Made by a program: the position numbers and the translations under genes
The notes under the pieces: model-generated
Databases searched by the model: none
Seen by the model: only the letters and a program-made list of their open reading frames with translations
What the model was told of the DNA's origin: nothing
In this document: positions 1 to 64,000 of the stretch, in pieces
Position numbering within the stretch: the first letter of the stretch is position 1
Layout of the letters: each line of letters begins with the position of its first letter
Origin: a virus
DNA length: 64,000 nucleotides
Virus genome (UHGV): UHGV-1351982
Strand: one strand, 5' to 3'

Positions 1-22
1 GTACAATTAGCTAAAATTGCAT

Positions 23-51
23 TTGGCAACTGCTCATAATTATTGTATAAT
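23..51 (+). promoter_or_regulatory. sigma70-type promoter (-35 TTGGCA, 17-nt spacer, extended -10 TGTATAAT), followed by a hairpin at about 79-104
   Basis: Hexamers read directly; same TATAATAT..ATAAATT leader motif as the other early promoters in this window. Confidence 0.45.
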
Positions 52-122
52 ATACACATAAATTTGAGAGAGAAAGTTTCGGATTGATAAGAAAGTCCGA
101 AGCAGAAAAATAAAAATTGTAC

Positions 123-152
123 TTGTCAAATCCTCCCGATTTAATGTATAAT
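123..152 (+). promoter_or_regulatory. sigma70-type promoter (-35 TTGTCA, extended -10 TGTATAAT) with conserved leader ATAAATTGATGAGAG before the ATG at 180
   Basis: Motif nearly identical to the leader upstream of the minus-strand gene starting at 58103. Confidence 0.5.
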
Positions 153-179
153 ATATACATAAATTGATGAGAGACAAAA

Positions 180-542
180 ATGAAATTCTTTGATTACGAG
201 AGAATTTACCTCTTAGCTAGAGGAAACTCCGACCTGATTGTCAAGCTATTTAATAGAATGCTTGCAGAGCCTGATGCTCACCAGTTACTGGTCGGTTCTT
301 CATTCATCTTGAATGAATCAACTATTGTTGATAACCCTTACAAATTGTCTAATAGACAACTGGCAGAATATCTAGGAATTCTAAGTCTACGAAATTATGC
401 CGAATATAAGTTTACAAACGATCCGAGTTTGGACATGCAATATGTTCCCATATGGATACCACGTTCTGTAATCGACACTAACCCACTAATTGCAATCAAT
501 AAATCGAAGATAATCTTTAAAGAGGAAATAAAATATGGCTAA
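180..542 (+). CDS. hypothetical early protein (120 aa)
   Basis: ORF directly downstream of promoter and leader; SD-like GAGAGAC before ATG; no recognisable motif. Confidence 0.5.
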   Translation: MKFFDYERIYLLARGNSDLIVKLFNRMLAEPDAHQLLVGSSFILNESTIVDNPYKLSNRQLAEYLGILSLRNYAEYKFTNDPSLDMQYVPIWIPRSVIDTNPLIAINKSKIIFKEEIKYG

Positions 543-1308
543 GTCTTGGGGCGAAACTACTGGCGGTTCTAACGATAAAATCGACTTCCTGAAATTCAAC
601 AACGGTGTAACTCGTGTTCGTATCGTTTCTGGTGTTCTTCCACGTTATGTCTACTGGCTGACTAACAAAGATGGTAATGCAGCTCCGTTTGAGTGCCTGC
701 GTTTCAACCGTACTAAAGAGAGCTTCGTTCGCGGTAAAGCTGACCCGATTCACGAAATGGGCTTCTTCGAGAAAGAGCTGGACAAAGATGGTAATCGTGT
801 TCCGCTGAAACCGAAGAAAAACTACATCGCTTTCGTTATCGACCGTTCTGATAACAAACTGAAAGTTATGGAAGTTAAAGCTACTATCCTGAAAGGCATC
901 CAGTCTATCATGAAGCAGCTGAAACTGTCCGACCCGTTCGATATCGATATTTCTATCGAGAAGAAAGGTAAAGGCTTCGATACTGAGTACGATGTACAGC
1001 AGATCGCAGCAATGCAGTTCCAGATGGCTCTGAAAGATCCTACTAGCGCAGAAGCTAAACTGCACGCCGCAGATGCCGATATTCTCGGTGAAGCTATGTG
1101 TGATGATACTGGTGAGTTCATCAAGTTTGAAAAAGTTCCTTCTCTGGAAGAAACCTACCCGGTTCCGTCCTACGAAGAGCAGAAAGAAGCTATTCTCGCC
1201 TTCATGGAAGGTCGTGAGAAGCAAGACGGCGGTGACGCTAAGTCTGGTGGTGATGCTGGTTCTCAGAAAGGCATCGACGCTGAAGCTGCTAGCGATCTGG
1301 ACGACTAA
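535..1308 (+). CDS. putative ssDNA-binding protein (T7 gp2.5-like)
   Basis: 257 aa with strongly acidic C-terminal tail (DGGDAKSGGDAGSQKGIDAEAASDLDD) typical of phage SSBs; sits in the replication/recombination block; assignment by resemblance only. Confidence 0.4.
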   Translation: MAKSWGETTGGSNDKIDFLKFNNGVTRVRIVSGVLPRYVYWLTNKDGNAAPFECLRFNRTKESFVRGKADPIHEMGFFEKELDKDGNRVPLKPKKNYIAFVIDRSDNKLKVMEVKATILKGIQSIMKQLKLSDPFDIDISIEKKGKGFDTEYDVQQIAAMQFQMALKDPTSAEAKLHAADADILGEAMCDDTGEFIKFEKVPSLEETYPVPSYEEQKEAILAFMEGREKQDGGDAKSGGDAGSQKGIDAEAASDLDD

Positions 1309-1317
1309 TAAACCAAG

Positions 1318-1342
1318 GGGAGCTACGGCTCCCTTTCTTTTT
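1318..1342 (+). terminator. rho-independent terminator (GGGAGC-TACG-GCTCCC then T-run)
   Basis: GC hairpin plus TTTCTTTTT immediately after the stop at 1308. Confidence 0.6.
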
Positions 1343-1347
1343 AACTT

Positions 1348-2325
1348 ATGAGAATACTATTTAGTGCTGATCATCATATCAAATTAGGACAAGATAAAGT
1401 TCCAAAGGAATGGCAGAAGCGTCGCTTCCTGATGCTAGGAGAACGGTTAAATGACATATTCCATAATCATAACTGTGATCTGCATATTGCTGGTGGTGAT
1501 ATTCTTGATGTTGCCGACCCATCGTCGGAAGAAATAGAACTTCTTGAACAGTTCATGTCAAGACTTGACCATTCAGGCAAGATCTTCACTGGGAACCATG
1601 AAATGTTAACTAAAACTATTTCATGTCTGTATCATTATGCAGGAGTTATTAATAAAGTAACAAACGGAAATTGGGAAGTCATTACTAAACCATATCGTTC
1701 TCCTGAATTTGATATTATCCCTTATGATGAAATCCACAAACCAAAGTGGAAACCATCTGAATCAAAACTATGTTTCACGCATGTTCGTGGTGAAATCCCT
1801 CCACATGTAAAACCAGAGATTGATCTAACGAGGTATAACTGTTATGACACTGTAATTGCTGGCGATTTACATTCTTATACTAATAGTCAAACTGTTGGTT
1901 CTACTAGACTTCTTTATCCAGGATCTCCATTAACTACATCGTTCCATAGAGAAAGAACAAAAGGTACAAATGGTTGTTTTATCATTGATACCGACACATT
2001 AAAAGTAGAATGGATTGAACTTGGTGACTTACCACAACTGATTCGTAAAACAATCGGAGTTGGTGAGGAAATGGAGCCTAGTGACTATGACCGTGTAATT
2101 TATGAAGTCACTGGTGACGTCGTTCAGTTAAAGTCTATTAAAGATTCCGATCTCTTAGATAAAAAGATTAACCATCGAGTTACTAAAGATGCTAAGTTAA
2201 ATCTTGTTGATCTTGATATGTTAGGCGAGCTTGAGCTTTACTTCCGTGAAGTTGAAAAGCTGTCTCAAGACGACATTGATAGAATCTTGGCTAGAGCTGC
2301 TAAATATGTCAAAGATTATAATTAA
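1348..2325 (+). CDS. D12: SbcD/Mre11-like nuclease subunit (T5 D12-like)
   Basis: Metallophosphoesterase motifs (SADHH, GGDILD, TGNHE, HVRGE); immediately upstream of the SbcC-like ATPase. Confidence 0.75.
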   Translation: MRILFSADHHIKLGQDKVPKEWQKRRFLMLGERLNDIFHNHNCDLHIAGGDILDVADPSSEEIELLEQFMSRLDHSGKIFTGNHEMLTKTISCLYHYAGVINKVTNGNWEVITKPYRSPEFDIIPYDEIHKPKWKPSESKLCFTHVRGEIPPHVKPEIDLTRYNCYDTVIAGDLHSYTNSQTVGSTRLLYPGSPLTTSFHRERTKGTNGCFIIDTDTLKVEWIELGDLPQLIRKTIGVGEEMEPSDYDRVIYEVTGDVVQLKSIKDSDLLDKKINHRVTKDAKLNLVDLDMLGELELYFREVEKLSQDDIDRILARAAKYVKDYN

Positions 2326-4144
2326 GACACTAAAATTCAGCAACGTTATGTCTTACGGTAAGGATATAGTAATTCATTTCGATAAGAATCCAGTTACTCA
2401 GTTAATCGGAGGAAACGGTCTAGGGAAGTCCACTATTGCTACTGTTATCGAGGAATTGTTCTATAACAAGAACTCACGTGGTATCAAGAAGGACGCCCTA
2501 TTCTCTTGGGGTTCTCCGAAGAAAGAGTATGATATGCACGCTTACTTCTCGAAAGATGAAGATGAGTATGAGTTGCATAAAGTAGTTAAATCAACTGCTA
2601 AGGTTACACTGATTAAGAATGGAGAAGATATCAGTGGACACACAGCAACTCAAACGTACAAGATGATTGAAGAGATTATGGGTGGTGACTTCCAAACATT
2701 CACTAAACTGATCTATCAATCTGTTGGTTCCAATCTAGACTTCCTCAAAGCAACTGATGCAACACGTAAAGCTTTTCTTGTTAATCTGTTCAATCAGGAA
2801 CAGTATAAAGAGATGTCAGAAACTATTAAGGCTGATCGTAAAGAAGTGGCAAGTACGTTAAGTAACTTGCAAGGCCAGATGGCCGTAATTACGAAGATCC
2901 TCAACGGAAAAGGCAATCTCGGAAGTTTACAAGAGCCAGTTGAAGTTCCAGAGTTTGATGAAGAACCATTAGCACAAGAACTTACTGAATCGAAAATTAA
3001 GGCGGCATTAGCCAAGTCACAAGAGGCTAATATTACTAAACTCCGTAATTTGGACAAAGCTGTACAAGTTGCCGAACAATCTTTCGAGCCTTTCAAAAAT
3101 TTCCCTGCGCCCACTGACCAATCTGAAGAGATCTCAAGTGTTACGCGTGACCTAACGATTGTTACCTCACGTGCGGGAGAAGTCAAGAAACGTTATCAGA
3201 AGTTTAAGCAAGAGGCTTCAAATACTGAATGTCCTACTTGTGGTACGCATCTTGATACAACTGCTGCTCAAAAAGCAATGGATATGGCTAGAACAGAATA
3301 TGATCCTCTGTTTAAAGAGAAACAATCTCTTGAAGCTACATTGGAGCAGTTAAAGAAAGAACAACTCGAGTACACTGCGTATACTAGAGCTAAAGATACT
3401 TTGGATAGGGCAGTAGCAGCTAGAGACGAGTTCAAAAATTCAATGAGTGATGCTTCTTTTGAAGAACTCAATGTGCAAATCCTACAGGTGCAAATCCGAC
3501 AATTAGAACAGGAAATCGCAGATGGACGTTCTAAAGTTGCAATTGCCAAAGAGCATAATGCAAATGTCGAATTAGCCAATGCAAAATATAAGGCGAAATT
3601 AGAACAGATTGAGAAAGCTGAGGCAGAAATGTCTGAGATAACGTCCAAACTGGATGGAGTATCAGAAGCTGTTGCTGATCTTGATATTCTGATCACTGCA
3701 TTGAAAAATCTGGTAGGATATAAATTAGAGCATAGTGTGAAAGTATTTGAGGAATTGATTAATAAATATCTTTCTATTATGACTGGTGGTAAGTTCGCAC
3801 TTGGATTTGAGCTTGATGAAACGAAATTACAAGTAGTAATCTTCAATGATGGGAACCGTACCAGTATGGAGAACTGCTCTACTGGTCAGCAAAGTAGAAT
3901 TAACCTAGCAACTCTGTTAGCTATTCGAATGCTGTTAACATCTATTAGTAAAGTTAATATTAATCTTCTGTTCCTTGACGAAGTTATTAGCTTTATTGAT
4001 ACGAAAGGACTTGATACTCTCGTTGAATTATTAAATGAGGAAGATAGTCTGAATTCTATCATTGTTTCTCATGGGCATACGCATCCATTAGCCCATAAGA
4101 TTACTGTCAAAAAAGATGCAGAAGGATTTTCCTACTTAGAATAA
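2306..4144 (+). CDS. D13: SbcC/Rad50-like recombination ATPase (T5 D13-like)
   Basis: Walker A GGNGLGKST, long central coiled-coil, signature CSTGQQSR, Walker B LLFLDEV; start placed at ATG 2306 (MSKIIIKTLKF) rather than the upstream ORF-track start at 2231 that overlaps D12. Confidence 0.75.
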   Translation: MSKIIIKTLKFSNVMSYGKDIVIHFDKNPVTQLIGGNGLGKSTIATVIEELFYNKNSRGIKKDALFSWGSPKKEYDMHAYFSKDEDEYELHKVVKSTAKVTLIKNGEDISGHTATQTYKMIEEIMGGDFQTFTKLIYQSVGSNLDFLKATDATRKAFLVNLFNQEQYKEMSETIKADRKEVASTLSNLQGQMAVITKILNGKGNLGSLQEPVEVPEFDEEPLAQELTESKIKAALAKSQEANITKLRNLDKAVQVAEQSFEPFKNFPAPTDQSEEISSVTRDLTIVTSRAGEVKKRYQKFKQEASNTECPTCGTHLDTTAAQKAMDMARTEYDPLFKEKQSLEATLEQLKKEQLEYTAYTRAKDTLDRAVAARDEFKNSMSDASFEELNVQILQVQIRQLEQEIADGRSKVAIAKEHNANVELANAKYKAKLEQIEKAEAEMSEITSKLDGVSEAVADLDILITALKNLVGYKLEHSVKVFEELINKYLSIMTGGKFALGFELDETKLQVVIFNDGNRTSMENCSTGQQSRINLATLLAIRMLLTSISKVNINLLFLDEVISFIDTKGLDTLVELLNEEDSLNSIIVSHGHTHPLAHKITVKKDAEGFSYLE

Positions 4145-4147
4145 AAC

Positions 4148-4630
4148 ATGGCCGTAGATAGTAGAGAGAAAGGTAAACGTGGGGAATATCAGGTAAGAGA
4201 TATACTACGTGAACGTACAGGTCTTGAGTGGGAACGTGTTCCAGGCTCTGGTGCTTTTGGCCAGAGCCATGGACTGAAGGGCGACATCTACCTTCCACCA
4301 CAAAGCGGACACATTAGTAAATACTGCTTCGAAGTTAAGTGGTATAAAGATGATAACATATCAAGTAATTTATTTAACGTTGGTGAATCCACTCTAGAGA
4401 AGTGGTGGCAGCAGTGTTCCCGTGAGGGTGAACAGATGAACTCCAAACCAGCCTTAATATTCAAGAAAGACAGAGGACAGTGGTTAATTGCTTTGGATAG
4501 CTCAGACCCGATGGTAGACAACTTAATGAGTCGTACCCATATGGTGTTAAATAAGAAAGACATGGAAATCGTAATCGGGTTATTCGAACCGTGGTTACAT
4601 CACGCATCTGTTGAGGACTTAATTAAATAA
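4148..4630 (+). CDS. hypothetical protein (D14 position)
   Basis: 160-aa ORF tightly packed between the SbcC-like gene and the flap endonuclease. Confidence 0.5.
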   Translation: MAVDSREKGKRGEYQVRDILRERTGLEWERVPGSGAFGQSHGLKGDIYLPPQSGHISKYCFEVKWYKDDNISSNLFNVGESTLEKWWQQCSREGEQMNSKPALIFKKDRGQWLIALDSSDPMVDNLMSRTHMVLNKKDMEIVIGLFEPWLHHASVEDLIK

Positions 4631-5505
4631 TGAGTAAATCCTGGGGAAAATTTATTGAAGAGGAAGAAGCTGAGCTGGCTTCTCGTCGCAACCTAATGAT
4701 TGTTGATGGAACTAACTTAGGCTTCCGCTTCAAACATAATAATAGTAAGAAACCATTCGCATCAAGTTATGTTTCTACAATTCAATCTCTGGCAAAATCC
4801 TATTCAGCTAGAACTACAATAGTTCTCGGTGATAAAGGAAAGTCTGTATTCCGTTTAGAGCATCTCCCTGATTATAAAGGGAACCGTGACGAAAAGTATG
4901 CACAACGTACAGAAGAAGAAAAAGCACTAGATGAACAGTTCTTTGAATATCTTCGTGATGCTTTCGAATTATGTGAAACCACATTCCCGACCTTTACTAT
5001 TCGTGGTGTAGAAGCAGACGATATGGCAGCTTATATTGTTAAGCTCATTGGTCATTTATATGATCACGTTTGGCTGATCTCTACTGATGGTGACTGGGAT
5101 ACCCTATTAACTGATCGAGTTTCTCGCTTCTCCTTCACCACACGTCGTGAGTACCATCTTCGTGATATGTATGAACACCATAACGTTGATGATGTTGATC
5201 AGTTTATCTCCCTGAAAGCAATCATGGGGGATCTCGGTGATAACATTCGCGGCGTTGAAGGCATTGGTGCAAAACGTGGTTATAACATTATCCGTGAATT
5301 TGGTAATGTTCTGGATATTATTGATCAACTCCCTCTGCCTGGGAAACAGAAGTATATACAGAATCTGAACGCATCGGAGGAGTTGCTTTTCCGAAACTTG
5401 ATTCTGGTTGATTTACCGACCTATTGTGTAGATGCTATTGCTGCTGTGGGTCAAGACGTATTAGATAAGTTTACGAGAGATATTTTGGAGATCGCAGGAC
5501 AATGA
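4630..5505 (+). CDS. D15: flap endonuclease / 5'-3' exonuclease (T5 D15)
   Basis: 291 aa; N-terminus MSKSWGKFIEEEEAE..NLMIVDGTNLGFRF matches my recollection of T5 exonuclease; FEN motifs; synteny. Confidence 0.85.
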   Translation: MSKSWGKFIEEEEAELASRRNLMIVDGTNLGFRFKHNNSKKPFASSYVSTIQSLAKSYSARTTIVLGDKGKSVFRLEHLPDYKGNRDEKYAQRTEEEKALDEQFFEYLRDAFELCETTFPTFTIRGVEADDMAAYIVKLIGHLYDHVWLISTDGDWDTLLTDRVSRFSFTTRREYHLRDMYEHHNVDDVDQFISLKAIMGDLGDNIRGVEGIGAKRGYNIIREFGNVLDIIDQLPLPGKQKYIQNLNASEELLFRNLILVDLPTYCVDAIAAVGQDVLDKFTRDILEIAGQ

Positions 5506-5948
5506 TTAAAATTAAACTAACTCATCCAGATTGCATGCCAAAGATTGGCTCTGATGATGCCGCAGGTATGGATCTGCGTGCGTTCTTCGGCACTAACCTT
5601 GCAGCAGATTTACGTGCTATTGCACCAGGCAAATCCCTTATGATTGACACCGGTGTTGCGGTGGAAATTCCGCGAGGTTGGTTTGGTTTGGTAGTTCCTC
5701 GCAGCTCTTTAGGTAAGCGTAAACTGATGATCGCAAATACCGCAGGAGTGATCGACTCAGACTACCGTGGTACTATTAAGATGAACCTTTATAACTACGG
5801 TTCTGAAATGCAAACTCTGGAGAATTTCGAGAGACTTTGTCAGCTAGTAGTACTACCACACTACTCAACTCATCATTTTGAAATCGTTGACGAACTAGAG
5901 GAGACTGATCGTGGAGAAGGCGGCTTTGGAAGCTCAGGAAGTAAATAA
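5502..5948 (+). CDS. dut: dUTP pyrophosphatase
   Basis: dUTPase motifs AGMDLRA, PRSSLG, GVIDSDYRG; 148 aa. Confidence 0.85.
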   Translation: MIKIKLTHPDCMPKIGSDDAAGMDLRAFFGTNLAADLRAIAPGKSLMIDTGVAVEIPRGWFGLVVPRSSLGKRKLMIANTAGVIDSDYRGTIKMNLYNYGSEMQTLENFERLCQLVVLPHYSTHHFEIVDELEETDRGEGGFGSSGSK

Positions 5949-6180
5949 TTATAACTATTCAGATCCTAATATGGTAGGCAATTTTGAGCAGTCAAATACT
6001 TATCATGTTGCAGTTGCTGAACCTAACCTGAATAATGTAGTTCTTAAGGTAGATCGTGAAGGTAACGTAATCCATTGGGATGAAGAAGCTTTTGTCGAAT
6101 TATGTAGTAAGTCTGATGATCCTACACTTAGAACTATGTTGGCAGTGTTTAACTTAGGTATTATTGCTGGAAGCAGATAA
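5911..6180 (+). CDS. hypothetical protein (GTG start, overlaps dut end)
   Basis: ORF only; ORF-track start is a GTG codon; weak. Confidence 0.3.
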   Translation: MEKAALEAQEVNNYNYSDPNMVGNFEQSNTYHVAVAEPNLNNVVLKVDREGNVIHWDEEAFVELCSKSDDPTLRTMLAVFNLGIIAGSR

Positions 6181-6184
6181 TAAT

Positions 6185-6218
6185 AAACCCCAGTGGATTT
6201 CCACTGGGGTTTTCTTTT
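6185..6218. terminator. bidirectional terminator hairpin (CCCCAGTGG-ATTT-CCACTGGGG, A-run before and T-run after)
   Basis: Perfect 9-bp stem between convergent genes ending at 6180 and 6217. Confidence 0.65.
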
Positions 6219-7431
6219 ACTTATCAAGTAATTGTTTTACCAATTTCTTAAGTTCATCAATTTCTTGCTGTTGCTTTTCAACAACTTCATTAAGTTCATT
6301 AAAAGCATTAACTAGGAGAGCGGTAACACCGCTATAACTTACACCTAAATACTCGCTGTTAGAGATTTTATAAACAGCCTCCGGCAAAACTGCCTGTACA
6401 TCCTGAGCTATTACACTTGCTTCCTCAGAATAAATAGAGTGTTCATCTTCATCAAGATTATTACGTTTAAAATAAGTATAACCCTTAATAGATTTAACTT
6501 TCTCTCTTGCTGTTTTAATCTCTTTTAAATTGGCTTTTAATCTAATATCAGAAGTGCTAACCCATTGAACGCAAGACGCATATCCAGCATCATTAAATGT
6601 GTAGATTGCACCTTTTATGTTAAAATGAGCCTCACAACCCCCGGCACTATATCTAACAACATCAAGGCCAGCAGCCCAGTCACCACCCCATCTAACTACT
6701 TTAAACACGTTTGAGGCAGCATCATCACCTGGTAATTCAACAAGAAGGCCACAAGCGCGATCGGCTTCAGCCTTAGCACGATTTGCCTCAGTAGTAGCAT
6801 CTACAGCCTTATCTCCTGCTTCTACAGCAGAACCAGCCGCATTAGTTTCTGATTCTTTAGCATTTAATTCTGATTGTTTAGCGGAAGCAGCATGTTCTCC
6901 AGCAGTTGTAGCAGCAGCTTCTGCACCTGCTTTTGCTGTTTCAGCACCAGTCTTAGCAGTTTCTGCAGCTGTCTGAGCTTGTTGAGCCGCAGTTTTAGCT
7001 TGTTCGGCAAGTCTACGACTGGTCTCCGCATTTTGAGCAGCTAATTCAGCAGAATTCCTGAATCCTTTAGATTCTTCCGCCGATGTAGCGGATGCTTCAG
7101 CACTCTTTTGTGACAGACCAGCTTGTCTCTCAGCTTCCGCGGCAGATGCCGCAGATTGAGTTGCAGATGTTTCAGAAGAAGTAGCATAAATTGCAGCTAG
7201 GTTCTCCGAGTCCTTAGCATTTGTTTCAGATTCTTTTGCTGCAATCTCAGAATCTTTTGCTGCCGCAGCAGAAGAAGCAGAGGCTTCTACAGCAGCAGTT
7301 AATTCACCAGCAGTAATAGAACTAATAGAATTACCTAAAACTACTGTATATTTAGGATACTTACTAGCAGTAGTTGTAGTGTCATCTATATTCAGAATCT
7401 GCTGTACAATAATTTTAGTTTTAAGTGCCAT
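6217..7431 (-). CDS. ltf: short lateral (L-shaped-type) tail fiber with C-terminal intramolecular chaperone domain
   Basis: Ala-rich repetitive N-terminal part; C-terminal about 130 aa with SDIRLK and EAVY.. motifs resembling self-cleaving intramolecular chaperone (S74-like) domains; position before collar/pb4 as in T5. Confidence 0.55.
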   Translation of the reverse strand: MALKTKIIVQQILNIDDTTTTASKYPKYTVVLGNSISSITAGELTAAVEASASSAAAAKDSEIAAKESETNAKDSENLAAIYATSSETSATQSAASAAEAERQAGLSQKSAEASATSAEESKGFRNSAELAAQNAETSRRLAEQAKTAAQQAQTAAETAKTGAETAKAGAEAAATTAGEHAASAKQSELNAKESETNAAGSAVEAGDKAVDATTEANRAKAEADRACGLLVELPGDDAASNVFKVVRWGGDWAAGLDVVRYSAGGCEAHFNIKGAIYTFNDAGYASCVQWVSTSDIRLKANLKEIKTAREKVKSIKGYTYFKRNNLDEDEHSIYSEEASVIAQDVQAVLPEAVYKISNSEYLGVSYSGVTALLVNAFNELNEVVEKQQQEIDELKKLVKQLLDK

Positions 7432-7853
7432 TATTGAGTTACTCCATCGCTGATGTATACTTTACCTTCCATAATACGGAAAGAACTGACTTCAGAGCCA
7501 ATTACATCACGAGTCATTAGGATATCATAATAACCAGCAAAACGTTGTCTTGGGTTATACTTATCACGTTCTTTAGATGCTTTTTCACCAATATTAGTAA
7601 CGTCTGCAACGGAAAGACTAATTGCAGCAGCACCTTGAGCAGCATCAATAACACGAGTTTTAAAGTTAGCTAGAACCTCGGCGTTCTCATCTAAACTAGA
7701 TTTAATAGTTCCTCGGAGTGAATATCCGGTTAAGTTAACAGGAACTTCTGTTGGTGGATATACACTGTCATCAACATCCATAAACTGCATGATAAGACCA
7801 TAAGGTACTTTCTCATCAACAACAATATCAATAACTCGGTTTTCTGTACTCAT
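7431..7853 (-). CDS. collar protein (T5 p132-like)
   Basis: 140 aa, position between ltf and pb4 as in T5; assignment by synteny and size. Confidence 0.45.
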
Positions 7854-7858
7854 TATAA

Positions 7859-9916
7859 TTACCTTATATGGATATACCCACTATTTAGGTCTATCTTCAT
7901 CTTGTAGTATGCTTCAGGGTTCCCTGATAACGCAGCATTTCTATCATAGATTATATTAACACCGATTTGTGATAAGAAGGCATTTCCTGCCACAATCTTA
8001 TCCGCAGTAACAGTTCCATTAACAATCATATTGCCATGAAGAACCATTGCAGGGTTAATCCATCCAGCTCCGTTCCATTGACGGGTAAATGCTGTTTGTG
8101 GAGCATTACTGTTAAATTGTGTTAGAACATCGTATTTAACCGGAGGTTTTCCAAAGTTATTTTGAAAGAATGCGTTAGCTTGTCCATCATCCCAACCGCC
8201 TAATCCAGGAATACCCATGGAGTACATCCCAGGACCACGCTGTCCATCATGTCCTATAGTACCTTCAGTACCACTCCATTGAACTACATCAGACCAGCTA
8301 GTACCTTCAAGAAGTTTGTCAGTAACTGGATCAAGTGTACCTGTAGTCGCATAGATATTTTGTGTCATATCTGTACGGTTAGGTGGAGTTTTTGACCAAC
8401 CAGGAGGTGGATAATCTTGTTCTAACGGTTTGGCCGGTAAAGATGTTGCTAACTTATAAACAAATACTATTTGCTTACCTTGTAAACCAGTTCCAATATC
8501 TACGTCACCATTTGGTGTTCCAATTACTACACCACTAGAAATACGCAGAGTAGTACCATCATAACGTATCCATTGTGTAGCATTACCAATGTCTAACTTA
8601 GCTTTGGCAGAGGTATTATCCATACCCATCCAAATACCAGAGTTATTATCCCCCCAGGATTTACCTTGAGTGTAAATTGCTGGGTTATCTTTACCAGACA
8701 AGTTAGTCATGATAAAGTTCGCAGCATTAATATCTCTAGTAATTACTTTACCATCAACGTTAACAACACGGTTTATAGGGTCAAAAGAAATAGGTGCTTT
8801 ACCTTCTTCATCTAGCAGACCAATGTTAATAGCACCAGTAGCTGCATCAATTAGGAATGTTTGTCTCCAGATTTCCCCATCTTTCATACTACCCTTAATA
8901 AAGGCATAGTTAACATCAATACCCGTCTCATTGACAAAACTATTATCTAGAGGAGTATCTTCATTCAGAATAAATGTTACAGGAGATGACTCTGTTATAT
9001 CTTGTTTGTTTGGTCCCCAGGCAATTGATGAAACCTTAAAGGTATGTTCAACTTTCCATGGGAATGATATAATCGTTGCAGCTCTGGCAGCACCCACGTT
9101 TATCTTTTGAGCTTTAGCCCATCCGGTTTTAGCGTATTCCTCGGAGTTTATGTAAGTAACCAAGAATTCACGAACGTTAGCACCAGCACCACGTTCCCAG
9201 TCCCACTCAATTCTAACATCATATCGTTCTTTACCATCAGCAATTCGTGCAGCTTTAAAAACAATATCGATAGGTGCAGTAGGAGGAACAAAATTATAAG
9301 CTACAGTTAGAATATTAGGGAACTCATAGTACCCAGAAGAATCAACTGTAACACCATCAGGCATAGTTACTTGACCAGATATTCTGATCTTATAATCTCC
9401 GATAGGAACTCCACCAAATTTAATAGTAGAACCTAAAGCCCCAATATAATATTTAGTCCATGGACTGTCTTCAGTGGCTGTACTTTTTAACTCAATAGTA
9501 CAGTAGCTTGCTTCACCAGTTGTTTCCACAACAACTATTGGTGCGCCCACCCCAACATCCACAGGTTCTGACTCAGATCTTGCTGCAACAATTATTGGCT
9601 TCTCTTTTGTTTTAAAGTTAGTTTCATTAGAGAGGTTAATACCAATTTTTGCATTTAAAAGTTCTGAGTCAATAATTGAGTCATAAAAAGCTCCCTGAAC
9701 CTGATAGGTAGTTGAGGGAGTTAAGTTATTGATCATAACAAAGAAAGTGTCGATTCCAGTGAAATCTCTCCTATCCACTTCTTCGCCAAGTTTAAGCCAG
9801 AATGATCTACCGATAACATCGTAGTCGGTATAGATAGAATGCTGGATATACGCCATAGTATATCCAGTCATAATACTATTTAAGACCATCTTGGCTGGTG
9901 CATTATTCGAAATCAT
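7859..9916 (-). CDS. baseplate/central fiber protein (T5 pb4-like)
   Basis: 685 aa (T5 pb4 about 688 aa); synteny upstream of pb3. Confidence 0.6.
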
Positions 9917-12766
9917 TTAAATAGATGCCCAATCCACAGATTGCTCGCCATTATCACCTTCTGCTCTTATACGGAAGCGTAACTTCCTATTAATACCTAG
10001 AGCATCCTCGTTATGAAGAGCATAGTCTGCCTTATTGTATATCAGTAGATAATCGTAGACATACTGATCTTCAATTCGTACACTTCTTAATAAACGATCT
10101 AGGTTATCGTAGATTTCGAGAGTGTAGAAGATTCCATCAATGATATCTTCTTCTGGAATTCTATCCCAGGCCAACTTAACGTCTGGTCCTACAAACTCCG
10201 ATGCATCTCCTGAAGCTGTGTTAGTAACCCTGAAATTACTAACGATGCTTAAGTTTTTAGCAGAGTTAAGTTCTACCGATAATGTTACAGGAGAACTTCG
10301 TCTACCATTAATATCTACAGCTCTAATCTCAAAGACTGCTAAACCAGCAGGTTCTCCAATAATTTCTTGGATCATTCGTAGATTTGGATTAGTTTCTAGT
10401 TGCTGTATGATATAAGGATCAGCATGCCCTGAATGAACGATGGAGTAATAAACAACGTTATTAGTTAAGCTAGGAAGCCAAGATAACTCACCATTCTTAC
10501 CAATAGATCCTACTTGTCCACCCGGTGTTGGTGTGTACATAAAGTCTCTAGGAGGCAGTACGTTATTACTAACATCAGGGATATCGTTACCACTATTATC
10601 AACCTGCTCGGAGTTAATGAATACATCCTCACCATACTCTTGCAGTGTAATATTAATCTTACCTTCTCTAGAGTTTTCAACTTCATCAACTAGGAAGTAT
10701 TTCTTATCCCAACCATAACGACCATATGTAAAAGCAATCGGATCGTTAGGCTCAATGCCTATGAAATGATATGGTAATGAGAATGTGAGAGTTCGTGAGT
10801 AACGAGACTTTTTCAGTTCTCTATCTGCAAAGCTACGTGCAGTATAGTAGTTAGTGATATTTGCAAAAGAAAGCTGAAGTTTTTTATCTAATCCTTTATC
10901 TTGTTCCTTAAATATAGAGTTAAAGAATGTAATGGAGTTAGTTTTCCAGCTTAATGCGGGATCTAATATAGAGGCTTGTACTGAGTTAAACTTATTTCTA
11001 CCAGTAGTATCTGATAGCTCCAGATCACCATAGGTATCTAAGAAGTCAATCTCTAATGGGGTGTTTGAGAACTTCTCAACAGTTATTCTATACTGTCCAG
11101 ATAAGTTGTTGATAGCACCGCCATAAGACTCTATTAATCCCTGCACGTTTTTAAATACTGACTCAGAGGTATCGAGAATAGTATTCATTTGAACTATTTG
11201 TCTATTCTCTCCTACAGCATCAGTCCATCCAACGTATCTCCAGTAGGGTTGCCAAGAAACCTGATAGGATTCATCAATGATATCCAGGATAGCTGCTTCT
11301 TGAATAAGTTGCTGGAGAGGGAACTGATCAATAGTGATATTAGCACCATAGCGATCAGAGGTTAGGTAGTCCAGAGTTTGCCAGATACCATTTAAGCTAG
11401 TCTTGTCAGCAGTTACTCTACCATCTGAATGATAGATCTTAATCTTCTTACCCTGAACTTCAGCACTAACTTCTGGAATTTCTGTTCTGTTTTCATTAAT
11501 AGTAAAGCGAACGATAGCATAAGCAGTATCTAACAGTTTATAACGAGAGTCCCAGTATTCCGGGCCATTCTCATTCATGTTCTGTAAATAGAAACCTTTC
11601 TCTTTTGCAATGTTAACTAGAACATCCGCAGCAGATTGATCTGCTTTACCATGATAAGTCCATATACGGATATCGCCATTACCATCATTATACTTATATT
11701 CCTGTCCATGAACAGAAGGTTCAGAGCTTGGCTGGCCTGAAGCAATACGTTGCATGGTATCACCAGCTACTTTCTTAGTACCAAAGCAAGTACGAGACTT
11801 ACTATCATTAGGATCAATACAGATCATTGGTACATCACCAAAGTAGAAATCTAGGAATCCATCAATCTCACCCTCACAGAAAGCGTATACTACATATACG
11901 ATATTAGGGTTATGCAGTTCAGTATCTGCGAATACTGGGATTCCAGGAATTTTCTGAACTCCGTACACTACTGGCAGGAATTTAGCAGCTAAGTTAAAAT
12001 CAAGATCTACTTCCTTAGTTACAGTCTCATAGTATTTCTTTAGGCTATAGCTTCTAGAAAGACCAAATAACTTTTTCTTAGATTGTAACTTATAACGTTC
12101 TTCCTGAACCTGATACTTAGCAAGAATAGAGATACTCTTGTTAGCGTGGAAGAACCCGTAGTCCTCTTGATATTCAGGTCGCTTAGCACCATTAGACGGA
12201 ACTAATTGTCCGGCAACAATCTCAAGCCCTCTATGGTCAGCATCATCTGTGAAACGTCCATTTACTCTATCAAAGTCATAGAATTGGTTTGAACAGTTCC
12301 ATGTAATAACGGATGTACTAACTCCCGAAGTACCAATGTTATCCTTAATACCACCACCAGTGATTTTACCACGGAAGTAAAGTAAAGGACCATTAGTGTC
12401 TGGATCTACAGGAAGAATGTTACCTTCTTCATCAATAACCGCTTGATGGATTGAGATAGATCTATCTAGGAAGGATACACCATTTTGGACTAGTTTTAAT
12501 ACTTCATCCTCAGCAGTACCTGTGATAGTAAAAGAAAGGCTACCAATGGAAAGTTTTCTATTTTGTTTATGTGTTGTTATAGACTTAACTTTACCGGATG
12601 TGTAAAGAATACCATTATAAATTACATCCCTAAAATAGTCTGTAAGATAAATGTATGCAGAACTTGATCCGGTAGAGCTTGGCAATTCAAGAGTAATAAG
12701 GCATGCAGTTTTTATTTTATTATTAGTTCTTAAATACTCTCTTGCACTGTCAAGAATTTTCTTCAT
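9917..12766 (-). CDS. baseplate hub protein (T5 pb3-like)
   Basis: 949 aa, same length as T5 pb3; synteny between pb4 and pb9. Confidence 0.65.
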   Translation of the reverse strand: MKKILDSAREYLRTNNKIKTACLITLELPSSTGSSSAYIYLTDYFRDVIYNGILYTSGKVKSITTHKQNRKLSIGSLSFTITGTAEDEVLKLVQNGVSFLDRSISIHQAVIDEEGNILPVDPDTNGPLLYFRGKITGGGIKDNIGTSGVSTSVITWNCSNQFYDFDRVNGRFTDDADHRGLEIVAGQLVPSNGAKRPEYQEDYGFFHANKSISILAKYQVQEERYKLQSKKKLFGLSRSYSLKKYYETVTKEVDLDFNLAAKFLPVVYGVQKIPGIPVFADTELHNPNIVYVVYAFCEGEIDGFLDFYFGDVPMICIDPNDSKSRTCFGTKKVAGDTMQRIASGQPSSEPSVHGQEYKYNDGNGDIRIWTYHGKADQSAADVLVNIAKEKGFYLQNMNENGPEYWDSRYKLLDTAYAIVRFTINENRTEIPEVSAEVQGKKIKIYHSDGRVTADKTSLNGIWQTLDYLTSDRYGANITIDQFPLQQLIQEAAILDIIDESYQVSWQPYWRYVGWTDAVGENRQIVQMNTILDTSESVFKNVQGLIESYGGAINNLSGQYRITVEKFSNTPLEIDFLDTYGDLELSDTTGRNKFNSVQASILDPALSWKTNSITFFNSIFKEQDKGLDKKLQLSFANITNYYTARSFADRELKKSRYSRTLTFSLPYHFIGIEPNDPIAFTYGRYGWDKKYFLVDEVENSREGKINITLQEYGEDVFINSEQVDNSGNDIPDVSNNVLPPRDFMYTPTPGGQVGSIGKNGELSWLPSLTNNVVYYSIVHSGHADPYIIQQLETNPNLRMIQEIIGEPAGLAVFEIRAVDINGRRSSPVTLSVELNSAKNLSIVSNFRVTNTASGDASEFVGPDVKLAWDRIPEEDIIDGIFYTLEIYDNLDRLLRSVRIEDQYVYDYLLIYNKADYALHNEDALGINRKLRFRIRAEGDNGEQSVDWASI

Positions 12767-13377
12767 AGACTTTCCCTCAAGGAAAGTGAAATACCAGTAT
12801 ATGTACCATTACTATTTAACGTAGAGCCGAAGCTGTCTCCGTTCATTAATTTAGTTCTAAATAGAATACCATTAAATACCGGTTTCTCACTACCCGTAGT
12901 AGTAATGAATAGATCAGGGTAAACACTTATATTCCAAGTATTTCCTACTGTGTTGATAGAAGTGATTTTGTACACTTTTGGGTGGTTGGACAATTTAAAT
13001 AAATCGCCTGGTTTAGGCAGTCCACGAAGTGTACCTTTAGTGTCCATAATAACTGTTGAACCTTTTTGTCCAGCAGGAATATTTACAGCACTAGTATCAC
13101 CACGAACTCGGAAAGCTTCATATTGTGGTAATAACACATCAATATAGCTACCTGTTCTTTTGTAATCTAGAATGAATGAATCTAATTTAGCAAATTCATC
13201 TGGGAATAATTCTGGATAAGAGATATTAATACCCCAATATTGAGCAGACACCTTAACCTCCCTAACTTTACCATTAGGTAATTCATCACGAATCATAGGG
13301 TCATTGTCTACTAAGTTAACGCTTTCAAAACCTAACCCTGATAGCTCTGGGTTCGTGTATGGGTCTGGTAGTCTCAT
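12763..13377 (-). CDS. distal tail protein (T5 pb9-like, Dit)
   Basis: 204 aa, same as T5 pb9; located between tape measure and hub. Confidence 0.6.
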   Translation of the reverse strand: MRLPDPYTNPELSGLGFESVNLVDNDPMIRDELPNGKVREVKVSAQYWGINISYPELFPDEFAKLDSFILDYKRTGSYIDVLLPQYEAFRVRGDTSAVNIPAGQKGSTVIMDTKGTLRGLPKPGDLFKLSNHPKVYKITSINTVGNTWNISVYPDLFITTTGSEKPVFNGILFRTKLMNGDSFGSTLNSNGTYTGISLSLRESL

Positions 13378-13403
13378 AGTTAATTTCTCCTCTTAATAAC
13401 AAT

Positions 13404-13432
13404 ATTATAATAGGATTGGAAAATTTTATCAA
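13404..13432 (-). promoter_or_regulatory. sigma70-like promoter (TTGATA-N17-TATAAT) upstream of the pb9-like gene
   Basis: Perfect -10 and near-consensus -35 on minus strand, followed by RBS AAGAGGAG and ATG at 13377. Confidence 0.45.
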
Positions 13433-13454
13433 GAAATTTTTATTTTTCCATAAA

Positions 13455-13480
13455 GAAAAGGAGGACATAAAGTCCTCCTC
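13455..13480 (-). terminator. rho-independent terminator after tape measure gene
   Basis: Hairpin GGAGGAC-TTTATG-TCCTCC followed by U-run on minus-strand RNA. Confidence 0.55.
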
Positions 13481-13485
13481 CAGTA

Positions 13486-16400
13486 TTAAGAATTACCAAG
13501 TGATTTCAGGGTGGTTCCATTCTCATTAAGAGCCTGTTCCACGGCATCCCTGAAAGCAGCACTATTGCTCGAAGCAAAATCTCGGAAGCTAGCCGCATCC
13601 ATCGTACTGATGTTCAGCACAATAGGTCTACCCGATGTGCCTTTTGAAGATCCTTTGAGTTCATCAGTAGGGGTAGCCTTCATCGGAACCATAGGAGTGA
13701 TTACTTCGGTACCATGCTCACCCATCTGGTAACTAACTCCAGGATACATATTACCACCTTCTGCACGAGGTACGAAAGAGTTAGCATTACCAATCCCTTG
13801 ATCTCCTCGAATATAAGAAAGTTCACCTGCGTTAGCCGACATAGAAACGTCTACATTCTTCTGGCGCTCTCCAAGAGTTAAGTAACCCGCTGTCTCAGCA
13901 CCAGAGTCTCCAATAGAAGACATACCAGATGCAGAGGATGCTTGAGCAAGAGCCATAGCACCTGCTAAACCAGCCGCAACCATCAGAGGAATAGAGAATG
14001 GATACGGAACAGCTGTTGCTGCTTGCATCACCGCTACTGCCGTCTGGATAATGATTTGCTTCTTAGCTGCATCTTGCTGGATCTTGAGCTTTTCAGCCTC
14101 TAACTTCTTGATCTTAGCTTTGGATTGCTCAGATTTACCATCACGTTTCTGTTCTGCTGCAATAGCTGCATCAATAGCACTTACCTGTTGACCAACACTA
14201 TACTGAATCATTGAAGACACAGTTTGCATACCAGCCGCTACTAGAGAAGTGGTATCCAGAGATCCTTGTGAGAACTGGATCATAGCGTTAGTTAGGTTAC
14301 CCATGCTTTGTGCTACAGCGGTTGCTTCGGAGTTCAGTTCAGACAGCTTAGAAATAGCCTGGTCATAGGACGCCATTCTATTCTGCATATCTGCGAAGTT
14401 TTTATCTTCTCCAGTTAATCCAGTAGTAGGAGTATACGTAGCCCCTACAGCCGCACCTACAGAAGACTGCATTTCTGCATCGCGCTGTACTCTTAAAGCT
14501 GCGAGCTGGGCTCTAGTTTCTGCTAGCTTTTTATTATACTCTAACTGAGCAGCAGCATTCCCTAAAGTTTTTTGCTTAAGGTCTTCGAATAGCTGGATTT
14601 GCTCCTTGATACGTTCCGCAGCTCCCATTAAAGGATTTGCGGTAAATTTCCTTTGTTGCTCCTCTTCCCTGCCAGCAGCCATTTCCCTTTGCTGATCCTG
14701 ACGGAATTTCCAGATTTCACGTTCAATTTGTGCCTGAGCACGTCTTGATTGTTCAGCTTCCTTATGCTTATCAACCTGTTTGGAGTACCATTCATACTTT
14801 TCTTTCTCGACAGTCAGTTCAAGGTTCAACTGAGCTAAACGATATTGAGTATCTGTCATAGTACGGTTATTCAGGAGAGCAATTTCACGATCAACACCAA
14901 GAATCTTATCGGTATAGTCCTTAACCTTCTTCTGGGCTTCCATACCCTGGTTAGTAATCTTGATACGTTCTAACTGAATCTTAGCTATTTCACCTTCGAT
15001 TGCTTTGTTACCTTTGTTAGTTTCTAGGACACGCTTAAGAGCTGCTTCCTGTTCTTCTAACTGTTGAATTTCCAAACGTCTACCAGCTTCCTGTGCTTTC
15101 TCTTTGTCCTTAGTCTGGTTATACACTTCGGCAATCTTCTGCTGAACTTCTAACTGATTCTTAGTCTCATTACCAGTTAATTTTACATAACCAGCAAGAG
15201 CTTGTGAAGCAGTCTTCATCTCACTAAGAGTATTATATCCTAAGTTCAGGCTCTTAACATACTCATCAGCATTTTTACCAGTACCAGCAGAAAGAGACTC
15301 AATAGTCTTAATCGTATCTGATAGGGATGCACTAGTTTTAGCCGCAGTATTAGTATTCTGAGCAATGTTCTGGATATCATTAGCTAAGTCGCTAGCAGTT
15401 TTCTTAGCTTGGTCATACGCTTTCTGCTGTTCTGTCAATCCTTTCAGAGTTGCAGAGTTAAAGTCATAAACCGCATCAGGATCATTCATATCCTTCTGCA
15501 GATTAATCTGCTTCTGAAATTCTGGATTAGCCTTAGCAGCCGCAGCACCCGCAGCTTGATATGCAGATTTCCATGCACCTAAATTATCGGTTGAATCAGT
15601 AACTTCCTTATCCAAACGTTCTACTTGGAGTGCCATAGCCGCAGTTTCAGCTACGAACTTCTTGTTTTCCTCAGAAGCACCAAGAGCCGCAGCACTTACC
15701 GGAACACCCTGAGCCACAGAACGAATTGCACCTGCAGTAAAGAAGTCAGCCTGTTCCATACGCTTGTCTAGATCAGCTTTTAACTTATTACGCTTTTCTA
15801 GAGATTCTTTATACATATCAAGAGCTTTATTATACCCTTCCTCAGAAGCGGAAAGACTTAAAGCTACAGCGCCAACGTTAGTTGGGTCAATCTGACGGTT
15901 AGTTTCTTCCTGTGCTCTAGCAGCAGAAGCTGAGATAGATGCTTGAGAAGTATAGAATACTGCGTTAATAGAATCAATTACCGGACCTAAATACTTAGCA
16001 GCAGCCTGTTGAACCTTTCTCAGTGCAGCATCAGCATTAGCAGCAAACTGTTCCCATGGAGTTGCGCGAAGTACATCATCTAGGTAGCCGAAACGTTTAG
16101 TAGATTCAGCGATTACTGCGTTAGCATATGCTTGTTGCTTCTGGAAAGTAGATAGACTATTAACGTTATATGTAATACCTGTGTTAGCAGCATTTAACTG
16201 TTTAACATAGTCAGCATAAGCATCGTTAAGACGTATAGTAACACCAAGTTCGTCCAGAAGTTCGATTTCTTGTTTAGATACACCCTTGATTACACGGTTA
16301 AGTGCATCAGTCATATCAACACCAAGAACAGCAGCAGCACGACGAGCTACTAGACCAAATTTATTAAGTTGTTCCGCATCGAATCCATATGCAGAAGCAG

Positions 16401-17166
16401 AGGATGCCTGTCTCATTGCTTCTTCGAAGGAGATTGCGTAACCAGCAGCCTCTTGTAGAGATCTAGCTAGAGTTTGTACCGGAGTACCTGTTTGAGTACC
16501 AACAATAGTACCAAACTTCTCAAGACGGTTTAACTGGTCACCCATCTTAAGCTGTTCAAATGCAGATTGTAGAACGAACACGTTAGATGCGATAGCAGCG
16601 TACATAAGAGGTAAACCACCACCCACTTTAGCCATAGCTGCGAAGTCACGAGTAGCACCACGTGCTGAGCCAGAAGTATTACCAATTGCACGACTAGCAC
16701 GTCCTGCAGCGGTAGTTGTATCATTAAAGCCTCTAGCAGTATTACCTAGGGCTCGGTTAGTATCATATAATCTATCTTGAACTTTTTCAGTTGCAGCAGC
16801 TACATCATTACCCATCGCCTTAACAGATTTACCAACATGTGTAAATCCAGACTCTAGCTTCTCAGATACCTCGATCATAGCAAGGGCAAGATCATCTAGC
16901 TTATCACCAATACCCTCAATGGATTTAGTGATACCAGCCATACCTCTGCTAGCCTGCATTTTAGTTAGACTTTTAGCTGCTCTATCCGCCGCCCTCTCAA
17001 TGGAGTAAAGAGTTTTGGGCATTTTTCCTAACTGCTCATTAGTCAGTTCGGAAGCGGCAGCAGCATTTTCTAACGCATCGGAAACGTTCTCAATAGATTT
17101 TGCAGTACGGGTTGCCCCTTTCTGCTTTACATCTATAAGTAGTTCTCGTATTAGCTTATCAGTCAT
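13486..17166 (-). CDS. pb2: tail tape measure protein (T5 pb2-like)
   Basis: 1226 aa, extensive coiled-coil/Ala-Gln-rich sequence, hydrophobic Gly/Ala-rich segment, position in tail module. Confidence 0.85.
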   Translation of the reverse strand: MTDKLIRELLIDVKQKGATRTAKSIENVSDALENAAAASELTNEQLGKMPKTLYSIERAADRAAKSLTKMQASRGMAGITKSIEGIGDKLDDLALAMIEVSEKLESGFTHVGKSVKAMGNDVAAATEKVQDRLYDTNRALGNTARGFNDTTTAAGRASRAIGNTSGSARGATRDFAAMAKVGGGLPLMYAAIASNVFVLQSAFEQLKMGDQLNRLEKFGTIVGTQTGTPVQTLARSLQEAAGYAISFEEAMRQASSASAYGFDAEQLNKFGLVARRAAAVLGVDMTDALNRVIKGVSKQEIELLDELGVTIRLNDAYADYVKQLNAANTGITYNVNSLSTFQKQQAYANAVIAESTKRFGYLDDVLRATPWEQFAANADAALRKVQQAAAKYLGPVIDSINAVFYTSQASISASAARAQEETNRQIDPTNVGAVALSLSASEEGYNKALDMYKESLEKRNKLKADLDKRMEQADFFTAGAIRSVAQGVPVSAAALGASEENKKFVAETAAMALQVERLDKEVTDSTDNLGAWKSAYQAAGAAAAKANPEFQKQINLQKDMNDPDAVYDFNSATLKGLTEQQKAYDQAKKTASDLANDIQNIAQNTNTAAKTSASLSDTIKTIESLSAGTGKNADEYVKSLNLGYNTLSEMKTASQALAGYVKLTGNETKNQLEVQQKIAEVYNQTKDKEKAQEAGRRLEIQQLEEQEAALKRVLETNKGNKAIEGEIAKIQLERIKITNQGMEAQKKVKDYTDKILGVDREIALLNNRTMTDTQYRLAQLNLELTVEKEKYEWYSKQVDKHKEAEQSRRAQAQIEREIWKFRQDQQREMAAGREEEQQRKFTANPLMGAAERIKEQIQLFEDLKQKTLGNAAAQLEYNKKLAETRAQLAALRVQRDAEMQSSVGAAVGATYTPTTGLTGEDKNFADMQNRMASYDQAISKLSELNSEATAVAQSMGNLTNAMIQFSQGSLDTTSLVAAGMQTVSSMIQYSVGQQVSAIDAAIAAEQKRDGKSEQSKAKIKKLEAEKLKIQQDAAKKQIIIQTAVAVMQAATAVPYPFSIPLMVAAGLAGAMALAQASSASGMSSIGDSGAETAGYLTLGERQKNVDVSMSANAGELSYIRGDQGIGNANSFVPRAEGGNMYPGVSYQMGEHGTEVITPMVPMKATPTDELKGSSKGTSGRPIVLNISTMDAASFRDFASSNSAAFRDAVEQALNENGTTLKSLGNS

Positions 17167-17186
17167 TTATTTTTCCCAATAAAAAA

Positions 17187-17211
17187 GGCTCTGGGCAAAT
17201 CACCCAGAGCC
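17187..17211 (-). terminator. hairpin GGCTCTGGG-CAAATCA-CCCAGAGCC in conserved intergenic element upstream of pb2
   Basis: 9-bp stem; same flanking 25-nt sequence CATTTATTTTTCCCAATAAAAAAGG recurs at 22186-22210. Confidence 0.5.
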
Positions 17212-17246
17212 AAGCCTCATCGTGGAACGCCCATTGGAGGAAACTT

Positions 17247-17615
17247 TTACTGAGCTCGAGATCTAGCATGCGGTTTAATGTTCGGAGTACGACCATTAGG
17301 TTTACTATGCTTCTCGGCTCTCTTACGAGCTGCATCTACAGCTTTCGAATCAAATATATTGATTATGTGTAGAACAAACTCTTTCTCTATGGGATCAGTA
17401 ATCCCATAGATATCAAATAAAACACCTAATGCACTTTTGTCTTTTCCTATAAATATAGGAAAATCGCCTGGTATGAAGCAGTCAATAAGACTATTATAAA
17501 TATTCATACTAGTAGATACAATAGGTGGAAAATCTTCGAGTTCAACAGGCATTGCCTTAGGATCAGGTTCAATACCAAGTGACTCACAAAGCATTAAATA
17601 TTGTTGTTTTGTCAT
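17247..17615 (-). CDS. putative tail assembly chaperone (downstream ORF)
   Basis: 122 aa between major tail gene and tape measure; its frame stays open 29 codons upstream of its ATG and overlaps the preceding ORF. Confidence 0.4.
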   Translation of the reverse strand: MTKQQYLMLCESLGIEPDPKAMPVELEDFPPIVSTSMNIYNSLIDCFIPGDFPIFIGKDKSALGVLFDIYGITDPIEKEFVLHIINIFDSKAVDAARKRAEKHSKPNGRTPNIKPHARSRAQ

Positions 17616-17676
17616 TTTAGATGCCGAGGATTTAATGCATTTATCAGCAAAATCGGCAACAGCATCTAGTAACTGC

Positions 17677-18081
17677 TTACGCTTTTGAGCTACGAAAAGT
17701 GTCTAAGTGGAACACTGTCTGGTTGATCCAAGAATCAAACGCAGCAGAGTTCTGCATAAGCATGATAGCGTTATCGCGACTAAATGGAACTTCAGTAGTA
17801 GGATCAGCCTCAGTTTCGATAAGCATCAGCTTCTCAACATCTCCAATCGTCAAGCCAGTCCAGCCAGCAATTGCAGTATCAACGAAAGCTTCAATAAACT
17901 TATCATCATCCTGAACCTGAATCATAGTACCGTTAACCCACTCGTCACGCTTAGCGGAAGAGATAACACGCTTAGACGCAGCACGAGACATGTAGTTCAG
18001 TTGCAGCTTGAAGTTAGGCATACCTGGGTAAGCCAGCTCAATAGTACGAGTTTCAAGGGTAATATCTTTTAAATTGATCAT
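17677..18081 (-). CDS. putative tail assembly chaperone (upstream ORF)
   Basis: 134 aa, acidic; canonical position of siphovirus chaperone gene pair. Confidence 0.45.
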   Translation of the reverse strand: MINLKDITLETRTIELAYPGMPNFKLQLNYMSRAASKRVISSAKRDEWVNGTMIQVQDDDKFIEAFVDTAIAGWTGLTIGDVEKLMLIETEADPTTEVPFSRDNAIMLMQNSAAFDSWINQTVFHLDTFRSSKA

Positions 18082-18977
18082 TTCTTTATTTCTCCAAAGA
18101 AGTCGATTCTTACCGGATCAGAGTCTGCAGTAGGGATTACATCCCATTCAACTCTGTATATATCCGAGAATTGTAGGCGTTTTGTTATACGTGCTGAAGG
18201 AAAATCAATCGAAATATGTTCATTTCGGATGGTTAATGGTATGTCAGTTTCGGGTTCAATATTATAAAACATATCGCCAGCAAATCGCTTGGTGTAGTAA
18301 AATGCAATTGTTGCCGAAGCATTCATTTCATTAACATAAGCTCTCTTATTATTATATATTTTGTTTATGTCAAATACGCTTTTATCTTCTCTCCAAGAAC
18401 ATTGTTGCTGGAATGACATAGAAGCGGATAAAAGAGCCGGTAAAACGTTACTGTTAGTAGATACTCTAGGAGGACTATATGACATAACTTCACCCTGAAC
18501 AATAGAACCAGCAGGAGTAAAAGTAGACACCTCAGAGAACTTACCAGATTCAATTCCTACGTTTAGAATAGGAACGCTTTTATCTAGAGAAAAGTCTACA
18601 GTAGATACATAGCAATTCTCAAAATACACACAGTTATTATCTTTATTAACTATGTATATATTAAACATTGTTGGCTCAATATTTGTACTATAAAGTGGTA
18701 GTAGGAATGTGTTACCCTCTCGGTCAAAGCCCATCCATTCAAAGAAGTTAGCTTCAGTAAGGGTATTACTAAAATTTATAGCCAGCGATATTGAAGATGG
18801 AGTTTGTGCATTAATAATAGAGTCAGCATAGTTGGTTCTACGATGTATAGTCCTACGAAGAGTTTTAAATTCCTCATAGGACGTATTGATATCGTAATTT
18901 GACAGGGCATCAAAATGATAAGCCCTGCCATCGTACTCAACTATAACTTTTGACTCCCTCATTAGAGAGTAGTACAT
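18078..18977 (-). CDS. minor tail protein (T5 p140-like)
   Basis: 299 aa immediately downstream of major tail tube gene; assignment by synteny only. Confidence 0.4.
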   Translation of the reverse strand: MYYSLMRESKVIVEYDGRAYHFDALSNYDINTSYEEFKTLRRTIHRRTNYADSIINAQTPSSISLAINFSNTLTEANFFEWMGFDREGNTFLLPLYSTNIEPTMFNIYIVNKDNNCVYFENCYVSTVDFSLDKSVPILNVGIESGKFSEVSTFTPAGSIVQGEVMSYSPPRVSTNSNVLPALLSASMSFQQQCSWREDKSVFDINKIYNNKRAYVNEMNASATIAFYYTKRFAGDMFYNIEPETDIPLTIRNEHISIDFPSARITKRLQFSDIYRVEWDVIPTADSDPVRIDFFGEIKK

Positions 18978-18981
18978 TTAA

Positions 18982-20391
18982 TTAGCCACCAGAAGCAGTA
19001 ACTGTAATGCTCTTAGTACCTTCTACACCAGAACCATCTTTAGCTACAGCTTTCACAGTAACTGCACCAGTCTTAGAAGCATCAGCGGTTAGTAACCCAG
19101 AAGTTGCATCAATAGTGGCAGCAGTACCAGAGGAAATAGACCAAGTTACTTCCTTATTAGTAGCTTCAGCAGGTAAAACATCTACAGTCATCTGAAGAGT
19201 TGCACTATTCTTGACGGAAGTTGCATCACCCGCAGATTTAACAGTAATACCTGTTACTTTTACTGGAGCTGCTTTACCACCGTCACCAGTTGCAATCAGA
19301 TTTGCAATAGTAGCTTTGGTGTACTTATTAGAGAAACCAAGATAACCTTCATCACCAGTATCCAGATCAGTAGGAATTGCTTTGAACTCTACAGAAGTAC
19401 CAAGTACATCGTCAGTCTCAATAGTTGGGATGTTTACGTGGGCTTGCTTAGCAACCAGAACAGCAGCAGGGCGCTCATCATCATATTCACCCCCAAGTAC
19501 TAGAGCGATTTCGAAACGGTTAACTACTTTCAGGGTCTTAATTAGATCTTTGTACAGATCCATAGAACCTAGAGCTTTATCGTTAAGATAAGCAGTTAGA
19601 GAACCAGTTAGTTCGAATGCACCAGTAAATGAACCGATTGGGATGTTAACACGGGACATAACGTTCGGAGTCAGGTAGGTGATGTTGTTGTTGATTGTAA
19701 AACTACCACCAGTGATCGGAATGTCATATGCCTTACCAGTATCCATATCCTTAATTTTGAGGATAGTCAGTTTGTTCTTGATATAAGAACCCTGGATAGT
19801 CATGTAAGTTTCATCATCAATACCTACAGTATCAGGATCAAATGGAGCAGCATCCAGAGGGATCAGCTGGTTACCATTACCTGACCAAGTTACACGACCG
19901 ATATCTTCGATATCAACGTTTACTTCAGCCTGGTTGATCTGGCAGGAATCGATGTAGCTCCATGCTTTATCAGTAAGGATGTAAATATGTAGCATTGCCA
20001 GTTCGTGGTATGCGTTATCCTTAAAGTTAACCATGAAGTTAGTTTCGTTAGTGTGTGCACCTGTATCACCATCTAGGTTGATAGGCTTACCACTAGAAAG
20101 AGCATGCCACAGCATGTAGTCCGGAACGATCTGCTTACTCGTAGTCTTGTCTAAGTAAGGCAGGATGTAAGTAGAGAAACTCCACTCAGCTGCGTTCAGG
20201 GAGTCGTTGAAACGTTTTGAACCACGAGTTGGACGCGGACCAGCTTCGTTAACAGTAATATCGGTTGAGTTACTGTCCTGACCCCAAGAAATATCATCTT
20301 GAACTAGAATCTCTTGCGTGTTTTCTTTGGTGTGACCAGACTTAACCGTAGACACGAAGATTCGAGTATTACGTAATAGTTGTAAAGACAT
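18982..20391 (-). CDS. pb6: major tail tube protein with C-terminal Ig-like (Big_2-like) domain (T5 pb6-like)
   Basis: 469 aa; C-terminal VTGITVKSAGDATSVKNSATLQMTVDVLPAEATNKEVTWSISSG.. is Ig-like; synteny. Confidence 0.75.
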   Translation of the reverse strand: MSLQLLRNTRIFVSTVKSGHTKENTQEILVQDDISWGQDSNSTDITVNEAGPRPTRGSKRFNDSLNAAEWSFSTYILPYLDKTTSKQIVPDYMLWHALSSGKPINLDGDTGAHTNETNFMVNFKDNAYHELAMLHIYILTDKAWSYIDSCQINQAEVNVDIEDIGRVTWSGNGNQLIPLDAAPFDPDTVGIDDETYMTIQGSYIKNKLTILKIKDMDTGKAYDIPITGGSFTINNNITYLTPNVMSRVNIPIGSFTGAFELTGSLTAYLNDKALGSMDLYKDLIKTLKVVNRFEIALVLGGEYDDERPAAVLVAKQAHVNIPTIETDDVLGTSVEFKAIPTDLDTGDEGYLGFSNKYTKATIANLIATGDGGKAAPVKVTGITVKSAGDATSVKNSATLQMTVDVLPAEATNKEVTWSISSGTAATIDATSGLLTADASKTGAVTVKAVAKDGSGVEGTKSITVTASGG

Positions 20392-20417
20392 TTATATATA
20401 TTCTCCTAATCTGTAAC

Positions 20418-20903
20418 TTATCTGCGTAATGCACGCTTAGGTGGCATATAACGCACTGTTACATTTATTTCCGCTAAACCATATGGGGCCAGTAGACCTT
20501 CATCTGTAGCTACTGAGGTGATGTTCATATCAGTTGCCTCACATGGGAAGGTCGATCCATTAGGTTTACTAACAGTATATTCTAAATTTCCACCTGTGTC
20601 AATGACGGTTTTTATGTCAGCTACGAGTTTTTCAAGTTGCTCTTGAATATCTGTTTTCTCTTTGTCATACACGAGGATTGGAAGTTCTAAAAACATCCAC
20701 TGTTGGCCTGAAGGAAGATACTGCCCAGTTTCAGTTCCGATATGGACTGCCACATAAGGAAATTCTCGGATTTCCTCAAATTTATAAGTTTGACGAGAAA
20801 CGTTTCCATAAAGGTTATTGAAATACTCGTCAGGTTGTGAACCATCCATTTGTGTGGCGATTCGGTCAACCACTGCTTGTGCAATACTTGTTCTGTGATC
20901 CAT
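20418..20903 (-). CDS. putative tail terminator/completion protein
   Basis: 161 aa directly upstream of major tail tube gene. Confidence 0.4.
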   Translation of the reverse strand: MDHRTSIAQAVVDRIATQMDGSQPDEYFNNLYGNVSRQTYKFEEIREFPYVAVHIGTETGQYLPSGQQWMFLELPILVYDKEKTDIQEQLEKLVADIKTVIDTGGNLEYTVSKPNGSTFPCEATDMNITSVATDEGLLAPYGLAEINVTVRYMPPKRALRR

Positions 20904-20906
20904 TTA

Positions 20907-21674
20907 TTAGGTTCCTTGATTAACCTTGATTTTATATCTAGAATGAATCAGGTCTCTTGCAGCTTTTGCGATTGCTTCCCCAATAAGTTTTTGAGGGTTT
21001 CGAGCGCCAGGGTAAGGTCGTAGAGAAAGTCTTCGATATGTAGAAACTGCGGGGTTGAACACAGAATAAGGACGAACCATATAATTATACGTCACATTCA
21101 GCTCTGGAGCACCTTTACTAGTTTCTGCATCACGTAGCATAACGTCTTTAATCTTTAAGGAGTTAGCAAAGCGACCAGTTCTGAACTTCAATGGTGCTCC
21201 TGCTTTTTTCATATCCTTGATTAAGTATTCCTTAGCTACTATCTCAAGAATAGCACGCATGTTACTATTCGATACGAAACGACCGGAAGCACCTGTTACT
21301 GCACCAGAATAGCCATCTTCAGTATCTCTAGGATCTCCAAAGTTTACCTGAACTCTACCGGTAGAACGTTTTTTACCAACAGCAGAACGTTTACCTGCGG
21401 TTGCTTGAATTAGATTCTCTAGAGCACCTAAATCACCAGAAAGATCTAAGTTAGAAGAGACGGCCTTCAATATAGATGCTGTCCTAACATTTAATAAGTC
21501 TTGAGATACTGGTTTTGAGAATTTGAAAGATACCTGTGCAACTGTACCATCTCTTGTAGGATCTTTCAAACCTGTCTCAACTGTATACACAACAGTATTC
21601 TTATTATTCTCAGATCGTCCTGCAGTATCTAGCTGCTCTTTAATAATTTGTCTAGCTAGATCAGAAAGAGCCAT
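20907..21674 (-). CDS. putative neck/tail completion protein
   Basis: 255 aa in head-tail joining region. Confidence 0.4.
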   Translation of the reverse strand: MALSDLARQIIKEQLDTAGRSENNKNTVVYTVETGLKDPTRDGTVAQVSFKFSKPVSQDLLNVRTASILKAVSSNLDLSGDLGALENLIQATAGKRSAVGKKRSTGRVQVNFGDPRDTEDGYSGAVTGASGRFVSNSNMRAILEIVAKEYLIKDMKKAGAPLKFRTGRFANSLKIKDVMLRDAETSKGAPELNVTYNYMVRPYSVFNPAVSTYRRLSLRPYPGARNPQKLIGEAIAKAARDLIHSRYKIKVNQGT

Positions 21675-22186
21675 TACACTCTCCTATAGACTTCGATGAT
21701 TGTACGAATATGCTCTGGAATACCAGACTTAGTATTGTTAAACGTAACTGTCTCACCACCAATAGTCTTGGCTTGACGATAATCTTGCTTATGCCAGTGA
21801 TCTACTAACAGACATGCTGCCAGTTTAAGATCTTCAGGCATTGGATTGAAACCACCTTGAGTATACTCTACATCCATGTATCCTTCAGGAGGATTAAACT
21901 TAAGGAGAATAACACCATCAGGATACAGTTTAAACTGTTCCGGGTCTATTTCATTCTCGTTAATAGTCATCTTTGTAATAGATGTGGCTGAGGGAGAACT
22001 CAGAAAATATTTTCTGCGAGTAGGTTTTGTGTTGATTAGCTGATCTATCGCATCCGCATCATCCATACCTAAAAGGCTAGTAATCAGCGTATTGGCAGCC
22101 TTAATCATCATGTCTACTCCAGATTCGATTTCAGGTCGTTTTAGGCTACCGTATAGTCTATAATCTTCAGCTGTGATGATTTGCAT
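21674..22186 (-). CDS. putative head completion/connector protein
   Basis: 170 aa directly downstream of major capsid gene. Confidence 0.4.
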   Translation of the reverse strand: MQIITAEDYRLYGSLKRPEIESGVDMMIKAANTLITSLLGMDDADAIDQLINTKPTRRKYFLSSPSATSITKMTINENEIDPEQFKLYPDGVILLKFNPPEGYMDVEYTQGGFNPMPEDLKLAACLLVDHWHKQDYRQAKTIGGETVTFNNTKSGIPEHIRTIIEVYRRV

Positions 22187-22206
22187 TTATTTTTCCCAAT
22201 AAAAAA

Positions 22207-22224
22207 GGAGAGCCGAAGCTCTCC
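22207..22224 (-). terminator. rho-independent terminator after major capsid gene (GGAGAGC-CGAA-GCTCTCC plus U-run)
   Basis: 7-bp GC stem followed by TTTTTTATTGGG on minus-strand RNA; plausible attenuation after a highly expressed gene. Confidence 0.6.
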
Positions 22225-22245
22225 TTATCGGCTGAAAAGCCTGTA

Positions 22246-23619
22246 TTAAGCAGCGTAAGCACCAGATACAACGCCGTTTTCGAAGTAACGTTGCAGGTTA
22301 ACACGCTGAGTAACGTAGTATGCGTCACGCTGTTTTCCAGCTTGGCGCTCACGTTCAACAGTAACAGCACGCTGACGCGGCATTACGAAGTTATCTTTGT
22401 AAACAATAACTGCGAATTCAGCGGAAGCAGCTTTAGCTGGGAAGTACTCAGAAACTACAACCGGTAGACCGTAAATACGACCAACCTGACCCTGCAGTTT
22501 AACAGCATCATTACCAACCTGGGCAACATCCTGCCATTCTTCATCTTCCAGCAGATCGTAGTAAGCATCCATAGATACGATCAGTACCAGTTTACTCAGT
22601 TTCAAACCATGACGGCCCAGTTTACGACGCAGCTTGGAGATAGTCTTAGCAGTTACCAGAACAGAACCGTCAGCTTTAGCTTCGGTAACAACCTTAGCAC
22701 CATCATCAGCAGCCAGTTTCAGCAGACCCTTAGGCTGACCAGTACCATTACCAGACATGAAAGCTTCTTCGATAGAAACAGCGTGTGCTTCGATCAGACG
22801 CTTACGCAGCAGAGGCAGCAGGGAGAAGATTGCATCTTCTTCAGTTTCATCAGTGATGAAGGATTTAGCAGCCAGCTTGTAAGTTTTGAAGCTGATTTCA
22901 GTCAGTTGACCTTTAACTTCGTCACCAACAGTTTCGTCAGTACCGAATTTGGAAGCGTCTACCCAAGTAGCACGACCAGCTTCTGGTTCAACGAGCATAG
23001 TAAGAATTTTGCTGGACATTGGCAGTTCATCGAACAGTGCACCAACTACCAGTTCCTTCTGCAGGTCACGGATAATACGGGTAGAGAAGATAGTTTCGTA
23101 TGCTTCGCTAGACATGGAAACGGAAGAAGAACCGTTAACAGCTTTAACGTGAGCCTTACCATGTTCAGTTTCGAATACGTCCTTCTCCATCATATAAGAC
23201 AGAAGAACCAGTTTCTCAACTTCATCCTCGAAAGCATCCTGAGTGCCATAAAGAGCTTTAGCTACGCTATCACCAACGAAGGAACGACCTTCACGAGCTG
23301 CCAACAGAGACTTGATTTCGTCCTGAAGACCAACGATGGTTTCCTGTTGCTTTTCTACAGTCTGTGCAAACAATTCTGCGCTCTTCTTAGACTTCTCGTC
23401 CAGGTTCTTAACCAGATCCAGAGCTTCTTCCAGACGCTTACGGTCTTCACCAACAGCTTTAGATACTAGGTCGTTCATACGAGCCAGTTCTTTTTCTTCC
23501 TGCTCTTCACGCAGACGCTTAGCTTCCGCAGCTTTCTGAGCAGCAGTCAGACCTTCCAGAGATTTAGCCAGATCACCCAGACCAAGTTCTTCCTTCAGCT
23601 TATTAATATCAATAGTCAT
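22246..23619 (-). CDS. pb8: major capsid protein precursor (T5 pb8-like)
   Basis: 457 aa; N-terminal coiled-coil delta domain (KLKEELGLGDLAKSLEGL..) followed by capsid body; downstream of protease. Confidence 0.85.
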   Translation of the reverse strand: MTIDINKLKEELGLGDLAKSLEGLTAAQKAAEAKRLREEQEEKELARMNDLVSKAVGEDRKRLEEALDLVKNLDEKSKKSAELFAQTVEKQQETIVGLQDEIKSLLAAREGRSFVGDSVAKALYGTQDAFEDEVEKLVLLSYMMEKDVFETEHGKAHVKAVNGSSSVSMSSEAYETIFSTRIIRDLQKELVVGALFDELPMSSKILTMLVEPEAGRATWVDASKFGTDETVGDEVKGQLTEISFKTYKLAAKSFITDETEEDAIFSLLPLLRKRLIEAHAVSIEEAFMSGNGTGQPKGLLKLAADDGAKVVTEAKADGSVLVTAKTISKLRRKLGRHGLKLSKLVLIVSMDAYYDLLEDEEWQDVAQVGNDAVKLQGQVGRIYGLPVVVSEYFPAKAASAEFAVIVYKDNFVMPRQRAVTVERERQAGKQRDAYYVTQRVNLQRYFENGVVSGAYAA

Positions 23620-23636
23620 TTTTAAATAATTCTCCG

Positions 23637-24269
23637 TTATTCTTTAACGTAGCCTAAAGCTATCGCAAGTTTTTCTAGTTCAGAAAGATTACGTTCTTGA
23701 GCTGGGACAGCCTTAGAACTTGTTGCAGTAAAAGATTTGCGCCATTCAGTGTAATCGTGGCCATTCATACTCTTAGCGAGGTTGAACGTTGAGTCCTGAT
23801 TACAAGGTACAGAAACTACCGAAACTTCGTATAGTTCTAAATCTTTAATAATAAATATGTCAGTAGCTTCATCCCATTCTGCGTCTAGGCAGCGGAATCC
23901 GATACTGAAGGTTTTCAGTACACCGTTTTTAATTAGTGAGAAGATAGCTGGATCAGAACTTTCATAAATCTCGCATTCAATTTCGAGACCCATTTCAGTA
24001 GGGTTAAGATCAATACACTTGCCGATTGGACGACGATGGTCGTGGCCGAAAAGAATAATCGGGTTTTTCATGTAGTTAGCAAGTGCATTAGACGTTTTCC
24101 ATGCCGAAGCAGGAATTACGTCACCAGCGCGATCTTTACTAATTGTATTAGCGAATCCACGGATTTTTACAACACCCTCTTTGGATTCGCTATCAATAGA
24201 CTTAATGTAAGCGTCTAAATGAACCGGTGCTGATTTTAACTTGTTATAGTCAATAGCAGCATTTGTCAT
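23637..24269 (-). CDS. pb11: prohead protease (T5 pb11-like)
   Basis: 210 aa with FGHDH motif of HK97-type prohead proteases; between decoration protein and capsid genes. Confidence 0.75.
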   Translation of the reverse strand: MTNAAIDYNKLKSAPVHLDAYIKSIDSESKEGVVKIRGFANTISKDRAGDVIPASAWKTSNALANYMKNPIILFGHDHRRPIGKCIDLNPTEMGLEIECEIYESSDPAIFSLIKNGVLKTFSIGFRCLDAEWDEATDIFIIKDLELYEVSVVSVPCNQDSTFNLAKSMNGHDYTEWRKSFTATSSKAVPAQERNLSELEKLAIALGYVKE

Positions 24270-24272
24270 TTA

Positions 24273-24755
24273 TTAAGCCTCCAGCGCAGGGTTGATAGTT
24301 GTTACGCACTCGTTAGAAGTAATAGAAGTAGATTTACTATCCGTTACAACAACTTTGTAAGTACCAGCATCTTCTGCAGCAGCTGTAGCTTTGTTGAAAT
24401 TAGGGCCAGTAACACCACTAAGTGGAGAACCGTCTTTAGTCCAAGCATAAGTATATGGTGCAGTACCACCAGTAACTGTTACGCCCAGATTAATTGCTGC
24501 ACCAGTATCAACAGCTAGAGTTTTAGCCAGATTCTTCGTGAAAGCTAGAGCCGGAACAACCGGAGCAGTAACTTCGTATGCTTCTTTGAACTTATTCCAA
24601 ACCTTGCGGTTGGTATGTGCAGTGGTCATTCCAAACTCTTTACGTAGAGTAGTGTAGTTTGGAACGAACTTGTGTGCTGCAACCGTAGCAAAGAAGATAT
24701 GAGATTCTGGCAGCTTTTCACCAAAAATGGCCTTTAGACCATCATAATCAATCAT
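24273..24755 (-). CDS. capsid decoration protein with Ig-like domain (T5 pb10-like)
   Basis: 160 aa; C-terminal TVTGGTAPYTYAWTKDGSPL..GTYKVVVTD is Ig-like. Confidence 0.6.
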   Translation of the reverse strand: MIDYDGLKAIFGEKLPESHIFFATVAAHKFVPNYTTLRKEFGMTTAHTNRKVWNKFKEAYEVTAPVVPALAFTKNLAKTLAVDTGAAINLGVTVTGGTAPYTYAWTKDGSPLSGVTGPNFNKATAAAEDAGTYKVVVTDSKSTSITSNECVTTINPALEA

Positions 24756-25969
24756 TCTTTATCCCCATCGGCAGTGCCTTGCGGTCTACCACCTTCTTGA
24801 CCAGATACACCTGTTGCAGAACCAGCAACGTTAGCAGGAATACGAATCTTATTCATCTGCTCATCATCTAAAGGTTCAAGGTTAAGCTCTTCACGAGCTT
24901 CGTTACCAGTCATGATACCGTTATTAACCAAAGAGGTTAAATGTTTAGCCTCAGCTTCTTTATCTGGCGTCAGTGCAGCTACTTCCTTAGTATTAGGAGT
25001 AACCTTGTAGCCAAAGAAGAAAGTAAGAGAACTAGTCAGCTTGTTCAGCATAGGAATGATAGTCATGTAATAGAACAATTCGATGTTTGGTCGAATGTTA
25101 GCATTATTACCACCATCAAGTAACACTTGCGGAACACCAAAGGCAAGACAGATGGATTTATTAAATCCTTCGATATCTTCCTTGAAGTCTAGATCTTTAA
25201 AAGAGGATATTTGGGAGTACGGTTTTGCTTTCATACCACCATCTAGAATCAGGACAGTAGACTGACCAGTACTAGGATTATAATCGAGTTGTAATTCTTC
25301 TTGTTTACGCTCACGCAATTTCTTGTTCAGGATTTCATCCGTCTCAAGAATAAGACCAATCACTGTGCCGTTATCGAGGAACTTCTCTTTAAAGTTAAGC
25401 ATTTTAGAACGCTTCTCAAGAGAGTCAATAACTGTAGCAACACGAGATTGTCCAGAAATTTGGGAGTTTGTGCCACACACGTAACTGTTATCCTTTATAA
25501 AGATAATCTCATCTACGCGATAGTCTATCTGGTTATTAAATATGAATTTTTTGATAAACTTATTGGCATCTGCCTCTACTTGCATTAGTGCAGCAGGGAC
25601 ATGGTAAAGTGCTGTGCCATCCCAATAGATGTATGCACAACCCTCAAAAAGTAGGTCAGTGACTACAAGTCTACGGAATGTGCTTATATCCATGAATGGA
25701 TTAGGTCGTACATTTAAGAGAGTGTCTAGAGTCTTTGCCTTGACGCCATTAGCGTACGTGACAATATTATATTTATCTCCGACAGTATAAGAACACTCCG
25801 CCGCACTATCGATAACCATGTTAGCAGTTCGGTTGAGAATCTCAATCTTACTGTAGGCTTGTCCAGTGGTAAATGGCTTACGGTTAGTGCGATGACTAAC
25901 TGGTTCCATGTCTCTTATAATACGTTGACCCGGATTTAGCTTTTCAGTAATCCAGCTTTTTAAACCCAT
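24752..25969 (-). CDS. pb7: portal protein (T5 pb7-like)
   Basis: 405 aa, downstream of terminase side of the head module; acidic C-terminus. Confidence 0.75.
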   Translation of the reverse strand: MGLKSWITEKLNPGQRIIRDMEPVSHRTNRKPFTTGQAYSKIEILNRTANMVIDSAAECSYTVGDKYNIVTYANGVKAKTLDTLLNVRPNPFMDISTFRRLVVTDLLFEGCAYIYWDGTALYHVPAALMQVEADANKFIKKFIFNNQIDYRVDEIIFIKDNSYVCGTNSQISGQSRVATVIDSLEKRSKMLNFKEKFLDNGTVIGLILETDEILNKKLRERKQEELQLDYNPSTGQSTVLILDGGMKAKPYSQISSFKDLDFKEDIEGFNKSICLAFGVPQVLLDGGNNANIRPNIELFYYMTIIPMLNKLTSSLTFFFGYKVTPNTKEVAALTPDKEAEAKHLTSLVNNGIMTGNEAREELNLEPLDDEQMNKIRIPANVAGSATGVSGQEGGRPQGTADGDKE

Positions 25970-26493
25970 TATAAGAACCTTGCGAATCCTGATTTAATTT
26001 CAGTCTTGACTTGTGTCTTTTCTTGAGGATTCTGTAGCTTTTCCTTTTGTTTAAGAACCCATACCTTCTGCTTATTAGCAGAGAAAAGGGGAGGTTCTTT
26101 AGTGTACACCTTATGTAATAGTTGGTGATGGTGGACACAAAGGGTAACAGTGTCATCTACTAGCTCATGCCTATATCTTTCATAGAATGCCGTCCTATTT
26201 GAGAGGACTGTTTCTTCGTCAGTGAAATCCAACTGGAGTTCTTTAGCAAATTTTTTAACTAGTAGAGACACTGTATGGTAATGATGAAGCTCTAATTCTT
26301 CACCACAACCACAGATTTCGCAGCGATCGGCTTTTTTATATTGACTTTTTATACCGTCTCGCATGAGTGATATAGCATCACGTTTATATTTTACATTTCC
26401 TGCCACAGTATTCTCCTCAACTGTATGAATATAGTATACATAATCATGTCGAATTTGTAAAGGGGATTTTAAAATGCAGGAATGGGATACCAA
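25969..26493 (-). CDS. HNH-type endonuclease-like protein
   Basis: Cys/His clusters CEICGCGEELELHHYH and LCVHHHQLLH; located between terminase and portal. Confidence 0.4.
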   Translation of the reverse strand: MVSHSCILKSPLQIRHDYVYYIHTVEENTVAGNVKYKRDAISLMRDGIKSQYKKADRCEICGCGEELELHHYHTVSLLVKKFAKELQLDFTDEETVLSNRTAFYERYRHELVDDTVTLCVHHHQLLHKVYTKEPPLFSANKQKVWVLKQKEKLQNPQEKTQVKTEIKSGFARFL

Positions 26494-26520
26494 CTGAGTA
26501 GTATCCCATCCTATACTTAT

Positions 26521-27837
26521 TTATTTCCCACGGGAAATTGAGTAAATTCCATAACGCAGTGCGTCACAAAGGTGAGAGTTCGCATCATGACGTGGTTTTT
26601 CACGTGATAATTTCTCTTCGCCTTCCTGGAAGTCCCACTTGTAGTTCGCTAGGGCGTGGATCAATGAGGTACATGAAGCATCTACGATGATCTTGCCTTG
26701 CTGGAACAGTGCTTGCAGACATGCCAAACCATCTAGGACAGATTTCTTAGCAGGTGCAGAAGCGATTTCATGTTCATATGCTAAGTCCTGACGGAACTGA
26801 GCAGCAGCGGAGTCTACAAATATACGATCAACATTATAACGATCTATGCAGTGTTGGATATAAGCAGCGTGTTGAGCTGTAGTCTTTTCAGCTTGCTGAT
26901 ATTCTTCCAGTACGTAATAAACATCAGTATCATAGTGATACTTGATAGTAAGAACTGCTGTAGGGTCACGATAACCAACGTCGATACCAAGTAATGTTTC
27001 GAAAGCCTCATCATCTTTAAAGAAGTGGCGCATACCTTTGAGGTCTTTAACATGTTCGATAGCATTGAAGGTGTCAAAGATCTGACCTTCGAATACAGAG
27101 AAGTCAGCCTCATATTCTTGACGGAAGTAGTTTTTACTAACAGTACGACGCGCTTCTTCGATATCGTTCAGATCAGCACGTGGGTTATCACGATATGTAC
27201 CATGAATAGATACCCAGTTAGGTAGCGTTTCGTTAAATCCTTTCTCATAGAACTCTTTAAACCAGTTACCACCACGAGGTGTGGAAATAAACAGAGCTTT
27301 AGAGTTTGGCTTATCTAGAGTAGGACGTAACTGAATATCGAAAGCTGCACCACCAACGTCGGAAATCGCTGCTTCGTCAAAAATGATGAAGTCATATGAA
27401 CGACCAACCGCGGAGTCAGCCTGCGCCGCAGAAGCCAGCTTAAAGAGAGAGCCGTTTGCTAGCTCAATCTCTTTATCTTTGGCGTTCTCACGTTCAGTCT
27501 GTAGTCCATACTTCTTAATAAGACCACGAATCTGTGACCAACCGATGTTAGCCAGTGAGTAGTTAGGTGCAACTACCAGCACCTTCACATTGGGTTCCAG
27601 AAGTTTTAGGAACCCAAGTGTATATGCGATGAATGACTTACCTACACGACGTGATACACATGCAGTCACGAAGCGGTGTCTTGGGTCTTCCAGCGCATTA
27701 ATGATTGCAATCTGAGGGGCATTAGGTGTAATTCCCTCTTGAGCTAGAATGCTAGAGACTGGCAGACGGAAGAATCGTTTGTCAATACCAAAGTCAATAA
27801 CATCTGTGGTGTTAATATAGTCTCTAGAGACTTTCAT
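26521..27837 (-). CDS. terL: terminase large subunit
   Basis: 438 aa; Walker A VSRRVGKS, Walker B FIIFDEA, C-terminal nuclease-like region (IDVGYRDP, VDSA). Confidence 0.85.
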   Translation of the reverse strand: MKVSRDYINTTDVIDFGIDKRFFRLPVSSILAQEGITPNAPQIAIINALEDPRHRFVTACVSRRVGKSFIAYTLGFLKLLEPNVKVLVVAPNYSLANIGWSQIRGLIKKYGLQTERENAKDKEIELANGSLFKLASAAQADSAVGRSYDFIIFDEAAISDVGGAAFDIQLRPTLDKPNSKALFISTPRGGNWFKEFYEKGFNETLPNWVSIHGTYRDNPRADLNDIEEARRTVSKNYFRQEYEADFSVFEGQIFDTFNAIEHVKDLKGMRHFFKDDEAFETLLGIDVGYRDPTAVLTIKYHYDTDVYYVLEEYQQAEKTTAQHAAYIQHCIDRYNVDRIFVDSAAAQFRQDLAYEHEIASAPAKKSVLDGLACLQALFQQGKIIVDASCTSLIHALANYKWDFQEGEEKLSREKPRHDANSHLCDALRYGIYSISRGK

Positions 27838-28319
27838 TATCTCTTACCTCCTCCTGCTAGAGCGGTAATAAGATTCATATAGTTTTCGTCACCACTTCCA
27901 GCAATAATATTATTCTGAATATTAGTCTGGTTAGCCGGAGTACGGGCTGCTGCCTTCACTTTCTCCAGTTCTACCATCATTTTCATTTCTTCCATCTTCA
28001 TCTTGTGCGCCTTCCAGAGAATATCCATGATATCCTGGTCAGAACCCATGCCAGTTTCTTCGAGTTCTTCCAACTTGCGCTTGATAACTTCATCAAGAAC
28101 TCCGAATAAGCGGTCACGATTACGGAAGCCGCTTTCCATAAAGATATCGTTAAGATAGTTTTTAACTTCCCCACGATTCATTATATCACGGAATGCAATC
28201 TCGGACATCCCAAGACTACGAGCAGCGGCAGGAACATCACTACCGCACTGTAAATAGGCTTCAATAACATCCATGCCTTCGGGAGACATGAGATCGGGAA
28301 CTAATACATCATTTGCCAT
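27837..28319 (-). CDS. putative terminase small subunit
   Basis: 160 aa directly upstream of terL with overlapping stop/start; HTH-like N-terminus. Confidence 0.45.
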
Positions 28320-28329
28320 ATATCCTCCT

Positions 28330-30111
28330 TTAGGTTAGGCGTTGAACTGTTACACGTAGTCTTGGCAAGAAAACAGCTGCCGCTTCTGCAGCGTGAATGA
28401 TAACACCCAACTCAACGTTGCCATTACCAAGGTTTTTAATAGTATAAATATATCCGTTCCTACGGAAAGCAAACTTATCAGGCCTACTAGCCCAAGTTTG
28501 TGTATAACTATAGGAAGTTGTACTGTGATAAGGTACTAGATATCCAGGTGGCAGAGTAAGAATCTGGTGGAATACACCATCACCAGCTGTATAACTTTGT
28601 TGACGTCTACCTTGTACCTGCCAAGCGCTACCGCCGTAAGTACGCACAGGCATTCCAGCAGTATTAAGATTACCCATAATAACTTCAGTAGTTAATATAA
28701 CGGTAGAGTGAGCATTAGGTAATCCTAACCAAACAGTGGCCAAAGGTGTATAGAAGTCACCAGCACCAGGGTAGGAAGGAGTTATATCATCACCAACATA
28801 AGTACTTGCAACGTTGCCTGGAAATAACCTGAGGGGTACAGTACTAGGACTCCACACAGGTCCATGTTCATTACCGATGGAGTTGGTATTAGTATCTACA
28901 TACCATTGTTTACCTACACCAAATTTATATAAGCTAATTTGAGAAGCTGCACCCCCATAGTTAACAGGAGACCACAACCCGCCATTACTAGAGCCGATAA
29001 ATTCACATCGTGCAGTATTATCACCAAAAACTCCGGTATACGCAGCGTTATTACCAACATACTCCATATCAGGGCGATAGCCTAAGTTTCCAAAGGCATT
29101 CTGGTTAATGAATTTATATCCTGTATTTGGTAAACTAACACCTTTAATAGTAAAGTTAGATGGAGATATTAGGATATCTGAACCGGTAAATGGATTACCA
29201 GAAACTCCCATACTACCATTAGAATAGCGCAGATTTAGCACATACCAAATAACCTTAGTTGGCGTAACGTTATACCAGTCCTGTACATATACCTTTCTAG
29301 CAGACTGAGCAGCCATATTAGAAGTAGAACCTCTACAAACATATATTTTTTTTGGATATGCAGGAGATTGGTAAAGAACGTTTACGTTATCTGGTAGTAC
29401 ACCTTTCTTACCTGCAAAGCCACGAATATTAGAATTACAAACATAAAACCAATCATGGCCTCTACCAGCAGAACCAACAGGCGCCTGCCAGTTAGGTTCC
29501 CAATAATCTGCGTTACCACCATCTAAAGGAACAGTAGAGACACCAGTTGGAAAACCCATAAGACTCCAGGCTCTGGCAATGGCTTCACCAGCAGAAACAC
29601 CACCAGGTCTAAAGATCTGGAAACCAGAGGACTGTAGTAAACTGCCTCCAGAACCTTGCCGAGCAATAGATTCCTCATGACCAAGACCACCATTATAGAT
29701 ATAGGTACCATGAGCTAAACTATCACCGATCGCAAAAGCAGATGTTACAGATAATTCAGCACCAGCACGTGGTTGGTCTTCAAAGAATGATAAGAACTGG
29801 CCAACCTGAGATTGTGTACCATTAAGGAAACCCCTATGAGTACCATTTATCTCAATAGCAGTTAATATAACTCTACCAGGATCATTGGATTTAATGTTTA
29901 TAATATCCCAAGGCATCTGAGTAACAAAGTACCCATTACCTGCATCACCTAGGGCAGCCTCATAAGTCCCATCAACTAGGACGAAGGGCATATCTGAGTG
30001 GAAGATACTATTAGTATTTGGAGAGTAGTGCTGATTTATATCACCACCATTAGCAGCGTTTAGAGATAATACAGTTTTACCATCACTAAATTTTCCTGCG
30101 AAAAAACTCAT
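28330..30111 (-). CDS. oad: receptor-binding protein (T5 pb5/oad-like)
   Basis: 593 aa; N-terminus [18 protein letters not shown]...IFHSDM resembles my recollection of T5 pb5; divergently adjacent to llp as in T5-like phages. Confidence 0.6.
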
Positions 30112-30136
30112 ACAATCTCCTTCTTTAAAAATGTAT

Positions 30137-30165
30137 TTGCTTAGATCCCTCTATTTTGCTATAAT
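30137..30165 (+). promoter_or_regulatory. early-type promoter (TTGCTT-N17-TATAAT) with ATAAATT leader upstream of llp
   Basis: Hexamers and spacing read directly; same family as minus-strand early promoters. Confidence 0.55.
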
Positions 30166-30194
30166 ATATTTATAAATTAAACAGAGGAACGATT

Positions 30195-30461
30195 ATGAAA
30201 AAGTTACTAGCTATCGTAGTTGCAGCAGTAGTGTTGACTGGTTGTGTGCCAGCTCCCGAGCCATTTTGTAGGGCATATGTGAAGTCTTATGGTCATGTTG
30301 GTGAAGAACACTACGCTTTAGATATTCGAGAAGCACGTACTGTGGGCTACCGATTCCCTAAAACTCAGTTACGCACTAAGTTTGGGTGGTGGGATTTGTC
30401 ACAGTTTGATCTCAAATATGGCGATTGCAAATTTAAACTAGAACAATCTGGTCACTTGTAA
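30195..30461 (+). CDS. llp: lipoprotein Llp-like (receptor-blocking superinfection exclusion)
   Basis: Signal peptide with lipobox LTGC; small; divergent from the receptor-binding gene as in T5. Confidence 0.6.
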   Translation: MKKLLAIVVAAVVLTGCVPAPEPFCRAYVKSYGHVGEEHYALDIREARTVGYRFPKTQLRTKFGWWDLSQFDLKYGDCKFKLEQSGHL

Positions 30462-30535
30462 TTAGTATAAAGTAAAAAGATCTCGAAGTAAACAAAAATT
30501 TTTATTTCTGGGATGAGGTACAGGTAGCAAACACA

Positions 30536-30850
30536 ATGCAAGATGAAGAAAAGTCCTTTCAGGAACCTGTTAACTTTGAAATAGATCCCAGGACTAAAGC
30601 AATACATGATGCGATTAACGAAATCATTCAAGACGTCATAGAAGATACAATGGAAGATGTGATGGGAACATCCTTCTTACTAGAAGAATCCGGCTTCGAT
30701 GAAGTAATGGATCTTATCGGGACAGTCATAATGGTTCGTGCAATTGCTAGGATATTCCAAATACCAGGACTACAGGAGAAGCAAAGAGATGTCAGACGAC
30801 AACAGAAGAAAGAACAGACGCGGGGAAGTGTACGAAAGTTGGATAAATAG
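30536..30850 (+). CDS. hypothetical acidic protein
   Basis: 104-aa ORF, acidic N-terminal half, basic C-terminus. Confidence 0.4.
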   Translation: MQDEEKSFQEPVNFEIDPRTKAIHDAINEIIQDVIEDTMEDVMGTSFLLEESGFDEVMDLIGTVIMVRAIARIFQIPGLQEKQRDVRRQQKKEQTRGSVRKLDK

Positions 30851-30923
30851 TTTCGGATTCGGGACTGTATTATTCTTTATCTTTGTACTCTTTTGGTTAG
30901 CGGCTATGGCGGGATGGTTATAA
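30738..30923 (+). CDS. possible small membrane protein (overlapping, uncertain)
   Basis: C-terminal hydrophobic helix GTVLFFIFVLFWLAAMAGWL; overlaps previous ORF in another frame. Confidence 0.25.
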   Translation: MQLLGYSKYQDYRRSKEMSDDNRRKNRRGEVYESWINSFGFGTVLFFIFVLFWLAAMAGWL

Positions 30924-31026
30924 TGGAAGTAGTAATTATTGCTTTACTAGTTGTGGTACTTATCGGGCAGTGCATCTTAGACAACCACTTAGCTCGTATC
31001 GAACGTAAGCTGCGGGGAGACAAATA

Positions 31027-31221
31027 ATGGATTGGTTAGGACTTATTACACTTGTAGTATGGCTTGTCTGGATTGTTGGATATATGACTTCACATCGTAA
31101 CCGTATACAGCGGCTAGAGGATAAAGTCACCCAGCTTAATATTAATATGGATAAGTTACTGGACTCCCAACGTAATGATCGGGCACGTATTCACCAACTT
31201 GAGAGGGAATTAGATGTTTAG
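31027..31221 (+). CDS. small membrane protein
   Basis: 64 aa with N-terminal TM helix LGLITLVVWLVWIVGY. Confidence 0.4.
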   Translation: MDWLGLITLVVWLVWIVGYMTSHRNRIQRLEDKVTQLNINMDKLLDSQRNDRARIHQLERELDV

Positions 31222-31441
31222 CTTTGTAGCTATCTTCATTATCGGGGTGCTTGCGGGAATCTTCGGAACACTCGGGGCTATTAACAAGCATCGTGAATAC
31301 GTTGCGGGAGTATCGCGGGAGCTTTCGGAAAGGGAGCGGAAGTTTGCGGAGAAACGTGCGGAGTTTGAGCGAGAGTGGTCGGATGGATCTCGGGCGTCGC
31401 AGAGGAGGTTTCGGGCTGATTCCGTGAGTTCTCCTAAGTAG
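31214..31441 (+). CDS. small membrane protein
   Basis: 75 aa with N-terminal TM helix FSFVAIFIIGVLAGIFGTLGAI. Confidence 0.4.
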   Translation: MFSFVAIFIIGVLAGIFGTLGAINKHREYVAGVSRELSERERKFAEKRAEFEREWSDGSRASQRRFRADSVSSPK

Positions 31442-31599
31442 CGCTAATTTGACTTTTGCCAAATCTCATAAGATTACACATGAAGGTGTGCCCAGAGGTT
31501 CCCTAGATGAGAATGAGTCTCATTACCGCCCCCTTACTTAGCAAGCTAATAGTCACACCATGTTATCATTACACAGTGTGACTATTTTATTTTTAATTG

Positions 31600-32334
31600 T
31601 TAGGCAACTTTTAATTTATCAATGAATTGTTGCGGTGTGGTACTATATTCCGCGCGTTCTTCCTCGGTCATACCTTCCCAACACATTTTTAAACGTTCGG
31701 CTAGGAATTGATAATCGTTATCATCATCAAGCGATTCATCAATAAAGGTTTCACCGATCAATGTTACGCCGATTGATAGGATATCGTTAACGGCTTGAGC
31801 ATCCAGCGTTTTAAATCCAGCACTTGCCGCCGCTGATAATACACCTTTATGATCATCAATCATTGTAAAATCAGCATTAGGATATAGCTGTTTAAACAGT
31901 TCAAAGTAATAAGATTTATATACAGCGTCTTTACTGTGGTATATTTCGCTAACCTTATTTGCATCAAAGTATTTATGTAATGTATCGCGGGAAAATACGC
32001 GAATATTACTATTTCCGCGCCCTCGCAAGCCTTGTTTGCGTAAATAAAAATAATCGCTTTTAGACATTAGGCGCGCGGTACAAATAATATTTAAAGTATT
32101 TGCATCATTCATACATTGGCGCATATATTCAACCAATGGCAATAAAGAATCCTGCATAATTAAATCATGCTTGCAGGCTTCGCGGGAATATTTATTTAAA
32201 TCTAAATTCCCATTATCATCAAAACAAGGCCCGACACGGTGCATTGAGTTAATGATTGTACCGTCTAAATCCCAAATCATAACGCGGGAAATATGCGGGA
32301 AAGTGCGGGTAATATTCATGTTGACTTGATTCAT
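31600..32334 (-). CDS. dmp: 5'-deoxyribonucleotidase (T5 Dmp-like, HAD-family)
   Basis: 244 aa, same length as T5 Dmp; HAD motif I VMIWDLDGTI near N-terminus. Confidence 0.6.
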   Translation of the reverse strand: MNQVNMNITRTFPHISRVMIWDLDGTIINSMHRVGPCFDDNGNLDLNKYSREACKHDLIMQDSLLPLVEYMRQCMNDANTLNIICTARLMSKSDYFYLRKQGLRGRGNSNIRVFSRDTLHKYFDANKVSEIYHSKDAVYKSYYFELFKQLYPNADFTMIDDHKGVLSAAASAGFKTLDAQAVNDILSIGVTLIGETFIDESLDDDNDYQFLAERLKMCWEGMTEEERAEYSTTPQQFIDKLKVA

Positions 32335-32421
32335 TTGTTACATTCTCCATTTAAGGGATTTAGGTTAATTCAATCTTGCCAGCTAATTATATTGGATTAG
32401 CTGGCAATGTTCAATTAACTA

Positions 32422-32814
32422 TTAATTAGTGAGGCCATACGCTAGCGCGTCACCAATAAAGCTAAGATCTTCACCATGTACGCTAGAACGAATCCCCGCG
32501 CAAGTGTAGACCATCGCGCTAGCTTCTGGATTGCAGACCGGACACGGCTTAACAACCGCAAACGCTAGACCGGATTTAAGCGCATCAATAATAATTGTTT
32601 GTACTGTTAAAGTATCAGCGTAAACACCTTTTGCTTTTGTATGGCTTGCCACTTTGCCGGTATCATAAGCAAAGGTAGTAACCTGCAAAACGTCGTTATA
32701 ATTCAGCAAATCGAAATTAACTTGCCCCGCCTCGACGTGATAACGTTCGCCATTAGAATAAACTAGAACGATGGAAGAAGTAGCGCGGTCAAAAGGAATG
32801 CTTTGGTTTTTCAT
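32422..32814 (-). CDS. hypothetical pre-early protein
   Basis: 130-aa ORF between dmp and A1-like gene. Confidence 0.4.
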   Translation of the reverse strand: MKNQSIPFDRATSSIVLVYSNGERYHVEAGQVNFDLLNYNDVLQVTTFAYDTGKVASHTKAKGVYADTLTVQTIIIDALKSGLAFAVVKPCPVCNPEASAMVYTCAGIRSSVHGEDLSFIGDALAYGLTN

Positions 32815-32846
32815 GTTTATGACTCCAGATTATTTAATTACGGGAT

Positions 32847-33125
32847 TTATTGAAAAAATACATTTAAAGATAAATCAGTTTTACGAAAATATGTTTCGTC
32901 GCCGTCTTTCCTTTCTTGATTAAGGTAATCGCCTGTCATTACCTGAATAGAATCTTTTCCGAAAAAGATCATATTTTCGCCAATATTACTATCCCATACG
33001 GCGTACATTCCCGCGTACATTCCACGGGTAACTAAATAAACGCAACTATCAAAAGACATTTCAGACCATGCAATATCTTCTAAACAATTGCTATCAGGGA
33101 TAGATATATTAATTTTACTAGCCAT
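32847..33125 (-). CDS. hypothetical pre-early protein
   Basis: 92-aa ORF. Confidence 0.4.
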   Translation of the reverse strand: MASKINISIPDSNCLEDIAWSEMSFDSCVYLVTRGMYAGMYAVWDSNIGENMIFFGKDSIQVMTGDYLNQERKDGDETYFRKTDLSLNVFFQ

Positions 33126-33177
33126 TTAATAAACCTTTTATTAATGGCGGTATATTTCAACCGCCGATTAAATTTAA

Positions 33178-34842
33178 TTATGCAAAGAATTTACCGTTCT
33201 TAAAGTCAATCAATGTTCTTTGACCGTTTGCATAGGTAATTAAATGCGTTTGCGTCCAGCTTGACGCGCCCACGTTGTAGCCCATATCAAGGGAACCAGC
33301 AACGCCAGCGGTATAAACGCCGCCGTAAATGCTAGCCGTATGAGTATGACCAGTGTTAAGGCGTCCCAACTTTTTAAACTGCTTAGGATTGCCCCGACTG
33401 CCGTTAATGCCATTGTGACCATGTACGCCGCATTCAATGCCAGCGATTTTAAACGACTGGTCAGTAGTCAGGAAAATAGCGTTAAATTCGCAACCTGCGA
33501 CACTACGCAAGGCGTAATCTAGCACGTTAAAAGTATCATCCTTTTCAGCAATAGCGGCGTATATAGCAGCGTTTAGACGGTGATACAATTCCGCGTTTGC
33601 GGGATCGTCTTTAATGTTAGCGTTACGATCATCTAACCAGCGGGATAAAGCTAAATCATGGTTAGATTCAACAATGATTGTTTGAGAGAAATCACGCTCC
33701 ATTGATTCTAATACGCGTCCAGTGTCGATAAGATCATCTAGAACCTTGTCACGTCCTGCGGCGTACTGTTTAGCAAGGAATACACCACTAGCGCGGTTGT
33801 GATGGTTACGCGATGTAAAATCATGCACATCATGAATAAACTGATATTTAGGCTTGAGAATATCAAGCAAGCTGTTTTCACTAGCCCATGAAGCAACGGC
33901 GCATTCATCATCTAATTTTTCGGCGTGAATATCACCATATTGCAAGCCTAGAACATGATCGGACGTTTCAAAACATCCGGTAGGCATAGCGCAAACATTC
34001 AAATCATAAAACATTCCGCTTTCGTCCATCGTTTCAAGCTGACGAACAAAAAATTCGCCGTCGTCGTCAAATTCTACCAGCAAAGCGCCGAAATTATGTA
34101 AAGCCTCGGCCTTTTGTCCTGCCTTTTGCTGGATATAGTTTTTAAGCGTAGCCGTTCCGGTTGAATACATACGGCGCACTACTTCACCTTTTAACGCTGG
34201 CACACTTTCAGCGGTAATTTTAGCGTGACCAATTGCCAGACCTTCAATATTTAAAGCCGTGGCGGTTTCTGCGAATCCTGAAAGCGGATAGTCTGCCGTT
34301 GGTAACACGTTAATTTCAGCCATGAAAGCAAAACGGCGATTATTTAAAAATACGTTTTTCTCGCAAATATATTTATTAAATGCGGGATCGTATTTAATGC
34401 CTTCGTTACCTTCTCCATTCTGGAAGCCGTTTTTATTGTAAATGAATTTACTAACCAGCAATTCACCGCCGATATATTCAGCGAATTTTTCCAGACTTGC
34501 TAAAAAGTTTTTATGCGGGAAAGTATTATTTTGAATCGACGTTAGAATAAAACGGCGACCGGATTTAACTTCCCACTGTTCCACGGTACTAGAAACAATT
34601 CCCGCCGCTTCGGGGCGATCATCATTTTTAATCGCCTTTTCAGCTTTTGCCGCTTTCGGTTTTGCTGGCTTATTTGCTTCCAACCAATCGCAAATTGCGG
34701 TTGAATGTTTCGTTGTATCGTAAACAGCTTTTGATATATCGTCGCAAACTTCCAGCTTAGTAGCGCGTAAACGTTTACCGTAGAAATTAAAATCAGCGGC
34801 AAGTTTAACGATCTGGGCTTGTTTTTCTGCGGAAATATTCAT
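33178..34842 (-). CDS. A1: A1-like pre-early protein with metallophosphatase motifs
   Basis: 554 aa (T5 A1 about 556 aa); calcineurin-like motifs GDIHAE and GHTHTASIYGG; in pre-early region next to dmp. Confidence 0.6.
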   Translation of the reverse strand: MNISAEKQAQIVKLAADFNFYGKRLRATKLEVCDDISKAVYDTTKHSTAICDWLEANKPAKPKAAKAEKAIKNDDRPEAAGIVSSTVEQWEVKSGRRFILTSIQNNTFPHKNFLASLEKFAEYIGGELLVSKFIYNKNGFQNGEGNEGIKYDPAFNKYICEKNVFLNNRRFAFMAEINVLPTADYPLSGFAETATALNIEGLAIGHAKITAESVPALKGEVVRRMYSTGTATLKNYIQQKAGQKAEALHNFGALLVEFDDDGEFFVRQLETMDESGMFYDLNVCAMPTGCFETSDHVLGLQYGDIHAEKLDDECAVASWASENSLLDILKPKYQFIHDVHDFTSRNHHNRASGVFLAKQYAAGRDKVLDDLIDTGRVLESMERDFSQTIIVESNHDLALSRWLDDRNANIKDDPANAELYHRLNAAIYAAIAEKDDTFNVLDYALRSVAGCEFNAIFLTTDQSFKIAGIECGVHGHNGINGSRGNPKQFKKLGRLNTGHTHTASIYGGVYTAGVAGSLDMGYNVGASSWTQTHLITYANGQRTLIDFKNGKFFA

Positions 34843-34951
34843 AACTAATTCAACTCCTATAAAGGGATAAAGATTAAAGCTGGCAATATTGCCAAATATA
34901 ACGCCTTGCCTGAAGTGAGGACAATTTAAAAGGCGTTATAATTTGCAACAT

Positions 34952-35176
34952 TTAATTAATCGGCATTAAACTAGAACAAAAGCCAAATACAATGCCAATT
35001 GTAAGAAAGATAATTGACATATATTTTTGAATGTTCGCGTTTTTGCGGAAATTATTTGCGGCGTAAACGTTATTAATTCCAATTATTGCCAGAATTGACC
35101 GCGTATAATTCAGAATAAAAGCGGCGGCAATAATAAATAAACCTAAAATAAACGCTTCGCTAGGATAAAAGATCAA
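34952..35176 (-). CDS. small membrane protein
   Basis: 74 aa, two hydrophobic helices. Confidence 0.35.
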   Translation of the reverse strand: MIFYPSEAFILGLFIIAAAFILNYTRSILAIIGINNVYAANNFRKNANIQKYMSIIFLTIGIVFGFCSSLMPIN

Positions 35177-35226
35177 GATTATTCTCCTTTAAGGGATAGC
35201 GGGGAATATTCCCCGCTAATTAAAAT

Positions 35227-35643
35227 TTATTCACCTGCGGCCTGTTTTACTTCCTCCGCTACGCCTAACAATTGCGCTACGGCGTCCAGCGTTTCCAGTT
35301 TTGCACTTTCCAGACTTGCCAAATCGTCGGCATCTTTTACAATGCCGCTATCAATGGCATGTTTAGCAATGACGCGCACATAGTGAGCTTTACGGACAGA
35401 GCTACCGCCGCCAACTTTACGCGGTTTATCGCTTTTCTGATAGGCTTTTGCACTGGCCAATTTAGAACGTACAGAAACAGGGGACGCAGCGCCAACGGCG
35501 GCGGCAATTTCTTTTAAGCCGTCACTATTCGCAAACTCAATCCCGCTTTTAGCAACCATTTCAGAGTACATAGAAACAGCTTTTTCGGTGTTTTCTTCGT
35601 TCCAAGAGAATTTTGCGGTTTTTTCGGTTTTAACGTTAGACAT
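35227..35643 (-). CDS. A2-like pre-early protein (putative DNA-binding)
   Basis: 138 aa immediately upstream of A1-like gene; size and position as T5 A2. Confidence 0.4.
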   Translation of the reverse strand: MSNVKTEKTAKFSWNEENTEKAVSMYSEMVAKSGIEFANSDGLKEIAAAVGAASPVSVRSKLASAKAYQKSDKPRKVGGGSSVRKAHYVRVIAKHAIDSGIVKDADDLASLESAKLETLDAVAQLLGVAEEVKQAAGE

Positions 35644-35743
35644 AATTTAATACTCCATTCAATTATTAATTAAGGGATTATGATTAACTAATGTTAATCC
35701 ATATATTCCCCATATTTCAGGGGAATATAAAAGTAACACTAAT

Positions 35744-35995
35744 TTATGCTATAGCTTGCCATTTATCATCTTTCTGAATGATCTTTACAACGTCGCCAGA
35801 TTTAACGCGAACATTATAAATAGGCTTGCTGTTGTTACTGCGTTCCGTTTCCGCATAGACCGCTTCAATCTTATCAAAGGGATCAAGCGCCGCACCTTTG
35901 ATACGTTCGGCTTTTCCGGTTAATTCATCAGTTTTAGTTACAAAAGGAATGAAAACAGATTGACCTACTTTCGGCGCGGTAATAACGTTTTGCAT
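35744..35995 (-). CDS. hypothetical protein
   Basis: 83-aa ORF. Confidence 0.4.
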   Translation of the reverse strand: MQNVITAPKVGQSVFIPFVTKTDELTGKAERIKGAALDPFDKIEAVYAETERSNNSKPIYNVRVKSGDVVKIIQKDDKWQAIA

Positions 35996-36159
35996 TTTTA
36001 ATACTCCGGTTTATTGGGGATTATTCCACAATAGCGCCTCGATACTTTGAAACGCTATTAGATTATAATCCGCTAGGAGTTAGCCTAAACATTACCATTA
36101 TCCAAATTTTTAAAGAGCAGTTACTACGGGGAACATCTTAAAACCTATCGGCTAGCGTG

Positions 36160-36378
36160 TCAAGCGTTTTTTAAACTTTTTTCGATTTGATGTGAGTTAT
36201 ATAAATCAATCATTATATTACGCCACACCATTTCCAGACCTTGCTGCTTACCTTTCTTGTATTGCTTGAATCTGTATTTTACAGATCGTTGCGCTACTGT
36301 CAACAAATTTTTTGTTCTGCTATCCAGTGGGCTAGCAGGTTTTGCACTAATCACTAAAGCGTTTTTTGATTTGATCAT
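36160..36378 (-). CDS. hypothetical basic protein
   Basis: 72-aa basic ORF. Confidence 0.35.
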   Translation of the reverse strand: MIKSKNALVISAKPASPLDSRTKNLLTVAQRSVKYRFKQYKKGKQQGLEMVWRNIMIDLYNSHQIEKSLKNA

Positions 36379-36760
36379 TATCGTCGATTCCTTATAATGT
36401 ATAAGTTTACCGCCGATAGGCTTTAAGATGTTCCCTAGTTTTTAAAGAGCATGGCGGTAAACTTCCCCGCCGTGTAATCTTGCGTTTCGTTTCCGTCCCG
36501 CCGTCCTACGAGATAAATAATAGGGGATTCCCGAAAATGGCGCAACCTTATTTTTGTAAAGAAACGTAAAGAAAACCACTACCCGCACCACGGCAAGCGG
36601 CGCACTAAGTTTAATGAAACAGGCGCGCGAATAACACTAAAACAACCACTTTAGCAAGTAATTTTTTCATTTATATCTGCTCTAGGGTACTTGACAAAAT
36701 CTAAAATCCTCGTGGTGAGGTTTTCTCGGTGTACCCCTTATGATTGCCTATCTTTTCCTT

Positions 36761-36798
36761 TGATGCGCTTAGAATCGCTTACAGAGCGTTTTAGACCC
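36761..36798. repeat. direct repeat copy 1 (TGATGCGCTTAGAATCGCTTACAGAGCGTTTTAGACCC)
   Basis: About 85 percent identical to 40503-40538 by eye. Confidence 0.6.
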
Positions 36799-37010
36799 TG
36801 TTAATAACTTATACAAAAAGCAAAAATGAAATTTAATGAGTTATCCACTTGATTTTTCAAAAAAGTATTTTCTGCTGTTATTTTTCATTGACAAATAAGT
36901 TTAGACGTGCATTGATTGGTTAGCAGACTAACAATCGCTAGGATAATAATCACGCTGGTGGATTGTAACAGCCGAAACAGTTAGCAGACTATTAATACTC
37001 TAAAAACCTA

Positions 37011-37041
37011 TTAGCCAACTAACTATTTCATATTATATAAT
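37011..37041 (+). promoter_or_regulatory. candidate promoter (-10 TATAAT with ATAAATT leader) about 430 nt upstream of the plus-strand cluster
   Basis: TATAATATACTTATAAATT matches the conserved early promoter/leader motif; -35 weak. Confidence 0.35.
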
Positions 37042-37099
37042 ATACTTATAAATTAAAGAGAAATAATAACTATAAGAAACTATCGGCTAAGTGAGAACC

Positions 37100-37222
37100 A
37101 CTATCATTTAGGTTATTCACAAAGTTATCCACAGCACAAAATAACTTGACGCAATAGGCGACGTTTTGGCGACTTATCCACAGACTTATGTACAGGTTAT
37201 CCTACTGTATAAATATACAGGG
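37100..37222. repeat. left copy of about 120-bp imperfect inverted repeat carrying two DnaA boxes (TTATTCACA 37113-37121, TTATCCACA 37125-37133), a third DnaA box (37174-37182) and a LexA-like box (37203-37222)
   Basis: Reverse complement of 40567-40690 aligns by eye; includes an identical 16-mer TTATCCACAGACTTAT. Confidence 0.6.
37203..37222. promoter_or_regulatory. LexA (SOS) box-like palindrome TACTGTATAAATATACAGGG
   Basis: CTGT-N8-ACAG core with AT-rich spacer, close to the E. coli consensus TACTGTATATATATACAGTA. Confidence 0.5.
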
Positions 37223-37469
37223 TAGAATGGTAGCAGTAACAACCGCAATCAAATTTAAGCGGCCTAGAACGCGCTACACGGCGTTTTCTCACTGCTACCC
37301 TTATTATAATAAAGCCTTGTGTACGCTTACAGAGAGCTAGAAATAGAAAACGCGCGGTTATCATAAAAACAGGCAGTAGGCAAGGAATAAAAAACCTTTT
37401 CTTTTTTCTTGCCCATAGTGAACAAATATCTATATCATTCACTCACCGATTAACGAGGGAGGCAAAGAA

Positions 37470-38489
37470 ATGTCTACTGTAAGAATTGCAGTGCCAGCAA
37501 ACGCAACTATTGTTAAAGGTAGTTTGCGCAACCTGCTAGATGGTAGTAGTGCGGCAAGTATTCAGCACACCGCTACTATTGTAGAAAAGATTCACGATGA
37601 AATTTTAGACAATAATGATACTCATTATTCAGTTGATGATTTCACGCTATTACTAGACCAGACAAGGGCGCTAGTAATTTTCAACCGTGATTATCACATT
37701 TTCCGTAATAGTCGGGGAACTGATATTGATTTTATCATTGTTGGTTATAGTGAGTCTCATAGTGGTTACATTGCGCGATTATATAACGTGCAAGAAAAGG
37801 AGCAGGTAACAGCAACAAAAGTAAATAATATCCGGCTGGATAGTGTCGGATCGTTATTAAATAGTATCTGGCGTGAATTATCCTCAAGCTATAAAGGTGC
37901 GGATAGTGACGCAATCGAAACAACTGGCGTATTGTGTTTTGAAAAGTCAACGGGTAACATGTTGATCCCTAGCGATTATTTAGGGTATGGGAATGAATCA
38001 AACGTTGCAAACGCTGGATTTACACTTTTCCCGCTTGACAATGTAACAAAACAGGCTGTAAACTCTCAAACTTCAAGCGCAATTGCGCAAACTACTGAAA
38101 ATAAAGGAAATAACACTATGTCTAAAGTAACCGCTATCGTTGCCGCTAATAAATCCGCCGCCGCTACCGCTGCAAAACTGGAAGCGGGTAAAGTAGCACT
38201 AACTCAGCTTACAAAAGTAGCGGCTAAAGCCCTGCCTTCTGGTATGGCTGGCATGTTCGCTAAACAGTATTTAGATACTCCGGTCGGGCGCGTTGTTGTT
38301 GCCAACTTGTTAAATCTGGCAATCGAACAATACGCACCGAATAACCAGAAAGCGCGAATTGTTGCTAAAGCCGCAATGGATGCCGCAATGCTGGAAGTGG
38401 TACAGAGTTTCAATATTTCTGAAATGATCGACAAGGCAATCGAGGGAATCAACATTGATGCTTTGACTGCTAATATTTCAGAAGAGTAA
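37470..38489 (+). CDS. hypothetical protein (339 aa), first gene of plus-strand pre-early cluster
   Basis: Strong RBS GAGGGAGG before ATG; own terminator hairpin after stop; no recognisable domain. Confidence 0.5.
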   Translation: MSTVRIAVPANATIVKGSLRNLLDGSSAASIQHTATIVEKIHDEILDNNDTHYSVDDFTLLLDQTRALVIFNRDYHIFRNSRGTDIDFIIVGYSESHSGYIARLYNVQEKEQVTATKVNNIRLDSVGSLLNSIWRELSSSYKGADSDAIETTGVLCFEKSTGNMLIPSDYLGYGNESNVANAGFTLFPLDNVTKQAVNSQTSSAIAQTTENKGNNTMSKVTAIVAANKSAAATAAKLEAGKVALTQLTKVAAKALPSGMAGMFAKQYLDTPVGRVVVANLLNLAIEQYAPNNQKARIVAKAAMDAAMLEVVQSFNISEMIDKAIEGINIDALTANISEE

Positions 38490-38498
38490 TAATAACAA

Positions 38499-38525
38499 GC
38501 GGGAATTAATTTTCCCGTTTTCTTC
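38499..38525 (+). terminator. terminator-like hairpin after the 339-aa gene
   Basis: CGGGA-ATTAATTT-TCCCG followed by TTTTCTT. Confidence 0.45.
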
Positions 38526-38547
38526 CCTTTTAGTTAGGAGACTAATT

Positions 38548-39039
38548 ATGTTTGGTAACAGAAATTATGGCAACCCTATTGAAGCACGATCCCTTAATCA
38601 TGACGCAATTGTATTCACTCATGCGTCTACCGGTTATTGTGGATCAGATGGGAATGATTATCATTTCGTTCCCGCTGGTGACGATATTGATGATCTATGT
38701 AATGAGGCAGGTTATGAAAATGCTTGCTCTTATGGTCTAGAAGTTATTGAAGTAGACGACGGCGAATATGAGGATAATGATAATATTGAATGCTCCGCTT
38801 ATCATTATCAGTTAAGTGAATCAGGTTGTTATATTGGCGGCGGCGATCCTATTAATTCCATCACTGAAATAATTATTGAAAATGGTGGCGTTTCGCTGAA
38901 TGGTAACAAGGCGTTACTATATGCAAACCGATTAAAGCAACTTGTATATATTCCTGATGGGAAAGAATGGGAAGAATACAACGTTCTAATTGCAGAATTG
39001 AAAAGCTGTTTCGGCGTGGAAGTGGTAGAAATAGTCTAA
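38548..39039 (+). CDS. strongly acidic hypothetical protein (163 aa)
   Basis: RBS TTAGGAGA; Asp/Glu make up over one fifth of residues with very few Lys/Arg, several Cys. Confidence 0.5.
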   Translation: MFGNRNYGNPIEARSLNHDAIVFTHASTGYCGSDGNDYHFVPAGDDIDDLCNEAGYENACSYGLEVIEVDDGEYEDNDNIECSAYHYQLSESGCYIGGGDPINSITEIIIENGGVSLNGNKALLYANRLKQLVYIPDGKEWEEYNVLIAELKSCFGVEVVEIV

Positions 39040-39054
39040 TGTAAAGTTTTGTAA

Positions 39055-39081
39055 AGGTCGCCCTAATCGGCGGCCTTTTTT
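39055..39081 (+). terminator. rho-independent terminator (GGTCGCC-CTAATC-GGCGGCC then TTTTTT)
   Basis: GC stem plus T6 immediately after the stop at 39039. Confidence 0.6.
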
Positions 39082-39146
39082 GTTATAATGCCTTTACACC
39101 GAAACGGTGGATTGAAAATTTTCCCTGATTTCTAGGAGGCGTTAAA

Positions 39147-39377
39147 ATGGTTGCTTTCTCTTCTTCTGACTCCCTTTTCACTGGTAAAGGTTGGGTATCT
39201 AATCGCTGGATCATTGATCAAATGGTTTCGGAATTTGGGATTGGTAAAACTTATGTTACCATTCAGGCGCTTTATGATAATGACAAGATTGACCAGCAAA
39301 CCGCCGGATTTTTGCTGGATACGCTGAAAGCGGAACATTGCACTAAAAAGCAAGCGGCAAAAATTGTTTTAATGTAA
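39147..39377 (+). CDS. hypothetical protein (76 aa)
   Basis: RBS CTAGGAGG; followed by hairpin GGGGCG-TTACTTTC-GCCCC. Confidence 0.45.
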   Translation: MVAFSSSDSLFTGKGWVSNRWIIDQMVSEFGIGKTYVTIQALYDNDKIDQQTAGFLLDTLKAEHCTKKQAAKIVLM

Positions 39378-39424
39378 TTAATAACGGGGCGTTACTTTCG
39401 CCCCTCATTCCCTTACTAGGAGTT

Positions 39425-39643
39425 ATGCAAATGTTAAAGAATGTTTCCCTTGCCCGTTCTAAAGGTTTTAAGCTGGTGGATGTTAACACCTTCGAGCGTC
39501 CAGATTGTAAAATCGAATATGTAGCACGCAACAAAAACCCTTTCCGTGTTACAGAAAAGAAATTTGACAAGCGCGGCAATTTGATAGCCGAAACGGTTAA
39601 ACACTTTGCTACTTTTTACGCTGCTTTTCGTGGGGTATTATGA
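39425..39643 (+). CDS. hypothetical basic protein (72 aa)
   Basis: RBS CTAGGAG; possible 33-aa hydrophobic ORF (39642-39743) overlapping its stop. Confidence 0.45.
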   Translation: MQMLKNVSLARSKGFKLVDVNTFERPDCKIEYVARNKNPFRVTEKKFDKRGNLIAETVKHFATFYAAFRGVL

Positions 39644-39752
39644 GATCCTTATATATTGCTCTAGCGTTTGCTACTGTTGGCGTTGTATGCTCATTCGCCG
39701 CATTTGTTTTAAAAATGTACATGATATTTTCCCAGCTTTAGGAGGTTGACAA

Positions 39753-40100
39753 ATGGTAATTTATGAGGGCAATCGTTTTGTTGCTAATTGCCGTCCGGCA
39801 TTGTTAGCAAACTATTTAAATCAGCTTTCACCAGTTTATAAAGGCGTGGTTAATATCTATGAAGGCAAAGCACATTATAAAATTTCTGCCGTTGTCGCTC
39901 GCGAGCTTGCCTTTCAGTTTCTTACTTTTAACTCATGCGATATTCAGGTTATGGGTGAGCCATTAGTCGCAGAAAATGAAAATGAATTTATTGACATTTT
40001 CCGCAAAGTATGTACAGAGCGCCTGATTATGAAGGGCGCGTATATTCAATCAACCGCTGAAAGTATTGAAACAGCGTTTCGAAAAATTGTAAATGAATAG
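39753..40100 (+). CDS. hypothetical protein (115 aa)
   Basis: RBS TTAGGAGG 8 nt before ATG. Confidence 0.45.
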   Translation: MVIYEGNRFVANCRPALLANYLNQLSPVYKGVVNIYEGKAHYKISAVVARELAFQFLTFNSCDIQVMGEPLVAENENEFIDIFRKVCTERLIMKGAYIQSTAESIETAFRKIVNE

Positions 40101-40226
40101 CTGGTGGCGAAAAACACAAAGCCATAAATCTAATAATACCGCTGGGAAACATTCCCAGCGTTTACGATTTGGTAATGGCTGCGTAATGATATTGATAATC
40201 ATCCTCATTCTAGGAGCGATGGCGTT

Positions 40227-40421
40227 ATGAGTGATAAAATTGTTGTAACTAAAACTACTGTTACCGTTGATACTTTCTTTGTGCCTGATACGCTGGAAAA
40301 TCGGCAATTAGTCGAGCGTGGCGATTATGACAAAGTGATATATGATGGGGATGGATACTATCAACATTTGGTAGACTCCTACGGCGAAAGCGAAAAGATC
40401 ACACATCGACTACCAGACTAA
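40227..40421 (+). CDS. hypothetical acidic protein (64 aa)
   Basis: RBS CTAGGAGC; terminator follows. Confidence 0.4.
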   Translation: MSDKIVVTKTTVTVDTFFVPDTLENRQLVERGDYDKVIYDGDGYYQHLVDSYGESEKITHRLPD

Positions 40422-40427
40422 TAATAA

Positions 40428-40457
40428 CGGGGCGCAACTATCGGCCCCGTCTTTTCT
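40428..40457 (+). terminator. rho-independent terminator (CGGGGCG-CAACTATC-GGCCCCG then TCTTTTCT)
   Basis: Strong GC hairpin and T-rich tail after last gene of plus-strand cluster. Confidence 0.6.
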
Positions 40458-40502
40458 GGCCTTCCTCAAATTTCCCCTTATTAAAATACCTCTTCCAAAA
40501 AT

Positions 40503-40538
40503 AAACGCGTTAGAATGCGTTACAGAGCGTTTTAGAGC
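40503..40538. repeat. direct repeat copy 2 (AAACGCGTTAGAATGCGTTACAGAGCGTTTTAGAGC)
   Basis: Matches 36761-36798. Confidence 0.6.
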
Positions 40539-40566
40539 TATATTAGAGTTATTCACTACGCAGGAA

Positions 40567-40586
40567 TACTGTATAAATATACAGTA
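40567..40586. promoter_or_regulatory. near-consensus LexA (SOS) box TACTGTATAAATATACAGTA
   Basis: Perfect palindrome TACTGTAT/ATACAGTA, 19 of 20 matches to the E. coli LexA consensus. Confidence 0.55.
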
Positions 40587-40690
40587 GAATAATCTGTTGA
40601 TAAGTCTGTGGATAACGCCTCAAAATCGCTAGGATTTTGTCAAGTCAAATCGTGCTGTTAATAAACCTGTGGATAACTTAAATAACAGTG
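40567..40690. repeat. right (inverted) copy of the about 120-bp repeat with LexA box (40567-40586) and two DnaA boxes TGTGGATAA (40607-40615, 40668-40676)
   Basis: Reverse complement aligns with 37100-37222. Confidence 0.6.
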
Positions 40691-40708
40691 TTTCTCACTT
40701 CGCTTTGT

Positions 40709-40852
40709 AAATGCGAGTCATTCTCATTATCATTCGCGTTTCCCTTCCTAAATGCAAATCATTCTCATTCGTATTCCGGTAGTCAAATGATAACTATTCT
40801 CATTCGCATTCAACTTCTCAAATGCGAATCAATCTCATTATCATTCGCATTT
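40709..40852. repeat. four tandem copies of a palindromic unit (AATGCGA..TTCTCATT..CATTCGC)
   Basis: Units at about 40709, 40750, 40785 and 40820; last unit has perfect 10-bp arms AAATGCGAAT/ATTCGCATTT. Confidence 0.6.
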
Positions 40853-40889
40853 CGGCAGGCAGGGCATTTTCTATTTGCCCTGCGCTTTT

Positions 40890-41489
40890 GTGCAAATCCG
40901 ACATTTGCCCCCACGGATTACGTGCCAGCGTGTATGTGCGAATCCGACAATTTTTGGTAGTGTGCAAATCCGACCCGAAATATTTTTATAGTGTGCGAAT
41001 CCGACAATGAATTTCCCTAAAAACTCCAGCAATCTCGAACTGCGATCGAATCCTGTGGGATATGCGCAAATCCGACATGAGTTTGCTAGGAGACAGATTT
41101 ATGGTTTCAGGAATATTTTTGTGACTTCGATGAGAGGGTGTGTAATTGTGTGAGTTTGGGGAGAAGTGCGAATCCGATGAGGTTTTGGGAGGAACTATGA
41201 GAGGAGCAGCGGTGTTGGTGCTTTAGCACCGATTTGCTGCGTTTTTGGGGATAATGTGAGATGTTTTGGGATAATTGGGCGTGGGGTGAGATAAAGTGAA
41301 ATTTTATTAGTTAAATGGGGCAAAATCGCTTGACAAGTGAAAATTCCTGTGTCCCTAAAAACTCAGGCAATCATGGGCCTTCGGCCCGAAATAATGCTGC
41401 TATTTTCAGGAGATTATGTGCTCATGAAAACTTAGGCAATTGTGCAAATCCGACCAGTTTTTAAACTTATATCAGTGTGCAAATCCGAT
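40890..41489. repeat. iteron-like array: 8 direct copies of GTGC(A/G)AATCCGA(C/T), all in one orientation, irregular spacing
   Basis: Copies at 40890, 40936, 40962, 40993, 41064 (variant GCGCAAATCCGAC), 41166, 41442, 41477. Confidence 0.7.
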
Positions 41490-42025
41490 AGCAATTTCCA
41501 GAAATGTGTTTTCAAAAAATGTTGTCTAGAAATAACCGCCCTCCCCATAACCGCCCTGTATTAACCGCCTATTGCTGGAGTTTCTAGGAACATGAAAACC
41601 GCCTGAGTTAATGGGAGTTTTCCTAGAAACTTAGGAGTCTAGAAGAAAGTGTTGTGCCATCCTAGCAGATGAGCGGCAACAGGTGTATCATCTTGAACGT
41701 TAATTTATCTATTTAACAGTATTAGTTTTTATATAAGTATAAGATCCCCAAGGGTTCTCATATAGAGCTTTGCCCCCGCCAGAAGGTCTCGTGATGTTTC
41801 TAGTAATCTTTATTAAATTACTTGTTGACTTGTCCTGTCGCTCCGTAACCTACGCTACAAGTCAGTAATTTAAGATTCCTGAACCACCACACCTTCTGTG
41901 TGGCAACTCTAAATGGTTAATTCTATTAACTCATAGAGTTATGATAACATACATTTAGCTATCTGTCAACGAGAGTTTGTATCTGAGTCTCGGTACAGGT
42001 ATTGTGCACCGAGACATGCAGGATC

Positions 42026-42913
42026 TTACAGTAACTCTTGGTATGCTTTTTGGTACGCCTCAGTGTTAGTAGGTGTATCTTTTGCAATAGTTATTAATTC
42101 ATCTGTGATCTGAATATTCGTATTATAACGTGAGTGGAACTCGTCAGGAATTTCTAGATACCTATTGATGAATGCTGCAGCAAGCGGTGAAGCTATACCC
42201 ATTTCTAGAACCCATCCAACTTGTTTCTCAAACTTCAAATAAGGAGATTCTGTTTGAATAGTAGAAGTTTTGGTTTCCTTGATTTCTTTTATTGGTAGGA
42301 TTGGATTTTCATAACGTGCTTCTTCAGGGATAGCAGATCTACGTTCTTTATAAATATAAGTCTCTAGATCCGATGCTTTAGACCCTGAATATACTGCAAA
42401 GACACTTGCTTTACCTTGTGATGCTCTAATTGGTAAATAGCAATTTGGATAACTTCTCAATGCATCGTGGAAAGGGCTTCCAGAATATTGATAACGCTCT
42501 CCATATAAATCATCAATGTTCATTCGTTCATCTTCGAAGATATGGAATGCACTAAATGAAGGTAGTGTGAAATATTCTGTTTCTAGCGCGCGAATTAAGA
42601 ATCGATGAGCATATGCACTAATCTTAATAACTGTGTAGGGTTTTTCTCCTTCTTTGAGAGCGTTACCCTTAGATGTAACTTGATAACGTTTTCCGAAGAA
42701 CTCTACTAAACGCTTCTCGTTTAAAGAGAGTGTAGAGTATAAACGTCCGTTCAGTCCTAGCAAGGTATCAAACATAAATGCTAGCTTATCTTTTTCTTCT
42801 TGGGTTAGTTCAGGAAATGGTAGGATCTTAGCATTTGGAATGTTATTTGTTTCCTTTGCCTTTCCTTTGCCAGCATTTTGTCTCAGTTTGTCTTTAAAAT
42901 TATAAGTACCCAT
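42026..42913 (-). CDS. hypothetical early protein (295 aa)
   Basis: ORF with coding-like composition; last gene of minus-strand early block. Confidence 0.5.
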   Translation of the reverse strand: MGTYNFKDKLRQNAGKGKAKETNNIPNAKILPFPELTQEEKDKLAFMFDTLLGLNGRLYSTLSLNEKRLVEFFGKRYQVTSKGNALKEGEKPYTVIKISAYAHRFLIRALETEYFTLPSFSAFHIFEDERMNIDDLYGERYQYSGSPFHDALRSYPNCYLPIRASQGKASVFAVYSGSKASDLETYIYKERRSAIPEEARYENPILPIKEIKETKTSTIQTESPYLKFEKQVGWVLEMGIASPLAAAFINRYLEIPDEFHSRYNTNIQITDELITIAKDTPTNTEAYQKAYQELL

Positions 42914-42982
42914 TGTATTTCCTTTTTAAGGTCAGATGACCTGCTTTTTATTTTAAAGCCTCCGTAGAGGCTTTTGTGTTAG

Positions 42983-43228
42983 CTACTTTTTGCGTGGTAT
43001 TACATCCACACATACTAGACCTAGTTGTTTAACAAGATCTGCTAAATAACAATGATGCAAGATTGCTTCTTTTGGTATTTTACTTACTAACTCAATAATA
43101 GTGCGTAGATCTTGTTGGTTAGCAAAGAAAACATGTCTGATTTCTTCTTTTAAATAAATACCAAACGTATCTGTATTAATAAGTTTTATACTAAAGTCTT
43201 CATGTTCATAAGAGAGCAGTGTATCCAT
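42983..43228 (-). CDS. hypothetical protein (81 aa)
   Basis: ORF, start overlaps upstream gene stop. Confidence 0.4.
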   Translation of the reverse strand: MDTLLSYEHEDFSIKLINTDTFGIYLKEEIRHVFFANQQDLRTIIELVSKIPKEAILHHCYLADLVKQLGLVCVDVIPRKK

Positions 43229-43890
43229 TAACGACCTCTAGCCTTATCTGCATCAATAGCTTCGAATACTTTCGTTAACATTTCTTCAAGCTCACCTTCT
43301 TTGCTAGGATTGCTCAAGCGAATAGTATATGAGTTCCTAGAAACTCCGGAGTCCTCGAACTGTTTCTGTGCTATCTCTTGGAACTTCTCGGTAGACCCCG
43401 TCCCACCATCCGCAATCTTTAGAGCATCAATTTTAGTACCGATTACCATTCCATTAGCTAGAATGGGTTCTCCACTAACTTCACCAAACTTATAAGACTG
43501 TGTGCTATTTACTACACCACCACACTTAATATTGTGCATATCCAACATTAATCTTTTATCAGAATTATTTAATATCGTGATTGGTCCCGACTGCCACGGA
43601 TCTCTAATAGTTACTGGAGTACTCGGGCGATTCACCTCAGTCTTCACGAGTTTGTATCCAGCGTCGATTAGTGAATTAATCAGATTATCAGCCGGGATGC
43701 GAGCTGTGCCAAAGATCTTACGAGCATTCATGAGTTTAGCCTGAAACTCTTTGCACGCCTGAAGATCAATGTGCAAAAACGACAGTTGCATAGATTTAAA
43801 TTGTACTGTAGCAGTCAGATCTTTAAAGCTATAATCCCACGTGTCGAGTTCGTGATCTGCAACTACTTTAATGGTTTGTTGTGTAAACAT
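43228..43890 (-). CDS. hypothetical protein (220 aa)
   Basis: ORF. Confidence 0.5.
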   Translation of the reverse strand: MFTQQTIKVVADHELDTWDYSFKDLTATVQFKSMQLSFLHIDLQACKEFQAKLMNARKIFGTARIPADNLINSLIDAGYKLVKTEVNRPSTPVTIRDPWQSGPITILNNSDKRLMLDMHNIKCGGVVNSTQSYKFGEVSGEPILANGMVIGTKIDALKIADGGTGSTEKFQEIAQKQFEDSGVSRNSYTIRLSNPSKEGELEEMLTKVFEAIDADKARGR

Positions 43891-44075
43891 TATCTATTCT
43901 CCAGTTTATCTAACAGCTTACGAGCTGCGATATTATGTTGTTTAATTTCTCGGTTAAGAATCTCATTCTCACTATTTAATTCTAGATTCTTAACATTAAG
44001 ACGACTGCATATAATTATCAAGCCTAGAATAGTTAAGAGTGAGCCGCCTAGTAGTACAAGAAGTAGTGTTTCCAT
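43890..44075 (-). CDS. small membrane protein (61 aa)
   Basis: N-terminal TM helix LLLVLLGGSLLTILGLIIIC. Confidence 0.35.
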   Translation of the reverse strand: METLLLVLLGGSLLTILGLIIICSRLNVKNLELNSENEILNREIKQHNIAARKLLDKLENR

Positions 44076-44076
44076 A

Positions 44077-44361
44077 TTAACCCCAGATTAGCATCCAACT
44101 TTTATCAAAGGTGGCTGCTCTATTAATTACTTCACGCATAGAGATACTATTATCTTCTACAGCTTCTATTACAAACTCATGCCCAAAAGAGTCTAGCAGA
44201 TATTCTTTACCATCAATCTTTACCTTAAATAGGGTAGGAACTAACGGATGATTATTTGGGTAAGGATTTGTACCTATAAAGACTTCATGCCTCCCCCACG
44301 TCGTCTTGAATAGTTTGTGGGAGAGTAGAGCTAAGGGGTTTGACCAGACTACGTACTCCAT
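44077..44361 (-). CDS. hypothetical protein (94 aa)
   Basis: ORF. Confidence 0.35.
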   Translation of the reverse strand: MEYVVWSNPLALLSHKLFKTTWGRHEVFIGTNPYPNNHPLVPTLFKVKIDGKEYLLDSFGHEFVIEAVEDNSISMREVINRAATFDKSWMLIWG

Positions 44362-44827
44362 CTTTCTTTAACTCCTGTTTTAACTTTTGATCTTTATTAT
44401 ACCAAATTATGTGCTCACCGTCAACTACAAATTTGTGGAAAGATGCTGGTACGGTGTACACTCCATATTCTGTTAAGCGTGTCACAACTTTATGGGCGCA
44501 TAATCGGCAACCGTGTCCTTCTAAGTGAGACCGTGCAGTTTGCAAGAAGTAACCATCGTGATCTGGACAATAGATTTCAACTTGCTGTTGCATCGTTCTA
44601 TACTTAACTCTTTCATACCCAAAGAACTTACCATGTGCTTCTACAGCTCTTCTAATAAAGATTAGATTAAGTGCATCTTGCTGAAAGTCTGGATGAAGTT
44701 GTTTGAGTTTAGTTCTATTAATAGATCCATCTGACTTAGTGAATCTATTTATAGGGAATTGTAGTGCTTCCTCATACAGTAATTCGTTTATTTTATCACG
44801 CATAGTATACACGAAAGGCCAGAACAA
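44285..44827 (-). CDS. hypothetical protein with Cys/His cluster (180 aa)
   Basis: CPDHDGY..HLEGHGCRLCAHK suggests a zinc-binding motif. Confidence 0.4.
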   Translation of the reverse strand: MFWPFVYTMRDKINELLYEEALQFPINRFTKSDGSINRTKLKQLHPDFQQDALNLIFIRRAVEAHGKFFGYERVKYRTMQQQVEIYCPDHDGYFLQTARSHLEGHGCRLCAHKVVTRLTEYGVYTVPASFHKFVVDGEHIIWYNKDQKLKQELKKDGVRSLVKPLSSTLPQTIQDDVGEA

Positions 44828-44847
44828 TTAAGTTCTGGCCTCTAGGA

Positions 44848-45297
44848 TTAGTGAAGTTGCTTGCCGTTTAAGGCCATATCAGCAGTTTCCAGAAGAGATT
44901 CGGTAATCTCACGAGAAACTAGATATTCATCAATTGAATGGCGGCGTTTATAGGCATAAGCATTAACAATCAGATCTAGAGCACCGAGAACATCATGAAC
45001 AGTTACTTCTTCATCATTATCTAGCTCTTCTTGGGTGATCTCAATTAATTGGCCCACTGCCATTAAAAGCCCAAGAATATCTGCTGTTTCACCTGCCACC
45101 AGCGGATTAGCACATCCTACTGTAAGATCGAAAGCATGATTGACAATTGACTGTCCATCAACGCTTCCTTCTTCAATCTGCTTCTCCAACTGCTTCATCT
45201 GCTCTAGCACTGGATTTTTCTTTTGTGTCATGGTAAAGATTTCCTGTATCAGTTGGAAGGAATGCCGATTGTGCCTTCGGCGGATGTTGTTTAGCAA
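44848..45297 (-). CDS. hypothetical protein (149 aa, start uncertain)
   Basis: ORF; 5' end overlaps the next ORF so the true start is probably downstream. Confidence 0.4.
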   Translation of the reverse strand: MLNNIRRRHNRHSFQLIQEIFTMTQKKNPVLEQMKQLEKQIEEGSVDGQSIVNHAFDLTVGCANPLVAGETADILGLLMAVGQLIEITQEELDNDEEVTVHDVLGALDLIVNAYAYKRRHSIDEYLVSREITESLLETADMALNGKQLH

Positions 45298-45640
45298 TCC
45301 AGTTGAGGATCAGTACACGGCTAGGAACGATATCGGTATTATACCAGAAGTCATGAACCCAATGTCGTGCATCTTCGAACTTACCGAACTTATATGCTTT
45401 CTTAAACAGTTCAAAACCAAAACAGTCAGGTGCAAAATCTACATCACGATAAGGAATTACCTTAGAACCAGTGAGATCTTGAATCGCTGCGTTAATCTCT
45501 GTATGCGAGAACTTCGTTTCATGGAAAGTATTAAAGAAGCGGTAATTAAAACGTCCGTTCGTTTCGACAAACAACTGGATGAATAAATCATTAAATTGGC
45601 TATCAAACCAGTAATTCTGTAATCTTTGCAGTGCTGTCAT
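45173..45640 (-). CDS. hypothetical protein (155 aa)
   Basis: ORF. Confidence 0.4.
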   Translation of the reverse strand: MTALQRLQNYWFDSQFNDLFIQLFVETNGRFNYRFFNTFHETKFSHTEINAAIQDLTGSKVIPYRDVDFAPDCFGFELFKKAYKFGKFEDARHWVHDFWYNTDIVPSRVLILNWIAKQHPPKAQSAFLPTDTGNLYHDTKEKSSARADEAVGEAD

Positions 45641-45837
45641 TTACGAACTCCATTTATTGCTGCGATAACGCCTTCATACATGAAAGGAAGAACTTGTGAA
45701 ATGTGGAAATCTTGAACTGTCCAACCAGCTTCTTGGTACATAATGTTAATGATTGCACAACTTAACATAAAGGCTGGTAGAACTATAAAGTAATCCCACG
45801 TTGCTTTCTGCAAGTTAGGGTTATAAAAATTAATCAT
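45637..45837 (-). CDS. small membrane protein (66 aa)
   Basis: Hydrophobic segment FIVLPAFMLSCAIINIM. Confidence 0.35.
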   Translation of the reverse strand: MINFYNPNLQKATWDYFIVLPAFMLSCAIINIMYQEAGWTVQDFHISQVLPFMYEGVIAAINGVRK

Positions 45838-45937
45838 CTATTTTTAAGTCTCCGTATTACTTTGGCCTGCTCAACGATTATGAAAACGGCAACCACTAAA
45901 CCGAAGATTAGGATTGCCGTAATAGTTGTTAAATCAA

Positions 45938-46270
45938 TCAAGGCAGACGCCAAACGTAATGGGCTGTCCAAAGTGTTTCTGGTTCATCGTCATGATGCAT
46001 CACTAGGGACTCTGGAGAATAACTATTAGCCAGTTCTTTACGAACCATTTCACGTTCTTCACCAGTTTCAATATTTTTAACAATCACTTTCATATTAAGA
46101 GGAGTTAACTCAGAAAGCGGTCGCCATAAGTCTTCCAGATCTGTTTTAGTTTTATTCTGGATGGATTGCAGTACTTCTAGTGTCTGAGGGTCTACGTTAA
46201 TAAACCCACATTCAGTAACAAAACCTAGAAACTCGTCCAGCAGGGTTAGTTCACTAAAATTAAGCTTCAT
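45938..46270 (-). CDS. hypothetical protein (110 aa)
   Basis: ORF. Confidence 0.4.
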   Translation of the reverse strand: MKLNFSELTLLDEFLGFVTECGFINVDPQTLEVLQSIQNKTKTDLEDLWRPLSELTPLNMKVIVKNIETGEEREMVRKELANSYSPESLVMHHDDEPETLWTAHYVWRLP

Positions 46271-46505
46271 CTTTCAGGATATCCTCGATCATGTCAGAAG
46301 ATTGCTGTAGTTCGTCTACAATGCGTCTAACGTCAGTTTTTGTTACTTTACCGGCCAACATCGTGAATAGCATAGCAACGATGATGATAGGAACCGGCAG
46401 AACAAACAGTGCTACTTTACCAACGTTCTTCGGAGTCCAGGTGTGATACTTAGTAACCAGAACACCAACAATAACCAGATAAAAAGCTAAGATAATTAAC
46501 ATCAT
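46260..46505 (-). CDS. small membrane protein (81 aa)
   Basis: Two hydrophobic helices. Confidence 0.4.
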   Translation of the reverse strand: MMLIILAFYLVIVGVLVTKYHTWTPKNVGKVALFVLPVPIIIVAMLFTMLAGKVTKTDVRRIVDELQQSSDMIEDILKDEA

Positions 46506-46783
46506 TTCTTAATCTCCGTGATTACCTGAGCGCGCAGGACTTTAATAGGAAGTTTAGTGTTACCAACAAGAGTTTCAATATTCGTTAGCTTTTCTTTAAG
46601 GAGATCTGAGCGTCTTTGCGTGTCCTCGATATCTTTTTCAGCAGCTATATATTTTTCCCAAAGCGCATTGTTGGTGGCCTTCATTGCTTCCATATTTTTA
46701 TTAGCATTAAGAATGCCAATGATTCCACCAATTGCTGCTAAAGTAGTGAGAACCAGCAATCCAATTAAAATTTCTGTAATCAT
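46502..46783 (-). CDS. membrane-anchored coiled-coil protein (93 aa)
   Basis: N-terminal TM helix then coiled-coil. Confidence 0.4.
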   Translation of the reverse strand: MITEILIGLLVLTTLAAIGGIIGILNANKNMEAMKATNNALWEKYIAAEKDIEDTQRRSDLLKEKLTNIETLVGNTKLPIKVLRAQVITEIKK

Positions 46784-47178
46784 TTAAATACTCCGTTGCC
46801 ACATTCAATATATGGGCTTATAGTTCTATAAAACGTGATTTTTTCTAAAGATTGGTCTATTGATTTACAAAATCTTTTGGCCTCTTCAATTTGATGCTTT
46901 ATTTCTTCCAAGTCTTTCATAACGTGTGCATCTTTTACTTCAGCACCGGAATATTTTGAGAGAGCTATATCAAACTCTGCTTGATTAAGCACAAGGTTTG
47001 CTTCTGCGAGCATTTTATTACGTTTTGCTTGTTCTTTGATTTCCGGGCTAATGTACACTTGTTCAAGAGCTTCTTTCTTCTCATGCTGATTAAGCATGAA
47101 GTCACTAACACCGAGTGTGATAGCTAGAGAGACTAGGGCATTCAGCCCTAGTACAAGTAAGAATTTTCCATTAGTCAT
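46780..47178 (-). CDS. membrane-anchored protein (132 aa)
   Basis: N-terminal TM helix. Confidence 0.4.
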   Translation of the reverse strand: MTNGKFLLVLGLNALVSLAITLGVSDFMLNQHEKKEALEQVYISPEIKEQAKRNKMLAEANLVLNQAEFDIALSKYSGAEVKDAHVMKDLEEIKHQIEEAKRFCKSIDQSLEKITFYRTISPYIECGNGVFK

Positions 47179-47429
47179 TATTTCTTACCTTTCAGTTGCT
47201 TAACTTCACGCTCAAAGGATGCTGCACGACGTTCGGCAGTTGCCTGATGCTCTTTCGCAAAACGTGCTTCCTGTTTTGTTAGGTTGAATGCCATAGCATT
47301 CTTGTTCAGAGAATCATACATTTTTTTCATTGCCGGAATAGACATCTTCATGAGCTGACCTTCAAAACCCTGCATATCGAGGAGAATTGCCAGAACGTTA
47401 GCCATTTCAGTTTTAGTCATGTTTTCCAT
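47178..47429 (-). CDS. hypothetical protein (83 aa)
   Basis: ORF directly downstream of promoter 47464-47492. Confidence 0.4.
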   Translation of the reverse strand: MENMTKTEMANVLAILLDMQGFEGQLMKMSIPAMKKMYDSLNKNAMAFNLTKQEARFAKEHQATAERRAASFEREVKQLKGKK

Positions 47430-47463
47430 TAGAATTTCCTCTCTCTCATTAATTTATGAACTT

Positions 47464-47492
47464 ATTATACAGAATTTTAAAGCTAAAAGCAA
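47464..47492 (-). promoter_or_regulatory. early promoter (TTGCTT-N17-TGTATAAT) with conserved leader
   Basis: Read on minus strand; leader TAAATTAATGAGAGAGAGG precedes ATG at 47429. Confidence 0.55.
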
Positions 47493-47509
47493 CTGAATTT
47501 TTTATTTAC

Positions 47510-47941
47510 TTACCAATCGTTAACGAAACCTGAGAACTCAGAAGCAAATACTAGCTCAAATTTCTCAGCAATTTCAGGATGATCTTTACAGATCAGTTCG
47601 ATACACTTCTCAGGTTCCATACCATCTTCTTCGGGGTCACCATAATACTTGTCCCAAAGATCGTCAGGAATAACTTGCTCAGCTAGATCTTGGAAGTTCA
47701 CTAACTGATAGCGTGGAGTATCCTCATTAATAAAGATCTCATGCAATTCCTCAGATACTTCTCCTTTATAATCGGAAATTAGCAGAGCATTGCAAGCAAA
47801 ACATTCCCACATCATCAAACGCTCAGAAATCGGGTTAGATTTGTCTTGAACATAGGACTGAAAGACTGCCTTAAAAGTAGCTTTAACTTGCTCAAACTTA
47901 TCTGCTGTTGCGATTAAAAGTGCTTTATCAATCTTTTGCAT
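47510..47941 (-). CDS. hypothetical protein (143 aa)
   Basis: ORF downstream of promoter 47971-48000. Confidence 0.45.
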   Translation of the reverse strand: MQKIDKALLIATADKFEQVKATFKAVFQSYVQDKSNPISERLMMWECFACNALLISDYKGEVSEELHEIFINEDTPRYQLVNFQDLAEQVIPDDLWDKYYGDPEEDGMEPEKCIELICKDHPEIAEKFELVFASEFSGFVNDW

Positions 47942-47970
47942 TTTGATTCCTTCTCATCAATTTATAAAGT

Positions 47971-48000
47971 ATATATACAGAAAACTAAGCGTTTTAGCAA
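47971..48000 (-). promoter_or_regulatory. early promoter (TTGCTA-N18-TATATA)
   Basis: Minus strand; leader TTTATAAATTGATGAGAAGG precedes ATG at 47941. Confidence 0.5.
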
Positions 48001-48102
48001 ATGAAGTTTTAAAATAAAAGGCCTAAGCCTAGGCCTGTAAAGAAAGAGATAAGGACTACTATCCCTATTGCTATAAATAGCTCACGAGCCATTCCATCAA
48101 AA

Positions 48103-48687
48103 TCAAACATCATATACTCCCATCGCTAAATCTCCAGCATCAATTTCAGATACCACACCAGTTACAGGATCAACAATTTTATTCCACGTCTGAAACTTGC
48201 CAGATACAATATCCTCTAGAGGAATTGGAGTCTTACTCATCTCAAAGGAGACGTTGATATAGCGTTGGTCACGTACAGAATTAGTGTGCACGTGCCCGTG
48301 AATGTTCAGCTTACCCCGAAGTTCCTCTGGATGTAAAGGACAGTGAGATAGCCAAAACTTCTTGCCACCACCAGTCTGCTTACCTAGAGCTTGAATATCA
48401 TCATAAACGTCTACAAGATCTTTAATACGCAGACCCTGACGCTCAGCATCATGGTTGCCCATGATTAACTGGTTAGGCACGTTGTGGATAACCGACTTCA
48501 ATTTGGCCAATCCTTCACGTCCCACGGCACTATCTCCTAGCAGTACAAGTTTTGTACGCTTGCCAATGTGCTTGGACAAAGTATCCAGAATATATTCGTC
48601 ATGCTCTTTCATGTTCTTAAACCACGGACGGAAGCGAAGAGTTCCAGGGTGGTCTAAGTGCAACTCCGACCAGAATTTAACTTTCAT
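48103..48687 (-). CDS. metallophosphoesterase (calcineurin-like)
   Basis: Motifs LLGDSAVGR, IMGNHDAE, GHVH; 194 aa. Confidence 0.6.
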   Translation of the reverse strand: MKVKFWSELHLDHPGTLRFRPWFKNMKEHDEYILDTLSKHIGKRTKLVLLGDSAVGREGLAKLKSVIHNVPNQLIMGNHDAERQGLRIKDLVDVYDDIQALGKQTGGGKKFWLSHCPLHPEELRGKLNIHGHVHTNSVRDQRYINVSFEMSKTPIPLEDIVSGKFQTWNKIVDPVTGVVSEIDAGDLAMGVYDV

Positions 48688-48893
48688 TATTTATTCCTTA
48701 CACATGTGGATGTAATAGTTATGGTATCCCAGAATGGGCCTTTTGTGATCCCAATCTGGATACTAGAATTATCTAGTTTACCATTAGCCACATCGCATAG
48801 CTGTTTGGTATCTTCTGCGGTGAATCGCATACTATTATCATAAGGATTACATCCAGCTAACAGAAATATGGATAAGAATACCAGCTTTTTCAT
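48687..48893 (-). CDS. small lipoprotein (68 aa)
   Basis: Signal peptide with lipobox LLAGC. Confidence 0.4.
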   Translation of the reverse strand: MKKLVFLSIFLLAGCNPYDNSMRFTAEDTKQLCDVANGKLDNSSIQIGITKGPFWDTITITSTCVRNK

Positions 48894-48895
48894 TA

Positions 48896-49192
48896 CTACC
48901 TCTGTTTAGTTAACCAATACATATGGTGCTCATATTGATAGCGATTCCACTTATCTTTAAATTCATTCATATGATTAAAGATATGTTTGGCTAAATCGTT
49001 AGCATTCTCTAGTGTTTTAGCATAAAGTTTTACTGGTTCGCTATTTTCATATGAGATAATAATAAAGAGCCTATTATCTTCTTCAAATGAGGGGGATATA
49101 GATCGTATCCCCTCAACATCAATAAAGCCAGCCCAGCCTAGAGACTCAAAGTTACAATACTTAGTAATTGTTGGTATAATAGGTTTTTCCAT
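48896..49192 (-). CDS. hypothetical protein (98 aa)
   Basis: ORF. Confidence 0.4.
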   Translation of the reverse strand: MEKPIIPTITKYCNFESLGWAGFIDVEGIRSISPSFEEDNRLFIIISYENSEPVKLYAKTLENANDLAKHIFNHMNEFKDKWNRYQYEHHMYWLTKQR

Positions 49193-50070
49193 TACAGAAT
49201 CCTCTGTACACCACAGCTATCATTTTTGTCCGTGGTAAATGTCATAATCTTACCGGCTTCATCATTAACTTGCGCAACCGTCAACTGCCCGTTGAAAACA
49301 CCGCCAGTATCGAGATAAACACGGTTCTTGTACAGAATTGGGTAAGGAACACCAGTGTGACCATGGAATACGAAATCTACACTTTCAACTTCTGGTACTT
49401 CCACAGTCAATTCATCTTTAAATCCTGCATAACGCTGGAAATAGGGATGCTCTGCACCTTGCTTAGACAGATGAAAACCAATTTCCTGAATTACATCACG
49501 ATCCCACAGATACGGCTCAATGTAATAGCTAGGATGATCATTGGGATCATTTTCACTTGCAGCGATATGATCAATAATATCATCCCAATTAGGTGTATGT
49601 ACATCGAATCCAGCATCTTTATACTGAAACGGTATTCCGCCATGAACAACACCGTATTTCTTGCCACGATGGAGTACGGTCATGAATACAGGCATTTTAG
49701 CTGCCATATCTTCTGCGATACCTTTAATTGTATCGGTATCCAGATCATTCATTGCCCACATTCCACCATTATACATCCAGTTGGCGTAGTCACCAGCAAT
49801 CATAAACTGATCATGGTTGCCACGAACGCTACGGAAGCGTGGGTTATATAAGAATTTGGCTAGAACCTGTAAGTTCTGCGGGCCACGGTCGATCAGGTCG
49901 CCAACACAGACAACATAGTCACGCTTTTCTTTATACCCTGCTAGTTTAAGAGCATCTTCCAGCATATCATTACAGCCGTGAATATCTCCTACGAAGAACA
50001 GGTTAACATCATCTGGTACTACTAACATTTCGTGCAGGTTAAATTCTTTTTTCATTATCGAGTCATCCAA
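49192..50070 (-). CDS. Ser/Thr protein phosphatase (PPP-family, lambda-PPase-like)
   Basis: Motifs GDIHG, GDLIDRG, GNHD in canonical order; 292 aa. Confidence 0.7.
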   Translation of the reverse strand: MDDSIMKKEFNLHEMLVVPDDVNLFFVGDIHGCNDMLEDALKLAGYKEKRDYVVCVGDLIDRGPQNLQVLAKFLYNPRFRSVRGNHDQFMIAGDYANWMYNGGMWAMNDLDTDTIKGIAEDMAAKMPVFMTVLHRGKKYGVVHGGIPFQYKDAGFDVHTPNWDDIIDHIAASENDPNDHPSYYIEPYLWDRDVIQEIGFHLSKQGAEHPYFQRYAGFKDELTVEVPEVESVDFVFHGHTGVPYPILYKNRVYLDTGGVFNGQLTVAQVNDEAGKIMTFTTDKNDSCGVQRIL

Positions 50071-50435
50071 TTAGTGTGTTTTTCAGCTTCTGTATCGTTT
50101 GGCTCAAAGACAACGTGACAGTCTACTGCTTCCCAGAAAGATTGACGGATGATAGCATTTTGTTCTGCAATATCCAACTCTTCCCATTCTTCAAGTGTTT
50201 CTAGATCTGTATCAACTTCGGTATCACAGCCCACCAGCCCCAAAGTAACAACAATAGTAACACGGCCTTCACGTTCTTCGGGATAAGCCTCAGCATATTC
50301 CCAAGCAGCTTGCTCAACATAATATTCTTGCTCCTTTTCAGGCAGTGACTTATATTTTTCTTCTGTGATTCCCATTTCTACAGCACGAGTACCACAGACC
50401 ACGTTGTTATGTATTATAAGATATGCGTAATTCAA
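50055..50435 (-). CDS. hypothetical acidic protein (126 aa)
   Basis: ORF downstream of promoter 50467-50495. Confidence 0.4.
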   Translation of the reverse strand: MNYAYLIIHNNVVCGTRAVEMGITEEKYKSLPEKEQEYYVEQAAWEYAEAYPEEREGRVTIVVTLGLVGCDTEVDTDLETLEEWEELDIAEQNAIIRQSFWEAVDCHVVFEPNDTEAEKHTNWMTR

Positions 50436-50466
50436 TGTGATACTCCTCCCATCAATTTATACATAT

Positions 50467-50495
50467 ATTATATCAAAATTTTTAGCAGAAAGCAA
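50467..50495 (-). promoter_or_regulatory. early promoter (TTGCTT-N17-TATAAT)
   Basis: Minus strand; hexamers read directly. Confidence 0.55.
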
Positions 50496-50500
50496 GTAAT

Positions 50501-50528
50501 AAAAAAGCCTAGTCAGCTAAGACTAGGC
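50501..50528 (-). terminator. rho-independent terminator (GCCTAGTC-AGCTAA-GACTAGGC then U6)
   Basis: 8-bp stem; U-run on minus-strand RNA after thioredoxin-like gene. Confidence 0.55.
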
Positions 50529-50536
50529 TTTGGGTA

Positions 50537-50827
50537 TTAATCCTCTGGATTATCTTCCAGGAAGTTTTTGATTGCATCGTGCATAGTTTCTTTACGAAGC
50601 TGACGACCAATCAGAATGTGGTTGGCTTCCACACGACCATTCGGGAGACGATCTGCTAAAACTACTACAGGAACCTGACGAACGCCAAATTTCTGCATAA
50701 GTTCTGTGTTATCAGTCTCTTTATGAACTTCTAGACTGTAATCCTGTACTACTTTATCGAATACAGGCTCAAACATTTTGCATGGATTGCAGGTAGATCC
50801 CTTTAATAGATATACTAATTTACTCAT
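50537..50827 (-). CDS. thioredoxin/glutaredoxin-like protein
   Basis: 96 aa with CNPC active-site-like motif near N-terminus. Confidence 0.5.
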   Translation of the reverse strand: MSKLVYLLKGSTCNPCKMFEPVFDKVVQDYSLEVHKETDNTELMQKFGVRQVPVVVLADRLPNGRVEANHILIGRQLRKETMHDAIKNFLEDNPED

Positions 50828-51230
50828 GTTTATTAATGGCCTCCAAAAATGCCTTCATCACTTTAACAGTTGCAGTGCTAAGATCTAAGGTAGCACCTAA
50901 GCACTCAGATACAGCAGCCTGATAAGGGGCCTTTAGCCTGCCTTCCGGTACTTGTACTTTCTTATAGGTTTTCTTTTTGACTTTATCCAGCATCGTTTCA
51001 AGAACATTGAGAGGCAACTTCTGACCTTCAATATTCACGCCAAGCTCTTCCATTAGCATGGTATTTAAGTCAATACGAGTAAGTTTCTTGCCCTTGCTAG
51101 ACATACGAATTCCCGCCTTTTTCTCAAGTTTTGCACGCTCTGGTGAATCGAGGTCACGTAATGCGATGTTCAATTCATACGGAGCCATATTGTAATGGTT
51201 AGCCATCTGAGTATAGTAACGATCTGACAT
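50820..51230 (-). CDS. hypothetical protein (136 aa)
   Basis: ORF downstream of promoter 51264-51292. Confidence 0.4.
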   Translation of the reverse strand: MSDRYYTQMANHYNMAPYELNIALRDLDSPERAKLEKKAGIRMSSKGKKLTRIDLNTMLMEELGVNIEGQKLPLNVLETMLDKVKKKTYKKVQVPEGRLKAPYQAAVSECLGATLDLSTATVKVMKAFLEAINKHE

Positions 51231-51263
51231 TTGTGAAACTCCTCTGATTCAATTTATACAAAT

Positions 51264-51292
51264 ATTATATAAAAATTTCAGCGTAAAGTCAA
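51264..51292 (-). promoter_or_regulatory. early promoter (TTGACT-N17-TATAAT)
   Basis: Minus strand; leader TTTGTATAAATTGAATCAGAGG precedes ATG at 51230. Confidence 0.55.
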
Positions 51293-51305
51293 CTACTTTT
51301 TTATA

Positions 51306-51722
51306 TTAATGTGCTTGATGTGGGAATCTCTTCCTAACTAAGTACATTGTTATTGGATATATTGAATACATAAGTATAGGGGAGAAAAGGGTGAAATAAG
51401 CCGTGACTCCCCCAGCTAACATTAGTGGTATCAATGCTAGAGTAAGGGCCATAAGAATCATACCGAATGAGACAGCCAGGGCTACTGTGATGCAGTTCTC
51501 TAACTCCATCCAAAGCCAACAATATTTCGTATTCCTCTGGCAGTTGCATTTGCAAACGCCGAATGTGCCCATAATTATATACTCTAGCCCATGAACGACT
51601 TTCTTTAATGTATCATTTTGGGTAACTAGTGCGACAACAGTGAGAATTATCATTAAGATGAAAACTACTAGGCTTATTTTCCATATTCCTAGTAATATCA
51701 TAGTGAATAGTTCTGCAAACAT
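51306..51722 (-). CDS. integral membrane protein (138 aa)
   Basis: Multiple hydrophobic helices; next to endolysin/holin, so possibly a lysis accessory. Confidence 0.4.
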   Translation of the reverse strand: MFAELFTMILLGIWKISLVVFILMIILTVVALVTQNDTLKKVVHGLEYIIMGTFGVCKCNCQRNTKYCWLWMELENCITVALAVSFGMILMALTLALIPLMLAGGVTAYFTLFSPILMYSIYPITMYLVRKRFPHQAH

Positions 51723-51797
51723 GGCTTTCTCCTATCATTAAGTTTTTAAAGCCCCCTTTGCTTTAAAAGGCGGGAATTACCCCGCCTTGATTTATTA

Positions 51798-52211
51798 TCA
51801 GACTAATTCTACGTGACCACCGTCGTAAGTACCACGATCGATCTCATCATGATAATCACCAGAACTATTCCAGTCGGCACCAAAACGAAGTTTGACACCA
51901 AGTTCCTTACCCGCTTGTTCAAAAGCCTTCTTAACAGCCCAAAATGCTTCCAGATCTTTCCAATCAATCTTACCATTAATATATGGTGCAAAATCGATAG
52001 CGTCTCCAGTTACATGCTTACTTTTGCTAGGGTCTTTCAAGAATGAAGTACCATTAGCAATATTTTGGGCACTTTGTGCTACTGTACGAATACCCTGTAC
52101 GATTGTGAAATCATACGGGGATAATTCTAAAGCCCTACGAGCTACCTTCTGTAGCTCGGGCTTAACAGTTGCTAATTGTTTTTCGCTATTTTTACCAAAT
52201 TTAAAACTCAT
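51798..52211 (-). CDS. lys: endolysin, L-alanyl-D-glutamate peptidase (M15-type, T5 endolysin-like)
   Basis: 137 aa, same size as T5 endolysin; Zn-peptidase motifs HVTGDAIDF and DGGHVE. Confidence 0.75.
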   Translation of the reverse strand: MSFKFGKNSEKQLATVKPELQKVARRALELSPYDFTIVQGIRTVAQSAQNIANGTSFLKDPSKSKHVTGDAIDFAPYINGKIDWKDLEAFWAVKKAFEQAGKELGVKLRFGADWNSSGDYHDEIDRGTYDGGHVELV

Positions 52212-52864
52212 ATAGATCTACCTAATGATCTTTGCTGTGGTGAGCAAAGCTTTGTTAAGTACTCATTAAATTGTTCCGAGTCAGCTGTATCTACGGGTTT
52301 ATCCTTCCAGGCAATACCTATGTATCCAGCATAGATATTATTTAGGTTGAAATACGGACAAGTGTAGACGTAATTAAAAGTAACGTTCTTAAACGCGGGT
52401 ATATTTGACCCCATATATTTATTTACTTTTACACTTAAATCCGAAGCGTAGTTAAAGCCTTCCAGGTGACGTCTATAAAGTTCAGACGTCTTGTTTACTG
52501 CTTTATCGGCCAAGTCAGCCCTATCCAATTGCGCATTGCTTTCCCATGCAATAATGTTCGAATAATCGTTTATAGCATCGGGTTTATACTTGACTACAAA
52601 AACAGCATCCGCACCCGTCTGAGAGAAAAGAACCATACTCTTTTCTCGTGCTACATTAGGAAAGTTATCTATCCTTTGGGTTTGAACATCCTGTAAAACC
52701 GCAGACGTGGAGAAAGTCTTTAAAAATGACATCACCTCGCTAGTGTTACTTACAAACAAGAAAATAATGACAGCAACTAAGATAGTTAGCAGACGTTTTA
52801 GTAGCGAAGCTGGATCTTTCGCTTCTTGGAGCAGTACCGTTAATAGTTGTAGAAACTTTTCCAC
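52208..52864 (-). CDS. putative holin
   Basis: 218 aa with N-proximal TM helix LTILVAVIIFLFV; immediately upstream of and overlapping the endolysin. Confidence 0.5.
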   Translation of the reverse strand: MEKFLQLLTVLLQEAKDPASLLKRLLTILVAVIIFLFVSNTSEVMSFLKTFSTSAVLQDVQTQRIDNFPNVAREKSMVLFSQTGADAVFVVKYKPDAINDYSNIIAWESNAQLDRADLADKAVNKTSELYRRHLEGFNYASDLSVKVNKYMGSNIPAFKNVTFNYVYTCPYFNLNNIYAGYIGIAWKDKPVDTADSEQFNEYLTKLCSPQQRSLGRSI

Positions 52865-52980
52865 TTGTAACCTCCTCTAACCATTACCATTATACTAACT
52901 CTAGAGGAAAATTACAATGTGTTTTTAAAGTTCACTTCTGGAGCACAATTTTTTGTCGTTGTCAAGAAGAATTTTAGGCA

Positions 52981-53010
52981 AAAGAAAAGCCAGAGTCGTT
53001 AAACTCTGGC
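52981..53010 (-). terminator. rho-independent terminator (GCCAGAGT-TTAACG-ACTCTGGC then U-run)
   Basis: 8-bp stem after the stop of the ClpP-like gene. Confidence 0.55.
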
Positions 53011-53020
53011 TTAAAACTAC

Positions 53021-53503
53021 TTACACTTCTCCATGTTCTTCTGGATGCGGAGCTTGAGCTCTACTATATTGCTCTTTGCGATAATTCGCCAAAATTTCAA
53101 TACGCTTATTGATTTCTTTGCTGTTGAGGTAGATATTCTTATTCTCTTTTACCATATCCTCGATCTCGTCAATAGAGAAGAACGGGAAGTAAACATCGAG
53201 CATCATATCTTCTACAAACTGGTTGTAAGATTCATAGGCTTTCTTGATTTCTTGACCTTTCTCACAGAATCCGCCAGAGAACGTATGTCCCATAAGCGTA
53301 GCATGTGGATGTACAACCCAACCGTGGCAAGACAGGAAGATTGTGCAGTAAGCAGAAGCACTAGGACCGAGCAGGTGTCCAATAACCGTTCCACGACAGT
53401 TAGCGATTAAGTTAGATAGCTGTGCAGCAGTATCAACATAACCACCAGGCCCATTAATCATCAGATTAATTTCATCATCTTCACCAGCCTGCATCAGTAT
53501 CAT
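53021..53503 (-). CDS. ClpP-like serine protease (N-terminally interrupted, see findings)
   Basis: Aligns by eye to ClpP core: INLMINGPGG (YINSPGG), GPSASAY (Ser site), MGHTF (His site). Confidence 0.55.
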   Translation of the reverse strand: MILMQAGEDDEINLMINGPGGYVDTAAQLSNLIANCRGTVIGHLLGPSASAYCTIFLSCHGWVVHPHATLMGHTFSGGFCEKGQEIKKAYESYNQFVEDMMLDVYFPFFSIDEIEDMVKENKNIYLNSKEINKRIEILANYRKEQYSRAQAPHPEEHGEV

Positions 53504-53631
53504 CGATAGATCACGATACTCATCTGGTGAACCTAATTCTTCGTCAAAGAAAAGGTATATTCGTTAGATTGGCGAACAGTGTGAAACAGGTTAGTCTTTT
53601 CTTCTTTCTTATTAGTCATAGTGATCCTTAA

Positions 53632-54384
53632 TTATCCAACTAGTGGTTCTAGCTCTAAGTCACAGAAGTGGTACACATCGGTACGAAGTGCATCAAGTCC
53701 GTTGAAGGTATTCTCAAATTTATGAGAAATGTATTTTTCAGGAATACCGCTTTCAGACGGGTGATCTGTCTCGATGCGATACTTATTAGTAATACCAGAT
53801 TCAACCTTAATAAGCATGGAATCCATATCTAGAGTATTGGTTTCCATGATTAGCTCTCCCTCATTGGGGAAACGCACATCGGTAACGATTGCGACGTCTG
53901 GGTCGTCTTTATCGATGGATTGCTCCAGAATTATGAGCCAAATGCGTTCATGCACCAGCTGCCTTCCTAACTCAGTACCTACAAGCTGTAGCATTTTTCT
54001 TGGGGAGATAAACACGCTATATAGCGCATCATCAGCTTGCCCAATCAATTGCTGAGGATCAAGGTATTTTCCTTCAAAAATCGGCCAAACGTACGAGAAG
54101 TCCTCAAACTTATCGATACCATACTTAAACCATACGTCTCTAGCTCGCTCCAATTGAGATTGTGTGACCATAAACCATTGGTCAATCTCTTTTCCCCTGC
54201 GCTCTCCCAGAAACTCTGGAGTTACCCCGAGGATTACGGATGCAAGTTCGTAAACGGGTTTAGCAAAACTGTAACGACGGGATAAACACGTTGGGAACGT
54301 GTCATTACACCAGTCAATCATTAATTCTGCAACGGTATCTTTTCCCGCACCAGCCTCACCATGTAAACCGACTAATACTGACAT
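53632..54384 (-). CDS. dnk: deoxynucleoside monophosphate kinase (T5 Dnk-like)
   Basis: 250 aa; P-loop GLHGEAGAGKDT at N-terminus; size matches T5 dNMP kinase. Confidence 0.6.
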   Translation of the reverse strand: MSVLVGLHGEAGAGKDTVAELMIDWCNDTFPTCLSRRYSFAKPVYELASVILGVTPEFLGERRGKEIDQWFMVTQSQLERARDVWFKYGIDKFEDFSYVWPIFEGKYLDPQQLIGQADDALYSVFISPRKMLQLVGTELGRQLVHERIWLIILEQSIDKDDPDVAIVTDVRFPNEGELIMETNTLDMDSMLIKVESGITNKYRIETDHPSESGIPEKYISHKFENTFNGLDALRTDVYHFCDLELEPLVG

Positions 54385-54737
54385 TAATCTTTCCTATTTG
54401 TAATGGGTGGATAGTAAACTAAGCAACGTTTTTCTTGTAAATCTTGACGATAGAAGCAAACCATACCGGTCAGTCGTGAAATGTAAGAGTAAACTGCTTC
54501 CTCGCATTTTGCTTTTGCATTCCAATCTTTGTAAGGTACAACAACTACTACGCCATCTTCACCATTTGTAGCTAATTTCTTTTCGAATTTGAAATCAAAG
54601 CTACACGGCTGAAGTCCTTTAGGCCAGTCAACATGAGCTTGCTTTAACTCATGAGATGGCTCTGGTTTTATTTCTTCTGCACAGCCTGTGATTGTGATTG
54701 CGGCTGCGAGCAGTACTCCAAGTTTCCAGTTAAACAT
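54384..54737 (-). CDS. lipoprotein (117 aa)
   Basis: Signal peptide plus lipobox ITGC. Confidence 0.45.
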   Translation of the reverse strand: MFNWKLGVLLAAAITITGCAEEIKPEPSHELKQAHVDWPKGLQPCSFDFKFEKKLATNGEDGVVVVVPYKDWNAKAKCEEAVYSYISRLTGMVCFYRQDLQEKRCLVYYPPITNRKD

Positions 54738-55117
54738 GCTAATCTTTCCTCGAACTCTTTATTCTGCTTTTTAGCAATTAATGTTACCAATCCAGGCTTT
54801 GCAGCGATAACATCCTGACGACTAAGAGCTTTATCTAACTGCTTAATCTTTTTGTCTAGATCTGCTTGTGAAATATTATTCATTGTGAAGTACTGATTCA
54901 TTAGAGTCTCACGAAGTTCACTCTCAGTTTTCACTTTATTAAGAGAAGTCTCTAGAGTGGAGATCTTTTTAGTCGCAACTGCAAGATCTCCCGCTAAAGT
55001 TTCAACCTTATTTACTAAATGATAAGCACCGAATCCGATACCTATCGCAAGACCAGCTCCCAGGATATACCACTTACCTTGCCATATTCCTGAAAGAAGT
55101 TTTTGTATCAAATCCAT
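54668..55117 (-). CDS. membrane-anchored coiled-coil protein (149 aa)
   Basis: N-terminal TM helix; overlaps the downstream ORF. Confidence 0.4.
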   Translation of the reverse strand: MDLIQKLLSGIWQGKWYILGAGLAIGIGFGAYHLVNKVETLAGDLAVATKKISTLETSLNKVKTESELRETLMNQYFTMNNISQADLDKKIKQLDKALSRQDVIAAKPGLVTLIAKKQNKEFEERLACLTGNLEYCSQPQSQSQAVQKK

Positions 55118-55772
55118 GTGCTGCTAACCTGTCTTTATCTGATACGGTAATCATATCAGGCTCACCAGTTCCTAGTACACCGAAGATATACTGTTCGAGA
55201 ACTTGGTGTAAACGGTATAAGTTACTTTCAATTTCCTGCCACGGAATACCTGACTGGTGGAAACGAATGTTTGTCTGAATTACGAAGTTACGAACATCAT
55301 CGTTATCGTTCTTCTTAATACCTTTCACATACGCAATTGGTACGCGCAGTTCAGATAAGATACGTTCTGCTTTAGGTTTTGCTTCAACCAACATATCTCG
55401 CATGGTTTCACGAACATCACCACGATTCTTATCTAGTAAGTAAGAACGGGCATGTAATCCCATTTCTTCCATTTTATCAAATACAGCATCGATGTTGAAC
55501 GTTTTGAAACTGAATGCCGGATGCCAGCAGGACAGCTCATGTAACCAGTAAACTTCACCTGCAATAAATAGCGGATTTACTGAGTATTCGAAATCACCAC
55601 GGAAGGATAAGGAACCCTCACGAAACACCTGACGATTATGAACGATATTCTTTTCTACATCGTCAGTTACTTTTACCAGCAGCTCTTCAGTTTTACGCTC
55701 CCAGACACGATCTGGATCAAATAAACTATTCTGCAAATCGTATACATCATTGAACTTTGAAATGATTCTCAT
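55074..55772 (-). CDS. hypothetical protein (232 aa)
   Basis: ORF downstream of promoter 55804-55832. Confidence 0.45.
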   Translation of the reverse strand: MRIISKFNDVYDLQNSLFDPDRVWERKTEELLVKVTDDVEKNIVHNRQVFREGSLSFRGDFEYSVNPLFIAGEVYWLHELSCWHPAFSFKTFNIDAVFDKMEEMGLHARSYLLDKNRGDVRETMRDMLVEAKPKAERILSELRVPIAYVKGIKKNDNDDVRNFVIQTNIRFHQSGIPWQEIESNLYRLHQVLEQYIFGVLGTGEPDMITVSDKDRLAAHGFDTKTSFRNMAR

Positions 55773-55803
55773 AAATTATCCTTTTGCCTCAATCTATAAA
55801 CAT

Positions 55804-55832
55804 ATTATACAATACTTGTGGCATCTGAGCAA
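55804..55832 (-). promoter_or_regulatory. early promoter (TTGCTC-N17-TGTATAAT)
   Basis: Minus strand; hexamers read directly. Confidence 0.5.
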
Positions 55833-55917
55833 CTGAAATTTTATTACAAAAATAGCCCAGTCGCAAAATTGCAGGCTGGGCTTTGTCATTATTATTCTTG
55901 CTAGGAGGTGATTATCA

Positions 55918-56307
55918 TCACTCTTGTTTACTTAATTCTCTAGCACGACGTAGCGATCCAGCGGTTCTCCATAATTTAATGTCGTCAACAACTTCTTTGT
56001 AGGGAGCAATAGTAAGACCTAGCGGCCCCGCTACCAACAGTCCAAAGAAACCAATTACACGCATGTAAAGCAAGCATTCTTTGGGAGTCATTGACTGGAC
56101 AGCCTGTCTTTCCTCAGCACTGTCGAACTCGTGTTCTTGATCGTCTAAACGTAGGTACTTAATAAACCATTCAGCAGAATATTCATCCAGATGACGAATA
56201 ACTGCAATAGCATAGCCTAAACCAATAATAAACCATGCTGCTACAATGAATAAAATAAAGCTCATGATATCTCCAATTAAAGTTGAGGTCAGCGACCAAC
56301 TCACCAC
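55918..56307 (-). CDS. membrane protein (129 aa)
   Basis: Two hydrophobic helices. Confidence 0.4.
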   Translation of the reverse strand: MVSWSLTSTLIGDIMSFILFIVAAWFIIGLGYAIAVIRHLDEYSAEWFIKYLRLDDQEHEFDSAEERQAVQSMTPKECLLYMRVIGFFGLLVAGPLGLTIAPYKEVVDDIKLWRTAGSLRRARELSKQE

Positions 56308-56381
56308 TTACCGCACTAAGGGGCACGACTCCCTTATCCGTAACAGTTGCAGGTGACGCAACTCGGTCCTACGCGAGTTCT

Positions 56382-56666
56382 TTACTTGCTCTGCATTTCA
56401 GCACGGAACTTTTTCATCTTACGAGTTTTACGGAAGAAGAAATAAGTAGCTACTAGCCCGAACAAGGTGTCCATGATAAGCATACCTGACATAATGAATT
56501 TGAACATCTTTTCATCGTCAAATTCTGCTAATTCTGGTGGACGATATTTGTTTATAACATAAAGAATAACATCTTTATTTTTAGAGATATACAGATCATC
56601 AATCAGACTGTAAATCGCGACAACCGCACCAATAACAAACCACAAAGCAAATGGAGAGATAATCAT
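56382..56666 (-). CDS. membrane protein (94 aa)
   Basis: Hydrophobic helices. Confidence 0.4.
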   Translation of the reverse strand: MIISPFALWFVIGAVVAIYSLIDDLYISKNKDVILYVINKYRPPELAEFDDEKMFKFIMSGMLIMDTLFGLVATYFFFRKTRKMKKFRAEMQSK

Positions 56667-56956
56667 TTAAGATCCTTTTCGTCAATTAAAATAGTAACAA
56701 ATAATGGTACACAACCTGGGCATAAATCTTTGCCAAACTTTTCCATTACATCCCAAAGTGGTAAAGTAATCATACCATTCTTAACTCTAGGATCTGTATA
56801 CTCAGCTATTCGTTTATTTGCAAAATCGGTAGCTAAATCTGAATTATGCTCATAGCTATAATCAGTCCAGAATTTAGTGTGATCCTTTCTAAGATACTCT
56901 AGTACAGCATCAGTTGCTGGAATCTGTACTAGACTGTTGAGATTTAGCTCTTTCAC
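56663..56956 (-). CDS. hypothetical protein (97 aa)
   Basis: ORF. Confidence 0.4.
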   Translation of the reverse strand: MKELNLNSLVQIPATDAVLEYLRKDHTKFWTDYSYEHNSDLATDFANKRIAEYTDPRVKNGMITLPLWDVMEKFGKDLCPGCVPLFVTILIDEKDLK

Positions 56957-57407
56957 GTTCTTCTCTCCGACGTTTGCGTTCTTTCATCATGTAAGCTGCT
57001 ACAACCTCATGGTAGTAGTCGTTAATGTTGCCTTCTGGCAAGAAATGTTTAATTGTTTCTAGCTGACAGATAACACGGTAAAGATGTTTATTTGGCAAAC
57101 ATAATTTCATGCCCATAACAAATCCAGAGAAACCTGGAACACTGAACATGGGTTGGGCTTCTACGTTGCCCTCGGGATTGATACTAAGTTCAATCGAGAT
57201 ACCCATTTTCATACTATAAAGCTGACAACCCTCACCATTACCAAATCTTGACCAAACAGTGAAGTCCTCATCGATTTGATCTTGGATTTCTTCAATCGCA
57301 AGTTTAATTCTAGGATCTAAATTAGTCATCTTCACCTTCAAAGTCGCAATCATAACGACAAGTAAACGAATCGGAATTGTTAGAACGTTGAGTAGTGATT
57401 TCACCAC
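56910..57407 (-). CDS. hypothetical protein (165 aa, start uncertain)
   Basis: ORF; N-terminus overlaps upstream gene. Confidence 0.4.
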   Translation of the reverse strand: MVKSLLNVLTIPIRLLVVMIATLKVKMTNLDPRIKLAIEEIQDQIDEDFTVWSRFGNGEGCQLYSMKMGISIELSINPEGNVEAQPMFSVPGFSGFVMGMKLCLPNKHLYRVICQLETIKHFLPEGNINDYYHEVVAAYMMKERKRRREERERAKSQQSSTDSSN

Positions 57408-57621
57408 GTTTGCTAACAGTAACAGCCGGAGTAGAGAAGTTTTTATTAGTATAGATCTCTACTTTGCCATTACGTTCTTTAATATCACGCACTTTACCAT
57501 ATTCGGTGGTAATACCGTTCTGCTGAACTTTAATATTACCATTTTTCATAGAAACTTTGGTGGATGCCAGAGAACCGAAACTAACTGCTGAAATTACTAG
57601 AGCAATAATAAGTTTACGCAT
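57322..57621 (-). CDS. secreted/periplasmic small protein (99 aa)
   Basis: Signal peptide MRKLIIALVISAVSFGSLAS. Confidence 0.4.
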   Translation of the reverse strand: MRKLIIALVISAVSFGSLASTKVSMKNGNIKVQQNGITTEYGKVRDIKERNGKVEIYTNKNFSTPAVTVSKRGEITTQRSNNSDSFTCRYDCDFEGEDD

Positions 57622-57895
57622 AATGCAACTCTCTTAGTTTATTCGTGATAGCCTGTAGTACGCCTTCTCGACTAGTATCTATAGTTACACCGATAGAGTC
57701 TCCAGTCACATACACTTTACACCTATTAGGGCCTTCACTAATTATTAATGCCACTGTAGTTATATTTATAGAACAGTCCTTATAATTAGAAGTTCTAAAG
57801 GTAACGAAAGGAGAACAGAAATTACTCATCTTCATCATCCTCCTTACAGTCACGGCATACATCATAATCATTGAAAGAATGTTCGTGAGCTTCAC
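57614..57895 (-). CDS. hypothetical protein (93 aa)
   Basis: ORF. Confidence 0.35.
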   Translation of the reverse strand: MKLTNILSMIMMYAVTVRRMMKMSNFCSPFVTFRTSNYKDCSINITTVALIISEGPNRCKVYVTGDSIGVTIDTSREGVLQAITNKLRELHYA

Positions 57896-58103
57896 ACCAC
57901 CAAGAACAAGAATCGCACAAGAAAATTTCTGTTTTCTCTATTGCCTGTCCAAGCAGTTCGTCTGCTTCATCTTCTGTGATTTTCAAACTACAAACATCAG
58001 CAATACGTTTAACAATCATTCTGCCTGCTTCATGATAGGACATACAAGTCCCAGCAACATCATGCTCAAGAACATGGACAGCGCAGTCTAAGCGAGTTTT
58101 CAT
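57822..58103 (-). CDS. Cys-rich small protein (93 aa)
   Basis: CDSCSWWC..CRDC motifs; first ORF after promoter 58134-58161. Confidence 0.4.
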   Translation of the reverse strand: MKTRLDCAVHVLEHDVAGTCMSYHEAGRMIVKRIADVCSLKITEDEADELLGQAIEKTEIFLCDSCSWWCEAHEHSFNDYDVCRDCKEDDEDE

Positions 58104-58133
58104 TTCAAAGCCCTCTCATCAATTTATATAAAT

Positions 58134-58161
58134 ATTATATCAAGAAAAGAGGGTTTTAGCA
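58134..58161 (-). promoter_or_regulatory. early promoter (TTGCTA-N17-TGATATAAT) with conserved leader ATAAATTGATGAGAGG
   Basis: Minus strand; leader nearly identical to the plus-strand one at 153-172. Confidence 0.55.
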
Positions 58162-58179
58162 AATGAATTATTTACGAAA

Positions 58180-58575
58180 TTAGTCGTAGCACCACCATAA
58201 CCCCCGCTTACGCAGATCATGATCGCGATTATAGTCGTAATTTTCTGGATCTTTCATCACATGATGAAGTTCACGACGGTTTCCCTGACGAACCATTTTG
58301 TTAGAATGCCACTTAACGTTCCTACTAACAGAATCCCACCAGTGCCCATCTTTCTTCTCGTTACGGATGATATTTTCCTGAATCTCCTTCTCAATTTCAT
58401 CCCAAGTTTTAGCCCATGCTTCATTGGATCGAACTTGATAATACTTCCACTGCTTACCATCCCTATCCGTGTAGATATACGGAATACGGATATTAGTGCT
58501 ATGAAAGTTATAAGTAGAACGATGTGAATCACGCCAGTGACGATTTCCAGATTGTTTACGATATGTACGGCTCAT
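58180..58575 (-). CDS. hypothetical basic protein (131 aa)
   Basis: Trp/His/Arg-rich ORF. Confidence 0.4.
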   Translation of the reverse strand: MSRTYRKQSGNRHWRDSHRSTYNFHSTNIRIPYIYTDRDGKQWKYYQVRSNEAWAKTWDEIEKEIQENIIRNEKKDGHWWDSVSRNVKWHSNKMVRQGNRRELHHVMKDPENYDYNRDHDLRKRGLWWCYD

Positions 58576-58633
58576 ATTACCTCCATTAAGTCTTTTAAAT
58601 TAACTTAATGTGGGCGAACTTCAAAATATAACA

Positions 58634-58819
58634 TCAGTAATCTCCGTTGTCGTTGTATACTACCCCACTGCTAGGGAGTTCTTCTATTGTCACATTCTCG
58701 AATTCTATAGAACTTCTATGGTTTCTGGCCAGTTCGATTGCTTCTTCCGCAGTTTCCGCAATAACAATAGCTGTACCACCCAACCACAGGCCTTTATAGT
58801 CAACTCTAAAAATTTTCAT
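58634..58819 (-). CDS. hypothetical small protein (61 aa)
   Basis: ORF. Confidence 0.35.
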   Translation of the reverse strand: MKIFRVDYKGLWLGGTAIVIAETAEEAIELARNHRSSIEFENVTIEELPSSGVVYNDNGDY

Positions 58820-58885
58820 TTTGAAAATCCTGCGTATATAAGAAAACCCCAGACTACTTATTCAATAGCTGGGGTTTATTATTAA

Positions 58886-59185
58886 TTAGATAATTTCGAC
58901 AATATCCTGGGTTACAAACCCGTCGAATTCATCAGAGATACCACCTGTAAAGGTGATGCCCATAATCATTGCATCCATTTTTCTTATCTCCGATATTTTC
59001 ATGCCTGCTTTACTATTTTTATAGTATTTGCGAGGATTTCCACACATCCAACAAGAACAGATGCAAGGAGTGGTAGTGATAATGCCCAAACGTTTAGGAC
59101 TTTCCTCGTGTGGGAAGACTGTCCAATACTTTTTGCGATTGTTTTTCACACGTTGACGGTGATGACGCCTTAATGCTCTGTCCAC
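58886..59185 (-). CDS. Cys-cluster protein (99 aa)
   Basis: TPCICSCWMCGNPRK metal-binding-like cluster; directly downstream of the GrcA-like gene. Confidence 0.4.
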   Translation of the reverse strand: MDRALRRHHRQRVKNNRKKYWTVFPHEESPKRLGIITTTPCICSCWMCGNPRKYYKNSKAGMKISEIRKMDAMIMGITFTGGISDEFDGFVTQDIVEII

Positions 59186-59266
59186 TAAGTTCTCCTAAAA
59201 CTTGGGAGATAAATGGAGTTTGCTCGACTACTTTGCGTAGCTGGGAGAAATCGTATCCAAACCCCA

Positions 59267-59635
59267 TTATATCGCCTGAGTAAATGTACGACTAATAACG
59301 TCGTTCTGTTGTTCACGCGTCAGTGCATTAAATCGAACAGCATAGCCAGAGACACGAATGGTCAACTGAGGGTATTTTTCAGGATGTTTCTGTGCATCCA
59401 AAAGCTGATCACGACTTAACACATTGACATTTAGGTGCTGACCGCCCTCGACCTGAGGAACTACTTCAACATCTACGATGCGAAAGGCTTCAGGATCAAA
59501 GTGAGGTGTGATACCTTCTAGATCTTCAACTAGAACTTTTTGTTTAAGTTCACCATCTTTAGAGTATAATTGAATGATCTGATTGTCATGAACAAGGTTA
59601 ATTACGCCGGATTTAAGGTTTTGGTATGCTTTCAT
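59267..59635 (-). CDS. grcA: autonomous glycyl radical cofactor (GrcA/YfiD-like)
   Basis: 122 aa; C-terminal [12 protein letters not shown]...[33 protein letters not shown] matches my recollection of E. coli GrcA including glycyl-radical signature RVSGYAV. Confidence 0.75.
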
Positions 59636-59818
59636 TAGATCTCCCTGATGTTAGAATTTGGCTCAGCTTTTTGTTAACCCAGAAGCAAGATAAAAACTGG
59701 GAGGCAGGCTGTTTATTAAGTGAATACCCGATAATCGCTCGTAGTCCGGCTTGTGGATTGATAGTCCCATTCAGTTTAATAAACACAGAGATCTGGCACA
59801 AAGGCCTGATCTTATCTT

Positions 59819-59894
59819 TGGTAGTTAGTAGTGGATTTGAACCACTGTAGTCGCTCCGTATGAAGGAGGTGCATAACCTCTCTGCCAACTAACT
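59819..59894 (-). tRNA. tRNA, anticodon CAU (Met or Ile2), encoded CCA
   Basis: Manual fold: acceptor AGTTAGT/ACTAACT, T-arm AGTGG-TTCAAAT-CCACT, anticodon loop TTCATAC. Confidence 0.5.
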
Positions 59895-59990
59895 ATTATG
59901 TTTTACTAGACTAAGTAAGTATTCTTTATACTCTTTAGACCAATTAGCTTTTTTAAACTTTCCTGGACGCATAGTCTTACTTCCTAAATT

Positions 59991-60067
59991 TGGTACTCCG
60001 GGAGGGATTTAAACCCCCGATCTCTCGGTTATCAGCCGAGTGCTTTAGATCGCTAAGCTACCGAAGC
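59991..60067 (-). tRNA. tRNA-Ile (GAU), encoded CCA
   Basis: Manual fold: anticodon arm CTCGG-CTGATAA-CCGAG, T-loop TTTAAAT, acceptor GCTTCGG/CCGGAGT. Confidence 0.55.
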
Positions 60068-60068
60068 A

Positions 60069-60275
60069 TTAACATTTAATTGCAGAACGTTTACCATTTC
60101 TAGGCGCACCTGGAAGTCGTGCACGTTCTGCCATTCTTCGCTTAATCTTTGAGATATTTTCTAGTGTTTGTTCTTCAGGCTTAATACCTGAAACACTACA
60201 CCACTGATTACCATCCCATGCGGTAATGATCATAACACCATTGCCCATAATCTTTTCTGTGAAAGTAATTCTCAT
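60069..60275 (-). CDS. hypothetical small protein (68 aa)
   Basis: ORF between tRNAs. Confidence 0.35.
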   Translation of the reverse strand: MRITFTEKIMGNGVMIITAWDGNQWCSVSGIKPEEQTLENISKIKRRMAERARLPGAPRNGKRSAIKC

Positions 60276-60568
60276 TATAACAACTCGTCTAAGTAAGAGG
60301 TATACTGGTATTTAGCTTCACCAGTTTTATCTACTTCGACTTCTGTTCTAGGTACTTTTCGTACCAGACCGTGAATCATCTTATATTGAATAGATTTAGA
60401 TGGTTCGTGATCTTTAGGAAAGACCTGCTTAACTGTAACTACTTTAAATCCCTCACGTGGTGTTAGTACAACAACTTGATCACCTTCTTTGATTTTCCAA
60501 GACTCAGGAAATTCATAAGTGTAGCGTTGACCACCGGTAAGGAATATAACAGAAAGATAACGTTTCAT
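60275..60568 (-). CDS. hypothetical protein (97 aa)
   Basis: ORF after promoter and leader. Confidence 0.4.
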   Translation of the reverse strand: MKRYLSVIFLTGGQRYTYEFPESWKIKEGDQVVVLTPREGFKVVTVKQVFPKDHEPSKSIQYKMIHGLVRKVPRTEVEVDKTGEAKYQYTSYLDELL

Positions 60569-60598
60569 TTGGTTTTCCTCTCATTAATTTATATAAAC

Positions 60599-60627
60599 AT
60601 TATATCAAGAAATAAGAGGAAAGGCAA
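60599..60627 (-). promoter_or_regulatory. early promoter (TTGCCT-N17-TGATATAAT)
   Basis: Minus strand; conserved leader before ATG at 60568. Confidence 0.5.
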
Positions 60628-60642
60628 ATGAATTTTTAAATT

Positions 60643-60717
60643 TGGTGCTCCCACCAGGAATCGAACCCGGTTCAGATGCTTACAAGGCAACTGCATCGCC
60701 AGCAATGCTTTAGGAGC
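60643..60717 (-). tRNA. tRNA-Thr (UGU), encoded CCA
   Basis: Manual fold: D-stem GCAT/ATGC, anticodon loop CTTGTAA, T-arm CCGGG-TTCGATT-CCTGG. Confidence 0.55.
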
Positions 60718-60884
60718 AATAAACCCGTTATTTCAACGGGATTTCTTTTTCAAATACAGGAGACTTATCAGACATTACTGTCATAGCCAACTGCTGTAGA
60801 AATTCGAATGAGAGTTTTAAACGTTCTTCGCCCAACTCAACCTCAACGCGCTTCATTCGTTTATCTACCTTTATCTTTAGATTA

Positions 60885-61106
60885 TCAGCCATCTTCGGGT
60901 TCTCTTTGCTCAGCTATTGCTAGCCAGTCTGGTAAAAGAAACTTAGTACGAAATTCTTCATATGTTTCTTCCGGATGAAAGCTATAGCCTTGCTTTTCAT
61001 CATTTAATAAAACCGAACCGTCTTCCTGCTCATAAGCTCGGTATGTTTCACCAATAATTAAAACTCGCCTATTAGGATTTTTATTACGAAACTCAAAAAC
61101 GTCCAT
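60885..61106 (-). CDS. hypothetical small protein (73 aa)
   Basis: ORF between tRNAs. Confidence 0.35.
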   Translation of the reverse strand: MDVFEFRNKNPNRRVLIIGETYRAYEQEDGSVLLNDEKQGYSFHPEETYEEFRTKFLLPDWLAIAEQREPEDG

Positions 61107-61121
61107 AACGTTTCCTTAAAT

Positions 61122-61196
61122 TGGTGCGGGATACGAGAGTCGAACTCGTGTCTACTGGTTGGAAGCCAGTTATTCTAGCCACTGAACTAATCACGC
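61122..61196 (-). tRNA. tRNA-Gly (UCC), encoded CCA
   Basis: Manual fold: anticodon arm ACTGG-CTTCCAA-CCAGT, T-arm ACGAG-TTCGACT-CTCGT. Confidence 0.6.
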
Positions 61197-61203
61197 ATTC
61201 GTT

Positions 61204-61279
61204 TGGCTGGAGAAGGAGGAATCGAACCTACCATTAACGGAGTCAAAGGCCGTTGTGCTAACCATTACACTACTCTCCA
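61204..61279 (-). tRNA. tRNA-Gln (UUG), encoded CCA
   Basis: U1-A72 pair and G73 as in E. coli tRNA-Gln; anticodon loop CTTTGAC. Confidence 0.5.
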
Positions 61280-61285
61280 AGTATT

Positions 61286-61361
61286 TGGCTGGGATGCCAC
61301 GGATCGAACGTGGAACCTTCGGAGTCAGAGGCCGACGATCTGCCAATTGATCTACATCCCA
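61286..61361 (-). tRNA. tRNA-Gln (CUG), encoded CCA
   Basis: U1-A72, G73; anticodon loop CTCTGAC; T-arm CCACG-TTCGATC-CGTGG. Confidence 0.5.
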
Positions 61362-61369
61362 ATAATTTT

Positions 61370-61570
61370 TTATTCTTCAGGAACCGTGGCTATTGGATCT
61401 GGTTCTTCTAGACGTTTACCATTATGATCGACACGAATAATGCCACAACCTTCACAGATTACAACAGCACCATAGCCTTCTTTAACTTCGGCTTCTGTAA
61501 TCAGACCAGATAAATCACCAGTATCTTTGCCCCACATATCAATAGAGCATTCTTTGCAGAAATCAGCCAT
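61370..61570 (-). CDS. small zinc-ribbon-like protein (66 aa)
   Basis: CKEC ... CEGC paired Cys motifs. Confidence 0.4.
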   Translation of the reverse strand: MADFCKECSIDMWGKDTGDLSGLITEAEVKEGYGAVVICEGCGIIRVDHNGKRLEEPDPIATVPEE

Positions 61571-61594
61571 ATTTTAGTTCCTGTATAAGTTAAT

Positions 61595-61669
61595 TGGTGC
61601 ATCCTCAGGGAATCGAACCCCGATCGTAAAGTTCGTAGCTTTACATTCTTTCCGTTGAAATAAGGACGC
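61595..61669 (-). tRNA. tRNA-Arg (ACG), encoded CCA
   Basis: Manual fold: anticodon arm TAAAG-CTACGAA-CTTTA, acceptor GCGTCCT/AGGATGC. Confidence 0.5.
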
Positions 61670-61675
61670 AATATT

Positions 61676-61752
61676 TGGGGTGGCTAGTGGAATTCGAATC
61701 CACATAGGCCTGATTCACAATCAGGATCATTAACCAATTATGATATAGCCAC
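61676..61752 (-). tRNA. tRNA-His (GUG), encoded CCA
   Basis: Manual fold: D-stem TCAT/ATGA, anticodon arm CCTGA-TTGTGAA-TCAGG, T-arm GTGGA-TTCGAAT-TCCAC, C73. Confidence 0.6.
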
Positions 61753-62116
61753 AATTGAAAACCATTGAGGAGTAGCGAACTCTCTACACTAGAAGCTTGC
61801 ATGCTCATACCTAGTGATTAGACCTAGCAAATAGGCGCTACAAGTAACGACCCTAAGTGGTAGACTCAAACAGACAATGATTTTCAATTGTGGCGGCTCT
61901 CCGAAACTCATCACACTAACAACTAGTTGATTACTTCTGGATTCTCGCCCAGAAAATTCTCTAGAAAGGTGCACCGTTACTCTTTGAGCCATTGATGATG
62001 GGATGGTCTCTCATCCCCACTAACTACTTAATCCTTACGATTCGTCGGTTAGCACGAGCAGCAACCCTTCATATATAATTTATAGTGCCCAGAAGGTCAT
62101 TAGAAGCACTTTATCA

Positions 62117-62246
62117 AGAAGTAGAAGGACTCGAACCTTCAAGAGATAGACCATTTATCTCAGCCTCGTTTTCGGGTATCTTATGAGGAGTGGATGTTCC
62201 CCTTACGCCCTTTAGGAAGCCCCGTCTACCGATTCCGGCATACTTC
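62117..62246 (-). ncRNA. tRNA-like structured RNA (about 130 nt; T-arm and acceptor pairing but no canonical cloverleaf)
   Basis: GAAGG-TTCGAGT-CCTTC T-arm, acceptor-like pairing GAAGTAT/CTACTTC about 115 nt apart, internal 6-bp hairpin GAGATA-AATGGTC-TATCTC; no long ORF. Confidence 0.3.
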
Positions 62247-62255
62247 AAGAATTAT

Positions 62256-62459
62256 TTAAAACTTGTAACCTTTGGGAACCTTATCTTTAACACCGATATA
62301 CTCAGCTTGGATGTAGTATGTTGGCACATGATCTTTAGGTAGATCTTTATTTACATCATTAACTTCCATCAAGGCTTCGGCCTCGGTGTCAAATGGGCGA
62401 TACCAGATTTCACCACCCCAGCCACGTTCACTTTCAGTATACTTAACAATGTGTTTCAT
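62256..62459 (-). CDS. hypothetical small protein (start trimmed to MKHIVKY)
   Basis: ORF-track start at 62510 would overlap tRNA-Ser; internal Met at 62459 has upstream AGGAAAAC. Confidence 0.35.
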   Translation of the reverse strand: MKHIVKYTESERGWGGEIWYRPFDTEAEALMEVNDVNKDLPKDHVPTYYIQAEYIGVKDKVPKGYKF

Positions 62460-62477
62460 AAGGTTTTCCTTATTAGT

Positions 62478-62567
62478 TGGAGGAAGGTAATGGAGTCGAA
62501 CCATCACCATATCGCTACAGCGGGCAGGTTTTCAAGACCTGTTACATACCACTATGTCCTACCTTCC
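62478..62567 (-). tRNA. tRNA-Ser (UGA), type II with long variable arm, encoded CCA
   Basis: Perfect acceptor GGAAGGT/ACCTTCC, anticodon arm CAGGT-CTTGAAA-ACCTG, variable hairpin CGCT-GT-AGCG. Confidence 0.6.
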
Positions 62568-62794
62568 AGTATTTGTTCTACTTCTTTGCGTAGATCTTCT
62601 GGATTATCATGATAGGTTGTTTGCCATACATAAATAACCCCGGCATCACATGCTTTATCAAAGATTTCTCGCTCAGGAAGTTTCATCCCCATTGCATACT
62701 TGATATGTAACTCTAGAGCTTGCTTACTAGGGAATGTATGACGCAAGAAAAACTTATCATTAGCTAAATCCAACATCATAATTTTGACTTTCAT
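62552..62794 (-). CDS. hypothetical small protein (80 aa)
   Basis: ORF; 3' end overlaps tRNA-Ser 5' end by about 16 nt. Confidence 0.35.
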   Translation of the reverse strand: MKVKIMMLDLANDKFFLRHTFPSKQALELHIKYAMGMKLPEREIFDKACDAGVIYVWQTTYHDNPEDLRKEVEQILEGRT

Positions 62795-62815
62795 TTATAT
62801 CCCCTATTAGTTGTT

Positions 62816-62907
62816 TGGCGGAAGAAGAGAGATTCGAACTCTCAAGCCTGCTTTCACAAGTCAGCCACTTTCCAAGCGGTTTTCGTCACCTATCGATTTG
62901 CTCTTCC
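62816..62907 (-). tRNA. type II tRNA, probably tRNA-Ser (GGA), encoded CCA
   Basis: Acceptor GGAAGAG/TTCTTCC, T-arm GAGAG-TTCGAAT-CTCTC, candidate anticodon loop TTGGAAA; D-arm atypical. Confidence 0.4.
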
Positions 62908-63081
62908 GTAGATCTCAGGATTAAATCATAAACTTCATTAGCGGATACTGGAAGTATGAGATTATACATCTTTTGGTCATACCTCTGACCATACTCTATA
63001 AACACATACTCTTTAGTTAATGTATTAACAGCTAACCAGATATCAGTTATAGGAGTTTTCATCATGAGTTAATCTAATGTT

Positions 63082-63162
63082 TGGTAGGGATGGAGGGACT
63101 CGAACCCACACCCGAAGACTAGAACCTAAATCTAGCGCGTCTGCCAATTTCGCCACATCCCC
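63082..63162 (-). tRNA. tRNA-Leu (UAG), encoded CCA
   Basis: Anticodon arm CTAGA-TTTAGGT-TCTAG, extended variable arm, acceptor GGGGATG/CATCCCT. Confidence 0.5.
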
Positions 63163-63169
63163 ATTTTAT

Positions 63170-63388
63170 TTAGTTAGAAATAAATAATAATCCCGCAACA
63201 ATGGAACCTACGCCACTGAATACCATTATCAGCATAGCTTCTAAGCTGATAAAGCGGACAGTATATGGAGCGCCCCAAGAATAATCAGTAAAGAAAGTTT
63301 TCTTTTCTTTAGCTAAATCTTTAACAGTTCTAAAATAGATAGCTAGTGCTAAAGCTGCAAGAACTACAGAGGCTGCTAAGAATACCAT
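63170..63388 (-). CDS. small membrane protein (72 aa)
   Basis: Two hydrophobic helices. Confidence 0.35.
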   Translation of the reverse strand: MVFLAASVVLAALALAIYFRTVKDLAKEKKTFFTDYSWGAPYTVRFISLEAMLIMVFSGVGSIVAGLLFISN

Positions 63389-63407
63389 ATTATTTCCTTA
63401 ATTTGTT

Positions 63408-63483
63408 TGGTGGAGTCACTCAGAATTGAACTGAGTTCCACTGCTTGCAAGGCAGTAAGTTTAACCAAATAACCTATGACCCC
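63408..63483 (-). tRNA. tRNA-Cys (GCA), encoded CCA
   Basis: Anticodon arm ACTGC-CTTGCAA-GCAGT, T-arm CTCAG-TTCAATT-CTGAG. Confidence 0.6.
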
Positions 63484-63488
63484 GAATT

Positions 63489-63562
63489 TGGTGGAGAAAG
63501 AGGGAGTTGAACCCTCGTCTTCTGCGTGCAAAGCAGATGTTCTACCATTAAACTATATCCCC
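63489..63562 (-). tRNA. tRNA-Ala (UGC), encoded CCA
   Basis: Anticodon arm TCTGC-TTTGCAC-GCAGA, T-arm GAGGG-TTCAACT-CCCTC. Confidence 0.55.
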
Positions 63563-63824
63563 AAAATCTTTAAGTTTACTAAGGCTATTAGCTCGGTGTG
63601 CGTAATACCCTCGGCAATTAGCCATGCGAGGATACCCGCTCTCCACAAACCCGATACACTATTCAGTTGCCGCTGAATCTAGTGGACTAATCTAGAACTT
63701 CTTGCAAAGTATCCCCCGCCATTAGGGGTCTAATTGCAACCGTGCTTTTTGGCAGCCAGTCCTAGGTCGAGCTAATACCTTAGTGAACTTTGATGAGGAT
63801 TTCTCCTCATCAATTTATATAAAT

Positions 63825-63857
63825 ATTATAACAAGAAATTAAGCATCAAGCAAGTAC
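63825..63857 (-). promoter_or_regulatory. early promoter (TTGCTT-N17-TATAAT) reading into the leader and tRNA cluster
   Basis: Minus strand; conserved leader ATAAATTGATGAGGAG follows, but no ORF start. Confidence 0.5.
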
Positions 63858-64000
63858 ATTTTTGCAGATTTCTTGTATTTCCTTAACGTCACTAACGAAA
63901 AGGTAATCAGAGCTTCCAGAGTGCATACTCTGCATAACCACACCACCATCCGGTGCATCATCTTTCAGAGTAATTCCTAACCAGAACTCGGCAAAACTAG

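What the first reader, a model, noticed from the sequence alone, without database searches (positions are those of the whole stretch)
6217..7431. Unusually short lateral tail fiber with retained C-terminal chaperone domain
At the position where T5 encodes a roughly 1400-aa L-shaped tail fiber, this genome has only 404 aa: an Ala-rich repetitive N-terminal part joined almost directly to a C-terminal domain resembling the self-cleaving intramolecular chaperone (SDIRLK motif). No room is left for a long shaft or receptor-binding tip, so it is either a natural minimal fiber or an in-frame deletion derivative, with consequences for O-antigen-dependent adsorption.
Basis: partly seen in the sequence, partly recalled or inferred. 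Interest (0 to 1): 0.45.

Follow-up and report, generated by a model that had tools for sequence, protein, structure and literature searches.

The report
Deletion-fused stub of lateral tail fibre
In this T5-like Salmonella/E. coli phage, a roughly 3.85-kb deletion has fused the start of one side-fibre gene (ltfA) in frame to the end of the next (ltfB), which probably leaves a stub with no host-sugar-binding part; the same kind of mutant has already been described in related phages.

Summary
The ORF at 6217..7431 (-) encodes 404 aa directly after the collar gene ltfC. It has an Ala-rich helical N-terminal part and a C-terminal Peptidase_S74 chaperone domain with the SDIRLK motif.

It is not a shortened T5 pb1. 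It is a chimera of two genes that are separate in every close relative examined:
- aa 1-226 are the LtfA N-terminus (99.3% nt identity to phage UTK0010; residues 1-52 identical to DT57C LtfA in PDB 8HQZ).
- aa 224-404 are the LtfB C-terminus (89.6% nt identity to UTK0010, LtfB residues 481-661).

The two alignments overlap on 8 nt, GATCGCGC (window 6755-6762). About 3,854 bp of a UTK0010-like locus are missing. This removes the proposed LtfB-docking region, both variable receptor-binding regions and LtfA's own chaperone.

What remains is:
- the collar anchor;
- about 186 aa of coiled coil (roughly 27 nm);
- a conserved 67-aa terminal β-module that resembles the S16 gp37 tip;
- the chaperone domain.

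The junction was not found in any collection searched. This ltf locus is shorter than all 27 T5-like loci surveyed.

In-register ltfA-ltfB deletions are already documented (DT530(1) and DT571/2-ABF, Golomidova 2016). The pb5-like receptor-binding protein is intact. The phage probably depends on it alone and probably needs hosts without a protective O-antigen. This is a new instance of a known kind of event, of low to moderate interest.

The parts
6217..7431 (-). Fused ltfA::ltfB ORF of 404 aa (42.4 kDa precursor; predicted mature product aa 1-293, 29.8 kDa)
   Evidence: phrog_5481 (LtfA type) matches aa 1-226. phrog_12321 (LtfB type, profile positions 497-695 of 695) matches aa 209-404.
7312..7431 (-). 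aa 1-40, the N-terminal collar (LtfC)-binding segment of LtfA
   Evidence: Residues 1-52 are identical to DT57C LtfA in PDB 8HQZ. In DT57C these residues form beta-strands that insert into the LtfC ring, and the helix starts at T40 (PMC10713586). The segment is disordered in the monomer AF2 model.
6754..7311 (-). aa 41-226, the Ala-rich alpha-helical trimerisation (coiled-coil) segment of LtfA
   Evidence: 33% Ala. AF2 predicts a helix over 41-195 and low confidence over 193-226. 99.3% nt identity to UTK0010 ltfA.
6755..6762 (-). Deletion junction: 8-nt microhomology GATCGCGC (Asp-Arg-Ala), present in both ltfA (codons 224-226) and ltfB (codons 481-483) of UTK0010
   Evidence: The two BLAST alignments overlap on exactly these 8 nt.
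6553..6753 (-). aa 227-293, the conserved terminal beta-module of LtfB that precedes the cleavage site
   Evidence: AF2 predicts strands over 238-287 with pLDDT about 79-90. The equivalent module in the UTK0010 LtfB model (495-544) best matches the S16 gp37 tip, 6F45, with TM 0.61-0.65. It is 83-92% aa identical across many fibres.
6220..6552 (-). aa 294-404, the intramolecular chaperone / Peptidase_S74 domain. The SDIRLK motif lies at 6535..6552.
   Evidence: Pfam PF13884, 48.2 bits against a cut-off of 22. S, D and R are invariant and K nearly invariant in 50 homologues. 95% aa identity to the LtfB chaperone domains of relatives.
7431..7853 (-). ltfC (p132), the collar protein that anchors the fibre N-termini
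   Evidence: Pfam PF23926 LtfC, E = 1.9e-15. phrog_34807. 100% identical to an IMG/VR relative.
6185..6212 (.). Bidirectional hairpin terminator between the fibre ORF and the convergent DUF7369 gene
   Evidence: 12-bp stem, 7 GC pairs. It lies inside the flank that aligns colinearly with UTK0010, and the same hairpin sequence recurs there.
28330..30111 (-). Intact pb5-type receptor-binding protein (593 aa), the remaining host-recognition device
   Evidence: phrog_4815, E = 3e-283. T5 pb5 structures 8B14 and 8A8C, E = 1.6e-46. 98-99.7% identical to the RBPs of Salmonella Epseptimaviruses.

Best explanation
The 404-aa gene is the product of one deletion of about 3.85 kb inside a two-gene lateral tail fibre locus (ltfA followed by ltfB) of an Epseptimavirus-type T5-like phage. 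The deletion joined ltfA codon 226 to ltfB codon ~483 (UTK0010 numbering) at an 8-nt microhomology. The most likely mechanism is replication slippage or illegitimate recombination. The reading frame is kept.

The fusion retains:
- the LtfA N-terminus that threads into the LtfC collar;
- the LtfA trimeric coiled coil;
- the last conserved β-module of LtfB;
- the LtfB self-cleaving intramolecular chaperone.

It has lost:
- the LtfA region proposed to dock LtfB;
- the LtfA distal receptor-binding domain and LtfA's own chaperone;
- the LtfB N-terminal docking peptide;
- the whole variable body of LtfB.

What follows is inferred, not shown. If the protein folds, three short stubs decorate the collar. 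Each would be a rod of about 27 nm with a small β-knob. After cleavage at Ser294 the mature chain would be 29.8 kDa. If it does not fold, the virion carries no fibres. In either case O-antigen recognition by the lateral fibres is lost, and adsorption rests on the intact pb5-type receptor-binding protein alone. Such a phage should grow on rough hosts, or hosts whose O-antigen is not protective, and plate poorly on hosts with a shielding O-antigen. The variant was most probably selected, or simply tolerated, during propagation on a host where the fibres are dispensable.
For: Shown by tool results:
- BLASTP against phage Stitch: aa 1-226 match LtfA 1-226, and aa 224-404 match LtfB 513-696 at 62% identity.
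- BLASTN against UTK0010: 99.3% identity to ltfA and 89.6% to ltfB. The two alignments overlap on 8 nt, and 3,854 bp are absent.
- UTK0010 ltfA and ltfB share no exact match longer than 13 nt. The junction sits on a 9-nt shared word. From the counts, I estimate that a random pair of positions lies within a match of 8 nt or more about 2 times in 10,000.
- The missing LtfA 231-1027 and LtfB 1-480 segments are nowhere else in the window.
- All the close relatives examined carry two full genes: Stitch 1074 + 696 aa, UTK0010 1027 + 661 aa, EH1 1020 + 625 aa, and 118970_sal2 (1027-aa LtfA; ltfB annotated as two ORFs).
- The locus is shorter than any of the 27 surveyed.
- The junction peptide, back-translated, matches nothing in the viral, metagenome or genome collections. 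The same pattern does hit the window once, as a control.
- No homologue covers more than 61% of the protein, no phage record covers 80% or more of it, and the exact protein is not on record.
- The Peptidase_S74 domain and its Ser/Lys motif are intact.
- Residues 1-52 are identical to the structurally resolved DT57C LtfA anchor.
- The pb5-like RBP is intact.

From the literature:
- In-register ltfA-ltfB deletions arise spontaneously and were selected on rough E. coli C600. DT530(1) had a compromised fibre. DT571/2-ABF fuses LtfA 1-663 to LtfB 288-767 (PMC4728585 section 3.8).
- Lateral tail fibres are needed on O-antigen-producing hosts but not on rough ones (PMC4728585; PMC10713586; PMC8594841).
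Against: - The true parent is not available. The ltfB-derived part is only 80-84% identical to UTK0010 over the tip module, so the deletion is inferred by comparison rather than observed.
- The fusion is in frame, has no other lesions, and keeps a complete terminal module plus chaperone. The breakpoint falls in a predicted inter-module linker. This is also what a selected, functional minimal fibre would look like.
- Natural single-gene fibres with an LtfA-like N-terminus and an LtfB-like body do exist (L005, 983 aa), so fusion alone does not prove a laboratory artefact.
- Only 64 kb of a genome expected to be about 110 kb (by comparison with relatives) is visible.
- Folding, cleavage, assembly and host range were not tested.
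Confidence: 0.82

Rival explanations
1. This is a naturally evolved and maintained minimal lateral fibre. In this reading the anchor, coiled coil and conserved terminal knob form a functional short appendage. It might stabilise the LtfC/LtfA lasso ring of the tail tip, bind a conserved surface ligand, or dock a separately encoded adhesin as the S16 gp37 tip docks gp38.
For: - The ORF is in frame and undamaged, and its start still overlaps the ltfC stop as in relatives.
- The breakpoint lies at a predicted linker, so a whole β-module with pLDDT about 85 is retained.
- That module resembles the S16 gp37 tip, which is a docking platform.
- Differences from UTK0010 ltfB are mostly synonymous, 37 against 15 codons.
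- LtfA N-termini are an integral part of the collar structure (PMC10713586).
- Fibre modules are naturally shuffled between phages.
Against: - The junction and the protein are unique across all collections searched.
- Every relative examined keeps fibre proteins of 680 aa or more.
- The retained module is the conserved part of the fibre, not the specificity-bearing part.
- The synonymous bias is equally explained by divergence that happened before the deletion.
- No gp38-like adhesin gene is evident beside the locus.
- The known analogue DT530(1) had a compromised fibre.
Confidence: 0.1
2. This is an assembly or population artefact. The phage stock carries the full ltfA/ltfB locus, and the contig reports either a minority deletion variant or a mis-join.
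For: - Deletion variants of this locus co-exist with the intact parent in laboratory stocks. DT530 and DT530(1) came from the same lineage.
- The junction is unique in public data.
Against: - The shared sequence at the junction is only 8-9 nt. In my judgement this is too short to collapse an assembly graph, although this was not tested.
- The join is in frame and colinear with both flanks.
- No leftover fragments of the missing segments exist in the window.
Confidence: 0.06
3. This is an unrelated tail component, or a truncated T5-type pb1 that kept its own C-terminal chaperone.
For: It occupies the pb1 position. It shares 49% identity with a 1,396-aa T5-type Ltf over aa 1-230.
Against: - The C-terminal 181 aa are 92% identical to LtfB of UTK0010. 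They show no significant BLAST match to the T5-type Ltf C-terminus and only 21% identity to LtfA's own chaperone region.
- The PHROG and Pfam assignments are all to fibre families.
Confidence: 0.02

Closest known systems
Spontaneous ltfA-ltfB deletion fusions DT530(1) and DT571/2-ABF of T5-like phages (Golomidova et al. 2016, Viruses 8:26, PMC4728585)
   Same: A large in-register deletion joins ltfA and ltfB into one ORF. The fusion keeps the LtfA N-terminus and the LtfB C-terminus with its chaperone. These mutants arise or are selected on hosts where the fibres are dispensable, and they alter or abolish O-antigen-dependent host range.
   Different: - The published deletions were attributed to recombination between long, related C-terminal repeats of the two genes. 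They kept much more sequence; ABF keeps LtfA 1-663 and LtfB 288-767, including a receptor-binding domain.
- Here the closest relative has no long ltfA/ltfB homology (maximum 13 nt).
- The join uses 8 nt of microhomology, and almost all fibre body is lost (LtfA 227-1027 and LtfB 1-480).
Branched LtfA/LtfB lateral tail fibre of DT57C (cryo-EM 8HQZ; Ayala et al. 2023, PMC10713586)
   Same: The N-terminal 52 residues are identical. The anchor plus helix starting at T40 and the adjacent ltfC collar gene are the same. The C-terminal Peptidase_S74 domain is of the LtfB type.
   Different: The window protein lacks the region homologous to phiEco32 gp14 (LtfA 223-471), which is proposed to dock LtfB. 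It also lacks the LtfB N-terminal docking peptide and both distal receptor-binding regions. A branched fibre is therefore impossible.
T5 L-shaped tail fibre pb1 (1,396 aa)
   Same: Same genomic position. Homologous N-terminal anchor and coiled coil (49% identity over aa 1-230). The same class of C-terminal self-cleaving chaperone, with an S-D-x-R-L-K motif.
   Different: pb1 is a single-gene fibre with a long shaft and a polymannose-binding tip (the binding specificity is from my own knowledge). The window's C-terminal half is of LtfB type, not pb1 type.
Salmonella phage S16 gp37 distal tip with its chaperone (PDB 6F45)
   Same: Sequence match of aa 247-401 at E = 6.6e-14. It is the best structural match for the pre-cleavage β-module of the LtfB model.
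   Different: In S16 this tip docks a separate adhesin, gp38. No such partner is known or seen here. The S16 fibre belongs to a myovirus long tail fibre.
Fibre-less variants of classical phages (T5 hd/ltf mutants; lambda PaPa stf frameshift), cited from my own knowledge
   Same: Loss of side fibres in stocks propagated on rough K-12-type hosts. Infection then proceeds through the central receptor-binding protein alone.
   Different: Those cases are point or frameshift lesions, or are undefined. This one is an in-frame two-gene fusion that may still place a stub on the collar.

Membership tests
LtfA / pb1-type lateral tail fibre, N-terminal anchor | An N-terminal segment of about 40 aa that inserts into the LtfC collar, followed by a trimerising alpha-helix starting near T40 | tested here: met
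   Residues 1-52 are identical to DT57C LtfA in 8HQZ, with E = 4e-97 over aa 1-230. AF2 predicts a helix from residue 41. The structural role comes from PMC10713586.
LtfA / pb1-type lateral tail fibre, N-terminal anchor | Gene lies immediately downstream of ltfC, with its start overlapping the ltfC stop | tested here: met
   ltfC is at 7431..7853 and the ORF starts at 7431 with a TAATG overlap. Stitch and UTK0010 have the same arrangement.
Full-length LtfA | The phiEco32 gp14-like region (about aa 223-471, proposed LtfB docking), a distal receptor-binding domain, and its own C-terminal chaperone | tested here: not met
   Nothing beyond LtfA residue 226-230 is present in the ORF or elsewhere in the window.
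Full-length LtfB | An N-terminal docking peptide of about 45 aa (phiEco32 gp15-like) and a variable central body | tested here: not met
   LtfB residues 1-480 have no match in the window.
Full-length LtfB | A conserved terminal beta-module plus chaperone at the C-terminus | tested here: met
   92% aa identity to UTK0010 LtfB 481-661. phrog_12321 profile positions 497-695 match aa 209-404.
Intramolecular chaperone / Peptidase_S74 (PF13884) | Profile match above the curated threshold | tested here: met
   48.2 bits against a cut-off of 22, over aa 294-354.
Intramolecular chaperone / Peptidase_S74 (PF13884) | A conserved Ser...Lys dyad in an S-D-x-x-x-K motif at the domain start | tested here: met
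   S294-D-I-R-L-K299. The equivalent S551, D552 and R554 are invariant and K556 is at least 90% conserved in 50 homologues.
Intramolecular chaperone / Peptidase_S74 (PF13884) | Autoproteolytic release after trimer folding | not testable with these tools
   This needs SDS-PAGE or mass spectrometry of virions or recombinant protein. The expected species are 29.8 kDa mature and 42.4 kDa precursor.
ltfA::ltfB in-register deletion mutants (DT530(1) / DT571/2-ABF kind) | A single ORF made of an LtfA N-terminal part and an LtfB C-terminal part, where close relatives have two genes | tested here: met
ltfA::ltfB in-register deletion mutants (DT530(1) / DT571/2-ABF kind) | Generated by recombination between long homologous stretches of ltfA and ltfB | tested here: not met
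   Only 8-9 nt are shared at the junction, and the longest exact ltfA/ltfB match in UTK0010 is 13 nt. The likely mechanism is therefore microhomology-mediated.
ltfA::ltfB in-register deletion mutants (DT530(1) / DT571/2-ABF kind) | Loss or change of O-antigen-dependent host range, with normal growth on rough hosts | not testable with these tools
   This requires plating and adsorption assays.

The most novel reading that the evidence does not exclude
The stub is not debris but a selected minimal appendage. In this reading the LtfA anchor and coiled coil are kept because the nine LtfA N-termini are structural parts of the collar lasso. The conserved gp37-like knob, folded by its chaperone, would then serve as a generic docking or contact surface, for a trans-encoded adhesin or for a conserved LPS-core ligand. 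This would define the smallest functional T5-type lateral fibre.
Probability: 0.07. Interest if true: 0.5.

Novelty: new member of a known kind. Interest (0 to 1): 0.22.

Why it matters
**Host range.** For anyone using this phage, the lesion predicts a host range limited to strains whose O-antigen does not shield the outer-membrane receptor. That matters if the phage is considered for Salmonella or E. coli biocontrol or typing. It also signals that the sequenced stock may be a laboratory-adapted derivative of a phage with two full fibre genes.

**Mechanism.** The case shows that the ltf locus can collapse through 8-nt microhomology even when ltfA and ltfB share no long repeats. This extends the instability described for DT57C-type phages.

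**Possible tool.** The fusion is a ready-made minimal construct of anchor, coiled coil, terminal module and chaperone. It could be used to test what the collar needs for assembly and whether the chaperone can fold a nearly empty fibre.

It does not reveal a new type of system.

Tried and rejected
- **Whole-model Foldseek of the 404-aa AF2 model against PDB.** Only coiled-coil noise came back, because the long helix dominates. I used the LtfB model instead, and even there only the 6F45 tip match is meaningful, with E-values of 0.03-0.15.
- **Search for the same junction elsewhere.** A degenerate back-translated pattern found nothing in the viral, metagenome or genome collections. The exact-protein look-up, the 5.8-billion-protein search and tblastn of phage records all failed to find a protein spanning the junction.
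- **Search for a nearer parent of the ltfB-derived part.** The best nucleotide match is 89.7%. The best amino-acid match for the tip module is 92%, and it comes from a roughly 50-kb siphovirus contig. The direct parent therefore remains unknown.
- **Truncated T5 pb1.** Considered and rejected.
- **Missing segments relocated within the window.** Considered and rejected.
- **Assembler collapse on a repeat.** Considered and rejected, because the shared word is only 8-9 nt.
- **Synonymous versus non-synonymous counts.** These cannot date the deletion, because the divergence could have come before it.
- **Literature search for Epseptimavirus isolates with a truncated ltf.** It turned up context only, and no identical case.
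Full report
**1. What is at the coordinates**

The ORF at 6217..7431 on the minus strand is real. It has an ATG start and encodes 404 aa. It lies in the late-gene block of a T5-like phage. Reading along the minus strand, the order is:
- tape-measure protein, 13486..17166;
- distal tail protein, 12763..13377;
- pb3-like hub, 9917..12766;
- pb4 straight fibre, 7859..9916 (all four PB4 Pfam domains);
- LtfC collar protein, 7431..7853 (PF23926);
- this ORF.

After the ORF comes a strong hairpin terminator at 6185..6212. Beyond that are the convergent DUF7369, dUTPase and flap-endonuclease genes. The start codon overlaps the ltfC stop as TAATG, the same arrangement as in relatives.

The window belongs to the Epseptimavirus group of Markadamsvirinae. 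Its best matches are Salmonella and E. coli phages at 97-98% identity over the replication genes and about 92% over the pre-early region. The genome itself is not in the phage collection.

The compositional claims hold. Residues 41-226 are 33% Ala. Peptidase_S74 (PF13884) matches aa 294-354 at 48.2 bits against a cut-off of 22. SDIRLK is at aa 294-299.

**2. It is a chimera of two genes**

All the close relatives I examined carry two fibre genes here:

| Phage | LtfA (aa) | LtfB (aa) |
|---|---|---|
| Stitch | 1074 | 696 |
| UTK0010 | 1027 | 661 |
| EH1 | 1020 | 625 |
| 118970_sal2 | 1027 | split into 295 + 381 |

BLASTP shows that aa 1-226 of the window protein match LtfA 1-226. From "DRACGLLVE" onward, aa 224-404 match the C-terminus of LtfB (Stitch 513-696, 62% identity; UTK0010 481-661, 92%). 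PHROG profiles agree. The LtfA family phrog_5481 covers aa 1-226. The LtfB family phrog_12321 covers aa 209-404 with its last 199 profile positions.

At the DNA level, window 7500-6755 aligns to UTK0010 ltfA at 99.3% identity and window 6762-6101 to the 3' end of ltfB and its downstream flank at 89.6%. The two alignments overlap on exactly 8 nt, GATCGCGC (window 6755-6762). Those 8 nt encode Asp-Arg-Ala in both parent genes. Relative to UTK0010, 3,854 bp are absent.

The absent segments, LtfA 231-1027 and LtfB 1-480, have no counterpart anywhere in the 64-kb window.

**3. Mechanism of formation**

In UTK0010 the two genes share no exact match longer than 13 nt. There are 158 maximal matches of 8 nt or more, and the junction sits on one of them, a 9-mer in UTK0010. 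From those counts I estimate that a randomly chosen pair of positions falls inside such a match about 2 times in 10,000. The microhomology is therefore the signature of a slippage or illegitimate-recombination deletion rather than chance. In my judgement it is also too short to be an assembler collapse.

The ltfB-derived part is mosaic relative to UTK0010. It is 94-98% identical over the chaperone-coding part and 80-84% over the tip module. The tip module's best amino-acid match, at 92%, is in a fibre from a roughly 50-kb siphovirus contig. The direct parent therefore carried a different ltfB allele and is not in the databases searched.

**4. What is kept and what is lost**

Kept:
- The anchor. 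Residues 1-52 are identical to DT57C LtfA as built in the cryo-EM model 8HQZ. In that structure the N-terminal strands augment the LtfC β-sheets and form a lasso ring, and a trimerising helix starts at T40 (PMC10713586).
- The helical segment. AF2 predicts a helix over 41-195, with low confidence over 193-226. At about 0.148 nm per residue (general knowledge), 186 residues would give a rod of roughly 27 nm.
- A 67-aa β-module (aa 227-293, strands 238-287, pLDDT about 79-90).
- The chaperone domain, with its Ser/Lys motif.

In an AF2 model of UTK0010 LtfB, the breakpoint falls in a short helix (476-481, WRDRAS). That helix follows a long linker and precedes the terminal β-module (495-544). The retained module is therefore complete.

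The terminal β-module is the best-conserved part of LtfB-type fibres apart from the chaperone. It is 83-92% identical across T5-like and small siphovirus fibres whose upstream parts differ. Its closest solved structure is the S16 gp37 tip, 6F45 (Foldseek TM 0.61-0.65; sequence E = 6.6e-14). From this conservation I infer that it is not the specificity determinant.

Lost:
- LtfA 223-471, the phiEco32 gp14-like region proposed to dock LtfB;
- the LtfA distal domain that Golomidova et al. showed to switch host specificity;
- LtfA's own chaperone;
- the LtfB N-terminal docking peptide;
- the variable body of LtfB (PMC4728585).

**5. How unusual it is**

In 27 T5-like IMG/VR loci the distance between ltfC and the dUTPase gene is 2,099-6,082 bp. 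Their fibre proteins are 680-1,598 aa, either single or as pairs. The window's distance is 1,483 bp.

Several searches failed to find the same fusion:
- No protein in the 5.8-billion-sequence collection covers more than 61% of the query.
- No phage record covers 80% or more of the protein.
- The exact protein is not on record.
- A degenerate pattern for the junction peptide AEADRACGLLVE hits the window once and nothing in the viral, metagenome or genome collections.

One IMG/VR phage (L005) has an ltfC identical to the window's. It carries a natural single 983-aa fibre with an LtfA-like N-terminus, an extended coiled coil and an LtfB-like body. Module exchange is therefore natural, but with the receptor-binding body retained.

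**6. Comparison with what is known**

Golomidova et al. 2016 (PMC4728585, section 3.8) describe exactly this class of event.
[quoted passage not shown] It arose during cultivation on rough E. coli C600 and gives a compromised fibre. The re-purified original stock still had both genes.
- DT571/2-ABF fuses LtfA 1-663 to LtfB 288-767 and retains LtfB specificity.

The same paper, the DT57C structure paper and the BASEL paper all state that the lateral fibres bind O-antigen. They are essential on O-antigen-producing hosts and dispensable on rough ones.

The present case differs in two ways. The join uses microhomology rather than long ltfA/ltfB repeats. The deletion is also far more extensive and leaves no variable domain.

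**7. Most likely function**

The steps shown are the chimeric structure, the intact anchor, the intact chaperone motif, and the intact pb5-type receptor-binding protein. The RBP is at 28330..30111, is 98-99.7% identical to those of Salmonella Epseptimaviruses, and is homologous to T5 pb5 structures.

The steps inferred are as follows. The protein either assembles as three short stubs on the collar, or fails to fold and leaves a fibre-less virion. In both cases fibre-mediated O-antigen binding is lost, and infection depends on the central receptor-binding protein. Host range is then restricted to strains without a shielding O-antigen.

One further possible selective factor comes from my own knowledge of T5 heat-stable deletion mutants. 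A genome 3.85 kb shorter may increase capsid stability. This was not tested.

**8. Rivals**

- A maintained, functional minimal fibre is not excluded. The frame is intact, a whole module is retained, and the anchor is part of the collar structure. The uniqueness of the junction and the loss of all variable sequence count against it (about 0.1).
- A minority-variant or assembly artefact is possible only in the sense that the stock may be mixed (about 0.06).
- An unrelated protein or a truncated pb1 is refuted.

**9. Verdict**

The correction is that this is an ltfA::ltfB two-gene fusion and not a shortened pb1. It is a new instance of a documented kind of mutation. It is useful for interpreting this phage's host range and provenance, but it is not a new biological system. 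Interest is about 0.2.

Noticed in passing
window 59819-63562 (minus strand): A cluster of 13 tRNA genes: Met, Ile, Thr, Gly, Gln x2, Arg, His, Ser x2, Leu, Ala x2. This is typical of the T5-like early region.
   Followed up: no
window 28330-34842: The late structural block ends with the pb5-like RBP (28330..30111). The window then runs directly into pre-early-type genes: a polynucleotide kinase at 31600..32334 and an A1-like DNA transfer protein at 33178..34842. The contig therefore appears permuted relative to the T5 map, or crosses the terminal-repeat junction.
   Followed up: partly
window 5900-6762 compared with L002 (UTK0010): Identity to UTK0010 is sharply mosaic. It is 97-100% up to 5900, 80-85% over the DUF7369 gene (5900-6100), 94-98% over the chaperone-coding part (6200-6500), and 80-84% over the tip module (6500-6762). 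This pattern suggests past module exchange at this locus.
   Followed up: partly
L005 10423-13374 (IMGVR_UViG_2974569706_000001): A relative whose LtfC is 100% identical has a single 983-aa lateral fibre. It is built from an LtfA-like N-terminus, an extended or duplicated coiled coil, and an LtfB-like body with chaperone. This is a natural one-gene 'A-B' architecture.
   Followed up: partly
L004 1611-3594 (Salmonella phage 118970_sal2): The ltfB position is annotated as two overlapping ORFs (295 aa 'hypothetical', plus a 381-aa tail fibre protein). This may be a frameshift or a sequencing error in ltfB, which would be another sign that the locus is unstable.
   Followed up: no
phage-collection hits MG065642.1, PQ773600.1, OR846838.1: Records named Campylobacter phage A148, Corynebacterium phage CPphiVTCCBPA_418 and Listeria phage LM 4-11-1 match the T5-like fibre and RBP genes of this window closely. 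They are probably mislabelled or contaminant sequences.
   Followed up: no
UTK0010 LtfB model residues 495-544, equivalent to window aa 238-287 (6571..6720): The conserved pre-cleavage beta-module of LtfB-type fibres resembles the S16 gp37 tip, which in S16 docks the gp38 adhesin. Whether LtfB tips dock any partner is unknown.
   Followed up: partly
window 6185-6212: A perfect 12-bp-stem hairpin with T-runs on both strands sits between the convergent ltf and DUF7369 genes. It is probably a bidirectional terminator that separates late from early transcription.
   Followed up: no

What the first reader, a model, noticed from the sequence alone, without database searches (positions are those of the whole stretch)
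17163..22224. Conserved 25-nt element with hairpin directly in front of two late genes
CATTTATTTTTCCCAATAAAAAAGG occurs identically at 17163-17187 and 22186-22210, each time running straight into the start codon of a late gene (tape measure; connector-like gene) and followed by a strong GC hairpin. On the minus-strand RNA this reads hairpin, U-run, then GGGAAAAAUAAAUG, so a terminator and a translation initiation region are fused, suggesting attenuated read-through or translational coupling at defined points of the late operon.
Basis: seen in the sequence. Interest (0 to 1): 0.35.

Follow-up and report, generated by a model that had tools for sequence, protein, structure and literature searches.

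The report
Leaky terminators fused to ribosome sites
In this T5-like phage, two ordinary transcription terminators in the late operon run straight into the ribosome-binding sites of two low-copy virion genes; the layout very probably throttles those genes and is shared by the whole phage family.

Summary
The repeat is real. CATTTATTTTTCCCAATAAAAAAGG occurs exactly twice, at 17164-17188 and 22184-22208, 1-2 nt off the stated coordinates. None is expected by chance.

The window is a T5-like phage (Demerecviridae, Epseptimavirus) with its late genes on the minus strand. Each copy there reads: 3' end of a GC hairpin, UUUUUUAUU, weak Shine-Dalgarno GGGA, 7 nt, AUG. One follows the major capsid gene and starts the head-tail adaptor gene. 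The other follows the tail-assembly-chaperone gene and starts the tape-measure gene.

Both hairpin-plus-T-run elements sit at the same two junctions throughout the family. That is 68 of 74 and 51 of 51 related loci, with many different but always complementary stems. Several GenBank records already annotate them as terminators.

Only about 20 nt lie between terminator and start codon, with no promoter. These essential low-copy genes therefore need read-through, so the terminators must be leaky. Classical translational coupling is not supported.

The exact 25-nt identity is lineage-specific. Most Tequintavirus-like relatives carry 2 extra nt at the tape-measure site, and tails in other genera share only the generic form.

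Verdict: an ordinary, already annotated kind of element. No transcript data exist.

The parts
17164..17188 (-). 25-nt repeat, copy 1. Minus strand reads CC (last 2 nt of the hairpin), UUUUUUAUU (17186-17178), SD-like GGGA (17177-17174), AAAAUAA, then AUG (17166-17164) of the tape-measure gene.
17187..17211 (-). Terminator hairpin of site 1: GGCUCUGGGUG-AUU-UGCCCAGAGCC, 11 bp, -19.1 kcal/mol.
   Evidence: Covariation: 8 of 10 pairs show compensatory changes and none is broken in 14 lineages.
17212..17246 (-). Conserved non-coding block between the chaperone stop codon and the site 1 hairpin. It includes UUUCCUCC (17243-17236) and GGGCGUUCCACGAUGAGG. Its function is unknown; it may pair with the tape-measure SD.
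22184..22208 (-). 25-nt repeat, copy 2. Same sequence: U-run 22206-22198, GGGA 22197-22194, AUG 22186-22184 of the head-tail adaptor gene.
22205..22226 (-). Terminator hairpin of site 2: AAGGAGAGC-UUCG-GCUCUCCUU. The core GGAGAGCUUCGGCUCUCC spans 22224-22207.
   Evidence: The core is identical in six enterobacterial genera and replaced by other complementary stems in Vibrio and metagenomic relatives.
22230..22241 (-). Small accessory hairpin GGCU-UUUC-AGCC between the capsid-gene stop codon and the terminator. The structure is kept with changed sequence in relatives (GGC..GCC, GGCA..UGCC).
22246..23619 (-). Major capsid protein gene (T5 pb8 homologue), upstream of site 2.
21674..22186 (-). Head-tail adaptor gene (T5 p144 homologue), which starts inside copy 2.
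17247..17615 (-). Tail assembly chaperone ORF (the T part of a G/GT-like pair, together with 17677-18081), upstream of site 1.
13486..17166 (-). Tape measure / pore-forming tail tip protein gene (T5 pb2 homologue), which starts inside copy 1.
13437..13481 (-). Third late-operon terminator, after the tape-measure gene: hairpin 13481-13457 with a degenerate copy of the tail (UUUUCUUUAUGGAAAAAUAAAAA, 19/25). No start codon follows it.
13404..13432 (-). Sigma-70 promoter TTGATA-17-TATAAT, homologous to the annotated T5 promoter P-G25. It restarts transcription for the distal tail protein gene (12763-13377).
20574..20602 (-). Sigma-70 promoter TTGACA-17-TATACT, homologous to the annotated T5 promoter P-J5. 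It feeds the tail tube-to-chaperone unit that ends at site 1.

Best explanation
**What the elements are.** The two copies are the 3' tails of two Rho-independent terminators in the late (minus-strand) operon of a T5-like phage. Each tail doubles as the translation initiation region of the next gene.

**How they most likely work.** RNA polymerase coming from the major capsid gene (site 2), or from the tail-tube/chaperone unit driven by the P-J5-like promoter (site 1), meets a GC hairpin followed by UUUUUUAUU. Most transcripts end there. That yields abundant, 3'-hairpin-protected mRNA for proteins needed in large amounts: the capsid protein at 775 copies per virion, the tail tube protein at 120, and the chaperones.

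A minority of polymerases read through. Only those longer transcripts carry the adaptor gene (12 copies per virion) or the tape-measure gene, whose product fills the tail tube lumen. The tape-measure protein is a trimer from my own knowledge; I did not check that in a paper.

On read-through RNA, the weak SD GGGA lies 7 nt from the AUG, in an A/U-rich context directly after the U-run. The U-run may also serve as a ribosomal protein S1 landing site. Translation would start independently of the upstream gene.

A third terminator closes the tape-measure gene, and the P-G25-like promoter then restarts transcription.

**Shown versus inferred.** Shown here: the anatomy, the family-wide conservation of position and structure, and the absence of an intervening promoter. 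Inferred: actual termination, its efficiency, and the S1 role of the U-run.

**Why the tails are identical.** The 23-25 nt identity reflects two slowly evolving tails under the same double constraint. The last step to 25/25, a 2-nt loss before the ATG at site 1, is specific to this Epseptimavirus-like lineage. Gene conversion is possible but not demonstrated.
For: **Anatomy**
- Hairpins of -19.1 and -12 to -17 kcal/mol are followed by 8 U in 9 nt on the gene strand only. The intergenic folds have z-scores of -3.7 and -3.4.
- These two and the terminator after the tape-measure gene are the three strongest canonical terminators in the late region.

**Gene identities:**

**Family-wide conservation**
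- Eight annotated genera from T5 to Vibrio phages show hairpin plus T-run plus SD plus ATG at both junctions.
- Among 78 IMG/VR loci found with a capsid profile, 68 of 74 have a terminator within 130 nt of the capsid-gene stop codon. Of the six misses, two fell just outside my scan criteria, three carry an inserted gene with the terminator after it, and one had a mis-called stop.
- 45 of 51 loci have a terminator 60 nt or less before the tape-measure start. The other 6 have it further upstream with an extra ORF in between.
- There are 16 and 20 distinct hairpin sequences at the two junctions, with the outer 6-7 pairs complementary.
- RNAalifold on 14 lineages finds 8 of 10 pairs with double compensatory changes and none broken.

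**Selection and prior annotation**
- Within 27-28 Markadamsvirinae genomes the intergenic modules are more conserved (0.93-0.99 column identity) than the flanking coding DNA (0.76-0.93).
- Independent annotators mark the homologous elements as terminator and RBS in the Shiner, PR1, AKFV33, HASG4 and EASG3 records.

**Read-through is required**
- No promoter-like site lies between terminator and start codon.
- The T5 record places promoters only at the P-J5 and P-G25 equivalents, both conserved in the window.

**Stoichiometry:** 775 capsid, 12 adaptor and 40x3 tube subunits (PMC11313276).
Against: - There is no experimental 3'-end or read-through measurement for any T5-like phage in the searched literature.
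- By canonical rules both terminators look strong. How enough read-through is achieved, by intrinsic leakiness or by phage modification of RNA polymerase, is unknown.
- The dual-constraint argument does not fully explain two things: the 46-nt site 2 module is 100% identical in Providencia phage PR1, whose adaptor protein is only 30% identical, and a similar tail follows the third terminator without any start codon.
- The hairpin sets were selected by folding energy, so their pairing is partly by construction.
Confidence: 0.8

Rival explanations
1. The hairpin-plus-tail is a specific recognition module for a phage- or host-encoded factor, such as an antiterminator, a translational repressor or an RNA chaperone. 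The exact sequence, not just its generic form, would then be what is selected.
For: - The site 2 module (46 nt) is 100% identical between this phage and Providencia phage PR1, although the capsid proteins are 57% and the adaptor proteins 30% identical.
- The hairpin core GGAGAGCUUCGGCUCUCC is unchanged in six enterobacterial genera.
- All three late terminators carry a related tail, including one with no start codon behind it.
- The intergenic modules are more conserved than the coding flanks.
Against: - In Vibrio and metagenomic relatives both hairpin and tail differ in sequence while keeping only the generic form.
- Within-genome similarity of the two tails is barely greater than between genomes: 6.5 against 7.2 edits, p=0.04, or p=0.15 without the close genera.
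- No further copies exist in the genome and there is no Rfam match.
- The only 'antitermination protein Q-like' label in a relative is a 61-aa zinc-ribbon protein that stays below all Pfam thresholds.
Confidence: 0.1
2. The hairpins are mainly RNA processing or stability elements, not sites where polymerase stops. They would act as protective 3' stem-loops after endonucleolytic cleavage, as at the RNase III sites of T7.
For: - The hairpins would stabilise upstream mRNA whichever mechanism creates the 3' end.
- A second small conserved hairpin precedes each terminator.
Against: - A T-run of 5-7 directly follows the stem in every lineage. Four T columns are invariant in the 14-lineage alignment. 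Processing sites have no need for that.
- Stems of 9-11 bp are, from my general knowledge and not tested here, shorter than typical RNase III substrates.
- The hairpins plus U-run occur on the gene strand only.
Confidence: 0.05
3. The identity is a DNA-level phenomenon. The junction sequences would act as recombination linkers or insertion hot spots at module boundaries, or were homogenised by gene conversion, with no special regulatory meaning beyond an ordinary terminator.
For: - Mobile or extra genes sit exactly at these junctions in relatives. In T5 an ORF with CapR and zinc-finger domains is inserted right after TTTTTTATT at site 1.
- Inserted genes directly follow the capsid stop codon in L081, L090 and L117.
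- In Vibrio phage VCPH a protein with a T5orf172 domain follows the capsid terminator.
- The PR1 module is identical despite diverged flanks.
- Site 1 differs from site 2 by a 2-nt indel in most Tequintavirus-like genomes but is identical in this lineage.
Against: - Compensatory changes show selection on RNA structure.
- From my general knowledge, 23-46 nt is at the lower limit for homologous exchange.
- The family-wide test gives little support for concerted evolution.
- This rival explains the identity, not the function, so it is compatible with the main explanation.
Confidence: 0.15
4. The A-rich half of the element (GGGAAAAATAAA) is a promoter UP element or part of a late promoter.
For: The related tail at site 3 lies immediately upstream of the -35 box of the P-G25-like promoter, in UP-element position.
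Against: - At sites 1 and 2 the element abuts the ATG.
- No acceptable -35/-10 pair follows within the first 70 nt of either gene.
- The T5 record annotates no promoter there.
Confidence: 0.03

Closest known systems
Predicted Rho-independent terminators of T5-like phages, as annotated in the GenBank records of AKFV33, HASG4, EASG3, Providencia phage PR1 and Klebsiella phage Shiner
   Same: These are the homologous elements at the same two junctions, with 86-100% identical sequence for AKFV33, HASG4, EASG3 and PR1. Shiner additionally annotates the RBS directly behind each terminator.
   Different: Those annotations are software predictions. None of the sources I saw remarks that the two tails are identical or that the downstream genes depend on read-through.
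Phage T7 terminator T-phi after the major capsid gene 10
   Same: It is a leaky intrinsic-type terminator placed directly after the capsid gene, so downstream low-copy virion genes are transcribed by read-through only. The abstract of PMC9157156 says the native T7 hairpin 'is adapted to be inefficient'. The rest is general knowledge.
   Different: T7 uses its own RNA polymerase, whereas T5-like phages use host sigma-70 polymerase (PMC7472727). The sequences are not homologous. Here the U-run is fused to the next gene's SD.
Phage lambda G/GT-H (chaperone then tape measure) gene order
   Same: The gene order is the same: a frameshifted chaperone pair followed by the tape-measure gene. phrog_313 spans both chaperone ORFs.
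   Different: From my own knowledge, lambda has no terminator between T and H. In Demerecviridae a terminator and a conserved 35-nt block are placed between them.
T5 promoters P-J5 and P-G25, and the strong RBS behind P-G25
   Same: Both are conserved in the window at 20602-20574 and 13432-13404. Together with the terminators they define the late transcription units.
   Different: They are promoters, not part of the repeat. The RBS behind P-G25 (AAGAGGAG) is strong, whereas the repeat carries a weak GGGA.

Membership tests
Rho-independent (intrinsic) terminator | G+C-rich stem-loop on the transcribed strand | tested here: met
   11-bp (-19.1 kcal/mol) and 9-bp (UUCG loop) stems on the minus strand.
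Rho-independent (intrinsic) terminator | U-run directly 3' of the stem | tested here: met
   UUUUUUAUU starts at the last stem pair at both sites. The T columns are invariant across 14 lineages.
Rho-independent (intrinsic) terminator | Structure, rather than sequence, maintained in evolution | tested here: met
   8 of 10 pairs have compensatory changes and none is broken. There are 16 and 20 distinct complementary hairpins at conserved positions.
Rho-independent (intrinsic) terminator | Transcript 3' ends in the U-run; termination by RNA polymerase alone | not testable with these tools
   No transcript data are available, and no 3'-end mapping for T5-like phages was found.
Shine-Dalgarno translation initiation region | Purine-rich SD complementary to the 16S 3' end, 5-10 nt upstream of a start codon that opens a conserved gene | tested here: met
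   GGGA lies 7 nt before the ATG of the tape-measure and adaptor genes. It is a weak match of 3-4 pairs. Relatives have GGAG, GAGG or AGGA in the same place.
Classical translational coupling (stop/start overlap or near-abutment) | Upstream stop codon within a few nt of the downstream start | tested here: not met
   The spacers are 59 and 80 nt and contain a stable hairpin.
Sigma-70 promoter | -35 and -10 hexamers with 16-18 nt spacing downstream of, or within, the element | tested here: not met
   There are none at sites 1 and 2. The criterion is met only behind the third terminator, at the P-G25 homologue.
Dispersed repeat or mobile element | Many copies per genome, or copies outside one functional context | tested here: not met
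   A whole related genome has two exact copies and one degenerate copy, all behind late terminators. No contig has more than 2 exact copies.
Any curated RNA family (Rfam 15) | Covariance-model score at or above the gathering threshold | tested here: not met
   Only sub-threshold chance hits were found in 13300-23000.
Processive antitermination site (lambda nut / Q-qut type) | A cognate antiterminator protein plus its recognition site near a promoter | tested here: inconclusive
   The only candidate, labelled 'antitermination protein Q-like' (phrog_6060, 61 aa) in a relative, is a zinc-ribbon protein below Pfam thresholds. I did not search for a recognition site.

The most novel reading that the evidence does not exclude
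The chaperone-to-tape-measure spacer may be more than a terminator.

**Observations.** A UUUCCUCC (anti-SD-like) block is conserved across the family and always lies 0-13 nt after the chaperone stop codon. By my estimate that is within the footprint of a terminating ribosome. It is predicted to pair across the terminator hairpin with the tape-measure SD.

**Model.** Tape-measure translation would be throttled and released only while ribosomes are finishing the chaperone on the same mRNA. That would be long-range, structure-mediated coupling of a sticky protein to its chaperone.

**Consequence.** The same 25-nt initiation region would then be open at the adaptor gene and closed at the tape-measure gene. 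The predicted SD pairing probability is 0.10 against 0.80.

**Alternative.** The terminated 3' UTR could itself be a stable small RNA with an anti-SD seed.
Probability: 0.15. Interest if true: 0.55.

Novelty: already known. Interest (0 to 1): 0.22.

Why it matters
**Expression design.** The elements explain how a T5-like phage using only host RNA polymerase can set very different expression levels along one late operon. The capsid protein is present at 775 copies per virion against 12 for the adaptor. The tube protein is present at 120 copies, while the tape measure only fills the tube lumen.

The design is: terminate after the abundant gene, let a trickle through for the rare one, then restart with a strong promoter.

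**Practical use.** For phage engineers the practical lesson is that these junctions are regulatory and should be preserved. The adaptor and tape-measure genes have no promoter of their own. In relatives, the same junctions are also where extra genes have been inserted.

**Novelty.** The principle and the elements themselves are already known or annotated, so the finding adds detail rather than a new concept.

Tried and rejected
- **Looser copies.** I searched the window and a complete related genome and found only the degenerate third copy behind the tape-measure terminator.
- **Rfam scan of 13300-23000.** It gave nothing above threshold.
- **Promoter reading.** No -35/-10 pair follows the element at sites 1 and 2.
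- **Coding reading of the conserved block.**
  - The overlapping ORF 17159-17335 lies in another frame and runs through the hairpin.
  - Indels between genera break the frame, so I rejected this without a formal test.
- **Concerted evolution of the two tails across genera.** A permutation test gave weak support at best (p=0.04, or 0.15 without the close genera).
- **Alternative pairing of the block as an antiterminator.** Duplex z-scores against the hairpin arms were inconsistent between lineages, so I did not pursue it.
- **MAFFT plus RNAalifold on the site 2 hairpins.**
  - Stems of different length were misregistered and no pairs were predicted.
  - I replaced this with a position-anchored pair count.
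- **Q-type antiterminator annotated in a relative.** Pfam does not support it.
- **T5 nick sites as an explanation.** The BF23 paper gave no motif to test.
- **Nakayama 1994 paper on BF23 late genes (PMC197117).** It is not held in the library.
- **Transcriptome or 3'-end data for T5-like phages.** None was found.


Full report
**Observation**

The 25-mer CATTTATTTTTCCCAATAAAAAAGG is present exactly twice, at 17164-17188 and 22184-22208. No other match has 3 or fewer mismatches, and shuffles give none.

On the minus strand the repeat reads CC-UUUUUUAUU-GGGA-AAAAUAA-AUG. The CC closes a GC hairpin:
- Site 1: 17211-17187, 11 bp, -19.1 kcal/mol.
- Site 2: 22226-22205, 9 bp with a UUCG loop.

The AUG opens a gene at each site: 13486-17166 at site 1 and 21674-22186 at site 2.

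**Context**

The window is 98% identical to Salmonella Epseptimavirus phages, which are T5-like phages of the family Demerecviridae. PHROG matches and relatives' annotations identify the genes:
- 22246-23619: major capsid protein.
- 21674-22186: head-tail adaptor (T5 p144).
- 17677-18081 and 17247-17615: the tail assembly chaperone pair.
- 13486-17166: tape measure (T5 pb2).
- 12763-13377: distal tail protein.

Site 2 is therefore the capsid-to-adaptor junction, with a 59-nt spacer. Site 1 is the chaperone-to-tape-measure junction, with an 80-nt spacer.

A third strong terminator (13481-13457) follows the tape-measure gene. Behind it lies a sigma-70 promoter (13432-13404) homologous to the annotated T5 promoter P-G25. 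The annotated T5 promoter P-J5 is conserved at 20602-20574, upstream of the tail tube gene. These three are the strongest canonical terminators in the late region.

**Comparative evidence**

I fetched annotated regions from T5, Klebsiella phage Shiner, Pectobacterium My1, Proteus RP7, Providencia PR1 and four Vibrio phages. I also fetched 78 IMG/VR loci with a capsid-protein profile, reaching down to 43% capsid identity.

- Every lineage has a GC hairpin plus T-run shortly after the capsid stop codon, and another before the tape-measure gene. Each is followed within about 10-30 nt by an SD and a start codon.
- At the capsid junction 68 of 74 loci scored positive. Of the six misses, two fell just outside my scan criteria, three carry a gene inserted directly after the capsid stop codon with the terminator behind it, and one had a mis-called stop.
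- At the tape-measure junction 45 of 51 loci have the terminator 60 nt or less upstream. The other six have it further upstream with an extra ORF in between.
- The stems differ widely, with 16 and 20 distinct hairpins, but stay complementary. RNAalifold on 14 lineages finds 8 of 10 pairs with double compensatory changes and none broken.
- Within 27-28 Markadamsvirinae genomes the intergenic modules are more conserved (0.93-0.99) than the flanking coding DNA (0.76-0.93).
- The homologous elements are already annotated as 'terminator' in the records of AKFV33, HASG4, EASG3, PR1 and Shiner. Shiner also annotates the RBS directly behind them.

**Mechanism**

Only about 20 nt separate each hairpin from the start codon, and there is no promoter-like site. 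The adaptor and tape-measure genes can therefore be transcribed only by polymerases that read through. Both proteins are essential virion parts, so the terminators must be leaky or be overridden.

The placement matches stoichiometry: 775 capsid subunits against 12 adaptors, and 120 tube subunits against the tape measure that fills the tube lumen (PMC11313276).

The SD is weak (GGGA, 7-nt spacing) in an A/U-rich setting. The U-run directly upstream may also help ribosome binding; that is my inference from general knowledge.

Classical translational coupling is excluded by the spacer lengths and the hairpin.

T5 late genes are transcribed by host sigma-70 polymerase (PMC7472727). I found no published 3'-end mapping, so termination itself is inferred.

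**Why are the tails identical?**

- In an unbiased sample, the site 2 tail is nearly invariant in Markadamsvirinae. Site 1 reads ...GGGAAAAATAAA-AC/AT-ATG in most Tequintavirus-like genomes.
- Exact identity that includes the ATG is limited to the Epseptimavirus-like subset, roughly 200 of 555 GenBank records.
- In other genera the two tails share only the generic form: a T-run, A/T, an SD, an A/T-rich spacer and ATG.
- Within-genome similarity is barely above between-genome similarity: 6.5 against 7.2 edits, p=0.04, or p=0.15 without the close genera.
- The identity is therefore best seen as two slowly evolving tails under the same double constraint. Lineage-specific homogenisation is possible.

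Two facts remain only partly explained:
- The 46-nt site 2 module is 100% identical in Providencia phage PR1, although the adaptor proteins are only 30% identical.
- A 19/25 copy of the tail follows the third terminator, where it sits in UP-element position of the P-G25-like promoter rather than before a start codon.

**Extra element at site 1**

Between the chaperone stop codon and the hairpin lies a 35-nt block (17246-17212) that is conserved across genera. Indels break any reading frame there.

Its UUUCCUCC motif always lies 0-13 nt after the stop codon. In most lineages the minimum-energy fold pairs this block, or a nearby UUCC, with the tape-measure SD across the terminator hairpin.

The predicted probability that the SD is paired is 0.80 at site 1 and 0.10 at site 2, despite the identical 25-mer. 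Across 14 lineages it ranges from 0.60 to 0.92, with a mean z of +1.0 against shuffled blocks. This is suggestive, not demonstrated. It is the basis of the 'novel case'.

**Verdict**

This is a real and well-conserved but ordinary regulatory architecture: leaky intrinsic terminators fused to weak translation initiation regions. It is already annotated in relatives. The exact 25-nt identity is a lineage detail.

Noticed in passing
window 17677-18081 and 17247-17615 (minus); overlap zone about 17680-17702: The two tail-assembly-chaperone ORFs match the N- and C-terminal halves of one PHROG profile (phrog_313, positions 12-141 and 170-255). The second frame is open back across the first ORF's stop codon, in the +1/-2 frame. 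This looks like a G/GT-type programmed frameshift near ...ACTTTTCGTAGCTCAAAAGCGTAA.
   Followed up: partly
window 17212-17246 (minus): A non-coding block (UUUCCUCC...GGGCGUUCCACGA..GAGG) lies between the chaperone stop codon and the terminator. It is conserved from Salmonella to Vibrio phages, is more conserved than the flanking genes, and is predicted to sequester the tape-measure SD.
   Followed up: partly
window 13377-13459 (minus): Behind the tape-measure terminator lies the homologue of T5 promoter P-G25, followed by the strong RBS ATTAAGAGGAGAAATTAACTATG. From memory this closely resembles the RBS of pQE-type expression vectors.
   Followed up: partly
L028 (T5 AY692264) 18396-19205; L087 14398-14460: In T5 itself an extra ORF (T5p137, with a CapR homology domain and a treble-clef zinc finger) is inserted exactly after TTTTTTATT of the site 1 tail, splitting terminator from tape-measure RBS. 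Its annotated TTG start upstream of the hairpin is probably too early, because an ATG 250-aa ORF starts after the U-run.
   Followed up: partly
L081, L090, L117 (just after the capsid stop codon); L034 13384-13974; L031 and L032 about 18420-19220: Extra genes occupy the same two junctions in other relatives. There are inserted ORFs starting ATGGCTGGAAAAGCAATACC after the capsid gene, and a T5orf172-domain protein in Vibrio phage VCPH. Vibrio phages also have a roughly 250-aa ORF without Pfam match between the chaperone terminator and the tape-measure gene.
   Followed up: partly
window 47400-63900: A family of 5-6 repeats of about 30-75 nt (TCAATTTATA..TATTATA on the + strand) matches the classic T5 early-promoter form when read on the minus strand. 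They are interspersed with tRNA-like repeats at 60642-63438.
   Followed up: no
window 40690-41490: A cluster of direct repeats (three copies of 51 nt at 40692-40853 and several GTGCAAATCCGA-containing units at 40946-41488) lies in what appears to be a non-coding stretch. It may be the repeat-rich region described at the first-step/second-step transfer border of T5-like genomes.
   Followed up: no
L145 37376-37561 (NC_111488): A 61-aa protein annotated 'antitermination protein Q' (phrog_6060) is a CXXC zinc-ribbon protein. Its only Pfam matches are sub-threshold (DnaJ central domain, Anti-TRAP), so the name is unsupported.
   Followed up: yes
hit H113, PQ773600.1: A 41-kb record named Corynebacterium phage CPphiVTCCBPA_418 contains a 100% identical copy of the T5-like site 2 module, with two places in the record. 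This suggests contamination or misassembly with a T5-like phage.
   Followed up: no

What the first reader, a model, noticed from the sequence alone, without database searches (positions are those of the whole stretch)
17600..17710. Tail chaperone gene pair arranged for a possible +1 translational frameshift
Between the major tail and tape measure genes lie two small ORFs as in the G/GT chaperone pair of siphoviruses. The downstream frame stays open for 29 codons upstream of its ATG and overlaps the end of the upstream ORF (stop at 17677-17679), so a frameshift would fuse them. By my frame arithmetic the shift would be +1 rather than the usual -1, which is why I flag it.
Basis: inference. Interest (0 to 1): 0.35.

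Follow-up and report, generated by a model that had tools for sequence, protein, structure and literature searches.

The report
T5-type tail chaperone +1 frameshift site
Two small tail-assembly chaperone genes of this T5-like Salmonella phage are very probably joined into one protein when a few ribosomes slip one base forward at a conserved UUU-C. This forward slip is a rare form of the usual backward slip, and the phage T5 literature that I could reach only second hand reportedly found no frameshift signal.

Summary
On the minus strand, ORF G (18081..17677, 134 aa) is followed by ORF T (ATG 17615..17247, 122 aa). The T frame is +1 relative to G and is open for 29 codons before its ATG, overlapping G by 26 nt.

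Being open is not significant by itself (P about 0.15). The comparative evidence is strong:
- The 61-nt "spacer" evolves as coding sequence in the T frame (synonymous:non-synonymous 19:3, against 1:23 and 3:19 in the other frames).
- The ATG has no Shine-Dalgarno sequence and is Ile, Leu or Phe in Klebsiella and Vibrio relatives.
- T is +1 to G in 42 distinct junctions.
- All of these carry TTT CGN at the Phe codon that ends G's conserved core (window 17697..17692).
- Another 29 metagenomic relatives have T in the -1 frame. All those aligned at this codon (27) carry a canonical A_AAT_TTT heptamer there, and ten representatives share a downstream hairpin.

Most likely mechanism: tRNA-Phe slips from UUU to UUC in the P site, giving a 277-aa G-T fusion. 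This is untested experimentally. No stimulator is conserved.

The same fusion protein is already deposited for phage Sw2 (YP_009812293.1), and phage Shivani has a joined CDS. T5 itself and most relatives are annotated as two genes. This is a real, ordinary-function feature with an unusual recoding direction.

The parts
17677..18081 (-). ORF G, the tail assembly chaperone and homologue of T5.143. It is 134 aa. Its conserved core ends at Phe129-Arg130, followed by a short non-conserved tail (SSKA) and a TAA stop.
   Evidence: PHROG 313 'tail assembly chaperone' E=4e-35, profile positions 12-141 of 258.
17692..17697 (-). Proposed +1 shift site, TTT CGT. The UUU codon is 17697..17695, and the skipped or re-paired C is 17694. 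After the slip the A-site codon is GUA (17693..17691).
   Evidence: TTTCG is the longest invariant nucleotide run in a 7-genus alignment. It is present in all 42 distinct +1-class junctions, which include 13 lineages below 70% identity. In Vibrio phage 70E34-3 the permitted window is only AAC TTT CGT.
17677..17702 (-). Overlap window in which the shift must occur. The T frame opens at 17702 after TAG 17705..17703, and the G frame stops at 17679..17677.
17616..17693 (-). 26 codons (VAQKRKQLLDAVADFADKCIKSSASK) read in the T frame between the shift site and the annotated ATG. There is no ATG, GTG or TTG here. This stretch includes the 61-nt 'intergenic spacer' 17676..17616.
   Evidence: Variable sites by +1-frame codon position 1/2/3 are 5/26, 1/26 and 16/26. 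Within the spacer, synonymous:non-synonymous is 19:3 in this frame, against 1:23 and 3:19 in the other two. tblastn matches to Klebsiella and Vibrio phages start at residues 1-6 of this stretch. Alignment A2.
17247..17615 (-). ORF T as usually annotated (122 aa, homologue of T5.142). It is proposed to be the C-terminal domain of the G-T fusion. The fusion is 18081..17695 joined to 17693..17247, giving 277 aa.
   Evidence: PHROG 3914 (2e-57) and PHROG 313 positions 170-255. The 277-aa fusion is identical to YP_009812293.1 of phage Sw2. The ATG has no Shine-Dalgarno sequence: anti-SD duplex -1.7 kcal/mol, equal to background, against -4.2 to -7.3 for neighbouring genes.
17187..17211 (-). Intrinsic terminator-like hairpin after T and before the tape measure gene.
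   Evidence: Compensatory changes across phages. T5 annotates a terminator at the equivalent place.
13486..17166 (-). Tape measure protein gene (pb2 homologue, 1226 aa). It is the expected binding partner of the chaperones.
18982..20391 (-). Major tail tube protein gene (pb6 homologue, 469 aa). It marks the upstream boundary of the chaperone module, together with p140 at 18977..18078.

Best explanation
The window comes from a T5-like Salmonella phage (Epseptimavirus). G and T form the phage's tail assembly chaperone pair. Most ribosomes translate G and stop at 17679..17677, giving a 134-aa chaperone. A minority shift frame while peptidyl-tRNA-Phe sits on UUU (17697..17695) in the P site. The tRNA anticodon GAA re-pairs one base forward on UUC (a G:C pair replaces the G:U wobble). 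The A site then reads GUA instead of CGU, and translation continues in the T frame to 17247. The product is a 277-aa G-T fusion (...HLDTF|VAQKRKQLLD...). By analogy with lambda gpG/gpGT, the G part would bind the tape measure protein and the T part would recruit the major tail protein. The low shift frequency would set the G:GT ratio.

Shown here: the frame relation, coding-type conservation of the pre-ATG stretch, nucleotide-level invariance of TTTCG, and homology to loci with a canonical -1 site at the same codon.

Inferred: that the event is ribosomal, that it is +1 at UUU_C, its efficiency, and the roles of the two products.
For: (1) T is +1 to G in the window, T5, Klebsiella Sugarlandvirus, four Vibrio phage genera, Aeromonas AhSzq-1 and a metagenomic clade. 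That is 42 distinct junctions.
(2) All of them have TTT CG[T/A/C] at the Phe codon that ends G's conserved core. This holds for 13 of 13 lineages below 70% identity and 6 of 6 below 50%. In the same genes only 56% of Phe codons are TTT and 43% of Arg codons are CGN.
(3) The permitted windows intersect on N-1, TTT, CGN. The +1 frame usually opens 5 nt before TTT, and in L007 G stops right after CGT.
(4) Among 23 unique T5-like sequences the 'spacer' shows coding periodicity in the T frame and 19 synonymous to 3 non-synonymous codon variants, including a TCC to AGC serine switch. The one variable site in the overlap is non-synonymous for G (S/P) but synonymous for T.
(5) The window's ATG aligns with Ile, Leu or Phe in Klebsiella and Vibrio phages, and the start codons annotated there are non-conserved GTGs inside G. 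The ATG has no SD.
(6) G's residues after Phe-Arg are variable in length (0 to 28 aa) and not conserved.
(7) 29 metagenomic relatives have T in the -1 frame. The 27 that could be aligned at this Phe codon all carry GA A_AAT_TTT AC there, and in most the -1 frame opens at or within two codons of the heptamer. In ten representatives an 8-bp hairpin starts 8 nt downstream. The fusion junctions of both classes align (F-YWEQV... against F-VQEQR...).
(8) One PHROG profile (313, 258 positions) spans G and T.
(9) Independent annotators deposited exactly this fusion for Sw2, and Shivani has a joined CDS of +1-compatible length.
Against: There is no experimental evidence, and no proteomics or ribosome profiling was found.

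Known programmed +1 sites usually have a stop or rare codon in the A site, often with a Shine-Dalgarno stimulator. Here the A-site codon is a common sense codon (CGU). The phage itself encodes tRNA-Arg(ACG). No SD-like element or RNA structure is conserved around the site.

The invariant G after TTTC is not explained by the slip model alone.

A Met at the position of the window's ATG is common among relatives, and gene callers start many homologues there, so an independently initiated T cannot be excluded. T5.142 expressed alone is folded and biologically active as a Schlafen trigger.

The T5 reference analysis (Zivanovic 2014) is cited as finding no frameshift signal. I could not read it.

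No natural in-frame G-T fusion was found among the 150 best of 165 representative homologues.
Confidence: 0.75

Rival explanations
1. There is no recoding. G and T are two separate proteins, as in the T5 reference annotation, and T starts at its own ATG (17615). The open upstream stretch is incidental.
For: The ATG exists in all T5-like sequences, and a Met is frequent at this position in relatives. T5 and most records annotate two CDS. T5.142 alone is functional as a Schlafen trigger when expressed from a plasmid. An open 29-codon run is not rare by chance.
Against: It cannot explain the coding-type substitution pattern of the 61-nt spacer in the T frame. It also fails to explain protein-level conservation of the pre-ATG residues out to Vibrio phages, loss of the ATG in Klebsiella and Vibrio phages, the missing SD, the constant frame relation with invariant TTTCG, and the -1 heptamer at the same codon in relatives. 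A weaker version, in which T is also made alone alongside the fusion, is not excluded.
Confidence: 0.1
2. The fusion is made, but by another route into the same frame. Candidates are a -2 ribosomal shift (as proposed for phage Mu) or RNA polymerase slippage on the T run.
For: +1 and -2 give the same frame. T5-like phages have four U's (ACU UUU C), which offers some backward re-pairing. The phage literature has a -2 precedent in tail chaperone genes (Xu et al. 2004, from my own knowledge).
Against: Most +1-class lineages have only AAC UUU CGN, GGG UUU or UAC UUU. This gives no -2 re-pairing for either tRNA. A run of 3 to 4 T is far shorter than known transcriptional slippage sites (established knowledge). 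The only element common to all lineages is UUU followed by C, which is exactly what a +1 slip of tRNA-Phe needs.
Confidence: 0.07
3. The extension is translated by initiation at a non-canonical or lineage-specific start codon inside the overlap, giving a longer free-standing T (about 148 aa) without any fusion to G.
For: Gene callers find GTG starts in the overlap in Klebsiella, JSF12 and Gary phages. Several representative homologues are called with N-terminal extensions.
Against: The window and T5 have no ATG, GTG or TTG anywhere between the upstream stop and the ATG. The GTGs in other phages are at different positions and lack SD sequences. This model does not explain the fixed frame relation, the TTTCG invariance or the -1 heptamer class.
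Confidence: 0.05

Closest known systems
Phage lambda gpG/gpGT tail assembly chaperones (-1 programmed frameshift; Levin et al. 1993; Xu, Hendrix and Duda 2004, 2013, 2014; summarised in PMC5009743)
   Same: Two small ORFs lie just upstream of the tape measure gene. The downstream ORF has no dependable start. The shift site is near the 3' end of G. The expected products are a short abundant G and a rare G-T fusion, neither of which is in the virion.
   Different: The direction is +1, not -1. The site is UUU_C followed by a sense codon, not a G_GGA_AAG-type heptamer. No Pfam chaperone family matches. An extra gene (p140) separates the major tail gene from G.
Uncultured relatives of the same chaperone family in IMG/VR (for example L043, L063, L078)
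   Same: G and T are homologous (30-45% identity). The shift falls at the same Phe codon ending the motif W-x10-F, and the fusion junctions are alignable.
   Different: T is in the -1 frame. There is a canonical A_AAU_UUU heptamer, an 8-nt spacer and an 8-bp hairpin containing the G stop. G ends 5 codons after the site, and the T stop overlaps the tape measure start.
E. coli prfB (RF2) +1 programmed frameshift, CUU_UGA_C
   Same: A single P-site tRNA slips one base forward onto a codon it pairs with equally well or better.
   Different: prfB needs a stop codon in the A site and an upstream Shine-Dalgarno stimulator. Neither is present or conserved here.
Shift-prone UUU-pyrimidine sites in E. 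coli (Schwartz and Curran 1997; recalled from memory, not checked here)
   Same: tRNA-Phe(GAA) on UUU followed by C can move +1 to UUC at a low spontaneous frequency. This matches the low yield a G:GT system needs.
   Different: Those are error sites in reporters, not conserved functional signals.
+1 frameshifts in other phage structural genes: SPP1 gp17.1*, Listeria phage PSA cps and tsh (from memory), and the chaperone of haloarchaeal myovirus HSTV-2, 'very likely +1'
   Same: A forward shift is used to append a C-terminal extension to a tail-related protein. HSTV-2 is a precedent for +1 in a chaperone pair.
   Different: As far as I recall, the SPP1 and PSA sites place a stop codon in the A site (CCC_UAA/UGA type), and they modify virion proteins rather than chaperones. 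There is no sequence relationship.
GenBank/RefSeq annotation of phages Sw2 (YP_009812293.1, 'Tape Measure Chaperone Frameshift Product') and Shivani (AJA73579.1)
   Same: The Sw2 product is identical, residue for residue, to the fusion derived here. Shivani has a joined CDS of +1-compatible length.
   Different: These are annotation only. I found no published rationale, site or evidence. T5, STG2, ESCO30, the Klebsiella phages and most of the 446 near-identical records annotate two genes.

Membership tests
G/GT-type tail assembly chaperone pair with programmed frameshift | The gene pair lies between the major tail protein and tape measure genes. | tested here: met
   Order is MTP 20391..18982, p140 18977..18078, G, T, TMP 17166..13486. 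p140 lies between MTP and G.
G/GT-type tail assembly chaperone pair with programmed frameshift | The downstream ORF overlaps the end of G in another frame and lacks a conserved start of its own. | tested here: met
   There is a 26-nt overlap. The ATG at 17615 has no SD and is Ile, Leu or Phe in other genera. The residues before the ATG are conserved as protein. Caveat: Met is common at that position.
G/GT-type tail assembly chaperone pair with programmed frameshift | A canonical -1 slippery heptamer X_XXY_YYZ leads into the T frame. | tested here: not met
   T is in the +1 frame, and the -1 frame closes after 8 codons. The heptamer A_AAT_TTT is present at the homologous codon only in 27 aligned junctions of the 29 -1-class metagenomic relatives.
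G/GT-type tail assembly chaperone pair with programmed frameshift | Sequence membership in a described tail assembly chaperone family. | tested here: met
   PHROG 313 matches G at 4e-35 and T at 6e-16, on different parts of one 258-position profile. PHROG 3914 matches T at 2e-57. Pfam gives no hit, and there is no PDB relative by sequence.
G/GT-type tail assembly chaperone pair with programmed frameshift | Chaperone fold of G (spiral fold of Pell et al. 2013). | tested here: inconclusive
   The single-sequence AlphaFold2 model had mean pLDDT 34, so no fold search was run.
G/GT-type tail assembly chaperone pair with programmed frameshift | The fusion protein is produced, and both products are needed for tail assembly. 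| not testable with these tools
   This needs mass spectrometry, a western blot and genetics.
Programmed +1 ribosomal frameshift by P-site tRNA slippage (prfB type) | The tRNA on the P-site codon can re-pair in the +1 frame. | tested here: met
   UUU followed by C gives UUC for tRNA-Phe(GAA). This is invariant in all 42 +1-class junctions.
Programmed +1 ribosomal frameshift by P-site tRNA slippage (prfB type) | A slowly decoded A-site codon (stop or rare codon). | tested here: not met
   The A site holds CGU, CGA or CGC. The phage carries tRNA-Arg(ACG) at 61595..61669.
Programmed +1 ribosomal frameshift by P-site tRNA slippage (prfB type) | An upstream Shine-Dalgarno-like stimulator or a conserved RNA structure. 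| tested here: not met
   No SD-like motif lies within 25 nt upstream in the T5, Klebsiella or Vibrio lineages. The consensus fold of 13 lineages predicts 0 pairs.
Programmed +1 ribosomal frameshift by P-site tRNA slippage (prfB type) | Nucleotide conservation of the site beyond what the encoded protein requires. | tested here: met
   13 of 13 lineages have TTT (background 56%) and CGN (background 43% of Arg codons). TTTCG is the longest invariant run in alignment A3.
-2 frameshift in chaperone genes (phage Mu type) | A sequence that allows both tRNAs to re-pair two bases back. | tested here: not met
   The contexts AAC UUU CGN, GGG UUU and UAC UUU in most lineages allow no -2 re-pairing.

The most novel reading that the evidence does not exclude
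The whole T5 family (Demerecviridae) makes its G-T chaperone fusion by a stimulator-free +1 slip of tRNA-Phe at UUU_CGN with an ordinary sense codon in the A site. Its uncultured relatives use a classical -1 heptamer plus hairpin at the very same Phe codon. The family would then be a natural case of a recoding signal that changed direction in place. A one-base indel after a doubly slippery UUU would be enough, and L048 with A_AAT_TTT_CGT looks like an intermediate. As a corollary, T5.142, recently shown to trigger a bacterial Schlafen defence, would natively be the C-terminal domain of a rare T5.143-142 fusion rather than a free protein.
Probability: 0.6. Interest if true: 0.65.

Novelty: new member of a known kind. 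Interest (0 to 1): 0.45.

Why it matters
T5 is a classic model siphophage. Its chaperone genes are annotated as two proteins, and the reference analysis is cited as finding no frameshift signal. If the +1 shift is real, four things follow.

- The near-universal G/GT rule for long-tailed phages also covers T5.
- Hundreds of T5-like genome records, including many therapeutic-candidate Salmonella and E. coli phages, lack a CDS.
- The family offers a matched natural pair of -1 and +1 signals at one codon. This is useful for studying what sets the direction and efficiency of frameshifting without a stop codon or stimulator.
- Work that treats T5.142 as a free protein, such as the Schlafen trigger study, may need to consider the fusion and its low abundance.

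The biological function itself, tail assembly chaperoning, is ordinary.

Tried and rejected
- **Homologue search with the fusion:** The search for homologous proteins returned no hit, although the exact sequences are in that collection. I treat this as a tool limitation, not evidence.
- **Locus collection with G:** The search for related loci with the G alignment failed because no stretch was conserved enough. A single Vibrio G protein gave only three near-identical loci. The T alignment worked.
- **Structure:** the AlphaFold2 single-sequence model of G was unusable (pLDDT 34), so no fold search was made. The tool accepted no alignment built from loci.
- **PDB:** profile searches found nothing meaningful.
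- **RNA elements in the window:** Rfam found nothing in 13000..24000. No RNA structure downstream of the +1 site is conserved. The window alone folds modestly (z = -2.2), which I judge not meaningful. No SD-like stimulator is conserved.
- **Natural fusions:** none among the 150 best of 165 representative homologues. One 1455-aa hit is a repetitive chance match.
- **Other slip sites in the overlap:** AAA_G (17685..17682) is rejected because it is absent from other lineages and lies beyond the G stop in L003, L005 and L007. A shift at the stop codon (GCG_TAA) is rejected because no re-pairing is possible and it is not conserved.
- **Other routes:** transcriptional slippage and a -2 shift are rejected as explained under the rival explanations.
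- **Literature:** Zivanovic et al. 2014 could not be read. The genome announcements for Shivani and phiR2-01 say nothing about a frameshift.

Full report
**What the window is.** The region is 98.5% identical to Salmonella phages of the genus Epseptimavirus (T5-like, Demerecviridae), such as Sw2, STG2 and LVR16A. It is 80-90% identical to the T5 group. The tail genes lie on the minus strand: major tail protein 20391..18982, p140 baseplate tube protein 18977..18078 (Pfam PF23779), ORF G 18081..17677, ORF T 17615..17247, a terminator-like hairpin 17211..17187, and tape measure protein 17166..13486. T5 has the same order (T5.145.144.143.142.140), with a homing endonuclease (T5.141) inserted between T and the tape measure gene.

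**Checking the observation.** Translating all three minus-strand frames confirms three points. G ends with TAA at 17679..17677. T's frame is open from 17702, which is 29 codons before the ATG at 17615. T's frame is +1 (equivalently -2) relative to G. The -1 frame closes after 8 codons. An open run of 29 codons is not unusual on its own. The probability is about 0.15 from composition, and 13% of +1-frame open runs in neighbouring genes are at least that long. The arrangement is real but needs outside evidence.

**Is the stretch before the ATG translated?** A tblastn search with the whole 151-codon open frame hit 909 phage records. In Klebsiella (57% identity), Vibrio (29-42%) and Aeromonas phages the alignments begin at residues 1-6, far upstream of the window's Met.

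In the protein alignment the window's Met aligns with Ile, Leu, Phe, Phe and Met in five other genera. The start codons annotated there are GTGs at different places inside G, or an ATG 72 codons further down.

I compared 23 unique T5-like sequences (84-98% identical over this region, no indels). The 61-nt 'intergenic spacer' varies at T-frame codon positions 1/2/3 in 5/20, 1/20 and 15/21 sites. This is the same periodicity as in G (26, 4 and 89 of 128) and in T (18, 11 and 70 of 121). Codon variants are 19 synonymous to 3 non-synonymous in the T frame, against 1:23 and 3:19 in the other frames. Between the window and T5 there is even a TCC to AGC serine switch.

The only variable site inside the overlap changes G (Ser/Pro) but is silent in T. 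There is no ATG, GTG or TTG between the upstream stop and the ATG. The ATG has no Shine-Dalgarno sequence: the anti-SD duplex is -1.7 kcal/mol, which equals the background mean, against -4.2 to -7.3 for eight neighbouring genes. So the stretch is coding, and the only evident way into it is from G.

**Where the shift happens.** I collected loci from seven cultured lineages and 80 IMG/VR loci found with the T alignment. I then located G and T in each by local tblastn. This gave 71 distinct junctions in two classes.

In 42 junctions T is +1 to G. These cover the T5-likes, Klebsiella Sugarlandvirus, four Vibrio phage genera, Aeromonas AhSzq-1 and a metagenomic clade. Every one has TTT CG[T/A/C] at the Phe codon that ends G's conserved core (motif W-x10-F-R). 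After it, the G frame runs on for 0 to 28 non-conserved residues. The +1 frame usually opens only 5 nt before TTT. In Vibrio phage 70E34-3 G stops immediately after CGT. The windows therefore intersect on [N-1 codon, TTT, CGN].

TTTCG is the longest invariant nucleotide run in a 977-column alignment of seven genera. After reducing to lineages below 70% identity, 13 of 13 have TTT and CGN. In the same genes TTT makes up 56% of Phe codons and CGN 43% of Arg codons. The pattern also holds for 6 of 6 lineages below 50% identity. T-frame homology starts with the codon right after TTTC.

**The second class.** In 29 junctions, all uncultured, T is -1 to G. In the 27 that could be aligned at this Phe codon (L057 and L087 lack the W-x10-F motif), the sequence is GA A_AAT_TTT AC, a canonical X_XXY_YYZ heptamer. 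In most of them the -1 frame opens at or within two codons of the heptamer (in ten, a TGA immediately precedes the AAA), and G stops five codons later. In ten representatives an 8-bp hairpin, CAAGTAG-N12-CTACTTG, starts 8 nt downstream of the heptamer. The fusion junctions of the two classes align...LENF-YWEQV...LL.. against ...LDNF-VQEQR..L.. and ...LDTF-VAQKRKQLL... One locus, L048, has A_AAT_TTT_CGT with T in the +1 frame. The family therefore has a frameshift site at this codon, and the T5 branch uses it in the forward direction.

**Mechanism.** The only feature common to all +1 lineages is UUU followed by C. tRNA-Phe (anticodon GAA) reads UUU with a G:U wobble and would pair perfectly with UUC one base forward. 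That UUU-pyrimidine sites are prone to +1 shifts in E. coli is something I recall from the literature and did not check here. After the slip the A site reads GNN (Val, Glu or Ala) instead of CGN.

A -2 shift is unlikely because most lineages have AAC, GGG or UAC before UUU. Polymerase slippage is unlikely on a run of three or four T.

Some things do not fit the known +1 paradigm. The A-site codon is a common sense codon, and the phage itself encodes tRNA-Arg(ACG). No SD-like element or RNA structure is conserved. The invariant G is explained only if Arg is needed in G, in which case the required C would force CGN over AGR, or if the codon's identity matters for the shift. Efficiency is unknown. 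A low spontaneous rate would suit a G:GT system, since lambda's ratio is about 30:1.

**What is already known.** The 277-aa fusion derived here (18081..17695 joined to 17693..17247) is identical to YP_009812293.1/AXY85088.1 of phage Sw2, annotated 'Tape Measure Chaperone Frameshift Product'. Seven alternative junctions are absent from the collection. Phage Shivani (2015) also has a joined CDS of +1-compatible length. T5, STG2, ESCO30, the Klebsiella phages and most other records have two separate CDS.

I found no paper that describes the site. The Sugarland genome announcement states that T5's chaperone has no predicted frameshift signal and cites Zivanovic et al. 2014, which I could not read. 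A 2026 study shows that T5.142, expressed alone, triggers a bacterial Schlafen nuclease, and it treats T5.142 as a stand-alone chaperone. A +1 shift in a chaperone pair has been suggested for the archaeal virus HSTV-2. PHROG 313 is one 258-position chaperone profile that G and T match in its two halves.

**Caveats.** No experimental evidence exists. A Met at the window's ATG position is frequent in relatives, so some independent initiation of T cannot be excluded. No natural in-frame G-T fusion was found. The G fold could not be modelled.

**Verdict.** The feature is a tail assembly chaperone frameshift of the known G/GT kind. It uses a rare forward direction at a conserved UUU_CGN. It is already present in two database annotations but is absent from the T5 literature I could reach and from most genome records. 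My confidence that a G-T fusion is made by a +1 ribosomal shift at 17697..17694 is about 0.75.

Noticed in passing
window 17215..17243 (minus strand): A 29-nt sequence, TTTCCTCCAATGGGCGTTCCACGATGAGG, lies between the T stop and the terminator hairpin. Its core TCCTC...CCACG is conserved from T5 to Klebsiella and Vibrio phages. It contains an anti-Shine-Dalgarno-like CCUCC, occurs once in the window and has no Rfam match. It is absent from metagenomic relatives, where the T stop overlaps the tape measure start.
   Followed up: partly
window 17164..17188 and 22184..22208 (minus strand): An identical 25-nt cassette, CCTTTTTTATTGGGAAAAATAAATG (terminator tail, spacer and start codon), follows two different terminator hairpins. 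One copy precedes the tape measure gene and the other precedes the gene starting at 22186.
   Followed up: partly
IMG/VR loci L043-L091 (for example L043 1474..1520, L063 1474..1520): Uncultured relatives carry a textbook -1 frameshift cassette in the homologous chaperone pair: A_AAT_TTT, an 8-nt spacer, then the 8-bp hairpin CAAGTAG-N12-CTACTTG, which includes the G stop codon. L048 (1491..1502) combines A_AAT_TTT with CGT and has T in the +1 frame, a possible intermediate.
   Followed up: partly
window 59819..63562 (minus strand): A cluster of 13 tRNA genes (Met, Ile, Thr, Gly, Gln x2, Arg-ACG, His, Ser x2, Leu, Ala x2). tRNA-Arg(ACG) decodes the CGN codon that sits in the A site of the proposed shift site. 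The cluster probably continues beyond the end of the window.
   Followed up: no
L008 (T5, NC_005859) 5778..6530, compared with window 17167..17246: T5 has an endonuclease gene (T5.141) inserted between T and the tape measure gene. The window and Sw2 lack it. In several Vibrio phages a roughly 250-aa hypothetical gene sits at that position.
   Followed up: no
L006 (Aeromonas phage AhSzq-1, MG676224): The chaperone and tape measure region of this deposited 'partial genome' is broken by many stops. Only 2 ORFs of at least 60 aa occur in 2.7 kb, and the tape measure is annotated as a 143-aa fragment. This suggests sequencing errors, although it still shows TTT CGA at the site.
   Followed up: no
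tool behaviour: the search for homologous proteins returned no hit for the G-T fusion, although G, T and the fusion are all present as exact sequences in the same collection. A negative result from that tool should not be read as absence.
   Followed up: yes
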